Shown piece after piece: positions 1 to 64,000 of a stretch of DNA of 64,000 nt. The position numbers were made by a program, and so were the translations under genes. Source of the DNA: Eledone cirrhosa. Its lineage: Eukaryota. Each line of letters begins with the position of its first letter. Position 1 is the first letter of the stretch. The notes beneath the pieces are model-generated. The model saw nothing but the letters and a program-made list of their open reading frames with translations. It was not told the DNA's origin and did not search any database. The stretch spans positions 70,494,001 through 70,558,000 of the forward strand of contig OZ024746.1 in assembly GCA_964016885.1 (NCBI GenBank), written 5' to 3'.

Positions 1-650
1 ACTTCTAGTGCTCTGCACCTTTTTATGCAGCTGTCATCATTCATACACATCACATGTCCATACCAACGCAACCGCCTCTCCTGCACACAGCATTTGATTC
101 CTCTTATGCTCAGTCTCTCTCTCAATTCATTTATGCTTTGCCGTTTGCGTATATTACTATTACACATCCATCGGAGCATGCAGGCTTCGTTTCTTTCTAA
201 TCTACGTAAGTCTTCCACCTTCAGCGCCCAGGTCTCACTACCATATAACATTGCTACTCGGATACACGCATCATACAGTCTGCCTTTCATTTTGAGGGAG
301 AAACCTTTTGCAGATAGCAGTGGCAGTAGTTCCCTAAACTTCTTCCATCCCGTTCTTACCCTAGTTATTGTACTTTCTGAACACCCACCTCTGCTGCTAA
401 TTCGGTCACCTAGGTAGCAGAAGCTGTCTACTGTTTCTACAGAGCCCTCCCAGAGATTGGTGGTACTTGTTTCCTGTGGCTGTTTGCTGCTTGCTGTCCC
501 AGCACAGCTGCTACATGTGAAGCCTACATTCTTAATTAAGCTTCGTGAGATCCCGCTACATCTCTTGTGTACCCATTGTTCGCATTTGAGGCAGAGAATG
601 GAGTTCCTACCAACACCTTTCCTACATACTGAGCAAGGCCATTTCCCTGA
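1..650 (-). mobile_element. RTE-clade LINE fragment (C-terminal part of ORF)
   Basis: Homologous to the RTE pieces at 5820-6960 and 12700-13625; minus strand encodes the YLGDxISxxGGC..[28 protein letters not shown] block. Confidence 0.8.
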
Positions 651-1286
651 TATATATGTATACAGATGTACAGTAGTATGTTTATATACACATACATGCA
701 CACATATATATATGTACATATGGGTTTACCGAACATTTATTATAATGTTCGATTTGTTTGTAAACAAACAGCCCGAATTAAGCCGTACTGTGTTCGGCAA
801 CCATCGTTGCCCTTTTGTTCAACACTGGCAAAGGAACGATGAACTAGTTTCAAGCTTATTTGCTATCGTCAGCATCATATACCTTCCTGTCAGATGATTG
901 AACGTTTGAAAGTATATACTTTCCTTATGCATATTAACGGCTGGGCAGCCTAATTTGCATATCAAGTGAGTTAGTCGGCCGGGCGTACAGAAAACGATAA
1001 ATGGAAAAGAATGAAATGAAATTCCATTTCTCACTCTTAGTACCGCTGATACTTAAATGTATGTATGTATACGTACATATATGTATACAGATGTACAGTA
1101 GTATATATATATATATACATACATGCACACATATATATATGTACGTATGGGTTTACCGAACATTTATTATCATGTTCAGTTTGTTTGTAAACAAACAGCC
1201 CGAATTAAGCCGTACAGTATTCGGCAACCATCATCGCCCTTTTGTTCAACACTGACAATATATATATGTATATGTCTGTATATATG

Positions 1287-1320
<34 letters not shown>

Positions 1321-1650
1321 CAGTGTACAGCTGGCATTCTCCGTCCCAGTTATTTGCAGAATTTTCCTTAGAACCTAACACCAATAATTGCTCAAGGAGA
1401 CCACCGCATATTCGTGGAATCGTAAATATCTTCTGTGATTCATTGATGGCTTTTTTCGTGGCAATATATATTTTTTCATACTTTTTAACGTTAAATTATT
1501 AATAACAATATACCATATTTGCCAGACTATATATTAAATTATGTTTTGACGTTTATAGGCATTTTTGTGGGCTACGCCAATTATTGCGCTTCTGAAACTC
1601 TTCACGGGTGCTCTAGGGACATAAACCTCACTCATACAGTGGAACAACTG

Positions 1651-1708
<58 letters not shown>

Positions 1709-2113
1709 TATGTGTACGCACATATATATGTTTCTATACTTTTATATATATATATGAAAATTATTGTCTAAAGGATGGTGTTGGCCTCTAAAATTTCTGA
1801 CAACACACTCACAACGTTACCCCAAGTGATTGAAGGTGTCTGAACAACACACTAGAACAAGGACTGATTGCGTTTCATAAAAGAAAGAAAATGTTAAGGC
1901 GTAAAACAAAAGCCACAGAAATTTCTTGAATATTAAAAATATTTCTAAGAAGCCAATGATCAAATATGAGCAAGATTTTAATTCCAACAAAAAAAATGTA
2001 TTAAATAAAATTAATGGTAAGCAATATTTATAGTTTGTTGAATGTCTCGGCATTAACTTTTGATGTTGGTGTAGAATAAGTTATGACTCATAAGAAGATA
2101 GGTACATCATGTT

Positions 2114-4192
2114 TCATATTTTAAAGTCTTCGGTCAAGTATGTTTGTTTGAGTGTATTTAATTGACTGTTACAAACAAAAGATTTCCCACTTATTTCACA
2201 GTGGAAAGATTTCTCACCAGTGTGTGTTAGTTTGTGTTTATTTAAGTCACTGTTACGAAGAAAAGACTTCCCACATATTTCACAGTGGCAAGATTTCTCA
2301 CCAGTGTGTGTTAGTTTGTGTTTATTTAAGTGACTGTTACGAACAAAAGATTTACCACATATTTCACAGTGGCAAGATTTCTCACCAGTGTGTGTTAGTT
2401 TGTGTTTATTTAAGTTACTGTTATGAAAAAAAGACTTCCCACATATTTCACAGTGAAAAGATCGCTCATCAGAGTGTGTTACTTTGTGTCTATTTAATTC
2501 ACTGTTACGAACAAAAGATTTACCACATATTTCACAGTGGAAAGGTCTCTCACCAGTGTGTGTTAGTTTGTGTCTATTTAAGCTACTCTTACAAACAAAA
2601 GATTTACGACATATTTCACAGTGGAAAGGTGTCTCACCAGTGTGTGTTAGTTTGTGACTAGTTAATTCACTTTTACAAACAAAAGATTTTCCACATGTTT
2701 CACAATAATATGGCTTCTCTCTAGTGTGTCTTCTCATGTGTACTATTAAATAACCATTATTCCCAAAGGATTTCCCACATATTTCACAATGGTGGGGTTT
2801 TTCTCCAGTGTGTGTTTGTTTGTGTGCTGCTAGACTGTTTTGAACAAAAGACTTCCCACATATTTCACAGTGGAAAGGTCTCTCTCCGGTGTGTGTTCTT
2901 GTGTGAATTGTTAACTCACTGTTAGAGGCAAAAGATTTTCCACATATTTCACAGTGGAAAGATTTCTCACCAGTGTGTGTTAGTTTGTGTCTATTTAAGC
3001 TACTGTTTTGAAGAAAAGACGTGCCGCATATTTCACAGTGGAAAGATTTCTCAGCAGTGTGTGTTAGTTTGTGTCTATTTAAGCCACTGTAATGAAAAAA
3101 AGACTTGCCACATATTTCACAGTGGAAAGATCTCTCACCAGTGTGTGTTAGTTTGTGTCTATTTAAGTCACAGTTACGAACAAAAGACTTCCCACATATT
3201 TCACAATGAAAAGGTCTCACACCAGTGTGTGTTAGTTTGTGTATATATAAGCTACTGTTTTGAAAAGACTTGCCACATGTTTCACAGTGGAAAGATCTCT
3301 CACCAGTGTGTGTTAGTTTGTGTCTATTTAACTCACAGTTACGAACAAAAGACTTCCCACATATTTCACAATGATATGGCTTTTCTCCAGTATGTCTTCT
3401 CATGTGTGCTATTAAATAACCATTAGTCAAAAAGGATTTCCCACATATTTTACAATGGTAGGGTTTTTCTCCAGTATGTGTTTGTTTGTGAACTACTAAA
3501 TAACTGTTACAAAGAAAAGACTTCCCACATATTTCACAGTGGAAAGATTTTTCACCAGTGTGTGTTAGTTTGTGTATATTTAAGTGACTGTTAAGAAGAA
3601 AAGACTTCCCACATATTTCACAGTGGAAAGATCTCTCCCCAGTGTGTGTTAGTTTGTGGCTATTTAAGTGACTGTTACAAACAAAAGATTTACCACATAT
3701 TTCACAATGAAAAGGTTTCTCTCCAGTGTGTGTTCTTGTGTGAATTGTTAACTTACTGTTAGAGGCAAAAGATTTTCCACATATTTCACAATGAAAAGGT
3801 CTCTCGCCAGTGTGGGTTCTTTTGTGGACTGTTAAATGGCTGTTAGTCACAAAAGAATTACCACATGTTTCACAATGAAATGTTCTCTCTTCAGTGTGTC
3901 TACGAATGTGTTCAACAAGGTCAGATGTGTAAGGGGAAGATTTCCCACGTATTTCACAGGACAACTGTTTTTCTATTGTGTGTGTGTCTTTGTGTGTGGA
4001 TACTTCATCTTTTGTAGAGAAAGTTTTCCTACAAATCTCACAGCTGTATTCTGGAATATTCCTGTGTAAAGTTCCTTCTTCTGTACATATTTCACGCGAT
4101 AAAGGTTTCTCATCACTGTATGTCTGTGTAACTGTATCTATATTGGTGGAAACTGGTGTGTTACAAATGTTCAATTGTTTAACGTCCTCCAT
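2114..4192 (-). CDS. Poly-C2H2 zinc-finger protein, copy 1 (692 aa; ~21 complete fingers, 2 degenerate)
   Basis: Tandem CxxC-x12-HxxxH repeats with TGEKPF/TGERSF linkers in an uninterrupted ORF; no KRAB/SCAN/SET domain recognisable in the ORF. Confidence 0.92.
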   Translation of the reverse strand: MEDVKQLNICNTPVSTNIDTVTQTYSDEKPLSREICTEEGTLHRNIPEYSCEICRKTFSTKDEVSTHKDTHTIEKQLSCEIRGKSSPYTSDLVEHIRRHTEERTFHCETCGNSFVTNSHLTVHKRTHTGERPFHCEICGKSFASNSKLTIHTRTHTGEKPFHCEICGKSFVCNSHLNSHKLTHTGERSFHCEICGKSFLLNSHLNIHKLTHTGEKSFHCEICGKSFLCNSYLVVHKQTHTGEKPYHCKICGKSFLTNGYLIAHMRRHTGEKPYHCEICGKSFVRNCELNRHKLTHTGERSFHCETCGKSFQNSSLYIHKLTHTGVRPFHCEICGKSFVRNCDLNRHKLTHTGERSFHCEICGKSFFHYSGLNRHKLTHTAEKSFHCEICGTSFLQNSSLNRHKLTHTGEKSFHCEICGKSFASNSELTIHTRTHTGERPFHCEICGKSFVQNSLAAHKQTHTGEKPHHCEICGKSFGNNGYLIVHMRRHTREKPYYCETCGKSFVCKSELTSHKLTHTGETPFHCEICRKSFVCKSSLNRHKLTHTGERPFHCEICGKSFVRNSELNRHKVTHSDERSFHCEICGKSFFHNSNLNKHKLTHTGEKSCHCEICGKSFVRNSHLNKHKLTHTGEKSCHCEICGKSFLRNSDLNKHKLTHTGEKSFHCEISGKSFVCNSQLNTLKQTYLTEDFKI

Positions 4193-5271
4193 AGTATTTT
4201 TTTAAGAATTCTTGAAAGTTGAGAAATATCTGTGATTATGTTTTATTATTCTTCAATTTCTCGTAGCAAAGTGATTCCTCTCGAAGTGCTACATATATAT
4301 TATTGTAAACAAAAAGACTTCAAATTCAATGTTAGGAAATTTGGTTATGGTTAATGCATGCTATGTAGTCTAAAATATATATTGTCTATAAATGACTGGT
4401 AGCCGATGTTCTGGTAAAATAGACGTTCTTCCACTAGATTGTAATGGAACTCTCGGTTGACACAACTGTAAAGTAAGAATAGATATGACAGTGTAAGACA
4501 GATGTTGGGGAAAGAAAATGTGTTGTATGTATATATATTTGTGGTGAGATGGCGATCGGTATGATCATGTTTATTTCTCTCTGTTGACCTAATAAAATAA
4601 GTTTGTTTATCACGGAGTGTAGAAAAGTACACAATATCTGCTGTGTTGACAAGAAAGCTAATTGTTGGTGATTTAAACCTATTTCTTTCAGTCCTTTAAA
4701 TAGTAGAATAACCAATTGATGAGGTAGTGTAGTTTCTGATGAAATGAAATATGTAATCATGTAGATGCTGGAACACCGATCCTGAAACATGTAGATCACC
4801 ATATATTTACCACAAAATAGTAACATCCAACTTAACATTGGATAATTACTGGACAAATTATAATAATATCAATTAAAGTTATAATTAATATGAAAGGTAG
4901 CCGGTGACGTTGTTGATGCTTCACTATCCTGAAAGACATCGGTGTTATACGTTAAAACTCCCTGACATAATGTAATACCTTCAATTATGTTAGTATCCAA
5001 CTCGTGGTAAAGGAAGCAACAGCCATTAAAATGATTGCGATGCAGCAACGAGGTACTCTCTTACCTTGTTGCTTATCCTGCTATGAATAGCAGCCAAATC
5101 GCCCTCTTCACGTCTTGATCAACAGCAAGACATACATATACACACACACATATATGTATAGAAATTTCGTATTTGGAAAGAAATACGATTTTAGAAGGCC
5201 GTAGCTATGCGAACAACAGGGTGGGGGGACCTAAAACCCTCTGGTGTTGTCCAGCAGAAGCAAGGGGGGAC

Positions 5272-5317
5272 AACCGTCTATGCATTTCAGGCTTGACTGG
5301 CCATCGTCAGGACGATC
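5272..5317 (-). ncRNA. Minimal type I hammerhead ribozyme (unit 1, copy a)
   Basis: Minus strand gATCGTC-CTGACGA-tGGCcagtcaaGCCt-GAAA-tgca-TA-GACGGTt: 6-bp stem I, intact core, stem II GGC/GCC, palindromic ATGCAT stem III, AUA cleavage triplet. Confidence 0.8.
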
Positions 5318-5423
5318 CCTCCCACTGCACTATTATAAGTTGAGCCAAATTATGCAGCTTCATATGCAAATGAGATTAATCACCTCATGTTTTCAAATGC
5401 AGCAGTCGCAGAGCAGTGGGAGG

Positions 5424-5471
5424 GATCGTCCTGACGATGGCCAGTCAAGCCTGAAATGCATAGAGACGGTT
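5424..5471 (+). ncRNA. Minimal type I hammerhead ribozyme (unit 1, copy b; 2-nt insertion in stem I)
   Basis: gatcgtc-CTGACGA-tggccagtcaagcct-GAAA-tgca-TA-gagacggtt; predicted cleavage after 5462. Confidence 0.7.
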
Positions 5472-5750
5472 GTCCCCCTTGCTTCTGCTGGACAACACCA
5501 GAGGGCGGTCGCTCCCCGGTGTCCGCATAGCTTCGGCTTCCTAAAATCGTATTTTTTTCGAAATACGAAATTTTTATATATATTGTATAAAGCAATGCTT
5601 GAAGTGGAATCCTATTTCTTTTCTATTATAAGTTGAGTCAACTTATGCAGCGTCATATGCAAATGAGATTAAACACCTCATTTACACGGACGAGAAAACT
5701 ATATGTTCTCGGCTGTTTTCAAGTCCAGCAGTCGCAGAGCAGTGGGAGGG

Positions 5751-5795
5751 ATAGTCCTGACGATGGCCAGTCATGCCTGAAATGCATAGACAGTT
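5751..5795 (+). ncRNA. Minimal type I hammerhead ribozyme (unit 1, copy c)
   Basis: atagtc-CTGACGA-tggccagtcatgcct-GAAA-tgca-TA-gacagtt; predicted cleavage after 5788. Confidence 0.7.
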
Positions 5796-5819
5796 ATCCC
5801 CCTTGCTTCTGATGGACAA

Positions 5820-6960
5820 AACCATACCAACGTAGTCTTCTCTCAAGTAAACAGTATCTGATCCCTCTTATTCCTAATTTCTCACTTAGTTCATTTATGT
5901 TTTGCCGTTTCCGTATATTAGTATTACACATCCATCGGAGTCTGCATGCTTCGTTCCTCTCCAGTCTGCGCAGCTCCTCTGCACACAATGCCCATGTCTC
6001 ACTGACATGTAACATTGCTGTTCGTATACAAGCATCATACAATCTGCCTTTCATTTTTAGAGAGAAACCTTTAGTGGCCAATAGTGGTATAAGCTCTCTG
6101 AACTTTTTCCATCCCGTTCTAACTCTGGCTACTGTACTATTAGAGCACCCTCCACCACTGCTTATTTTGTCACCCAGGTAACGGAAAGTGTCCACTATTT
6201 CTATAGAACCATCTGGGCAATAGAAAGAGCTAATATCCTGTGGGCACTTGCGACTTATTGCACCTGAGCAGCGGTCACATAAAATTTACGTTCTTGGATA
6301 GCTTACCTGTGATCCCACTACATCTTTTATGTACCCATAGTTTGAATTTGGGACATAAAATGGAATTTCTGCATACTCCTTTCCTACACACTGAACATGG
6401 CCATTTCCCAGAGGGCACCTTTTCCCCCGTTTTCCTTTCTACATACTAGAACTTTAGTCTTAGACAAGTTAACTTTAAGGCCTTTTAATTCTAGGCCATG
6501 CTTCCATGTTTGGAATTTCTTCTCTAGTTCAGCCATCGATTCAGCTATGATAGTTATATCATCTGTATATAGAAGTTCCCATGGGCAGCCAGACTTGAAC
6601 TCATCTGTTATAGCCTGGAGGGCAATAATAAATACCTGACACAAACCCAAACTGCATTTCATCTCGATCAATTCGCTCTCTGATTAGTTGTGCTTTAACT
6701 CTTTCTGTAACCTTCATGACCTGGTCAACTAACTTAATGCCTCTATAGTTTCCCCTATCTAGGGCATCTCCTTTACCTTTGTAGCAGTTAATGATGCTGC
6801 TGCTACACCAGTCATTTGGTATGACCCCATTCTGTATTACTAGGTTTACTATCCGGGTGACTATAGTATGTCCCACCATTCCAGATGCTTTCAACATCTC
6901 AGTAACTATCTCCGAAGGTCCAGCTGCCTTGCCTGTCTTCATATCTTTGATTGCCTTACA
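5820..6960 (-). mobile_element. RTE-clade LINE fragment, internally deleted RT region (unit 1)
   Basis: Broken ORFs encode KTGKAAGPSEIVTEMLKA..NYRGIKL..EMQFGF, PWELLYTDD (RT YxDD), and [22 protein letters not shown]. Confidence 0.88.
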
Positions 6961-7214
6961 TATTATATATATATATACTAGTTGGCCCCGTCCGGCTGCC
7001 CCCACCGCTCCACTGCAAAGATACCACACACCCTCCCGTGTCACATTGTCCTTCCGACTCTCTCTCGCTCTGAATAACTAACACTTCAATTCTATCTCTC
7101 TCTCTGTCTAACGACCTATCTCGCTCTTTTCCCCTCCCTCTGTTTTTCTGTCTCTCTCTGTAGATGTATGTGTGTAGTTTTCCTAATCTTTCTATAAATC
7201 TCTCTCTTTCTCTA

Positions 7215-7254
<40 letters not shown>

Positions 7255-7504
7255 AGTGTATATATTGAAGGGAGATACGGAAACTAAAACAGTGTTGTCA
7301 TATAGAGAGTGAAGAGCAACAGAGAGAGTAAAGCAGTTAAATTATAGAGAGGGGGAATGATCTTACATACATACATACATACATACATACAAAGTATAGA
7401 TATGTGTGTGTGTGTTTGTGTATGTGTGTATGTGCATGTGTGTGTCTGTGTGTTTTGTTTTGATGTTATCCGGCAATTGGCGAAATCAGGTGTGAAAATA
7501 TGTG

Positions 7505-7618
<114 letters not shown>

Positions 7619-8019
7619 TACTTATGCGAGCAACGACAGAAAAATTGTGTGGGATACATACATTATTATATTTGTCTCTATTTTCGTTCTGCAACCATTA
7701 TATTATGATATTTGTATCCAAATGATTTTAGATGTATGTATTACCTACTTGCTCGTCCCTCTGTCTCTCTTTCCCTGTCTCTCTCACTCTCTCGCTTTAG
7801 TTGTGTGTGTGTGTGTGTGTGTAGTTGTCCTAATCTGTCTCTTTCACTCTCTGTCTCTCTAAGAGTAAGAGGGTTGCCTTTTGGTGTATGTATTACCTGC
7901 TTGTTTGTTGACCGAATTTGAAGGAGGTTATCCTTTTGAAATAAACATACATACGACACTCATCTCTATGTTGATATATGATATAAATAATAGGATTGAT
8001 GAGTTAATATCTGTATACA

Positions 8020-8310
8020 ACAACTGCAACGGTACGCGATGGGGCCCACCCACAGCCCTGGCGGACAGAATGGAGAAGGCGTTTCCACGGGGGACGGCAA
8101 GGGAAACGCGCTGGAAAAGCAACTCCAACTCGCGGGGCGCACACTTGCGGCTGGCCAGCTCAATGCCTATGGTGGTGAGTAAGAAGGTAGCCGTAGGGCC
8201 AAGAACACCAGAAGTCTCCACTGCCAGGGGTACGACCGCAAACCTGTCGGCGCGCAACCGGTATTTGAGGAGTTTGGCCCCCTCGGCCCGACGTGCAGTA
8301 GAACCTGGGT
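8020..8310 (-). mobile_element. C-terminal fragment of a CRE-like (restriction-like endonuclease) non-LTR retrotransposon; paralogues ~23975-24260, 37975-38260, 49615-49900
   Basis: VPLAVETSGVLGP..FLLTTIG..PRELELLFQRVSLAVPRGNAFSIL resembles the P.A.ET.G..G / QR.S.A.QRGNA C-terminus of CRE-clade ORFs; locally GC-rich. Confidence 0.65.
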
Positions 8311-8399
8311 ATATATTTATATATTGAAGGTAGATACAGAAAGTAAAAGAGTGTAGTCATATAGAGAGTGAATAGAGACAGAGAGTAAAGCAGTTAAAT

Positions 8400-8415
8400 G
8401 AGAGAGAGAGAGAGA

Positions 8416-8472
<57 letters not shown>
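8400..8472. repeat. (AG)n microsatellite
   Basis: Directly visible. Confidence 0.95.
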
Positions 8473-8474
<2 letters not shown>

Positions 8475-8947
8475 GACGCTCAGCTTTATAATATTAGAGA
8501 GTGAAGAGCGACAGAGAGAGTAAAGCAGTTAAATTATAGAGAGGGGAAATTATCTATTATAGAAAGAGGGAAGAGCGATGGAGAAAGTAAAGCTAAGAAA
8601 CTATAAGGAGGTGTGTAGGATACATACATGTTGACCGAATTTACATACGACGCTCATCTCTACGGAAAGTAAAAGAGTGTTGTCATATAGAGAGTGAAGA
8701 GAGACAGAGAGTAAAGCAGTTAAATCATAGAGAGGGTGAAAGAAGGAGAGAGATAGACGACGCTCAGCTTTATAGTATTTGAGAGTGAATAGCGACAGAG
8801 ATAGTAAAGCAGTTAACTTATAGAAGGGGGAATAATCTATTATAGAGAGAGGGAAGAGCGACGGAGAGAGTAAAGCTAAGAAACTATAGGGAGGTGTGTA
8901 GGATACATACATACATACATACATAATACATACGACACTCAGCTTTA

Positions 8948-9013
<66 letters not shown>

Positions 9014-9161
9014 CCCATGCTAGTGTGGAAGATGGACGTTAAAAGATGAAGATGATGATGATGATTACAAACAGTAATAATAATAAATTTAAAGACTAAA
9101 ATCCAAAGAGGGCTCGATAAGGATAAATATATATATCAAAAATATAAGAACCCTAGAGCAA

Positions 9162-9454
9162 ATATTTATTAAAATAACAGATTAAAGTTTAAGCCAAGAA
9201 TCGCTGCTTTCACCCTTAACGGGATCTTCTGAAACTAAAAAAATCAATCTGTGAACGCAGAAGTAAATATTTCGAAAAACATTGCAACCGAAGGAAAACA
9301 CGAAGACGTTTCCTGGCAATAAACGGAAAAAAAGCGTTTTTCGAAATATTTACTTCTGCATTCACAGATTGATATTTTTAGTTTCAGAAGATCCCGTTAA
9401 GGGTGAAAGCTGTGATTCTTTGCTTAAACTTTAATCTGTTATTTTAATAAATAT
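9162..9454. repeat. Long inverted repeat (~118-bp arms, ~55-bp spacer); paralogues 24759-25050, 38744-39035, 50365-50654
   Basis: ATATTTATTAAAATAACAGATTAAAGTTTAAGC...CGAAAAAC is mirrored by GTTTTTCG...GCTTAAACTTTAATCTGTTATTTTAATAAATAT with few mismatches. Confidence 0.92.
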
Positions 9455-9890
9455 ATTACATATATATATTATATATAGAAATTTATATATATAAGTTTAT
9501 CCCGGGTTCAATCGGGGGTAACCACAGTAAGTAAGGTACTCAATACAAAGCAGAGTATATATATTTAATATAAAAAAGGCTTCTGCAAGTAATATGGTGG
9601 TATTTATATATTTTCTTGTGGTAGGAGAGGATGGGTGGAGGTCAATGGTTGATGGGATTAAAGAAAATGGCATTCTTTAAAAACTATATTTAGAGTAAAA
9701 AAGGCAGAACGAATTCAAACTGGGGGTGCCACTCCTGATTTTTAAGGTTCACTTAAGCTAACAATGGCTATGGTCAGTTGTCTACAAACACACATATAAG
9801 CCCTCACTTCCTCACACTCACACAAACACACTCTCTTATACTTATATATAAATATATATACATACGTATATATATATACATATATATATA

Positions 9891-11100
9891 TGGTATATTT
9901 CTTTAGGTTGTTTTGGAAGCCTCAACGATGCAGATGGGTAAATCTCCGGGTAACAAGATCCGGTGGTGGAGAGAGAGATGTAAGTGAATATAGGTTGAGA
10001 TGTGTAGTGTGTAGAAGAATGTAGGAAAGAGCGTAAAGGATAAAAATAATTGTTTCTTATTTTGGCACATGGCAAGCAATTATCCCAGTGTATTACTGGT
10101 ACTTTATTTTATCGACCCCATAAGGATGAAAGGCAAAGTTAACCTCGGCGGGATTTGAACTCAGATTGGATAGGGCCGTAACTCTATAATAATAACAAGA
10201 GATAGAGTTACCTTGTGAGAGATTTAATTGTCCCTATATATTTCGGATTCACATCCATCAACTGAAAGGGGTTTTCCGGGGGAGGAAAGGTTCTCTGTTG
10301 GAAAGGTACGAAACATGTCCTCCGCTGTTCGTTGTTTTGAATATCTGAAATGGGGTCAGTCAAGCAGAGGTCGGCGGCCGAAATAAATAACCGATCCGAG
10401 AGAAGTGAAATGAGGTGGTTGGTTTAAGTAAACAAACGATGCAGCAACACACACACACACAAGCGAGACAGCAACACACACACACACACAGTAGCATTCC
10501 CCCATACGAACATACTACACTGCTAATACAGACGAACGAGGCAACAACACAGGCGCACGTACACTCAAGTGAGACAACAACAACACAGTAACGTTCACCA
10601 AACAGGCAGAGAATACTATCACAACCACACACTATTCAACAGGGCAGATAATACAATGGACTGACAGCTAACATCACCCCACTCCCACAATTGAAAGAAC
10701 TATTTCGGCCGCCGACCTCTGCTTGACCGACCCCATTTCACGCGCACGCGCGCTCTGCTGAATACCTCAGGTATTCAAAACAACAAACAGTGGAGGACAC
10801 GTTTCTCACCTTTCCACCCCCTGGAACCCCCCCCCCCAGTTGATGGATGTGAATATACAGGGACAATTAAATCTCTCCCAAGGTAACTCTATCTCGTGTT
10901 ATTATTTTTATCCTTTACGCTCTTTCCTACATTCTTCTACACACTACACATCTCAACCTACATTCACTTACATCTCTCTCTCCACCACCGGTTCTTGTTA
11001 CCCAGAGATTTACCCATCTGCATTGTTGAGGCTTCCAAAACGACCTAAAGAAATATACCTTATTATTCCACAATGCTTCAAGCAAACTTCAATACTCTCT
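9891..11100. repeat. Inverted repeat with ~350-400-bp arms; left arm interrupted by a SINE fragment (~10051-10190)
   Basis: 9891-10050 plus 10190-10385 is the reverse complement of 10701-11065. Confidence 0.8.
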
Positions 11101-11119
11101 TATATATATATATATATGT

Positions 11120-12712
11120 GTGCGTGCGTGTGTGTATGACAACACTACTTACAGCCACTTGGCACATAACGCTATTACCCCTAAATATAAGAAGGCTAAC
11201 CCTATGGCCTACCACAACGTCAATACTGAAGCCAAAGACCTTGCTGCTGCCCTAAAGGTAGATAAGAAGCTTCAATGTTTAGCTAAGCGTGAAGCGCTTC
11301 TCACCCTGAAGGATGACAAGGTAGACTTTGCTTCCAATCCCACATGTAGACTACTATACCTGGCACGCACACAAATGGGACTAGTCAGTAAGGCTATACT
11401 TAGAAACATAGTTAAGATCATTAGGACCAAGTCCAACCTGTCCGAGTGGGAAAACAGCCACTCAGTCATTAAGTGGTTTAACTCCTTCAACTCAAAAATA
11501 GCGAAGTTCACGCAATTCGATTTATTGTAGATTTATACCTGTCGATCTCAGAGACCCTATTAAACAAAGCGTTGGACTTTGCTACCCCTTACACTACCGT
11601 CCATGTTTTAGACAGGGAGATCATCGCACATTGCCGGAAAACCCTCCTCTTCAACAATGGAGTAGCCTGGGCAAAGAAGTCAACCACTTCAGAACTATTC
11701 GACATCTCCATTGGATCGTTTGACAGTGCTGACATATGCGACTTGGTTGGCCTATTCTTTTAGACATATTACGTGTTAGATTCCCGGACTTCCACACGGG
11801 AATATACCGCACCAATGGCCTGACCTTATTGAGCCAAAAAAGACTTAACTTCTAGCTTTAATGAGTTAGGACTTAGGATAACAATAGCTACCAACCTCTC
11901 TAGCGTAGATTTCTTAGACATTAATTTAGACCTTAGCACACATACCTTCAGACCCTTCCATAAGTTAAACGAAAAACTTAATTACATACACAAGAACTCA
12001 TGACACGCTCCTGCTGTTTTTAGAAATTCCGTAAATAATATCAGTACTAGAATCTCTAACCTCTCCTCTAATATAGCTATCTTTGACAGAGTGGCACCCT
12101 ACTATAACACGGTGTTAACTAACAGCAGCTTCGCGCAATCAATTATTTACTCCCCCACTAACAACAACAGCAATAAGAAAAGAAATCGTAACAATAGACA
12201 AACTATCTGGTTCTCTCCTCCCTTCTCACTCAACGTTAAGACTAAGCTAGGGAAAATTTTTTTAGCCCTCTTAGATAAACACTTTCCCATAGGACACAAA
12301 TACCGCTGAAGGCCCACATCACCAACAGTCCTAAGAGCGACACCCCACCATGATGCTCTTGCCGAAAGCCTGAAGCTTGTCCCATTCAACAGCAATGCAA
12401 CACACCTGCTGTTGTTTATGAAGCTGTGGTCACTTCGAACTGACCAAATCCTATGTGGGTATGGCGGAGGGCCGATTTAAGGAACGCTTCCTGAACCAGC
12501 AGTCGACCATTAGGTACCTGCACAAACGATCAGCCACAAAACTCGCGAGCCTCGTACTATCCCTCAAGAACTCAGGCATAGACTACTCCATTCAATGGAA
12601 AGCCATCACTAAGTCCAAGCCATACGCTAAGGGCAATCTGTCGTGTGGACTGTGTATTGAAGAAAGGATAAATATTCTAAGGAGATTACACAATAGCGTA
12701 ATTAGAGAATAA
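11120..12712 (+). mobile_element. Degenerate Penelope-like element (Naiad-like RT + C-terminal GIY-YIG), unit 1
   Basis: Fragmented ORFs: TLKDDK..PTCRL, FTQFD, FDISIGSFDSADICDLVGLF, IWFSPPFS, linker CSCRKPEACPIQQQC, VVYEA..YVGMAE..FKER, CGLCIEE. Confidence 0.85.
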
Positions 12713-13625
12713 ATTCTGGCAATGGAAACATCAGTTGGAATCAAGAGGACTGAGAGTGAATATAGCTAAGACAAAAGTGTTGATAAGTAGAAGAGAGGAC
12801 AATACTCTGATTCCATCAGCGAAATCGCCATGTTCGATATCTAGAAAAGGAACTGGCATAGATTCCATAAAATGTACGCAATGCAGATCTTGAGTATGCA
12901 AGAGATGTAGTGGGATAACAGGCAAACTAATAGGTAGGGAAAACTACGCATACTGTAGATGTACAGGGAAAATTGGCAGTAGTAATCGCAGTGATAGACA
13001 CATTTTTCCAATGCAGGTGGTTCTATAGAAGTGGTTGATAGCTTCCGGTACCTAGGTGATCAGATTAGCATGGGGGGGGGGGTTCCGAGGCCTTGGTATC
13101 TAGAATAAGGACGGGTTGGAAGAAGTTTAGAGAGCTGCTTCCTCTGTTGACAAAGAAGGGTTTCTCCCTGCGTACGAAAGCACGGTTATATGATGCCTGT
13201 GTGGGATGCGCAATGCTGCACGGTAGTGAGACATGGGCAGCAACTGCAGAGGATATACAACGGCTGGAGAGAAATGAAGGAAGCATGCTCCGTTGGATGT
13301 GCAATGTCAATGTGCGTGAACGACCAAGCATAGATGAGTTGAGAAAGAAACTGGGTATAAGAGGGATAAGTTGTGGTGTGCAGGAGAGAAGACAGAGATG
13401 GTATAGAGGATGACCGCTGGGTAAAGAAGTGCAAAGAAATCCCAGTAGAAGGAAGATGCAGTAGAGGAAGACCACGAAAAACATGGGTGGAGGTGGTGAG
13501 AGCAGACCTCAGATAGCTGAAGCTCATGTAGGAGATGACGAAGGACTGTGACAAGTGGAGAGATGCTGTGCTGAATAGGACCCGTACAACGCTTGCAAGC
13601 AGGGAAAAGTGGACGTAAAATGATG
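12700..13625 (+). mobile_element. RTE-clade LINE 3' fragment with 3' tail (unit 1)
   Basis: [42 protein letters not shown]; ends CTTGCAAGCAGGGAAAAGTGGACGTAAAATGATG. Confidence 0.88.
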
Positions 13626-13644
13626 TAGATGAAAATGAGGATAT

Positions 13645-14060
13645 GTATCATCACCGTTTTACGTCCGTTCTTCCACGCTAGCATGGGTTAGACGGGTTGT
13701 CATGTTGTGGGCAGTGTCTGGTCGGCTGACCATGCCTTGTTTATACAGGAACTGATTTGGCTTGATTTCTACAGCTGGATGCCCTTCCTAACACCAACCT
13801 CATTTACAGTGAGTGCTGGGGGCATTTTTGCGTGGCACCTCCACAACCACCTAGCAGTGGGAGGGTGTGGGGGCATATTGTCTATATGCTTCAGCTAGTA
13901 CCTATGGGAGGTCGGGCACTCTGTATTACTGCGTGACGCCAGAGGTCACGGTCGTGTGTCATCGCCTTTGAGAGGTGTAATTGCGTAAGGTCCGCTTTTA
14001 TCACCTCATCCCAGGTCTTCTTGGGTCTTCCCACTCTGCGGTTTCCATTCTCCCCACTCC
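13645..14060 (-). mobile_element. SINE 3' part and short RTE 3' fragment, unique to unit 1
   Basis: Reverse complement of the SINE tail GGTTGGTGTTAGGAAGGGCATCCAGCTGTAGAAA; minus ORF RRVGRPKKTWDEVIKADL..HDRDLWR. Confidence 0.65.
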
Positions 14061-14729
14061 GATATATATATATATATAAATGGAAAAGAATGAAATGAAA
14101 TTTCATTTCTCACTCTTAGTACGGCTGATACTTAAATGTAAGTATGTATACGTACATACATATATGTATACAGACTTACAGTAGTATGTATATATATATA
14201 CAAACATGCACACATATATATATGTACGTATGGGTCTACCAAATTTTTATTATAATGTTCAGTTTGTTTGTAAACAAACAGCCTGAATTAAGCCGTACAG
14301 TATTCGGCCACTATCATCACCCTTTTGTTCAACACTGACAATATATATATGTATATGTCTATATATATGCACACACACACACACATATATATATATATAC
14401 ATACAGTGTACAGCAGGTATTCCCCGTCCCAGTTATTTGCAGAATTTTCCTTAGAACCTAACACCATTAATTGTTCAAGGAGACCACTGCATATCCGTGG
14501 AAGCGTAAATATCTTCTGTGATTCATTGATGGCTTTTTTCGTGGCAATATATATTTTTTCATACTTTTTAATGTTAAATTATTAATGTATATATACGGTA
14601 TTTTCCAGACTATATATTAAATTGTTTTGACGTTTATAGGCATTTTTGTGGGCTATGCCCAATATTCGCGCTTCTGAAACTCTTCACGGGTGCTCTAGGG
14701 ACATAAACCTCACTCATACAGTGGAACAA

Positions 14730-15216
<487 letters not shown>

Positions 15217-15220
15217 ATAT

Positions 15221-15563
15221 GGAGGCACATGGCTTAGTGGTTAGAGCATTGGCCTTGCAATCGAAAGGTTGTGAGTTCAATTCTAAGACCGGGTGATGTG
15301 TTGTTTCCTTGAGCAAGACACTTTATTTCACATTGCTCCAGTTTACTCAGCTGTAGAAATGAGATGATAGGGACTGAGGTCCCTATCATTCCACTGCAAA
15401 GTGGTCGTGGACGTGCCACGGAAAAAAAAGCACCCAGCACTAACTGTAAATGAGGTTGGTGTTAGGAAGGGCATCCAGCTGTAGAAATCAAGCCAGAATC
15501 AGTTCCCGTCACACCCTTGCAAGCAGGGAAAAAGTGGACATAAAATGAAATGATGAAATGATG
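15221..15563 (+). mobile_element. tRNA-derived SINE with RTE-like tail
   Basis: A box TGGCTTAGTGG, B box GAGTTCAATTC, central CCTTGAGCAAGACACTTTA, tail CTTGCAAGCAGGGAAAAAGTGGACATAAAATGA shared with the RTE 3' end. Confidence 0.85.
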
Positions 15564-15615
15564 ATATATATGTGTACGCACATATATATGTTGCTATACT
15601 TTTATATATATATAT

Positions 15616-15935
15616 GAAGGCACATGGCTTAGTGATTAGAGCATTGGCCTTGCAATCGAAAGGTTGTGAGTTCAATTCTCAGACCAGGTGATGTGTTGTT
15701 TATTTCACATTGCTCCAGTTTACTCAGCTGTAGAAATGAGATGATAGGGACTGGGGTCAATATCATTCCACTGCAAAGTGGTTGTGTAGGTGCCATGGCA
15801 AAAAAGCACCCAGCACTCACTGTAAATGAGGTTGGTGTTAGGAAGGGCATCCAGCTGTAGAAATCAAGCCAGAATCAGTTCCCGTCACACCCTTGCAAGC
15901 AGTGAAAAAGCGGACTTAAAATGAAATGAATGAAT
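15616..15935 (+). mobile_element. tRNA-derived SINE, second tandem copy with small internal deletion; paralogues 31381-31665 (5' truncated) and 43015-43355
   Basis: Near-identical to 15221-15563 but lacks the CCTTGAGCAAGACAC segment; absent at the paralogous site next to ZNF copies 1 and 5. Confidence 0.85.
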
Positions 15936-16523
15936 GATATGAAAATTATTGTCTAAGGAATGGTGTTGGCCTCTAAAATTTCTGACAACACACTCACATC
16001 ATTACCTCAAATGATTGAAGGTCTCTGGAATAACACACTAGAACAAGGACTGTTTGGGTTACATAAAAGAAAAAAAATGTTAAAGCGTAAAACAAAAGCC
16101 AAAGAAATGTCTTGCATATACTAAAAATATTTCTAAGAAGCCAATGATCAAATATGAGCAAGATTTTAATTCCAACAAAAAATATATTAAATAAAATTAA
16201 TGGTAAGCAATAGTTATAGTTTGTTGAATGTCTCGGCATTAACTTTTGATGTTGGTGTAGAATAAGTTATGACTTGTAAGAAGAAAGGTACATCACGTTT
16301 CATATTTTAAAGTCTTCGGTCAAGTGTGTTACGAACAAAAGATTTCCCACTTATTTCTCAGTGGAAAGATTTCTCACCAACGTGTGTTAGTTTGTGTCTA
16401 TTTAAGTGATTGTTAGGAAGAAAAGACTTGCCACATATTTCACAGTGCAAAGGTCTCTCACCAGTGTGTGTTAGTTTGTGTCTATTTAATTGACTGTTAC
16501 GAACAAAAGATTTACCACATATT

Positions 16524-17852
16524 TCAGTGGAAAGGTTTCTCACCAGTGTGTGTTAGTTTGTGTCTATTTAAGTTAATGTTATGAAGAAAAGACTTGCCAC
16601 ATATTTCACAGTGGCAAGATTTCTCACCAGTGTGTGTTTGTTTGTGTCTATTTAAGCTACTGTTACAAACAAAAGATTTACCACATATTTCACAGTGGAA
16701 AGGTGTCTCACCAGTGTGTGTTTGTTTGTGTATTGCTAAATGACAGTTACGAACAAAAGATTTCCCACATGTTTCACATCGGAAAGGTTTCTCTCCAGTG
16801 TGTATTCTTTTGTGTGTGTTTAAGATACTGTTACAAAGAAAAGACTTCCCACATATTTCACAGTGGAAAGATTTCTCACCAGTGTGTGTTCTTGTGTGAA
16901 TTGTTAACTCTCTGTTAGAGGCAAAAGATTTCCCACATATTTCACAATGATAAGGCTTTTCTCCTGTGTGTCTTCTCATGTGTACTATTACATGAGGATT
17001 AGACACAAAGGATTTCCCACATATTTCACAATGATATGGCTTCTCTCCAGTGTGGCTTCTCATGTGTACTATTAAATGAGCATTAGACACAAAGGATTTC
17101 CCACATATTTCACAATGGTGGGGTTTTTGTCCTGTGTGTCTTCTCATGTGTACGATTAAATAACCATTAGTCACACAGGATTTCCCACATATTTCACAAT
17201 GGTGGGGTTTTTCTCCAGTGTGTGTTTGTTTGTGTACTGCTAAATGACTGTTACAAAGAAAAGACTTCCCACATATTTCACAATGAAAAGGTCTCTCACC
17301 AGTGTGTGTTAGTTTGTGTCTATTTAAGTGACAGTTACGAAGAAAAGATTTACCACATATTTCACAGTTGAAAGATCTCACACCAGTGTGTGTTAGTTTG
17401 TGTCTATTTAAGTGACTGTTATAAAGAAAAGATTTACCACATATTTCACAATGAAAAGGTCTCTCACCAGTGTGGGTTCTTTTGTGGACTGTTAAATGGC
17501 TGTTAGTCACAAAAGAATTCCCACATGTTTCACAATGAAATGTTCTCTCTTCAGTGTGTCTACGAATGTGTTCAACAAGGTGAGATGTATAAGGGGAAGA
17601 TTTCCCACGTACTTCACAGTACAACTGTTTTTCTATTGTGTGTGTGTCTTTGTGTGTGGATACTTCATCTTTTGTAGAGAAAGTTTTCCTACAAATCTCA
17701 CAGCTGTATTCTGGAATATTCCTGTGTAAAGTTCCTTCTTGTGTACATATTTCACGCGATAAAGGTTTCTCATCACTGTATGTCTGTGTAACTGTATCTA
17801 TATTGGTGGAAACTGGTGTGTTAGAAATGTTCAATTGTTTAAGGTCCTCCAT
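16524..17852 (-). CDS. Poly-C2H2 zinc-finger protein, copy 2 (442 aa, ~13 fingers; 3'-truncated by a 2-bp deletion, two more fingers out of frame at 16358-16523)
   Basis: Same N-terminus as the other copies; plus strand reads ATTTCAGTGG at 16521 instead of the repeat consensus ATTTCACAGTGG. Confidence 0.85.
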
Positions 17853-18511
17853 AGCATTTCTTGAAGAATTCTTGAAAGTTGAGAAATATCTGTGATTATA
17901 TTTTATTATTCTTCAATTTCTCGTAGCAAAGTAATTCCTCTCGAAATGCTGCCTATATATTATTGTAAACAAAAAGACTTCAAATTCAATGTTAGGAAAT
18001 TTGGTTATGGTTAATGCATGCTATGTAGTCTAAAATATATATTGTCTATAAATGACTGGTAGCCGATATTCTGGTAAAATAGACGTTCTTCCACTAGATT
18101 GTAATGGAACTCTCAGTTGACACAACTGTAAAGTAAGAATAGATATGACAGTGTAAGACAGATGTCGGGGAAAGAAAATGTGTTGTATGTATATATATTT
18201 GTGTTGAGATGGCGGTCGGTATGATCATGGGTTTATTTCTCTATGTTGACCTAATAAAATATTCAAGTCCAAGTGTAAAGTCAAGAGAGCTAAATAACAC
18301 CGGTGTTATACATTAAAAATCCCTGACATAATGTAGTACCATCAGTTATGTTAGTATCCCACACTTGGTAAAGGAAACAACACCCAGTAAAATGATTGTG
18401 ATGCATAAACGAGACAGTCTCTTACTTTGTTGCTTAACCTGCTAAGAATAGCAGCCAAATCGCCCTCTTCACGTTTTGATCAACAGAAAGACACACACAC
18501 ATATATGTATA

Positions 18512-18820
18512 TATGTATAGAAATTTCGTATTTCGAAAGAAATACGATTTTAGAAAGGCGTTGCTATGCGAATAATGGGAAGGTGGGGGCTAACGCCCTC
18601 TGGTGTTGTCCAGCAGAAGCAAGGGGGGGACAACCGTCTATGCATTTAATTCTTGACTGGCCATCGTCAGGACGATCCCTCCCACTGCTCTATTATAAGT
18701 TGAGCCAACTTATGCAGCTTCATATGCAAATGAGATTAAACACCTCATGTTTTCAAGTCCAGCAGTCAAGCCTGAAATGCATAGACAGTTGTCCCCCTTG
18801 CTTCTGATGGACAACACCAT
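18512..18820. mobile_element. Hammerhead repeat module, unit 2 (collapsed; ribozymes disrupted)
   Basis: Minus copy 18632-18677 has GAAA changed to TAAA; the single plus copy lacks CTGACGA through a deletion between CAGTC repeats. Confidence 0.75.
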
Positions 18821-19940
18821 ACCAACGCAGTCTTCTCTCAAGTAAACAGCATCTGATCCCTCTTATTCCTAATTTCTCACTTAGTCTATTTATGTTTTGC
18901 CGTTTCCGTATATTAGTATTACACATCGAACGGAGTCTGCATGCTTCGTTCTTCTCCAGTCTGCACAGCTCCTCTGCACACAATGCGCATGTCTCACTGC
19001 CATGTAACATTGCTGTTCGTATACAAGCATCATACAATCTGCCTTTCATTTTTAGAGAGAAACCTTTAGTGGCCAATAGTGGTATAAGCTCTCTGAACTT
19101 TTTCCATCCCGTTCTAACTCTGGCTACTGTACTTTCAGAGCACCCTCCACCACTGCTGAATTTGACACCCAGGTAACGGAAAGTGTCCACTATTTCTATA
19201 GAACCATCTGGGCAATAGAAAGAGCTAATATCCTGTGGGCACTTGCTACTTATTGCACCTGAGTAGCGGCCACATATAAAATTTACGTTCTTGGATAGCT
19301 TACCTGTGATCCCACCCATAGTTTGCATTTGTGACATAAAATGGAATTTCTGCCTACTGCTTTCCTACACACTGAGCATGGCCATTTCCCAGAGGGCACC
19401 TTTTCCCCTATTTTCCTTTCTACATACTAGAATGTTAGTCTTAGACAAGTTAACTTTAAGGCCTTTTAATTCTAGACCATACTTCCATATTTGGAATTTC
19501 TTCTCTAGTTCAGCCATGGATTCAGCTATGAGAGTTAGATCATCTGTGTATAGAAGTTCCCATGGGAAGCCGGACTTGAACTCCTCTGTTATAGCCTGGA
19601 GGGCAATAATAAATACCTGACACAAACCCAAACTGCATTTCACCTCGATCAATTCGCTCTCTGATTAGTTGTGCTTTAACTCTTTCTGTAACCTTCATGA
19701 CCTGGCCAACTAACTTAATGCCTCTATAGTTTCCCCTATCTAGGGCATCTACTTTACCCTTGTAGCAGTTAATGATGATGCTGCTACACCAGTCATTTGG
19801 TATGACCCCATTCTGTATTACTTGGTTTACTATCCGGGTGACTATAGTATGTGCCACCATTCCAGATGCTTTCAACATCTCAGTAACTATCTCTGAAGGT
19901 CCAGCTGCCTTGCCTGTCTTCATATCTTTGATTGCCTTAC
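18820..19940 (-). mobile_element. RTE-clade LINE fragment (unit 2)
   Basis: Paralogue of 5820-6960; ORFs 18753-19337, 19365-19652, 19540-19980. Confidence 0.88.
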
Positions 19941-19969
19941 TTATTATATATATATATATATATATAATA

Positions 19970-22900
19970 TATAAGATCAAAAGATGGTTAAATGAGTCCC
20001 ATATATTTTATTATGCGCATTTCAAAAAGAAATATCATCATGCAATAACATTTGTGTTTTCATCAGATAAAAGAGGAAGACATGATATGAAGGTTAAAAA
20101 CACTTGTGGATAGTGCAGTTTTAAATCAACATATGAAAAGTAGTTTTAGATTGATGTGTGATATTGGGGGGAAAAAATGTTGTGGGGGGGGGGGGTGAAA
20201 AAGAGGAGGAGATGAGAGTAAAAAGTGGAGGGGGAGGAGTATAATGAGGAAGGATGAGATAGGAGGAGAGATGTGTGATAGAGAGAGAGAGAGATAGCTT
20301 TTATAACTGAGAAAAATATATTGTTTTACATAGAGAGGTTGAAAAACCATTGGAAGATAATGTATAAATTAAAAGAATTTGAAAATTAACGAAGAGAAAA
20401 ATAATGTAAAGTTAAGGTTTGTATATTGAAGGGTTTAATAATATGTGCGATGAAAAGAAATTGTTAATATGTATTAAGAATAATATTTAAGGGTTTAATA
20501 ATATGTGCGATGGAAAGAAAATGTTAATATGTATTAAGAATAATATTTAAGGGTTTAATAATATGTGCGATGGAAAGAAAATGTTGATATATATTATTAA
20601 AAAAACAAAAGTAATGTAAGTAAGGATATATTGTGAGATGAGCATGAGTAAGTTAGATGAAAGGGAGAAAAAAATAATGAATAGAGGATGAATAATCTAA
20701 CGTCAAAAAAATGTTTATGTTTACGAAGGATTTTTTCAAGGTGATATAAAGTAAGAATATATTGTATTGTGTAATAATTGTTTCTATGTTAGGCACAGTG
20801 AGAAAAGGTACAGATTAGGGGTTAGAAATTAAAAGAAAAAGAAAAGAAAATGAAAAGGAAGAAAGGGAAGTGATAAATAGGAGTGATATAGAATGAGTAA
20901 CAAGTATTATATAATGTATAATAAATAACTTTGAAATAAGGTAGAAAGATGGGTATATTTTTAAAGAAGTATATATATATATATATGTGCCTTTGAGAAA
21001 AGGATTCTGAATTGATAAAGTTTAGGATATTAGCTGTATACTTTATGGAAAGTTCTGTGGAATTTATGCAAGCAGATAGAAAACAAGTCAGTGCGTCTAT
21101 TTATTATAGAATCTAAATTAGATATAATGGTAAATTTTTCATTTAGACAGAGATTGCAAGTCTTGGATAGAGAACTGTTCAAGTATAGAGAAGCAGAAGA
21201 AACCTTTTTCCAAGAGATGTTATATTTAATATTTTTGTCTTTCAAGGACCATATGAGTTCTGAGAGAGCCGTGTTGGTTCTTTTAAGTTGGTATTTAAAA
21301 GACGAATGATGATTATAAAGACGAGCTTTAAAGGAGGTGGAAGTGGAGCCTAAATAGGTGAAGGAATTGGTGTCAGTTATAACTTTTCATTCGTAGATTA
21401 AGTTTTTATCAAGACAATGGTTGTTGAGAGGACATTTATTTTTAGCAGGGCAATTGCAATTGCGATTAGAGAGATTATTAACGAGTGACCTAGTGTTATC
21501 TATAGAAGGAATTGGATTGGAGAAGTTATTTGCGATAGGAATAATAGTTTCTTGATTTAGAATGGGATTAAGAACATTTAGCGAAGTTGTGTTTGACGTT
21601 GTATTTGGGTTTGCAGAAATTAGCCTAGAGTTTACAATGACGTCGGGAGTACTATTACTATTATTATGATATTCAGTGTTGGAAGGAAGAGATTTAGTAT
21701 TTAGTATTTTATTGTTGTGTTTAGAGATAATGTTGGAAATATTGGAGGATGTCGAATAGGAAAATTTTATAGTGTGTTTGTTAAATATTTTACTATAGAT
21801 ATGTGAGGGAGGGAAGCATTTATTTAAGGCACTAAAGAATAATTTAGGAATATTATTATTAATAGAGATGGAGAAAGGAGCATTATACCAGATTATGTTT
21901 TTGTATCTAGGTCTTTTATTAAAGTTATTGGAATGATCATGATTAATTATTCTACTGTAAGATCTTCTAGAATTTGTTTCTTTCTTATATTTGATTTTAT
22001 CAGGATAGCCGGCTTTAGAAAGCGCGTTATTATAGTAATTGGCGTTAGCATCAAAGATGTTTTTATTAGAAGATAGGTTAGATATTCTTTTTCCAATATT
22101 ACTAACTATAGCATTCTTAATATTAGTAGGGTGGTTAGATTTAAAATTAACATAATTTAGGTTCTCATTGTTTTTATGGTAAGGGTAATATAGGCTAGAG
22201 ATTAAGAGATACATCCAAGAAATTAGCTAGTTTGATGCTGTTATCAAATTCAATTTTTAGGTTATGTTGGTTAAAGAGATTACGTATATTGTTCTTAATA
22301 ATATTAAGGTTAACTATGTTGCAATTTAAGATAGTAGAGAGTCCATCGTCACGATAAATTCCACCGCGAAGTTGAGGAATTTTCCGACTCAAAGAGTTCA
22401 AAATAAAGATACCAATTAAATCTGTCAATTGGGATGAATCGGATGCTCCCATTGTGATGTCGAAGTTGTTAGAGGTATCAGCTCTGGTCCAATATTCATT
22501 GTTGAACTCAAGGGTGGTTTTACGTGCAGTGAGAATGATGTGAAGTTCATCTGTGGTGATGTCAGAATATTTAAATGCGAAAGATAGAGCATTGTTGAGA
22601 AGTGAAGGCGAAATAGAAGAATAGTAGCTGGCAATATCAAATTGAACAAATTTTAGTTTGTTTTTATTATTCAATTTGTTGAACCAGCCAATCCCTTCAG
22701 AAGTACCAAACCATAAATTTAAGTTCAAAGAAGAGCAATTAGAACGAACCTGTGGGATAATTCTATCCAAGATGGCTTTACTAACAATCCACAAATCTGA
22801 TTTAGAGGGGGCGATTAATCTAACAGGTAGTTCAGTGCGAAAATTGTTTTTGTGATCCTTGAGATTTATCCTCGGAGTTCTTGGGAGGAATGGTTCGGTC

Positions 22901-23040
22901 TTTTTTCCGATGCCAAGTTTTGAGATAATCTCAGAGGCTTCAAGGTTTATGGATTCTAAATTATCATGGTTGGTTTTACGATATTTTTTCCTAAGTTCCT
23001 TTAGGATAAGGTTGTTATAATTATCCTTGGAAATACCATA
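19970..23040 (-). mobile_element. 5'-truncated Penelope-like element (Naiad-like), unit-2-specific insertion into (TA)n
   Basis: RT: NLKDHKNNF..VRLIAPSKS, FVQFDIASYYSSI, FDITMGASDS, GIYRDDGL, NFLDVSLNL. Linker CNCPAKNKCPLNNHC; GIY-YIG LIYE*KV..TYLGST..FKAR..CNLCLNEK. TA runs on both sides; absent in the other four units. Confidence 0.92.
20428..20595. repeat. 60-bp tandem repeat (~2.7 copies) in the PLE 3' UTR
   Basis: AAGGGTTTAATAATATGTGCGATG(A/G)AAAGAAA... recurs at 60-bp spacing. Confidence 0.9.
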
Positions 23041-23058
23041 TATATAATTATATATATA

Positions 23059-23278
23059 CTAATCGGCCCGTCCGGCTGCCCCCACCGCTCCACTGCAAAG
23101 ATACCACACACCCTCCCGTGTCACATTGTCATTCCGACTCTCTCTCTCGCTCTGAATAACTAACACTTTAATTGTATCTCTCTCTGTCTAACGGCCTATC
23201 TCACTCTTTTCCCCTCCCTCTGTTTCTCTGTCTCTCTCTGTAGTTGTATGTGTGTAGTTTTCCTAATCTTTCTATACA

Positions 23279-23327
<49 letters not shown>

Positions 23328-23442
23328 GTGTATATATTGAAGGGAGACATGGAAACTAAACAGTGTTGTCATATAGAGAGTGAAGAGCAACAGAGAGAGT
23401 AAAGAAGTTAAATTATAGAGAGGGGGAATGATCTTACATGCA

Positions 23443-23474
<32 letters not shown>

Positions 23475-24575
23475 AAGTATAGATATGTGTGTGTGTATGT
23501 GCGTGTCTGTGTGTTTTGTTTTGATGTTATCCGGCAATTGGCAAAATCAGGTGTGAAAGTATGTGTATTTGTGTGTGTGTGTGTGTGTTACTTATGCGAG
23601 CAACGACAGAAAAAGTGTGTGGGATACATACAATATTATATTTGTCTCTATTTTCGTTCTGCAACCATTATATTATGATATTTGTATCCAAATGATTTTA
23701 GATGTATGTATTACCTGCTTGCCCGTCCCCCTGTCTCTCTTTCCCTGTCTCTCTCTTTCTTTAGATGTGTGTGTGAGTGTAGTTTTCCTAATCTGTCTCT
23801 TTCACTCTCTGTCTCTCTAAGAGGGTTGCCTTTTGATGTATGTATTACCTGCTTGTTTGTTGACCGAATTTGAAGGAGGTTATCCTTTTGAAATAAACAT
23901 ACATACGACGCTCATCTCTATGTTGATATATGATATAAATAATGGGATTGATGAGTTAATATCTGTATACAACAATTACAACGGTACGTGATGGGGCCCA
24001 CCCACAGCCCCGGCGGACAGAATGGAGAAGGCGTTTTCCCGGGGGACGGCAAGGGAGACGCGCTGGAAAAACCACTCCAAATCGCGGGGCTCACACCTGC
24101 GGCCGGCCAGAACAACGCCTATGGTGGTGAGTAAGAAGGTAGACCTAGGGCCGAGAACACTAGAAGTCTCCACTGCCAGGGGTACGACCGCAAACCTGTC
24201 GGAGAGTGACCGATATTTGAGGAGTTTGGCCCCTCAGCCCGACGTGCAGTAGGACCTGGGTATATATTGATATATTGAAGGTAGATACAGAAAGTAAAAG
24301 AGTGTTGTCATATAGAGAGTGAAGAGAGACAGAGAGTAAAGCAGTTCAATTATAGAGTGTGAAAGAGGGAGAGAGAGAGAAAGAGAGACGACGCTCAGCT
24401 TTATAATATTAGAGAGTGAAGAGCGACAGAGTGAGTAAAGCAGTTAAATTATAGAGAGGGGGAATGATCTATTATAGAGAGAGGGAAGAGCAACGGAGAG
24501 AGTAAAGCTAAGAAACTATAGGGAGGTGTGTAGGATACATACATAATACACACGACACTCAGCTTTATAATATTA
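23059..24575 (-). mobile_element. Non-autonomous Helitron-like element (unit 2)
   Basis: Paralogue of 6978-8955. Confidence 0.58.
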
Positions 24576-25164
24576 TATATATATATATATTATATATATA
24601 TATATTAACCCATGCTAGCGTGGAAGATGGACGTTAAAAGATGATGATGATGATGATGATTACATATAGTAATAATAATAAATTTGAAGACTAAAATCCA
24701 AAGAGGGTTCGATAAGGATAAATATATATATATCAAATATATAAGAACTCTAGAGCAAATATTTATTAAAATAACAGATTAAAGTTTAAGCCAAGAATCG
24801 CTGCTTTCACCCTTAACTGGATCTTCTGAAACTAAAAAAATCAATCTGTGAACGCAGAAGTAAATATTTCGAAAAATGTTGCAACCGAAGGAAAACATTA
24901 AGACGTTCCCTGGCAATGAACGGAAAAAAGCGTTTATCGAAATATTTACTTCTGCGTTCACAGAATGATATTTTTAGTTTCAGAAGATCCCGTTAAGGGT
25001 GAAAGCAGTGATTCTTTGCTTCAACTTTAATCTGTTATTTTAATAAATATATTACATATATTATATATAGAGAGAGATTTATATATATAAGTTTCAATCG
25101 GGGGTAACCACAGTAAGTAAGGTACTCAATACAAAGCAAAGTATAAATATTTAATATAAAAAAG

Positions 25165-25213
25165 GCTTCTGCAGGACTAGAACTGTTTCTTTCGGGAGAA
25201 ATCATCAGGACGC
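25165..25213 (-). ncRNA. Hammerhead ribozyme motif, family 2 (non-canonical GCA triplet, probably inactive); paralogues 39156-39204, 50781-50829
   Basis: Minus strand gcgtc-CTGATGA-TTTCtcccGAAA-GAAA-CAGttctagtcCTG-CA-gaagc; the unit 4 copy has perfect stem I GCTTC/GAAGC; lies 3' of a PLE-like C-terminal remnant (..IRSGTPSLNS..). Confidence 0.6.
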
Positions 25214-25708
25214 TAACTTTCCAAGTAATATGGTGGTATTTATATTTTTCTTGTGGTAGGAGAGGATGGGTAGAGGTCATTGGTTGATGGGTTTAAAGAA
25301 AATGGCATTCTTTAAAAACTATATTTAGAGTAACAAAGGCAGAAAGAATTCAAACTGGGGGTGCCACTCCTGATTTTTAAGGTTCACTTAAGCTAACAAT
25401 GGCTATGGTCAGTTGTCTACAAACACACATATAAGCCCTCACTCCCTCACACTCACACAAACACACTCTCTTATACTTATATATAAATATATACATACGT
25501 ATATATATATATACATAAGAGAGTATTGAAGTTTGCTTGAAGCATTGTGGAATAATAAGGTAAATTTCTTTAAGTTGTTTGAAAGCCTCGACAATGCAGA
25601 TGGGTAAATCTCCGGGTAACAAGATACGGTGGTGGAGAGAGAGATGTAAGTGGGTGTACGTTGAGATGCGTGGCGTGTAGAAGACTGTAGCATGTAGAAG
25701 AATGTAGG

Positions 25709-26471
25709 GACCCGACCTGAAGATCAGGCCCATTGTATCGAGCATGGAAGGACCGCTCTACAAAATTTCATGGCTCCTAGCCAGAATACTCAAACCCATC
25801 TTAGACACCTTGCCGGGACACGTTAACAGCTCCGAGGAGGTGTTGAAGCGCCTGCATCAAATGGATCCCGACACCAGAAAGGATAACAGATATGCCTTCA
25901 GCCTTGATGTAGTCGCTCTCTACACCTCGGTCCCGGCACTCCCGGCCGTTAATATACTGATAGAACGCGTCCAATCCACCGACCTACACTGCTTCGGGCT
26001 CACCACCACTGACATCCACCAACTCCTATCCATCGTCATCGACAACATCTACTTCGGATTCCTTGACCAAACATACCAGCAAACCTCGGGACTGCCCATG
26101 GGATCAAGCCTGTTGGGTGTGCTAGCGATCTCTTACATGGACAGCCTCGAGCGCAAGGCACTTAACGCTTGCCACCCCAACGCCGTCGCCTTTTTCTCAA
26201 GGTACGTGGACAATATCCTCATCCTCACATCTTCCCAAGACATGGCGAACAGAATCTGAGACGTTAAACAACACGGACGAGAACATCGACTTCAGTGTTG
26301 AACACACCAACGACGACGGGTCACTTGCCCTCCTCGGCTTACGAATCAACATCACGGAACAGGGAGGGATCCACTGCAACTTCTACCGTAAGGTAGCCTG
26401 CGGGGACCTGTTCGTCCACTACAAGTCCGCCCTCCCTAACAATGCCAAAAGAGGATACATCACGAACGAGA
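25709..26471 (+). mobile_element. Penelope-like RT fragment (different PLE lineage), unit-2-specific
   Basis: ORF 25744-26259: AFSLDVVALYTSVP, YQQTSGLPMGS, FSRYVDNI; GC-rich relative to flanks. Confidence 0.85.
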
Positions 26472-26684
26472 TCGCTCTTTCCTACATTCTTCTACACACT
26501 ACACATCTCAACCTACATTCACTTACATCTCTCTCTCCACCACCGGATCTTGTTACCCGGAGATTTACCCATCTGCATTGTTGAGGCTTCCAAAACGACC
26601 TAAAGAAATATACCTTATTATTCCACAATGCTTCAAGCAAACTTCAATACTCTCTTATATATATATATATATATGTGTTTGTGT

Positions 26685-28290
26685 GTATGACAACACTACT
26701 TACAGCTACTTGGCACATAACGCTATTACCCCTAAATATAAGAAGGCTAACCCTATGGCCTACCACGACATCAATACAGAAGCCAAAGACCTTGCTGCTG
26801 CCCTTAAGGTAGATAAGATGCTTCAATGTTTAGCTAAGCGTGAAGCGTTTCTCACCCTGAAGGATGACAAGGTAGACTTTGCTTCCAATCCCACATGTAG
26901 ACTACTACACCCGGCACGCACAGAAATGGGACTAGTCAGTAAGGCTATACTAAGAAACATAGATAAGACCATTAGGACCAAGTCCAACCTGTCCTAGTGG
27001 GAAAACAGCCACTCAATCATTAAGTGGTTTAACTCCTTCAACTCCAAAAAAGCGAAGTTCACGCAATTCGACATTGTAGATTTATACCTGTCGATCTCAT
27101 AGACCCTATTAAACAAGGCGTTGGACTTTGCTACCACTTACACTACCGTCCATCTTTTAGACAGGGAGATCCTCGCACATTGCCGGAAAACCCTCCTCTT
27201 CAACAACGGAGTAGCCTGGGCAAAGAAGTCAACCACTTCAGAATTTTTCGACATCTCCATTGGATCGTTTGACAGTGCTGACATATGCGACTTGGTTGGC
27301 CTATTCTTTTAGACATATTACGTGTTAGATTCCCGGACTTCCACACGGGAATATACCGCAACGATGGCCTGACCTTATCGAGCCATTAAAGTGGTCACAA
27401 ACTGGACCAGTTTAAAACAGACTTAACTTCTACCTTTAATGAGTTAGGACTTAGGATAACAGAAGCTACCAAGCTCTCTACCGTAGATTTCTTAGACATT
27501 TATTTAGACCTTCGCACACCTACCTTCTGACCCTTCCATAAGTTACACGAAAAACTTAAATACATACACAAGAACTCATGCCACTCTCCTACTGTTTTTA
27601 GAAACTTCGTAAATAATATCAGTACTAGAATCTCTAACCTCGCCTCTAATAAAGCTATCTTTGACAGAGTGGCACCCTACTATAACACGGTGTTAACTAA
27701 CAGCGGCTTCTCGCAACCAATTATTTACTCCCCCACTAACAACAACAGCAATAAGGAAAGAAATCGTAACAATAGACAAACTATCTGGTTCTCTCCTCCC
27801 TTCTCACTCAATGTTAAAACTAATGTAGGAAAAAAATGTTTAGCCCTCTTAGATAAACACTTTCCCATAGGACACAAATACCGCTGAAGGCCCACATCAC
27901 CAACAGTCCTAAGAGCGACACCCCACCATGATGCTCTTGCAGGAAGCCTGAAGCTTGTCCCATTCAACAGCAATGCAACACACCTGCTGTAGTTTATGAA
28001 GCTGTGGTCACTTCCAACTGACCAAATCCTATGTGGGTATGGCGGAGGGCCGATTTAAGGAACGCTTCCTGAACCAGCAGTCGACCATTAGGTACCCGGA
28101 CAAACGATCAGCCACGAAACTCGCGAGCCCCGTACTGTCCCTCAAGAACTCAGGTATAGACTACTCCATTCAATGGAAAGCCATCACTAAGTCCAAGCCA
28201 TGCGCTAAGGGCAATCTGTCGTGTGGGCTGTGCATTGAAGAAAGGATAAATATTCTAAGGAGATTACACAATAGCGTAATTAGAGAATAA
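26685..28290 (+). mobile_element. Degenerate Naiad-like PLE (unit 2)
   Basis: Paralogue of 11120-12712; retains GIYRNDGL. Confidence 0.85.
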
Positions 28291-28932
28291 ATTCTGGCAA
28301 TGGAAACATCAGTTAGAATCAAGAGGACTGAGAGTGTATATAGCTAAGACAAAAGTGTTGATAAGTAGAAGAGAGGACAATACTCTGATTCCATCAGCGA
28401 AATCACCATGTTCGATATCTAGAAAAGCAACTGGCATAAATTCCATAAAATGTACGCAATGCAGATCTTGGGTACGCAAGAGATGTAGTGGGATAACAGG
28501 CAAACAAACAGGTAAGGAAAACTACGTATACTGTAGATGTACAGGGAAAATTGGCAGTAGTAATCGCAGTGATAGACACATTTTTCCAATGCAGGTGGTT
28601 CTATAGAAGTGGTTGATAGCTTCCGGTACCTAGGTGATCAGATTAGCATGGGAGGGGGGGAGGGGTCCGAGGCCTTGGTATCTAGAATAAGGACGGGTTG
28701 GAAGAAGTTTAGAGAGCTGCTTCCTCTGTTGACAAAGAAGGGTTTCTCCCTGCGTACGAAAGCACGGTTATATGATGCCTGTGTGAGATGCGCAAGCTGC
28801 ACGGTAGTGAGAAATGGGCAGCAACTGCAGAGGATATGCAACGGCTGGAGAGAAATGAAGCAAGCATGCTCCGTTGGATGTGCAATGTCAATGTGTGTGA
28901 ACGACCAAGCATAGATGAGTTGAGAAAGAAAC
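28280..28932 (+). mobile_element. RTE LINE fragment, 3' end deleted (unit 2)
   Basis: Paralogue of 12700-13350, fused directly to TGTAAACAAACAGCCC; the same junction occurs at ~42200. Confidence 0.85.
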
Positions 28933-29014
28933 TTGTAAACAAACAGCCCGAATTAAGCCGTACAGTATTCAGCAACCATTGTCACCCTTTTGTTCAACAT
29001 TGACAATATATATG

Positions 29015-29061
<47 letters not shown>

Positions 29062-29236
29062 TGTACAGCAGGCATTCCCCGTCCCAGTTATTTGCAGAAT
29101 TTTCCTTAGAACCTAACACTAATAATTGTTCAAGGAAACCACTGCATATTCGTGGAATCGTAAATATCTTCTGTGATTCATTGATGGCTTTTTTCGTGGC
29201 AATATATATTTTCTCATACTTTTTAATGTTAAATTA

Positions 29237-31194
29237 CACTGGTCAACAAAAAAATATTCATTTCATGGTTCTGGTATAATTTAGTATGATTCTAGAGTAA
29301 TCAAGTGTGCAGAATCTGAATATGACACCGGTTAAGCTGTATTGAGTCTAGTTTTTGAGAGCCAGCATATCCATGTTTATGACCCATAGCTATGTGGCTC
29401 ATATTACTTTATCCAATTGTATCCACTATATTTAGTTGTTAACTAATTTATACTTACTGCTTTTGTTTCAGATCACAGAATTGTAACTATCCTCAGCTAT
29501 TCTTGGATAATTCACAACAACTTTGACTAGTGGGAGAGATGGAACGCCGAAAATGTTTAAATGACCCGGACCGATTTTGCTATATTTGTGGACTCTTTAC
29601 CCCAGAAAGCATAAAGAAACCAATCACAAAAGCAGTTCGAGTAAACTACAAATGCTACTTCAAATGTCCATTAGGAGACCAGGACAAGAAATGGGCGCCT
29701 CATATAGCATGTAGATCATGTGTTAATCACCTAAGTGAATGGAAGAATGGGAAACGAAGCTCTGGTTTGCCATTTGCCGTACCAATGGTGTGGCGAGAAC
29801 CAAAAGACCACAATAACGATTGCTACTTCTGCCATATAAACATCCAAGGAATAACTGTGAAGACACGAACTACACTTCAATACCCGATATCTCGTCAGCA
29901 CTCCTACCAGTACCTCACAGTGATGAATTACCTGTTCCAGTTCCACCTGCTGATTCTGATTCCAGTAGCACCTCTATTGATGATGACTATCAAGACGAAC
30001 ATGAGACAAGTGAACCCATACCATTTAACCAGGAAGCTCTTCATGATCTCATTAAAGACCTACATTTGTCTAAAGAAAAGGCAGAGCTCCTGGGATCAAG
30101 ACTGAAGCAACGAAACCTGCTGGAACCTGGCGTCCGCATTACAACCGCTCGTCATCGTCATAAACCACTTAATTAGTCTACTTCTAGGTCTTCAGACTGG
30201 TTACACAAAGCATATGTGTTTTCTATGTTTATGGAATAGTAGAGCAGATGCAGAGCACATGAAGAAGGATTGGCCAACAAGACCAAAGGATGCACCCGGT
30301 AGATTCAACTGTCTGTACAAACCTCTCGTGGATCCAGAAAAAGTATTCCTCCCTCCATTACATCTCAAATTAGGCTTGGCCAAAAACTTTATTAAAAGCA
30401 TGGATCATACAGGTAATGGGTTTCAGTACTTGTGTAAGAAATTGGGTAGAGTGGTATCTGAAGCAAAGTTAAAAGCAGGGGTTTTGAATGGTCCTCAGAT
30501 TCGTATGCTGGTTAATGATAGTGAGTTTACGAAAACACTAAACCCTTTGGAGACTAATGCATGGAAATCATTTGTAGATGTGACACAGAACTTTCTTGGA
30601 AACCACCGTGCAGAAAACTATAAAGAAATTGTTGAAACCATGATATAAAATTATCGCGCTCTGGGTTCACGAATGTCGTTGAAGCTTCATTTCTTCCATT
30701 CTCATCTGGATTTCTTCCCAAGTAATCTAGGAGACATCAGTAATGAACATGGAGAGAGGTTTCACCAGGACATTGCCAAAATGGAGAGTAGGTATCAGGG
30801 TCGGTTCAATCCCACCATGATGGACACTGCAACATGAGGAGAGCCAGCAAAACAAGCGTAAAAGCAAAATCCAGACATTTTTTTAGAAATGTTTTGAAAT
30901 ATTTTATTATGTTCAGAATGTTGTTCAGAATGTTTTGTTAATATACTAAGTGTTAAAGTAAATAAATAAAAATATGTTTATATATTTTTTATTAATAAGT
31001 TAATATGTTTATATCTAAGTCATCATATGTTACACAATGGATAAATAATGCAATAAGAGGAACATGTTTTCGATCTCATATTAAGGCATTCTGGTCCGAT
31101 AGCAAAAAATGAATATCAAAACTGAATTTAGTGCTATGAAATTAGTAAGATGCACATATTCACATGTAAGAACCATTTTGGCTGTTGACCAGTG
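29237..31194 (+). mobile_element. Chapaev3-type (CMC superfamily) DNA transposon, defective
   Basis: TIRs CACTGGTCAACA / TGTTGACCAGTG; TTA duplicated on both sides versus empty site AAATTATTAATG in other units. Transposase motifs CYICG..GDQDKKWAPHIAC..PMVWREPKDH.NDCYFC, LPPLHLKLGL, GPQIR, EHGERFHQDI; frameshift, stops and an internal deletion. Confidence 0.88.
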
Positions 31195-32077
31195 TTATTA
31201 ATGTATATATACGGTATTTTCCATCCTATATATTAAATTGTTTTGACGTTAATAAGCATTTTTGTGGGCTACGTCCAATATTTGCGCTTCTGAAACTCTT
31301 CACGGGTGCTCTAGGGATATAAACCTCGCTAATACAGTGGAACAACTGTATACATATATATATATACATATATATGTGTACGTTCAATTCTCAGACTGGG
31401 TGATGTGTTGTTTCCTTGAGCAAGACACTTTATTTCACATTGCTCCAGTTTACTCAGCTGTAGAAATGAGATGATAGGGACTGGGGTCAATATCATTCCA
31501 CTGCAAAGTGGTTGTGCAGGTGCCATGGCAAAAAAGCACCCAGCACTCACTGTAAATGAGGTTGGTGTTAGGAAGGGCATCCAGCTGTAGAAATCAAGCC
31601 AGAATCAGTTCCCGTCACACCCTTGCAAGCAGTGAAAAAGCAGACTTAAAATGAAATGAATGAATAATATGAAAATTATTGTCTAAGGAATGGTGTTGGC
31701 CTCTAAAATTTCTGACAACACACTCACATCATTACCTCAAGTGATAGAAGGTCTCTGGAATAACACACTAGAACAAGGACTGTTTGGGTTACATAAAAGA
31801 AAAAAAATGTTAAGGCGTAAAACAAAAGCCACAGAAATGTCTTGCATATACTAAAAATATTTCTAAGAAGCCAATGAGCAAGATTTTAATTCCAACAAAA
31901 AATGTATTAAATAAAATTAATGGTAAGCAATATTTATAGTTTGTTGAATGTCTCGGCATTAACTTTTGATGTTGGTGTAAAATAAGTTATGACTTGTGAG
32001 AAGAAAGGTACATCACGTTTCATATTTTAAAGTCTTCGGTCAAGTGTGTTATGAACAAAAGATTTCCCACTTATTTC

Positions 32078-34750
32078 TCAGTGGAAAGATTTCTCTCCAG
32101 TGTGTGTTAGTTTGTGTCTATTTAAGTGACTGTTACAAACAAAAGATTTACCACATATTTCACAGTGGAAAGGTTTCTCTCCGGTGTGTGTTCTTGTGTG
32201 AATTGTTAACATACTGTTAGAAACAAAGGATTTCCCACATATTTCACAATGGTGGGGTTTTTCTCCAGTGTGTGTTTGTTTGTGTCCTGCTAAATGACTT
32301 TTACGAACAAAAGATTTCCCACATATTTCACAGTGGAAAGGTCTCTCTCCGGTGTGTGTTCTTGTGTGAATTGTTAACTCACTGTTAGAGCCAAAAGATT
32401 TTCCACATATTTCACAGTGGAAAGATCTCTCACCAGTGTGTGTTAGTTTGTGTCTATTTAAGTCACAGTTACGAAGAAAAGACTTCCCACATATTTCACA
32501 GTGGCAAGATTTTTCACCAGTGTGTCTTAGTTTGTGTATATATAAGCTACTGTTTTGAAGAAAAGACTTGCCACATGTTTCACAGTGGAAAGATTTCTCA
32601 CCAGTGTGTGTTCTTGTGTGACTTGTTAACCCTCCATTAGAGGCAAAAGATTTTCCACATATTTCACAATGATAAGGCTTTTCTCCTGTGTGTCTTCTCA
32701 TGTGTTCTATTACATGAGAATTAGTCACAAAGGATTTCCCACATATTTCACAATGATATGGCTTCTCTCCAGTGTGGCTTCTCATGTGTACTATTAAATG
32801 AGCATTAGACACAAAGGATTTCCCACATATTTCACAATGATAAGGCTTTTGTCCTGTGTGTCTTCTCATGTGTACGATTAAATAACCATTAGTCACACAG
32901 GATTTCCCACATATTTCACAATGGTGGGGTTTTTCTCCAGTGTGTGTTTGTTTGTGTTCTGCTAAATGACTGTTACGAACAAAAGATTTCCCACATATTT
33001 CACAATGAAAAGGTCTCTCACCAGTGTGTGTTAGTTTGTGTATATTTAAGCTACTGTTTTGAAGAAAAGACTTCCCACATATTTCACAGTGGAAAGATCT
33101 CTCACCAGTGTGTGTTAGTTTGTGTCTATTTAAGTTAAAGTTACGAAGAAAAGATTTACCACATATTTCACAGTTGAAAGATCTCTCACCAGTGTGTGTT
33201 AGTTTGTGTATATTTAAGTGACTGTTATAAAGAAAAGATTTACCACATATTTCACAATGAAAAGGTCTCTCACCAGTGTGCGTTCTTGTGTGAATTGTTA
33301 ACATACTGTTAGAAACAAAGGATTTCCCACATATTTCACAATGGTGGGGTTTTTCTCCAGTGTGTGTTTGTTTGTGTCCTGCTAAATGACTTTTACGAAC
33401 AAAAGATTTCCCACATATTTCACAGTGGAAAGGTCTCTCTCCGGTGTGTGTTCTTGTGTGAATTGTTAACTCACTGTTAGAGCCAAAAGATTTTCCACAT
33501 ATTTCACAGTGGAAAGATCTATCACCAGTGTGTGTTAGTTTGTGTCTATTTAAGACACTGTTACAAAGAAAAGATTTCCCACATATTTCACAGTGAAAAG
33601 GTCTCTCTCCGGTGTGTGTTCTTGTGTGAATTGTTAACTCACTGTTAGAGCCAAAAGATTTTCCACATATTTCACAGTGGAAAGATTTCTCACCAGTGTG
33701 TGTTAGTTTGTGTCTATTTAAGACACTGTTACAAAGAAAAGACTTCCCACATATTTCACAGTGGAAAGATTTCTCAGCAGTGTGTGTTAGTTTGTGTCTA
33801 TTTAAGCTACTGTTTTGAAGAAAAGGCTTGCCACATATTTCACAATGAAAAGGTCTCTCACCAGTGTGTGTTAGTTTGTGTATATTTAAGTCACTGTTTT
33901 GAAGAAAAGACTTCCCACAAATTTCACAGTGGAAAGATTTCTCCCCGGTGTGTGTTCTTGTGTGAATTGTTAACTCACTGTTAGAGGCAAAAGATTTTCC
34001 ACATATTTCACAATGATAAGGCTTTTCTCCTGTGTGTCTTCTCATGTGTACTATTAAATGAGCATTAGTCACAAAGGATTTCCCACATATTTTACAATGG
34101 TAGGGTTTTTCTCCAGTGTGTGTTTGTTTGTGTACTGTTAAATGACTGTTACGAAGAAAAGACTTCCCACATATTTCACAGTGGCAAGATTTTTCACCAG
34201 TGTGTGTTAGTTTATGTATATTTAAGTGACTGTTATGAAGAAAAGACTTCCCACATATTTCACAGTGGAAAGATCTCTCACCAGTGTGTGTTAGTTTGTG
34301 TCTAATTAAGTGACTGTTACAAACAAAAGATTTACCACATATTTCACAATGAAAAGGTCTCTCACCAGTGTGTGTTCTTTTGTGGACTGTTAAATGGCTG
34401 TTAGTCACAAAAGAATTCCCACATGTTTCACAATGAAATGCTCTCTCTTCAGTGTGTCTACGAATGTGTTCAACAAGGTCAGATGTATAAAGGGAAGATT
34501 TCCCAGGTATTTCACAGTACAACTGTTTTTCTATTGTGTGTGTGTCTTTGTGTGTGGATACTTCATCTTTTGTAGAGAAAGTTTTCCTACAAATCTCACA
34601 GCTGTATTCTGGAATATTCCTGTGTAAAGTTCCTTCTTCTGTACATATTTCACGCGATAAAGGTTTCTCATCACTGTATGTCTGTGTAACTGTATCTATA
34701 TTGGTGGAAACTGGTGTGTTAGAAATGTTCAATTGTTTAACGTCCTCCAT
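32078..34750 (-). CDS. Poly-C2H2 zinc-finger protein, copy 3 (890 aa, 28 tandem fingers + 1 N-terminal)
   Basis: Uninterrupted ORF; ends at a TGA occupying the first Cys codon of the terminal degenerate finger. Confidence 0.92.
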   Translation of the reverse strand: MEDVKQLNISNTPVSTNIDTVTQTYSDEKPLSREICTEEGTLHRNIPEYSCEICRKTFSTKDEVSTHKDTHTIEKQLYCEIPGKSSLYTSDLVEHIRRHTEERAFHCETCGNSFVTNSHLTVHKRTHTGERPFHCEICGKSFVCNSHLIRHKLTHTGERSFHCEICGKSFLHNSHLNIHKLTHTGEKSCHCEICGKSFLRNSHLTVHKQTHTGEKPYHCKICGKSFVTNAHLIVHMRRHTGEKPYHCEICGKSFASNSELTIHTRTHTGEKSFHCEICGKSFLQNSDLNIHKLTHTGERPFHCEICGKPFLQNSSLNRHKLTHTAEKSFHCEICGKSFLCNSVLNRHKLTHTGEKSFHCEICGKSFGSNSELTIHTRTHTGERPFHCEICGKSFLCNSVLNRHKLTHTGDRSFHCEICGKSFGSNSELTIHTRTHTGERPFHCEICGKSFVRKSHLAGHKQTHTGEKPHHCEICGKSFVSNSMLTIHTRTHTGERPFHCEICGKSFLYNSHLNIHKLTHTGERSFNCEICGKSFLRNFNLNRHKLTHTGERSFHCEICGKSFLQNSSLNIHKLTHTGERPFHCEICGKSFVRNSHLAEHKQTHTGEKPHHCEICGKSCVTNGYLIVHMRRHTGQKPYHCEICGKSFVSNAHLIVHMRSHTGEKPYHCEICGKSFVTNSHVIEHMRRHTGEKPYHCEICGKSFASNGGLTSHTRTHTGEKSFHCETCGKSFLQNSSLYIHKLRHTGEKSCHCEICGKSFLRNCDLNRHKLTHTGERSFHCEICGKSFGSNSELTIHTRTHTGERPFHCEICGKSFVRKSHLAGHKQTHTGEKPHHCEICGKSFVSNSMLTIHTRTHTGEKPFHCEICGKSFVCNSHLNRHKLTHTGEKSFH

Positions 34751-35549
34751 AGTATTTTTTTAAGAATTCTTGAAAGTTGAGAAATATCTGTGATTATATT
34801 TTATTATACTTCAATTTCTCGTAGCAAAGTAATTCCTCTCGAAGTGCTACATATATATTATTGTAAACAAAAAGACTTCAAATTCAATGTTAGGAAATTT
34901 GGTTATGGTTAATGCATGCTATGTAGTCTAAAATATATATTGTCTATAAATGACTGGTAGCCGATGTTCTGGTAAAATAAACGTTCTTCCACTAGATTGT
35001 AATGGAACTCTCAGTTGACACAACTGTAAAGTAAGAATAGATATGACAGTGTAAGACAGATGTCGGGGAAAGAAAATGTGTTGTATGTATATATATTTGT
35101 GGTGAGATGGCGGTCGGTATGATCATGGGTTTGTTTCTCTATGTTGACCTAATAAAATAAGTTTGTTAATAAAATATGTTTGTTTATGGAAAAGTACACA
35201 ATATCTGCTGTGTTGACAATAAAAATAATACGTACTTTATATTTCAAGTCCAAGTGTAAAGTCAAGAAAGCTAATTGTTGGTGATTTAAACCTATTTCTT
35301 TCAGTGACGTTGTTCATGCTTCAATAACCTAAATAACACCGGTGTTATACATTAAAAATCCCTGACATAATGTAGTACCATCAGTTATGTTAGTATCCCA
35401 AACTTGGTAAAGGAAACAACACCCAGTAAAATTATTGTGATGCATAAACGAGACAGTCTCTTACCTTGTTGCTTAACCTGCTAGGAATAGCAGCCAAACC
35501 GCCCTCTTCACGTTTTGATCAACAGAAAGACACACACACATATATGTAT

Positions 35550-36143
35550 ATATGTATAGAAATTTTGTATTTCGAAAGAAATACGATCTTAGAAAGGTGT
35601 TGCTATGCGAACAACGGTATATGGGGGCTAACGCCCTCTAGTGTTGTCCAGTAGAATCAAGGAGTACAGCCGTCTATGCATTTCAGGCTTGACTGGCCAT
35701 CGTCAGGACGATCCCTCCCACTGCTCTATTATAAGTTGAGCCGACTTATGCAGCTTCATATGCAAATGAGATTAATCGCCTCATGTTTTCAAGTCCAGCA
35801 GTCAAGCCTGAAATGCATATAGACGGTTGTCAACCTGCTTTTGCTGGACAACACCAGATGGCGTTAGATAACCTGTGTTCGCATAGCTACGGCTTCCTAA
35901 AATCGTATTTCTTTCGAAATACGAAATTTCTATATATATTGTATAAAGCAATGCTTGAAGTGGAATCCTATTTCTTTGCAAATGAGATTAATCACCTCAT
36001 TTACACGGACGAGAAAACTATATGTTCTCGGCTGTTTTCAAGTCCAGCAGTTGCAGAGCAGTGGGAAGGATAGTCCTGACGAAGGCCAGTCAAGCCTGAA
36101 CTGCATAGACGGTTGTCCCCCTTGCTTCTGATGGACAACACCA
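35550..36143. mobile_element. Hammerhead repeat module, unit 3
   Basis: Paralogue of 5153-5822; copy b core deleted; copy c (36070-36114) has GAAA changed to GAAC. Confidence 0.78.
35668..35713 (-). ncRNA. Minimal type I hammerhead ribozyme (unit 3, copy a, intact)
   Basis: Minus strand gatcgtc-CTGACGA-tggccagtcaagcct-GAAA-tgca-TA-gacggct. Confidence 0.78.
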
Positions 36144-36985
36144 TACCAACGTAGTCTTCTTTCAAGTAAACAGCATCTGATCCCTCTTATTCCTAATTTC
36201 TCACTTAGTTCATTTATATTTTGCCGTTTGCGTATATTCGTATTACACATCCAACGGAGCATGCATGCTTCGTTCCTCTCCAGTCTGCACAGCTCCTCTG
36301 CACACAATGCGCATATCTCACTGCTATGTAACATTGCTGTTCGTATACAAGTATTGTATCCATAGTTTGCATTTGGGACATAAAATGGAATTTCTGCCTA
36401 CTCCTTTCCTACACATTGAGCATGGCCATTTCCCAGAGGGCACCTTTTCCCCTATTTTCCTTTCTACATACTAGAACTTTAGTCTTAGACAAGTTAACTT
36501 TAAGGCATTTTAATTCTAGGCCATGCTTCCATGTTTGGAATTTCTTCTCTAGTTCAGCCATCGATTCAGCTATGAGTGTTAGATCATCTGTGTATAGAAG
36601 TACCCATGGGAAGCCGGACTTGAACTCCTCTGTTATAGCCTGGAGGGCAATAATAAATACCTGACACAAATCCAAACTGCATTTCAACTCAATCAAATTG
36701 CTCTTTGATTAGTTGTTATTTAACTCTTTCTGTAACCTTCATGACCTGGTCAACTAACTTAATTCCTCTATAGTTTCCCCTATCTAGGGCATCGCCTTTA
36801 CCCTTGTAGCAGTTAATGATGATGCTGCTACGCCAGTCATTTGGTATGACCCATTCTGTATTACTATCTGGTTTACTATCCGGGTGACTATAGTATGTCC
36901 CACCATTCCAGATGCTTTCAACATCTCAGTAACTATCTCCGAAGGTCCAGCTGCCTTGCCTGTCTTCATATCTTTGATTGCCTTA
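36143..36985 (-). mobile_element. RTE LINE fragment (unit 3, extra internal deletion)
   Basis: Paralogue of 5820-6960. Confidence 0.85.
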
Positions 36986-36990
36986 CTTAT

Positions 36991-37038
<48 letters not shown>

Positions 37039-37039
<1 letters not shown>

Positions 37040-37266
37040 TAGCTGACCCGTCCGGCTGCCCCCACCGCTCCACTGCAAAGGTACCACACACCCTCCCGTG
37101 TCACATTGTCCTTCCGACTCTCTCTCTCTCTGAATAACTAACACTTTAATTGTATCTCTCTCTGTCTAACGGCCTATCTCACTCTTTTCCCCTCCCTCTG
37201 TTTTTCTGTCTCTCTCTGTAGATGTATGTGTGTAGTTTTCCTAATCTTTCTATACATCTCTCTCTT

Positions 37267-37307
<41 letters not shown>

Positions 37308-38563
37308 GTGTATATATTGAAGGGAGATACGGAAACTAAAACAGTGTTGTCATATAGAGAGTGAAGAGCAACAGAGAGAGTAAAGAAGTTAAATTATAGA
37401 GAGGGTGAATGATCTTACATGCATACATACATACATACATACATACAAAGTATAGATATGTGTGTGTGTGTTTGTGTATGTGTGTATGTGCATGTGTGTG
37501 TCTGTGTGTTTTGTTTTGATGTTATCCGGCAATTGGCAAAATCAGGTGTGAAAGTATGTGTATTTGTGTGTGTGTGTGTGTGTGTGTTACTTATGCGAGC
37601 AACGACAGAAAAGGTGTGTGGGATAAATACATTATTATATTTGTCTCTATTTTCGTTCTGCAACCATTATATTATGATATTTGTATCCAAATGATTTTAG
37701 ATGTATGTATTACCTACTTGCTCGTCCCTCTGTCTCTCTTTCCCTGTCTCTCTTTCTTTAGATGTGTGTGTGTGTGAGTATAGTTTTTCTAATCTGTCTC
37801 TTTCACTCTCTGTCTCTCTAAGAGGGTTGCCTTTTTATGTATGTATTACCTGCTTGTTTGTTGACCGAATTTGAAGGAGGTTATCCTTTTGAAATAAACA
37901 TACATACGACGCTCATCTCTATGTTGATATATGATATAAATAATGGGATTGATGAGTTAATATCTGTATACAACAATTACAACGGTACGCGATGGGGCCC
38001 ACCCATAGCCCTGGCGGACAGAATGGAGAAGGCATTTCCCCGGGGGACGGCAAGGGAGACGCGCTGGAAAAACCACTCCAAATCGTGGGGCTCACACCAG
38101 CGGCCGGCCAGCTCAGCGCCTATGGTGGTGAGTAAGAAGGTAGACCTAGTGCCGAGAACACCAGAAATCTCCACTGCCAGGGGTACGACCGCAAACCTAT
38201 CGGAGAGCGACCGATAGTGGAGGAGTTTGGCCCCTCAGCCCGACGTGCAGTAGGACCTGGGTATATATTGATATATTGAAGGTAGATACGGAAAGTAAAA
38301 GAGTGTTGTCATATAGAGAGACAGAGAGTAAAGCAGTTCAATTATAGAGTGTGAAAGAGGGAGAGAGAGAGACGACGCTCAGCTTTATAATATTAGAGAG
38401 TGAAGAGCGACAGAGAGAGTAAAGCAGTTAAATTATAGAGAGGGGAATGATCTATTATAGAGAGAGGGAAGAGCAACAGAGAGAGTAAAGCTAAGAAACT
38501 ATAGGGAGGTGTATAGGATACATACATACATAATACACACGACACTCAGCTTTATAATATTAT
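37039..38563 (-). mobile_element. Non-autonomous Helitron-like element (unit 3)
   Basis: Terminal CTAG at 37039-37042; paralogue of 6978-8955. Confidence 0.6.
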
Positions 38564-39488
38564 ATATATATATATATTATATATATATATATTAACCCAT
38601 GCTAGCGTGGAAGATGGACGTTAAAAGATGATGATGATGATGATGATTACATATAGTAATAATAATAAATTTGAAGACTAAAATCCAAAGAGAGCTCGAT
38701 AAGGATAAATATATATATCAAAAATATAAGATCCCTAGAGCAAATATTTATTAAAATAACAGATTAAAGTTTAAGCCAAGAATCGCTGCTTTCACCCTTA
38801 ACGGGATCTTCAGAAACTATAAAAATCAATCTGTGAACACAGAAGTAAATATTTCGAAAAATGTTGCAACCGAAGGAAAACATTAAGACGTTCCCTGGCA
38901 ATGAACGGAAAAAAGCGTTTATCGAAATATTTACTTCTGCGTTCACAGATTGATATTTTTAATTTCAGAAGATCCCGTGAAGGGTGAAAGCAGTGATTCT
39001 TTGCTTAAACTTTAATCTGTTATTTTAATAAATATATTACATATATATATATTATATATAGAGAGAGATTTATATATATAAGTTTCAATCGGGGGTATCC
39101 ACAGTAAGTAAGGTACTCAATACAAAGCTAATTATAAATATTTAATATAAAAAAGGCTTCTGCAGGACTAGAACTGTTTCTTTCGGGAGAAATCATCAGG
39201 ACGCTAACTTTCCAAGTAATATGGTGGTATTTATATTTTTCTTGTGGTAGGAGAGGATGGGTAGAGGTCATTGGTTGATGGGTTTAAAGAAAATGGCATT
39301 CTTTAAAAACTATATTTAGAGTAACAAAGGCAGAAAGAATTCAAACTGGGGGTGCCACTCCTGATTTTTAAGGTTCACTAAGCTAACAATGGCTATGGTC
39401 AGTTGTCTACAAACACACATATAAGCCCTCACTCCCTCATACTCACACAAACACACTCTCTTATACTTATATATAAATATATACATAC

Positions 39489-39523
<35 letters not shown>

Positions 39524-40109
39524 AGAGAGTAATGAAGTTTGCTTGAAGCATTGTGGAATAATAAGGTAAATTTCTTTAAGTCGTTTGGAAGCCTCGACAA
39601 TGCAGATGGGTAAATCTCCGGGTAACAAGATCCGGTGGTGGAGAGAGAGAACAATTGAAAGAACTATTTCGGCCGCCGACCTCTGCTTGATCGACTCCAT
39701 TTCAAGCGCACGCGTGCTCTGCTGAATACCTCAGATATTCAAAACAACGAACAGCAGAGGACACGTTTCGCACCTTTCCGACAAACAACCTTTCCACCCC
39801 CCCAGAACACACCCCAATTGATGGATGTGAATCCGAAATATATAGGGACAATTATAATCTCTCCCAAGGCAACTCTATCTCGTGTTATTATTTTTATCCT
39901 TTACGCTCTTTCCTACATTCTTCTACACACTACACATCTCAACCTACATTCACTTACATCTCTCTCTCCACCACCGGATCTTGTTACCCGGAGATTTACC
40001 CATCTGCATTGTTGAGGCTTCCAAAACGGCCTAAAGAAATATACCTTATTATTCCACAATGCTTCAAGCAAACTTCAATAATCTCTTATATATATATATA
40101 TATGTGTGT

Positions 40110-41560
40110 GTGTATGACAACACTACTTACAGCTACTTGGCACATAACGCTGTTACCCCTAAATATAAGACTACTATACCCGGCACGCACAGAAATGGGA
40201 CTAGTCAGTAAGGCTATACTTAGAAACATAGTTAAGACCATTAGGACCAAGTCCAACCTGTCCCAGTGGGAAAACAGCCACTCAGTCATTAAGTGGTTTT
40301 ACTCCTTCAACTCCAAAAAAGCGAAGTTCACGCAATTCGACATTGTAGATTTATACCTGTCGATCTCATAGACCCTATTAAACAAGGCATTGGACTTTGC
40401 TATCACTTACACTACCGTCCATCTTTTAGACAGGGAGATCCTCGCACATTGCCGGAAAACCCTCCTCTTCAACAACGGAGTAGCCTGGGCAAAGAAGTCA
40501 ACCACTTCACAACTTTTCGACGTCTCCATTGGATTGTTTGACAGTGCTGACATATGCGACTTGGTTGGCCTATTCATTTTAGACATATTACGTGTTAGAT
40601 TCCCGGACTTCCACACGGGAATATACCGCATCAATGGCCTGACCTTATTGAGCCATTAAAGTGGTCACAAACTGGACCAGTTTAAAACAGACTTAACTTC
40701 TACCTTTAATGAGTTAGGACTTAGGATAACAGTAGTTACCAACCTCTCTAGCATAGATTTCTTAGACATTTATTTAGACCTTCGCACACCTACCTTCTGA
40801 CCCTTCCATAAGTTACACGAAAAACTTAATTACATACACAAGGACTCATGCCACCCCCCTACTGTTTTTAGAAACTTCGTAAATAATATCAGTACTAGAA
40901 TCTCTAACCTCTCCTCTAATAAAGCTATCTTTGACAGAGTGGCACCCTACTATAACACGGTGTTAATTAACAGCGGCTTCTCGCAACCAATTATTTACTC
41001 CCCCACTAACAACAACAGCAATAAGAAAAGAAATCGTAACAATAGACAAACTATCTGGTTCTCTCCTCCCTTCTCACTCAACGTTAAAACTAATGTAGGA
41101 AAAAAATGTTTAGCCCTCTTAGATAAACACTTTCCCATAGGACACAAATACCACTGAAGGCCCACATCACCAACAGTCCTAAGAGCGACACCTCACCATG
41201 ATGCTCTTGCAGGAAGCCTGAAGCTTGTCCCATTCAACAGCAATGCAACACACCTGCTGTAGTTTATAAAGCTGTGGTCACTTCCAACTGCCCAAATCCT
41301 ATGTGGGTTTGGCGGAGGACCGATTTAAGGAACGCTTCCTGAACCATCAGTCGACCATTAGGTACCCGGACAAACGATCAGCCACGAAACTCGCGAGCCC
41401 CGTACTGTCCCTCAAGAACTCAGGTATAGACTACTCCATTCAATGGAAAGCCATCACTAAGTCCAAGCCATACGCTAAGGGCAATCTGTCGTGTGGACTG
41501 TGCATTGAAGAAAGGATAAATATTCTAAGGAGATTACACAATAGCGTAATTAGAGAATAA
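40110..41560 (+). mobile_element. Degenerate Naiad-like PLE (unit 3)
   Basis: Paralogue of 11120-12712 with a deletion near 40168. Confidence 0.85.
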
Positions 41561-42200
41561 ATTCTGGCAATGGAAACATCAGTTGGAATCAAGAGGACTG
41601 AGAGTGAATATAGCTAAGACAAAAGTGTTGATAAGTAGAAGAGAGGACAATACTCTGATTCCATCAGCGAAATCGCCATGTTCGATATCTAGAAAAGGAA
41701 CTGGCATAAATTCCATAAAATGTACGCAATGCAGATCTTGGGTACGCAAGAGATGTAGTGGGATAACAGGCAAACTAACAGGCAGGGAAAACTACGTATG
41801 CTGTAGATGTACAGGGAAAATTGGCAGTAGTAATCGCAGTGATAGACACATTTTTCCAATGCAGGTGGTTCTATAGAAGTGGTTGATAGCTACCGGTACC
41901 TAGGTGATCAGATTAGCAGGGGAGGGGAGTGGGTCCGAGGCCATGGTATCTAGAATAAGGACAGGTTGGTAGAAGTTTAGAGAGCTGCTTCTTCTGTTGA
42001 CAAAGAAGGGTTTCTCCCTGCGTACGAAAGCACGGTTATATGATGCCTGTGTGAGATGCGCAATGCTGCACGGTAGTGAGACATGGGCAGCAACTGCAGA
42101 GGATATGCAACGGCTGGAGACAAATGAAGCAAGCATGCTCTGTTGGATGTGCAATGTCAATGTGTGTGAACGACCAAGCATAGATGAGTTGAGAAAGAAA
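41550..42200 (+). mobile_element. RTE LINE fragment, 3' end deleted (unit 3)
   Basis: Paralogue of 28280-28932 with identical deletion junction. Confidence 0.85.
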
Positions 42201-42729
42201 CTTGTAAACAAACAGCCCGAATTAAGCCGTACAGTATTCGGCAACCATCATCGCCCTTTTGTTCAACACTGACAATATATATACGTATATGTCTATATAT
42301 ATGCACACACACACATACATATATATATATACATACAGTGTACAGCAGGCATTCTCCGTCCCAGTTATTTGCAGAATTTTCCTTAGAACCTAACACCAAT
42401 AATTGTTCAAGGAAACCACCGCATATTCGTGGAATCGTAAATATCTTCTGTGATTCATTGATGGCTTTTTTCGTGGCAATATATATTTTCTCATACTTTT
42501 TAATGTTAAATTATTAATGTATATATATGGTATTTTCCAGCCTATATATTAAATTGTTTTGACGTTTATTAGCATTTTTGTGGGCTACGCCCAATATTTA
42601 CGCTTCTGAAAATCTTCACGGGTGCTCTAGGGACATAAACCTCACTAATACAGTGGAACAACTGTATACATATATATACATATATAGGTATACACACATA
42701 TATATGTTTCTATACTTTTATATATATAT

Positions 42730-43014
42730 GTTGGTGCCACAAAATCCAGGCCGAAACAAATGAGATCGTGTAGGTGTCACGAAAAAAAAACACACAGTCC
42801 ACGCTGTAAATGTGGCCGTGTAGGCAACACGGTAAAAACCTCCCAGCCCCACACTGTAAATGTGGTTGGTGTTAGGAAGGGCATCCAGCTGTAGAAAACC
42901 CGCCAGACAGTCCTATGCGAGCAAGACAACCACTCTTGCCTCAAGTGGGAAAACCCCCGTCCAAACCCATGCAAGCGTGGAACACGGACGTTAAACGTTG
43001 ATGATGATGATGAT
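42730..43014 (+). mobile_element. SINE/RTE-tail element with (TGA)n end, unit-4-specific
   Basis: GGTTGGTGTTAGGAAGGGCATCCAGCTGTAGAAAA...CAAACCCATGCAAGCGTGGAACACGGACGTTAAACGTTGATGATGATG. Confidence 0.7.
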
Positions 43015-43714
43015 GAAGGCACATGGCTTAGTGATTAGAGCATTGGCCTTGCAATCGAAAGGTTGTGAGTTCAATTCTCAGACCGGGTGATGTGTTGTTT
43101 CCTTGAGCAAGACACTTTATTTCACATTGCTCCAGTTTACTCAGCTGTAGAAATGAGATGATAGGGACTGTGGTCAATATCATTCCACTGCAAAGTGGTT
43201 GTGCAGGTGCCATGGCAAAAAAGCACCCAGCACTCAATGTAAATGAGGTTGGTGTTAGGAAGGGCATCCAGCCGTAGAAATCAAGCCAGAATCAGTTCCC
43301 GTCACACCCTTGCAAGCAGTGAAAAAGCGGACTTAAAATGAAATGAATGAATGATATGAAAATTATTGTCTAAGGAATGGTGTTGGCCTCTAAAATTTCT
43401 GACAACACACTCACATCATTACCTCAAGTGATTGAAGGTCTCTGGAATAACACACCAGAACAAGGACTGTTTGGGTTACATGAAAGAAAAAAAATGTTAA
43501 GGCGTAAAACAAAAGCCACAGAAATGTCTTGCATATACTAAAAATATTTCTAAGAAGCCAATGATCAAATATGAGCAAGATTTTAATTCCAACAAAAAAT
43601 GTATTAAATAAAATTAATGGTAAGCAATATTTATAGTTTGTTGAATGTCTCGGCATTAACTTTTGATGTTGGTGTAGAATAAGGTAGGACTTGTAAGAAA
43701 GGTATATCACATTT

Positions 43715-46166
43715 CATATTTTAAAGTCTTCGGTCAAGTGTGTTATGAACAAAAGATTTCCCACTTATTTCTCACCAGTGTGTGTTAGTTTGTGTTTATT
43801 TAAGTGATTGTTAGAAAGAAAAGACTTATTTCACAGTGGAAAGATCTCTCACCAGTGTGTGTTAGTTTGTGTGTATTTAATTGACTGTTACGAACAAAAG
43901 ATTTACCACATCTTTCATTGGAAAGGTTTCTCACCAGTGTGTGTTTGTTTGTGTTTATTTAAGTGACTGTTTTGAAGAAAAGACTTCCCACATATTTCAC
44001 AGTGGAAAGGTTTCTCTCCAGTGTGTGTTAGTTTGTGTCTATTTAAGTGACTGTTACAAACAAAAGATTTACCACATATTTCACAGTGGAAAGGTTTCTC
44101 TCCGGTGTGTGTTCTTGTGTGAATTGTTAACATACCGTTAGAAATAAAGGATTTCCCACATATTTCACAATGGTAGGGTTTTTCTCCAGTGTGTGTTTGT
44201 TTGTGTCCTGCTAAATGACTTTTACGAACAAAAGATTTCTCACATATTTCACAGTGGAAAGGTCTCTCTCCGGTGTGTGTTCTTGTGTGAATTGTTAACT
44301 CACTGTTAGAGCCAAAAATTTTTCCACATATTTCACAGTGGAAAGATCTCTCCCCAGTGTGTGTTAGTTTGTGTCTATTTAAGTCACAGTTACGAAGAAA
44401 AGACTTCCCACATATTTCACAGTGGCAAGATTTTTCACCAGTGTGTCTTAGTTTGTGTATATATAAGCTACTGTTTTGAAGAAAAGACTTGCCACATGTT
44501 TCACAGTGGAAAGATTTCTCACCAGTGTGTGTTCTTGTGTGACTTGTTAACCCTCCGTTAGAGGCAAAAGATTTTCCACATATTTCACAATGATAAGGCT
44601 TTTCTCCTGTGTGTCTTCTCAAGTGTTCTATTACATGAGGATTAGTCACAAAGGATTTCCCACATATTTCACAATGATATGGCTTCTCTCCAGTGTGGCT
44701 TCTCATGTGTACTATTAAATGAGCATTAGACACAAAGGATTTCCCACATATTTCACAATGATAAGGCTTTTCTCCTGTGTGTCTTCTCATGTGTACGATT
44801 AAATAACCATTAGTCACACAGGATTTCCCACATATTTCACAATGGTGGGGTTTTTCTCCAGTGTGTGTTTGTTTGTGTTCTGCTAAATGACTGTTACGAA
44901 CAAAAGACTTCCCACATATTTCACAATGAAAAGGTCTCTCACCAGTGTGTGTTAGTTTGTGTATATTTAAGTGACTGTTTTGAAGAAAAGACTTCCCACA
45001 TATTTCACAGTGGAAAGATCTCTCACCAGTGTGTGTTAGTTTGTGTCTATTTAAGTTAAAGTTACGAAGAAAAGATTTACCACATATTTCGCAGTTGAAA
45101 GATCTCTCACCACTGTGTGTTAGTTTGTGTATATTTAAGTGACTGTTATAAAGAAAAGATTTACCACATATTTCACAATGAAAAGGTCTCTCACCAGTGT
45201 GTGTTCTTGTGTGAATTGTTAACATACTGTTAGAAACAAAGGATTTCCCACATATTTCACAATGGTGGGGTTTTTCTCCAGTGTGTGTGTGTTTGTGTCC
45301 TGCTAAATGACTTTTACGAACAAAAGATTTCCCACATATTTCACAGTGGAAAGGTCTCTCTCCGGTGTGTGTTCTTGTGTGAATTGTTAACTCACTGTTA
45401 GAGCCAAAATATTTTCCACATATTTCACAGTGGAAAGATCTCTCACCAGTGTGTGTTAGTTTGTGTCTATTTAAGACACTGTTACAAAGAAAAGACTTCC
45501 CACATATTTCACAGTGGAAAGATTTCTCACCAGTGTGTGTTCTTGTGTGAATTGTTAACTCTCTGTTAGAGGCAAAAGATTTTCCACATATTTCACAATG
45601 ATAAGGCTTTTCTCCTGTGTGTCTTCTCATGTGTTCTATGAAATGAGGATTAGTCACAAAGGATTTCCCACATATTTCACAGTCGCAAGATTTTTCACCA
45701 GTGTGTGTTAGTTTGTGTATATTTAAGTGACTGTTATGAAGAAAAGACTTCCCACATATTTCACAGTGGAAAGATTTTTCACCAGTGTGTGTTCTTTTGT
45801 GGACTGTTAAATGGCTGTTAGTCACAAAAGAATTCCCACATGTTTCACAATGAAATGCTCTCTCTTCAGTGTGTCTACGAATGTGTTCAACAAGGTCAGA
45901 TGTGTAAGGGGAAGATTTCCCACGTATTTCACAGGACAACTGTTTTTCTATTGTGTGTGTGTCTTTGTGTGTGGATACTTCATCTTTTGTAGGAAAGTTT
46001 TCCTACAAATCTCACAGCTGTATTCTGGAATATTCCTGTGTAAAGTTCCTTCTTCTGTACATATTTCACGCGATAAAGGTTTCTCATCACTGTATGTCTG
46101 TGTAACTGTATCTATATTGGTGGAAACTGGTGTGTTAGAAATGTTCAATTGTTTAACGTCCTCCAT
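43715..46166 (-). pseudogene. Poly-C2H2 zinc-finger copy 4, frameshifted (23 tandem fingers open in 43915-45939)
   Basis: 1-bp deletion at ~45991 (TTTGTAGGAAAG vs TTTGTAGAGAAAG in the other four copies) separates the ATG frame from the finger array; further stop/deletions at 43715-43915. Confidence 0.8.
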
Positions 46167-46957
46167 AGTATTTCTTGAAGAATTCTTGAAAGTTGAGAAA
46201 TATCTGTGATTATATTTTATTATTCGTCAATTTCTCGTAACAAAGTAATTCCTCTCGAAGTGCTACATATATATTATTGTAAACAAAAAGACTTCAAATT
46301 CAACGTTAGGAAATTTGGTTATGGTTAATGCATGCTATGTAGTCTAAAATATATATTGTCTATAAATGACTGGTAGCCGATGTTCTGGTAAAATAGACGT
46401 TCTTCCACTAGATTGTAATGGAACTCTCAGTTGACACAACTGTAAAGTAAGAATAGATATGACAGTGTAAGACAGATGTCGGGGAAAGAAAATGTATCGT
46501 ATGTATATATATTTGTGGTGAGATGGCGGCGGTATGATCATGTGTTTATTTCTCTATGTTGACCTAATAAAATAAGTTTGTTTATCACGGAATGTAGAAA
46601 AGTACACAATATCTGCTGTGTTGACAATAAAAATAATACGTACTTTATATTTCAAGTCCAAGTGTAAAGTCAAGAAAGCTAATTGTTGGTGATTTAAACC
46701 TATTTCTTTCAGTGACGTTCTTCATGCTTCACTATCCTAAATAACACCGGTGTTATACATTAAAAATCCCTGACATAATGTAGTACCATCAGTTATGTTA
46801 GTATCCCACACTTGGTAAAGGAAACAACACCCAGTAAAATGATTGTGATGCATAAACGAGGCAGTCTCTTACCTTGTTGCTTAACCTGCTAAGAATAGCA
46901 GCCAAACTGCCCTCTTCACGTTTTGATCAACAGAAAGACACACACACATATATGTAT

Positions 46958-47590
46958 ATATGTATAGAAATTTCGTATTTCGAAAGAAATACGATTTTAG
47001 AAAGGCGTTGCTATGCGAACAACGGTATATGGGGGCTAACGCCCTCTAGTGTTGTCCAGTAGAATCTGGGGGTACAGCCGTCTATGCATTTCAGTCTTGA
47101 CTGACCATCGTCAGGACGATCCCTCCCACTGCTCTATTATAAGTTGAGCCGACTTATGCAGCTTCATATACAAATGAGATTAATCACCTCATGTTTTCAA
47201 GTCCAGCATTCAAGCCTGAAATGCATATAGACGGTTGTCCCCCCTGCTTTTGCTGGACAACACCAGAGAGCGTTAGATAACCTGTGTTCGCATAGCTACG
47301 GCTTCCTAAAATTGTATTTCTTTCGAAATACGAAATTTCTATATATATTGTATAAAGCAATGCTTGAAGTGGAATCCTATTTCTTTTCTATTATAAGTTG
47401 AGTCAACTAATGCAGCGTCATACGCAAATGAGATTAATCACCTCATTTCCACGAACGAGAAAACTATATGTTCTCGGCTGTTTTCAAGTCCAGCAGTCGC
47501 AGAGCAGTCGGCAGGATAGTCCTGACGAAGGCCAGTCAAACCTGAAATGCATAGACGGTTGTCCCCCTTGCTTCTGATGGACAACACCAT
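46958..47590. mobile_element. Hammerhead repeat module, unit 4
   Basis: Copy a 47076-47121 (-) has core intact but stem II altered; copy b core deleted; copy c 47516-47560 (+) intact. Confidence 0.78.
47516..47560 (+). ncRNA. Minimal type I hammerhead ribozyme (unit 4, copy c)
   Basis: atagtc-CTGACGA-AGGccagtcaaaCCT-GAAA-tgca-TA-gacggtt. Confidence 0.7.
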
Positions 47591-48725
47591 ACCAACGTAG
47601 TCTTCTCTCAAGTAAACAGCATCTGATCCCTCTTATTCCTAATTTCTCACTTAGTTCATTTATTTTTTGCCGTTTCCGTATATTAGTATTACACATCCAA
47701 CGGAGCATGCATGCTTCGTTCCTCTCCAGTCTGCACAGCCCCTCTGCACACAATGCCCATGTCTCACTGCCATGTAACATTGCTGTTCGTATACAAGCAA
47801 CATACAATCTGCCTTTCATTTTTAGAGAGAAACCTTTAGTGCCAATAGTGGTATAAGCTCTCTGAACTTTTCCATCCCGTTCTGACTCTGGCTACTGTAC
47901 TTTCAGAGCACCCTCCACCACTGCTGATTTTGTCACCCAGGCAACAGATAGTGTCCACTATTTCTATAGAACAATCTGGGCAATAGAAAGAGCTAATATC
48001 CTGTGGGTACTTGCTCCTTATTGCACCTGAGCAGCGGCCACATATAAAATTTACGTTCTTGGATAGCTTACCTGTGATCCCACTACATCTTTTATGTACC
48101 CATAGTATGCATTTGGGGCATAAAATGGAATTTCTGCCTCCTCCTTTCCTACACACTGAGCATGGCCATTTCGCAGAGGGCACCTTTTCCCTTATTTTCC
48201 TTTCTACATACTAGAACTTTAGTCTTAGACAAGTTAACTTTAAGGCATTTTAATTCTAGGCCATGCTTCCATGTTTGGAATTTCTTCTCTAGTTCAGCCA
48301 TCGATTCAGCTATGAGTGTTAGATCATCTGTGTATAGAAGTACCCATGGGAAGCCGGACTTGAACTCCTCTGTTATAGCCTGGAGGGCAATAATAAATAC
48401 CTGACACAAACCCAAACTGCATTTCATCTCGATCAATTCGCTCTCTGATTAGTTGTGCTTTAACTCTTTCTGTAACCTTCATGACCTGGTCTACTAACTT
48501 AATGCCTCTATAGTTTCCCCTTTCTAGGGCATCTCCTTTACCCTTGTAGCAGTTAATGATGCTGCTGCTACACCAGTCATTTGGTATGACCCCATTCTGT
48601 ATTACTAGGTTTACTATCCGGGTGACTATAGTATGTCCCACCATTCCAGATGCTTTCAACATCTCAGTAACTATCTCCGAAGGTCCAGCTGCCTTGCCTG
48701 TCTTCATATCTTTGATTCCCTTACT
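47590..48725 (-). mobile_element. RTE LINE fragment (unit 4)
   Basis: Paralogue of 5820-6960. Confidence 0.87.
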
Positions 48726-48750
48726 TATTATATATATATATATATATATA

Positions 48751-50205
48751 CTAGTTGGCCCGTCCGGCTGCCCCACCGCTCCACTGCTAAAATACCACAC
48801 ACCCTCCCGACGCTCTCTCTCTCGCTCTGAATAACTAACACTTCAATTGTATCTCTCGCTGTCTAACGGCCTATCTCTCTCTCTTTTCCACACCCCCTCC
48901 GTTTTCTGTCTCTCTCTCTGTAGATGTATGTGTGTAGTTTTCCTAATCTTTCTATAAATCTCTCTTTCTCTATCTCTCTCTCTGTATATATTGAAGGGAG
49001 ATACGGAAACTAAAACAGTTTTGTCATATAGAGAGTGAAGAGCAACAGAGATAGTAAAGCAGTTAAATTATAGAGAGGGGGAATGATCTTACATGCATAC
49101 ATACATACATATAAAGTATAGATAAGTGTGTGTGTGTTTGTGCATGTGTGTGTCTGTGTGTTTTGTTTTGATGTTATCCGGCAAATGGCGAAATCAGGTG
49201 TGAAAATATGTGTATTTGTATGTGTGTGTTACTTATGCGAGCAACGACAGAAAAAGTGTGTGGGATACATACATTATTATATTTGTCTCTATTTTCGTTC
49301 TGCAACCATTATATTATATTTGTATCCAAATGATTTTAGATGTATGTATTACCTACTTGCTCGTCCCTCTGTCTCTCTTTCCCTGTCTCTCTCGCTTTAG
49401 TTGTGCGTGTGTGTGTAGTTTTCCTAATCTGTCTCTTTCACTCTCTGTCTCTCTAAGAGTAAGAGGGTTGCCTTTTGGTGTATGTATTACCTGCTTGTTT
49501 GTTGACTGAATTTGAAGGAGGTTATCCTTTAGAAATAAACATACATACGACGCTCATCTCTATGTTGATATATGATATAAATAATGGGATGATGAGTTAA
49601 TATCTGTATACAACAATTACAACGGTACGTGATGGGGCCCACCCACAGCCCTGGCGGACAGAATGGAGAAGGCGTTTCTCCGGGGGGACGGCAAGGGAGA
49701 CGCGCTGGAAAAGCCACTCCAACACGCGGGGCTCACACCTGCAGCTGGCCAGCTCAGCGCCTATGGTGGTGAGTAAGAAGGTAGCCCTGGGGCCGAGGAC
49801 ACCAGAAGTCTCCACTGCCACGGGGACGACCGCAAACCTGTCGGAGCGCGACCGGTTTGAGGAGTTTGGCCCCCTCAACCCGACGTGCAGCAGAACCTGG
49901 GTATATATTGATATATTGAAGGTAGATACGGAAAGTAAAACAGTATTGTCATATAGAGAGTGAAGAGAGACAGAGAGTAAAGCAGTTAAATTATAGAGAG
50001 GGTGAAAGAAGGAGAGAGAGACGACGCTCAGCTTTATAATATTTGAGAGTGAAGAGCGACAGAGATAGTAAAGCAGTTAAATTATAGAGAGGGGGAATGA
50101 TCTATTATAGAGAGATGGAAGAGCTACGGAGAGAGTAAAGCTAAGGAAATATAGGGAGGTGTGTAGGATACATACATAATACACACGACACTCAGTTTTA
50201 TAATA
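48751..50205 (-). mobile_element. Non-autonomous Helitron-like element (unit 4)
   Basis: Terminal CTAG at 48751-48754; paralogue of 6978-8955. Confidence 0.6.
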
Positions 50206-51139
50206 TATATATATATATTATATTGACCCATACTAGCGTGGAAGATGGACGTTAAAAGATGATGATTACATATAGTAATAGTAATAAATTTGAAGACTAA
50301 AATCCAAAGAGGGTTCGATAAGGATAAATATATATATATCAAATATATAAGAACCCTAGAGCAAATATTTATTAAAATAACAGATTAAAGTTTAAGCCAA
50401 GAAGCGCTGCTTTCACCCTTAACGGGATCTTCTGAAACTAAAAAAATCAATCTGTGAACGCAGAAGTAAATATTTCGAAAAACGTTGCAACCGAAGGAAA
50501 AGATGAAGACGTTCCCTGGCAATGAACGGAAAAAAGCGTTTTTCGAAATATTTACTTCTGCGTTCACAGATTGATATTTTTAGTTTCAGAAGATCCCATT
50601 AAGGGTGAAAGCAGTGATTCTTTGCTTAAATTTTAATGTTATTTTAATAAATATATTACATATATATATATTTTATATAGAAATTAATATATATAAGTTT
50701 ATCCCGGGTTCAACCGGGGGTAACCACAGTAAGTAAGGTACTCAATACAAAGCAGAGTAAAAATATTTAATATAGAAAAGGCTTCTGCAGGACTAGAACT
50801 GTTTCATTCAGGAGAAATCATCAGGAAGCTAACTTTCCAAGTAGTATTTATATCTTTTCTTGTGGTAGGAGAGGATGGTAATTGGGATGGGTGGAGGTCA
50901 TTGGTTGATGGGTTTAAAGAAAATGGCATTCTTTAAAAACTATATTTAGAGTAACAAAGGCAGAAAGAATTCAAACTGGGGGTGCCACTCCTGATTTTTA
51001 AGGTTCACTTAAGCTAACAATGGCTATGTTCAGTTGTCTACAAACACACATATTAGCCCTTAATCCATGACACAAACACACACTCTTATACTTATATATA
51101 TACATACGTATATATATATATGTTTGTGTCTGTGTATGT

Positions 51140-52746
51140 ATATGACAACACTACTTACAGCCACTTGGCACATAACGCTATAACCCCTAAATATAAGAAG
51201 GCTAACCCTATGGCCTACCACAACATCAACATTGAAGCGAAAGATCTTGCTGCTGCTCTTAAGGTAGATAAGATGCTTCAATGTTTAGCTAAGCGTGAAG
51301 CGTTTCTCACCCTGAAGGATGACAAGGTAGACTTTGCTTCCAATCTCACATGTAGACTACTATACCCGGCACGTACACAAATGGGACTAGTCAGTAAGGC
51401 TATACTTAGAAACATAGTTAAGACCATTAGGACCAAGTCCAACCTGTCCCAGTGGGAAAACAGCCACTCAATCATTAAGTGGTTTAACTCCTTCAATTCC
51501 AAAAAAGCGAAGTTCACACAATTCGACATTGTAGATTTATACCTGTCGATCTCATAGACCCTATTAAACAAGGTGTTGGACTTTGCTACCACTTACACTA
51601 CCGTCCATGTTTTAGACAGGGAGATCATCGCACATTACCGGAAAACCCTCCTCTTCAACAACGGAGTAGCCTGGGCAAAGAAGTCAACCACTTCACAACT
51701 TTTCGACGTCTCCATTGGATTGTTTGACAGTGCTGACATATGCGACTTGGTTGGCCTATTCATTTTAGACATATTACGTGTGAGATTCCCGGACTTCCAC
51801 ACGGGAATATACCGCATCAATGGCCTGACCTTATTGAGCCATTAAAGTGGTCACGAACTGGACCAGTTTGAAACAGACTTAACTTCTACCTTTAATGAGT
51901 TAGGACTTAGGATAACAGAAGCTACCAAGCTCTCTACCGTAGATTTCTTAGACATTTATTTAGACCTTCGCACACATACCTTCAGACCCTTCCAAAAGTT
52001 AAATGAAAAACTTAATTACATACACAAGGACTCATGCCACCCCCCTACTGTTTTTAGAAACTTCGTAAATAATATCAGTACTAGAATCTCTAACCTCTCC
52101 TCTAATAAAGCTATCTTTGACAGAGTGGCATCCTACTATAACACGGTGTTAACTAACAGCGGCTTCTCGCAACCAATTACTTACTCCCCCACTAACAACA
52201 ACAGCAATAAGAAAAGAAATCGTAACAATAGACAAACTATCTGGTTCTCTCCTCCCTTCTCACTCAACGTTAAAACTAATGTAGGAAAAAAATGTTTAGC
52301 CCTCTTAGATAAACACTTTCCCATAGGACACAAATACCGCTGAAGGCCCACATCACCAACAGTCCTAAGAGCGACACCCCACCATGATGCTCTTGCCGAA
52401 AGCCTGAAGCTTGTCCCGTTCAACAGCAATGCAACACACCTGCTGTTGTTTATGAAGCTGTGGTCACTTCCAACTGACCAAATCCTATGTGGGTATGGCG
52501 GTGGGCCGATTTAAGGAACGTTTCCTGAACCAGCAGTCGACCATTAGGTACCCGGACAAACGGTCAGCCACGAAACTCGCGAGCCCCGTACTGTCCCTCA
52601 AGAACTCAGGTATAGACTACTCCATTCAATGGAAAGCCATCACTAAGTCCAAGCCATACGCTAAGGGCAATCTGTCGTGTAGACTGTGTATTGAAGAAAG
52701 GATAAATATTCTAAGGAGATTACACAATAGCGTAATTAGAGAATAA
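51140..52746 (+). mobile_element. Degenerate Naiad-like PLE (unit 4)
   Basis: Paralogue of 11120-12712. Confidence 0.85.
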
Positions 52747-53690
52747 ATTCTGGCTATGGAAACATCAGTTGGAATCAAGAGGACTGAGAGTGAATATAGC
52801 TAGGACAAAAGTGTTGATAAGTAGAAGAGAGGACAATACTCTGATTCCATCAGCGAAATGGCCATGTTCGATATCTAGAAAAGGAACTGGCATAAATTCC
52901 ATAAAATGTACTCAATGCAGATCTTGGGTATGCAAGAGATGTAGTGGGATAACAGGCAAACTGATAGGAAGGGAAAACTACGTATGCTGTAGATGTACAG
53001 GGAAAATTGGCAGTAGTAATCACAGTGATAGACACATTTTTCCAATACAGGTGGTTCTATAGAAGTGGTTGATAGCTTCCGGTACCTAGGTGATCAGATT
53101 AGCATGGGGGGTGGGGGGTCCGAGACCATAGTATCTAGAATAAGAACGGGTTGCAAGAAGTTTAGAGAGCTGCTTCCTCTGTTGACAAAGAAGGGTTTTT
53201 CCCTGCGTACGAATGCACGGTTATATGATGCCTATGTGAGATGCACAATGCTGCATGATAGTGAGACATGGGCAGCAACTGCAGAGGATATGCAACGGCT
53301 GGAGAGAAATGAAGCAAGCATGCTCCGTTGGATGTGCAATATCAATGTGCGTGAACGACCAAGCATAGATGAGTTGAGAAAGAAACTGGGTATAAGAGGG
53401 ATAAGTTGTGGTGTGCAGGAGAGAAGACAGAGATGGTATGGACATGTGATGGACATGGAGGATGACCGCTGGGTAAAGAAGTGCAAAGAAATCCCAGTAG
53501 AAGGAAGACGCAATAGAGGAAGACCACAAAAAACATGGGCGGAGGTGGTGCAAGCAGACCTCAGGTCGCTATACGTCATGGAGGAGATGACGAAGGATTG
53601 TGACAATTGAAGAGATGCTGTGCTGAATAGGACCGTACCACGCTTGCAAATAGGGAAAAGTGGACGTAAAATGATGTTGATGAGGATGAT
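52740..53690 (+). mobile_element. RTE LINE 3' fragment with tail (unit 4)
   Basis: ORF 53065-53610 ..RWYGHV..EGRRNRGRPQKTW; tail GGAAAAGTGGACGTAAAATGATG. Confidence 0.88.
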
Positions 53691-53990
53691 GATATGTATA
53701 TATATATATATATATATAAATGGAAAAGAATGAAATGAAATGAAATTTCTCACTCTTAGAACGGCTGATACTTAAATGTAAGTATGTATACGTACATACA
53801 TATATGTATACAGACTTACAATACATGCACACATATATATATATGTACGTATGGGTTTACCAAACATTTATTATAATGTTCAGTTTGTTTGTAAACAAAC
53901 AGCCTGAATTAAGCCATACAGTATTCGGCAACCATCGTCACCCTTTTGTTCAACACTGACAATATATATACGTATATGTATATATATATG

Positions 53991-54022
<32 letters not shown>

Positions 54023-54806
54023 CAGTGTACAGCCGGTATTCCCCGTCCCAGTTATTTGCAGAATTTTCCTTAGAACCTAACACCAATAATTGTTCAAGGA
54101 GACCACTGCATATTCGTGGAATCGTAAATATCTTCTGTGATTCATTGATGGCTTTTTTCGTGGCAATATATATTTTTTCATACTTTTTAACGTTAAATTA
54201 TTAATAACAATATACCGTATTTGCCAGACTATATATTAAATTATGTTTTGACGTTTATAGGCATTTTTGTGGGCTACGCCCAATATTTGCACTTCTGAAA
54301 CTCTTCACGGGTGCTCTAGGGACATAAACCTCACTAATACAGTGCAACAACTGTATACATATATATATATATGTGTAACAACTGTATACATATATATATA
54401 TATATGTTTCTATACTTTTATATATATATATAAAAATTATTGTCTAAGGAATGGTGTTGGCCTCTAAAACTTCTGACAACACACTCACATCATTACCTCA
54501 AGTGATTGAAGGTCTCTGGATAACACACTAGAACAATACTGTTTGGGTTACATAAAAGAAAAAAAAATATTAAGGAGTAAAACAAAAGCCACAGAAATTT
54601 CTTGCATAAACTAAAAATATTTCTAAGAAGCCAATGATCAAATATGAGCAAGATTTTAATTCCAACAAAAAAATGTATTAAATAAAATTAATGGTAAGCA
54701 ATATTTATAGTTTGTTGAATGTCTCGGCATTAACTTTTGATGTTGGTGTACAATAAGTTATGACTTGTAAGAAGAAAGGTACATCACATTTCATATTTTA
54801 AAGTCT

Positions 54807-57434
54807 TCAGTCAAGTGTGTTACGAACAAAAGATTTCCCACTTATTTCACAGTGGAAAGATTTCTCACCAGTGTGTGTTAGTTTGTGTCTATTTAAGCCA
54901 CTGTTATGAAGAAAAGACTTCCCACATATTTCACAGTGGAAAGATCTCTCACCAGTGTGTGTTAGTTTGTGTCTATTTATGTCACTGTTATGAAGAAAAG
55001 ACTTCCCACATATTTCACAGTGGAAAGATTTCTCACCAGTGTGAGTTAGTTTGTGTTTATTTAAGTGACTGTTACGAAGAAAAGACTTGCCACATATTTC
55101 ACAGTGGAAAGATCTCTCACCAGTGTGTGTTAATTTGTGTCTATTTAAGTCACTGTTATGAAGAAAAGACTTCCCACATATTTCACAGTGGCAAGATTTC
55201 TCACCAGTGTGTATTAGTTTGTGTTTATTTAAGTGACTGTCACGAAGAAAAGACTTGCCACATATTTCACAGTGGAAAGATCTCTCACCAGTGTGTGTTA
55301 GTTTGTGTCTATTTAATTGACTGATATGAAGAAAAGACTTCCAACATATTTCACAGTGGAAAGATTTCTCACCAGTGTGTGTTTTTTTGTGTTTATTTAA
55401 GTTACTGTTATCGACAAAAGACTTGCCACATATTTCACAGTGGCAAGATTTCTCACCAGTGTGTGTTTGTTTGTGTTTATTTAAGTTACTGTTATCGACA
55501 AAAGACTTGCCACATATTTCACAGTGGAAAGATTTCTCACCAGTGTGTGTTTGTTTGTGCCTATTTAAGCTACTCTTACAAACAAAATATTTACCACATA
55601 TTTCACAGTGGAAAGGTGTCTCACCAGTGTGTGTTAGTTTGTGTCTATTTAAGTGACTGTTACAAACAAAAGATTTACCACATATTTCACAGTGGAAAGG
55701 TTTCTCTCCAGTGTGTGTTCTTGTGTGAATTGTTAACTTACTGTTAGAAACAAAGGATTTCCCACATATTTCACAATGGTGGGGTATTTGTCCAGTGTGT
55801 GTTTGTTTGTGTACTGCTAAATGACTGTTACGAACAAAAGATTTCCCACATATTTCACAGCGGAAAGGTTTCTCTCCAGTGTGTGTTAGTTTGTGTCTAT
55901 TTAAGACACTGTTACAAAGAAAAGACTTCCCACATATTTCACAGTGGAAAGATCTCTCACCAGTGTGTGTTAGTTTGTGTCTATTTAAGTCACTCTTACG
56001 AAGAAAAGACTTCCCACAAATTTCACAGTAGCAAGATTTTTCACCAGTGTGTCTTAGTTTGTGTATATATAAACTACTGTTTTGAAGAAAAGACTTGCCA
56101 CATGTTTCACAGTGGAAAGATTTCTCTCCGGTGTGTGTTCTTGTGTGAATTGTTAACTCACTGTTAGAGGCAAAAGATTTCCCACATATTTCACAATGAT
56201 ATGGCTTATCTCCTGTGTGTCTTCTCATGTGTTCTATTAAATGAGGATTAGTCACAAAGGATTTCCCACATATTTCACAATGATATAGCTTCTCTCCAGT
56301 GTGTCTTCTCATGTGTACTATTAAATAAGCATTAGTCACAAAGGATTTCCCACATATTTCACAATAAGGATTTTGTCCTGTGTGTCTTCTCATGTGTACT
56401 GTTAAATAACGATTAGTCACAAAGGATTTCCCACATATTTCACAATGGTGGGGTTTTTCTCCAGTGTGTGTTTGTTTGTGTACTGCTAAATGACTGTTAC
56501 AAAAAAAAGACTTCCCACATATTTCACAGTGACAAGATTTTTCACCAGTGTGTGTTAGTTTGTGTATATTTAAGTGACTGTTTTGAAGAAACGACTTCCC
56601 ACAAATTTCACAGTGGAAAGATCTCTCACCAGTGTGTGTTACTTTGTGTCTATTTAAGTGACTGTTACGAACAAAAGATTTACCACATATTTCACAGTGG
56701 AAAGGTTTCTCTCCAGTGTGTGTTCTTGTGTGAATTGTTAACTTACTGTTAGAGGCAAAAGATTTTCCACATATTTCACAATGATATGGCTTCTCTCCAG
56801 TGTGTGTTCTCATGTGTACTATTAAATAACCATTAGTCACAAAGGATTTCCCACATATTTCACAATGGTGGGGTTTTTCCCCAGTGTGTGTTAGTTTGTG
56901 TCTATTTAAGTCACTGTTACGAACAAAAGATTTACCACATATTTCACAGTGGAAAGGTTTCTCTCCAGTGTGTGTTCTTGTGTGAATTGTTAACTTACTG
57001 TTAGAGGCAAAAGATTTTCCACATATTTCACAATGAAAAGGTCTCTCACCAGTGTGGGTTCTTTTGTGGACTGTTAAATGGCTGTTAGTCACAAAAGAAT
57101 TACCACGTGTTTCATAATGAAATGTTCTCTCTTCAGTGTGTCTACGAATGTGTTCAACAAGGTCAGATGTATAAAGGGAAGATTTCCCAGGTATTTCACA
57201 GTACAACTGTTTTTCTATTGTGTGTGTGTCTTTGTGTGTGGATACTTCATCTTTTGTAGAGAAAGTTTTCCTACAAATCTCACAGCTGTATTCTGGAATA
57301 TTCCTGTGTAAAGTTCCTTCTTCTGTACATATTTCACGCGATAAAGGTTTCTCATCACTGTATGTCTGTGTAACTGTATCTATATTGGTGGAAACTGGTG
57401 TGTTAGAAATGTTCAATTGTTTAACGTCCTCCAT
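54807..57434 (-). CDS. Poly-C2H2 zinc-finger protein, copy 5 (875 aa, ~27 complete fingers)
   Basis: Uninterrupted ORF; first array finger has lost both Cys (FHYETRG). Confidence 0.92.
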   Translation of the reverse strand: MEDVKQLNISNTPVSTNIDTVTQTYSDEKPLSREICTEEGTLHRNIPEYSCEICRKTFSTKDEVSTHKDTHTIEKQLYCEIPGKSSLYTSDLVEHIRRHTEERTFHYETRGNSFVTNSHLTVHKRTHTGERPFHCEICGKSFASNSKLTIHTRTHTGEKPFHCEICGKSFVRNSDLNRHKLTHTGEKPHHCEICGKSFVTNGYLIVHMRTHTGEKPYHCEICGKSFASNSKLTIHTRTHTGEKPFHCEICGKSFVRNSHLNRHKVTHTGERSFHCEICGKSFLQNSHLNIHKLTHTGEKSCHCEICGKSFFCNSHLAVHKQTHTGEKPHHCEICGKSFVTNRYLTVHMRRHTGQNPYCEICGKSFVTNAYLIVHMRRHTGEKLYHCEICGKSFVTNPHLIEHMRRHTGDKPYHCEICGKSFASNSELTIHTRTHTGEKSFHCETCGKSFLQNSSLYIHKLRHTGEKSCYCEICGKSFLRKSDLNRHKLTHTGERSFHCEICGKSFLCNSVLNRHKLTHTGEKPFRCEICGKSFVRNSHLAVHKQTHTGQIPHHCEICGKSFVSNSKLTIHTRTHTGEKPFHCEICGKSFVCNSHLNRHKLTHTGETPFHCEICGKYFVCKSSLNRHKQTHTGEKSFHCEICGKSFVDNSNLNKHKQTHTGEKSCHCEICGKSFVDNSNLNKHKKTHTGEKSFHCEICWKSFLHISQLNRHKLTHTGERSFHCEICGKSFLRDSHLNKHKLIHTGEKSCHCEICGKSFLHNSDLNRHKLTHTGERSFHCEICGKSFLRNSHLNKHKLTHTGEKSFHCEICGKSFLHNSDINRHKLTHTGERSFHCEICGKSFLHNSGLNRHKLTHTGEKSFHCEISGKSFVRNTLD

Positions 57435-58439
57435 ATTAATTCTTGAAGAATTCTTGAAAGTTGAGAAATATCTGTGATTATATTTTATTATTCTTCAATT
57501 TCTCGTAGCAAAGTAATTCCTCTCGAAGTGCTACATATATATTATTGTAAACAAAAAGACTTCAAATTCAATGTTAGGAAATTTGGTTGTGATTAATGCA
57601 TGCTATGTAGTCTAAAATATATATTGTCTATAAATGACTGATAGCCGATGTTCTGGTAAAATAGACGTTCTTCCACTAGATTGTAATGGAACTCTCGGTT
57701 GACACAACTGTAAAGTAAGAATAGATATGACAGTGTAAGACAGATGTCGGGGAAAGAAAATGTATTGTATGTATATATATTTGTGGTGAGATGGCGGTCG
57801 GTATGATCATGTGTTTATTTCTCTATGTTGACCTAATAAAATAAGTTTGTTTATCACGGAGTGTAGAAAAGTACACAATATCTGCTGTGTTGACAATACA
57901 AATAATACGTACTTTATATTTCAAGTCCAAGTGTAAAGTCAAGAAAGCTAATTGTTGGTGATTTAAACTTGTTTCTTTCAGTCCTTTAAATAGTAGAATA
58001 ACCAATTGATGAGGTAGTGTAGTTTCTGATGAAATGAAATATTTAATCATGTAGATGCTGGAACACCGATCCTGAAACATGTAGATCACCATATATTTAC
58101 CACAAAATAGTAACATCCAACTTAACATTGGATAATTACTGGACAAATTATAATAATATCAATTAAAATTATAATTAATATGCAAGGTACCCGGTGACGT
58201 TGTTCATGGTTCACTATCCAGAATGACATCGGTGTTATACGTTTAAAATCCCTGACATAATGTAATACCTTCAGTTATATTAGTATCCAACTCGTGGTAA
58301 AGGAAACAACAGCCAGTAAAATGATTGTGATGCATCAACGGGGCAGTCTCTTACTTTGTTGCTTAACCTGCTAGGAATAGCAGCCAAATCGCTCTCTTCA
58401 CGTTTTGATCAACAGAAAGACACAAACACATATATGTAT

Positions 58440-59110
58440 ATATGTATAGAAATTTCGTATTTCGAAAGAAATACGATTTTAGAAAGCGTAGTTGTGCGAA
58501 TAACAAGGGGTGGGGGCTAACGCCCTCTAGTGTTGTCCAGCAGAAGCAAGGGGGACAACCCTCTAAGCATTTCAGGCTTGACTGGCCATCTTCAGGACGA
58601 ATCCTCCCACTGTTCTATTATAAGTTGAGCCAACATATGCAGCTTCATATGCAAATGAGATTAATCACCTCATGTTTTCAAGTGCAGCAGTAGCAAAGCA
58701 GTGGGAGGGATCGTCCTGACGATGGCCAGTCAAGCCTGAAATGCATATAGGCGCTTGGCCCCTTGCTTCTGCTGGACAACACCAGAGGGCGGTAGCTCCA
58801 CGGTGTCCGCATAGCTTCGGCTTCCTAAATTCGTATTTCTTTCGAAATACGAAATTTCTATATATATTGTATAAAACAATGCTTGAAGTGGAATCCTATT
58901 TCTTTTCTATTATAACTTGAGTCAACTTATGCAGCGTCATATGCAAATGCGATTAAACACCCTCATTTACACGGACGAGAAAACTATATGTTCTCGGCTG
59001 TTTTCAAGTCCAGCAGTCGCAGAGCAGTGGGAAGGATAGTCCTGACGAAGGCCAGTCAAACCTGAAATGCATAGACGGTTGTCCCCCTTGCTTCTGATGG
59101 ACAACACCAT
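58440..59110. mobile_element. Hammerhead repeat module, unit 5 (all three copies present)
   Basis: Copy a ~58558-58602 (-) CTGAAGA with stem I/III substitutions; copy b ~58709-58755 (+); copy c 59036-59080 (+) intact. Confidence 0.78.
59036..59080 (+). ncRNA. Minimal type I hammerhead ribozyme (unit 5, copy c)
   Basis: atagtc-CTGACGA-AGGccagtcaaaCCT-GAAA-tgca-TA-gacggtt. Confidence 0.7.
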
Positions 59111-60233
59111 ACCAACGTAGTCTTCTCTCAAGTAAACAGCATCTGATCCCTCTTATTCCTAATTTCTCACTTAGTTCATTTATGTTTTGCCGTTTGGGTA
59201 TATTAGTATTACACATCCAACGGAGCATGCATGCTTCGTTCCTCTCCAGTCTGCACAGCTCCTCTGCACACAATGCCCATGTCTCACTGCCATGTAACAT
59301 TGCTGTTCATATACAAGCATCATGCAATCTGCCTTTCATTTTTTGAGAGAAACCTTTAGTGACCAATAGTGGTATAAGCTCTCTGAACTTTTTCCATCCC
59401 GTTCTAACTCTGGCTACTGTATTTTCAGAGCACCCTCCACCACTGTTGATTTTGTCACCCAGGTAACGGAAAGTGTCCACTATTTCTATAGAACCATCAG
59501 GGCTAATATCCTGTGGGCATTTGCTACTTATTGCACCTGAGCAGCGGCCACATATAAAATTTACGTTCTTGGATAGCTTACCTGTGATCCCACTACATCT
59601 TTATGTATCCATAGTATGCATTTGGGACATAAAATGGAATTATCTGCCTACTCCTTTCCTACACACTGAGCATGGTCATTTCCCAGAGGGCACCTTTTCC
59701 CCTATTTTCCGTTCTCCATACTAGAACTTTAGTCTTAGACAAGTTAACTTTAAGGCCTTTTAATCTAGGCCATGCTTCCATGTTTGGAATTTCTTCTCTA
59801 GTTCAGCCATCGATTCAGCTATGAGAGTTAGATCATCTGTGTATAGAAGTTCCCATGGGAAGCCGGACTTGAACTCCTCTGTTATAGCCTGGAGGGCAAT
59901 AATAAATACCTGACACAAACCCAAACTGCATTTCATCTAGATCAATTCGCTTTCTGATTAGTTGTGCTTTAACTCTTTCTGTAACCTTCATGACCTGGTC
60001 AACTAACATAATGCCTCTATAGTTTCCCCTATCTAGGGCATCTCCTTTACCCTTGTAGCAGTTAATGATGCTGCTGCTACACCAGTCATTTGGTATGACC
60101 CCATTCTGTATTACTTGGTTTACTATCCGGGTGACTATAGTATGTCCCACCATTCCAGATGCTTTCAACATCTCAGTAACTATCTCCGACGGTCCAGCTG
60201 CCTTGCCTGTCTTCATATCTTTGATTGCCTTAC

Positions 60234-60235
<2 letters not shown>
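59110..60235 (-). mobile_element. RTE LINE fragment (unit 5)
   Basis: Paralogue of 5820-6960. Confidence 0.87.
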
Positions 60236-60293
<58 letters not shown>

Positions 60294-60380
60294 TAGCTGG
60301 CCCGTCCGGCTGCCCCACCGCTCCACTGCTAAAATACCACACACCATCCCGTGTTACATTGTCCTTCCGACTCTCTCTCT

Positions 60381-60580
60381 NNNNNNNNNNNNNNNNNNNN
60401 NNNNNNNNNNNNNNNNNNNNNNNNNNNNNNNNNNNNNNNNNNNNNNNNNNNNNNNNNNNNNNNNNNNNNNNNNNNNNNNNNNNNNNNNNNNNNNNNNNNN
60501 NNNNNNNNNNNNNNNNNNNNNNNNNNNNNNNNNNNNNNNNNNNNNNNNNNNNNNNNNNNNNNNNNNNNNNNNNNNNNNNN
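60381..60580. other. Assembly gap (200 N)
   Basis: Run of N; interrupts the unit-5 Helitron-like element ~90 bp from its CTAG end. Confidence 0.99.
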
Positions 60581-61260
60581 CATAGGTGAGACAGCTCGTA
60601 GTATAGGGGAACGAATAAATGAACACTGGCGAGACCTTCAAGATAATAAAGAATCATCTGTGCTCTACCAACATGCTAAGATAGAACACAGGGGTAGATT
60701 AGAGAACATAGAAATAAAAATAGAATCCACACACAGAAAAGATGCAATGTTTAGGCAAATTACAGAGGCAGTAAGCATAAAAGAATTACAACCAAAATTA
60801 AATAGAAAATATGAGTGGAACAGCAACATCACAACTTACAATTAAGGACAAAATGAAAACACACACACACATAGAACAAACAACCAACCAACAATAAATA
60901 AATAAATAAATAAACAAATAGATAAATGAACACAAACACACACAGACACCTGGATGTGGCGCATGCGCAAACTGAGCACACAACACACACACAGAAACAA
61001 AATGGCGTAGGATAGAAGAAAGGAAAGGCACAGAAACAAAGAAAGGAATCCCCAGTCACTGAAGAGGTCACAGAGTGTGTGACGAAAGGACTATGACTAT
61101 ATATAAACAACTATCTGGTTGTGGAACCAACCAACCAACCAGAAATTTATAAGTTTGTAGATTTGTAAATTTATAAATTTATAAATATATAATAAATTGA
61201 AGTGAAAGCAACTGGTGCGTGTGTTTCTTATTGGCAACATGACCCTCCCAAAGTATAACA
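60581..61260 (+). mobile_element. Penelope-like element 3' end (GIY-YIG C-terminus + 3' UTR/pLTR)
   Basis: IGETARSIGERINEH..SVLYQHA..RQITEAVSIKELQPKLNRKYEW to stop at ~60845, followed by a hammerhead motif. Confidence 0.85.
61054..61098 (+). ncRNA. Minimal type I hammerhead ribozyme, family 3
   Basis: AGTCA-CTGAAGA-gGTCACagagtgtGTGAC-GAAA-ggac-TA-TGACT: perfect 5-bp stem I, 5-bp stem II, CUA triplet, same strand as the upstream GIY-YIG ORF. Confidence 0.8.
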
Positions 61261-63930
<2,670 letters not shown>

Positions 63931-64000
63931 CATCATCATCAACGTTTAACGTCCGTGTTCCACGCTTGCATGGGTTTGGACGGGGGTAGTCCCATTTGAG

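Follow-up and report, generated by a model that had tools for sequence, protein, structure and literature searches.

The module upstream of the zinc-finger (ZNF) gene very probably derives from a single old insertion of a 326-nt retrozyme, likely made by the enzymes of a Penelope-like element (PLE) at a TA microsatellite, which was then copied passively and decayed during the duplications of the ZNF unit. It is a real feature of a known kind and a passive passenger of the ZNF duplication. The retrozyme family is dispersed in the genome and has a repeat anatomy with two fixed 3′ ends, TA targets and inversions; in the array, its copies are co-duplicated with the genes and decayed. Self-cleavage of the family is predicted, probably as dimers via the palindrome ATGCAT. 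A 326-nt circle or a ZNF-cutting role is unlikely for the array loci. PLE mobilisation of animal retrozymes has so far been argued from co-occurrence and homology; here, a PLE signature was found at the insertion ends of more than 100 loci.

Anatomy of the module

The window is the whole 64,000-nt stretch of DNA that was analysed. The C2H2 zinc-finger ORF of its first unit lies at 2114..4192 on the minus strand (19 fingers by pattern count). As the earlier note had claimed, the module is situated upstream of this gene, 960-1632 nt from the ATG at 4192. It starts beside a TA/CA microsatellite (5133..5152), the likely insertion target, with an inverted, 5′-truncated retrozyme arm (5152..5331, minus strand), whose end next to the TA/CA run is the family's site 1, the first of its fixed 3′ ends. 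The direct arm (5330..5824, plus strand) comprises about 1.5 laps of the 326-nt monomer and has a short internal deletion near 5388. The module is thus a 180-bp inverted repeat (5152-5331 / 5410-5583) plus an extra half lap. One monomer, from cut site to cut site, occupies 5463..5788 (plus strand, 326 nt) and contains no ORF, as had been claimed. Within it, a "tail" of about 40 nt (5584..5622, plus strand) lies between the two sites at which dispersed copies preferentially end on their 3′ side, and reverse transcription probably starts at these two sites.

The right end of the direct arm (5824) adjoins a truncated and broken LINE fragment (5822..6950, minus strand), which is duplicated with every unit. 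We take this fragment to be RTE-like from its motifs; it had no Pfam match. The right end is at monomer position 37, at neither of the two main 3′-end sites. A third, minor 3′ end might follow an AC-rich stretch, at monomer position 37-39 (window 5824; loci L018, L054, L074, L084, L148 and L014), and six of the 191 dispersed segments in the unbiased sample end at monomer position 34-42.

Hammerhead motifs

The three hammerhead motifs were found at the coordinates and on the strands given in the earlier note, one on the minus strand and two on the plus strand. All share one layout: a 6-bp stem I, CUGACGA, a 4-bp stem II with a 7-nt loop, GAAA, the palindromic stem III ATGCAT that had been described, and A as H17. 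Motif a (5273..5316, minus strand) has an intact core with C3 at 5310, all six pairs of stem I, and a predicted cut after 5279. In motif b (5425..5470, plus strand), the core is intact in unit 1 and the predicted cut follows 5462. Two extra bases are present directly past this cut; therefore, stem I of unit 1 cannot close in register. Motif c (5751..5794, plus strand) has an intact core, an A-A mismatch in stem I and a predicted cut after 5788. The cut sites 5462 and 5788 and their spacing of 326 nt agree with the earlier prediction. The assignment to the "minimal" type I class does not hold, because helices I, II and III of 6, 4 and 2 bp correspond to the "canonical" class of metazoan type I hammerheads, as distinguished from the "minimal" one in the relevant part of PMC4209133.

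The type I hammerhead core (CUGANGA / GAAA / UH, helices I-III, helix I open) is present, and 115 of 141 family copies retain it. Rfam hammerhead models gave no match at E≤10 in 5050-5900, where only two chance matches were returned; this reflects the coverage of the library and not the structure. Thus, the identification of the hammerheads rests on core sequence and covariation. An Rfam scan of the whole window gave 197 matches, and the 150 listed were miRNA or snoRNA models on simple repeats or hairpins. The MFE folds of single motifs were no better than those of shuffled sequences (z -0.3 to -1.0), which is expected of small hammerheads. Motifs a, b and c all have U-U at the base of stem II. 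An axolotl ribozyme with U-U at this position, HHR_Amex2, is described as weak alone and better as a dimer (PMC7229834).

A dispersed retrozyme family

A search of the animal's own genome (3.0 Gb) revealed 2,847 candidate family copies. The core pattern had 1,281 exact matches genome-wide and the reversed-pattern control had none; therefore, the motif is not a product of chance. These matches are core-intact motifs. Among exact 35-mers counted genome-wide, 72 had U and 131 had A at position 10.1. The window copies belong to the U-U subfamily (named for the base of stem II), which spread by itself.

A sister retrozyme family of about 330-335 nt (loci L170-L197) has G-C at the base of stem II. 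The loci of this family that were inspected likewise had tandem, inverted and microsatellite anatomy. Between the two families, five of 12 pairs were changed on both sides (two in stem I and three in stem II), while the core was unchanged and helix III was invariant. The pairing test used 47 of 134 distinct copies plus motif a of the window, about one per locus, which gave 46 distinct rows. In these rows, 91.3% of the cells were paired, compared with 85.5% after shuffling (0/500 shuffles) and 20-40% in slid alignments. The five two-sided changes were reached by 38 of 500 shuffles and represent five events between two families, not 79.

Most copies are short dispersed inserts, with a median of 255 nt and a maximum of 605 nt in the unbiased sample (788 nt in a sample selected for dimers). 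Long arrays of the retrozyme were not seen in the mapped loci. The retrozyme also recurs at steps of about 60 kb in two other segmental arrays (G000 C1:143.3-143.8 Mb and C12:16.96-17.48 Mb), with 7 and 9 of the listed matches, respectively; these are further cases of passive co-duplication. Hammerheads of other families were noticed at L195:2186 (minus strand) and L117:3157 (plus strand), one with a classic GUCC/GGAC stem II and one with stem III ATGATCAT.

Insertion ends and the RNA template

We selected 110 loci by patterns that lie immediately before the 3′ end (61 + 822 matches), without requiring the ribozyme. They were drawn from the listed matches, and overlapping duplicates and array copies were excluded. 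The 3′ ends of their 191 segments were concentrated at two sites about 40 nt apart: 84 were near monomer position 121 and 74 near position 160 (158 of 191). A (TA)4+ run was present within 40 nt after 121 of these 158 ends, compared with 81 of 910 background windows. Head-to-head inversions with variable junctions were observed in 69 of the 110 loci. Among the 44 inverted pairs with both ends typed, 40 had the tail on one arm only.

A tail and an inversion are the signature of PLE insertions (PMC8557442, PMC3846280), and two internal starts of reverse transcription account for it (PMC11167929). The two 3′ ends, the inverted 5′-truncated arm and the microsatellite target all suggest that the retrozyme is a PLE-mobilised element. 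These figures bear out the idea, put forward in the earlier note, of a retrozyme family that is non-autonomous, has no ORF and is linked with PLEs.

The cut site was crossed by 116 of the 123 segments reaching it, seven segments passed the second cut site, and 52 of 191 segments were longer than one lap. Given this read-through of the cut site, either uncut RNA or a circle was the likely template, and cut linear monomers were not usual. Both circular RNA and uncut multimers fit these segments. In the PLE studied in PMC11167929, unprocessed RNA was the main substrate. Arms of one insertion shared rare alleles at 3.2 and 5.1 per 1000 sites, compared with 0.9 between loci, and this sharing was 3.5-5.5 times that of same-subfamily copies elsewhere. 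Of 398 diagnostic sites, only 327 were concordant between tandem laps, and some loci seem to be chimaeric; this makes one circle less likely as the template in such cases.

At first, 5′ ends seemed to accumulate at the cut site, but part of this signal was caused by the mapping reference; after correction, seven of 123 segments stopped within 10 nt, compared with about 14 expected. No significant footprint of a cleaved template was found among the 123 segments, four of which start 1-2 bases past the cut. A hard stop before the second cut site (0/44) disappeared in the larger sample, where seven segments pass it.

The insertion upstream of the ZNF gene probably proceeded as follows. The RT-endonuclease of a PLE would have nicked (TA)n DNA upstream of one zinc-finger gene. 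Reverse transcription would have begun internally, either about 121 or about 160 nt past the ribozyme cut, and copying would have continued through the cut site on an RNA that was circular or an uncut multimer. The other arm would have been added in inverted orientation. Tandem duplication of the whole gene unit then copied the insertion, which decayed. The occurrence of three ribozymes on opposite strands would follow from this geometry of insertion.

We tentatively consider a narrower version, circle-templated Penelope retrotransposition, in which the PLE enzyme binds retrozyme circles, primes at about 121 or 160 and copies across the ligation junction; it is possible, with the odds somewhat against it. 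If it is true, the mobilisation step so far hypothesised for animal retrozymes would be readable from insertion ends and could be rebuilt in vitro with a 326-nt RNA. To test circles versus uncut multimers as the template, the family provides a short RNA together with two start sites and a target.

Penelope-like elements in the genome

A PLE-type family with hammerheads of its own and TA targets had 55,962 candidates genome-wide. Two full-length pLTR-ORF-pLTR copies were found (L166 and L167), with open frames of 808-816 aa and a tail of 92 nt. The full-length ORF had no match in Pfam or PDB, and its look-alikes in the Atlas carry GIY-YIG, RVT_1 or HTH_animal. We take it to be a PLE from its motifs, the flanking hammerheads and these look-alikes.

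Among PLE families, only this one was studied in detail, and it has no homology with the retrozyme: its hammerhead is different, its tail is of another length, and the only common terminal sequence is a short AT-rich likeness at the first 3′ end (one family compared). For lack of homology and because of the 92-nt tail, it is not named as the driver of the retrozyme. The retrozyme itself has no ORF with RT and GIY-YIG between pLTRs, and no homologous autonomous element was found. The parental PLE envisaged in the earlier note was not recovered by genome search or by tblastn of the flanks of family loci, which gave scattered PLE fragments only, none placed so that the monomer could be its pLTR.

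Other elements were observed in the window. A broken PLE-type element of the same 55,962-candidate family (19960-23100, minus strand) ends in (TA)n and is present within the array in unit 2 only; it has its own type I hammerhead at 20066, with the stem III palindrome ATGCGCAT. Older, broken PLE-type fragments are duplicated with the units (11030-12700, 26440-28300, 39691-40371 and 51057-52800, plus strand). A second RT fragment at 25708-26584 (plus strand) had a weak RVT_1 match. The broken frame pair at 29527-30648 (plus strand), without a Pfam match, is presumably transposase-like. Long near-perfect inverted repeats at 24791-25017 and 50439-50581 resemble MITE hairpins, and a plant miRNA model scored below threshold on them.

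Recurrence and decay in the ZNF array

The earlier note placed the module in all five units of the window. A remnant is indeed present in each unit, but all three cores occur only in units 1 and 5. A 39-nt deletion removed the CUGACGA of motif b in units 2-4, and unit 2 additionally lost one whole lap. In unit 2 (18511..18819), motif a is broken in the GAAA core and stem II, and the single plus copy has the 39-nt deletion. In unit 3 (35550..36143), motif a is near intact, b is deleted and the core of c is mutated. Unit 4 (46958..47589) has a stem II mismatch in a, a deleted b and a mismatched c. Unit 5 (58440..59109) retains three cores, with a mismatched in stems I and III and a 2-nt insertion in b.

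The whole array consists of eight ZNF genes and nine modules, from about -41 kb to +59 kb of the window start. Motif b is defective in all eight units that hold it (a 2-nt insertion at the cut in seven, the 39-nt deletion in three). All seven copies of motif c have a stem I mismatch, and two of their cores are broken. Motif a is near intact in five of the nine modules, damaged in three and absent in one, and the ZNF frames are long and open in the units where it is damaged or absent. The ZNF frame of unit 4 (43915-46234, minus strand) is broken near the N-terminus into a 92-aa and then a 695-aa frame; the other seven are not. A second, independent insertion of the family, from the A-U subfamily, was noticed inside the array, where it occupies the same interval in two duplicated copies (G000 C6, window-relative -16735 to -16149 and -833 to -460).

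Compared with the majority of units, motif a differed at 13 of 352 sites (3.7%) in eight units, and its core alone at one of 96 sites. Divergence among array units was 2.0-3.1% for dead repeats, 1.5-5.0% for upstream DNA and 5/1543 (0.3%) for the N-terminal coding region of the ZNF genes. Nothing in the array pointed to selection acting on the ribozyme, and one core change in 96 sites is too few to argue against weak constraint. Purifying selection and retention beside the gene, as expected of a domesticated host ribozyme, were not found in these units.

The duplicated unit is 7-16 kb long, and every copy of it again carries LINE and PLE fragments. Elsewhere in the genome, there are at least 150 related ZNF genes. 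At 34 loci, representing 27 distinct paralogous ZNF genes, homology of the upstream block stops at about 5128-5160. The retrozyme is absent from the matching place in all 34, one of which has a 30-nt match on the far, downstream side. A TA run occupies the matching place in nine of 13 paralogous loci inspected (four being close duplicates) and appears to be the empty target. The unit was duplicated entire, 27 paralogues lack the module, and motif a decayed like dead repeats (3.7% versus 2-3%); therefore, the link with the ZNF genes is passive. The earlier note had considered such hitch-hiking equally possible, and it is this alternative that agrees with the data.

A splice-donor-like site, AAG/GTAAGA (5060..5065, minus strand; junction 5065/5064), lies about 90 nt from the module and is kept in all five window units and many paralogues. 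An acceptor-like CACAG is present at 4234-4230, about 38 nt before the ATG. The donor-like site probably ends a non-coding 5′ exon of the ZNF gene. If this exon is the first, the ZNF start site is on the gene side of the module, an arrangement that the earlier note had held to be contrary to its own proposal. Being about 90 nt from the probable 5′ exon, the module may have a side effect on ZNF expression.

Predicted folding and RNA products

For an RNA that covers the module, whichever strand is transcribed, folding predicts a duplex of about 180 bp between the arms and probabilities of 0.0 for the hammerhead helices. The suggested cutting of read-through ZNF RNA by motif a is not favoured by these folds, as a is predicted to be masked by the antisense of b. 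In a transcript starting inside the spacer, most pairs of the motif a helices are predicted at a probability of 0.2-0.4. The double-hammerhead fold of array b+c is 12.6-13.0 kcal/mol above the best fold (12.6 in unit 1), and the difference rises to 153 when the inverted arm is included; among dispersed tandems it is 1.6-1.7 kcal/mol above the best fold in two intact ones and 8.6 in a third. With b defective in 8/8 units, c mismatched in 7/7 and the b+c dimer fold disfavoured, the 326-nt circle proposed for these loci is not supported. The proposal of an RNA antisense to the ZNF locus fares no better: there is no overlap between the monomer and the ZNF ORF, and the RNA would therefore not be antisense to the coding mRNA.

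Newt satellite 2 provided a lead on the promoter. An snRNA-type promoter was considered for the module from the octamer ATGCAAAT at 5364 and 5657. The upstream regions of the host U1/U2 genes did not support it: none of the ten examined had the octamer within 320 nt upstream, and the best monomer matches were 10-12 of 16. The U1/U2 genes (L319-L360) share upstream motifs near -58 (TCAGT-) and -250 (-CCTCCCTT-like). Promoters of satellite 2 type with snRNA promoter elements are described in newt (PMC2220036).

Alternative explanations

Control of ZNF transcripts by motif a, or by the fold-back or promoter activity of the module, kept during amplification, seems very unlikely to us. Motif a is sense to the ZNF gene, about 90 nt from the conserved donor-like site, and is present in eight of nine modules (near intact in five) with 1/96 core changes, but its damage in three units and absence from one left long, open ZNF frames, and its divergence of 3.7% is not below that of dead repeats. 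The module is absent from the 27 paralogues. The helix probabilities of 0.2-0.4 for most pairs hold for a spacer-started transcript, whereas read-through RNA is predicted to have the whole of motif a paired with the antisense of b. Still less credible, and highly improbable, is that array copies are active sources of a linear or circular 326-nt RNA antisense to the ZNF locus. The indels in every b and the stem I mismatch in every c, the dimer fold lying above the best one by 12.6-13.0 kcal/mol (by 153 once the inverted arm is included), and the lack of overlap between monomer and ZNF ORF all speak against it, even if units 1 and 5 have kept the cores of b and c at a distance of 326 nt, the U-U subfamily has spread, and the U-U base of helix II has an active precedent in axolotl (PMC7229834).

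The repeat could also be a 5′-truncated pLTR stump of an autonomous PLE instead of a self-standing retrozyme. Its ends, inversions and targets match PLE insertions, most PLE copies are 5′-truncated (PMC8557442), and Xenopus retrozymes match pLTRs (bioRxiv 10.64898/2026.07.22.740005). A stump should continue on its 5′ side into an ORF, yet the continuation here is another 326-nt lap (52/191 segments exceed one lap), and the PLE fragments scattered in the flanks of family loci do not place the monomer as a pLTR; we regard this explanation as unlikely. Any repeat inside a duplicated gene unit will look "co-amplified". The regulatory reading does not hold up, and under the explanation that we prefer, a PLE-mediated insertion copied passively, the remaining interest is the clean PLE footprint of the family.

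Comparison with known systems

Among the systems compared, EN+ PLEs (PMC8557442, PMC3846280, PMC11167929, PMC4209133) share with the retrozyme its partial tandems, head-to-head inverted 5′-truncated arm and microsatellite targets, as well as an optional 30-40 nt tail on one arm and internal 3′ ends downstream of the hammerhead. Unlike them, the retrozyme has no ORF, RT or GIY-YIG, and no homologous autonomous partner was found in the genome.

PMC7229834 proposed that PLEs mobilise retrozymes, and Li et al. 2026 (bioRxiv 10.64898/2026.07.22.740005) described retrozymes as non-autonomous PLE derivatives, from co-occurrence in vertebrates and pLTR homology in Xenopus. Like those retrozymes and the non-autonomous MRC1 of Chlamys (PMC8557442), the present family has a proposed dependence on PLEs, with abundant PLEs alongside. 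It differs from those of Li et al. in that the basis is an insertion footprint, without pLTR homology and in an invertebrate; their argument does not appear to involve mapping of insertion ends. Hammerheads in a squid genome were noted in PMC6962438. The literature search, which did not extend to Repbase, Dfam, subscription journals or preprint supplements (any of which may hold the family), revealed no octopus retrozyme and no mapping of retrozyme tails or inversions.

The closest counterparts are the metazoan non-LTR retrozymes of coral, mussel and axolotl (Cervera and de la Pena 2020, PMC7229834), which are ORF-less head-to-tail repeats of 150-450 nt (326 here). Both are low in GC, occur in thousands of copies, and have a palindromic helix III and a single canonical type I hammerhead in every unit, and the window copies share the U-U at the base of helix II with axolotl HHR_Amex2. 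Compared with what is described there, the family consists mostly of short dispersed inserts that include an inverted arm and have their 3′ ends fixed at two sites. It nevertheless appears to have each feature of non-LTR retrozymes that can be read from DNA, namely an ORF-less unit, one hammerhead per unit and a high copy number.
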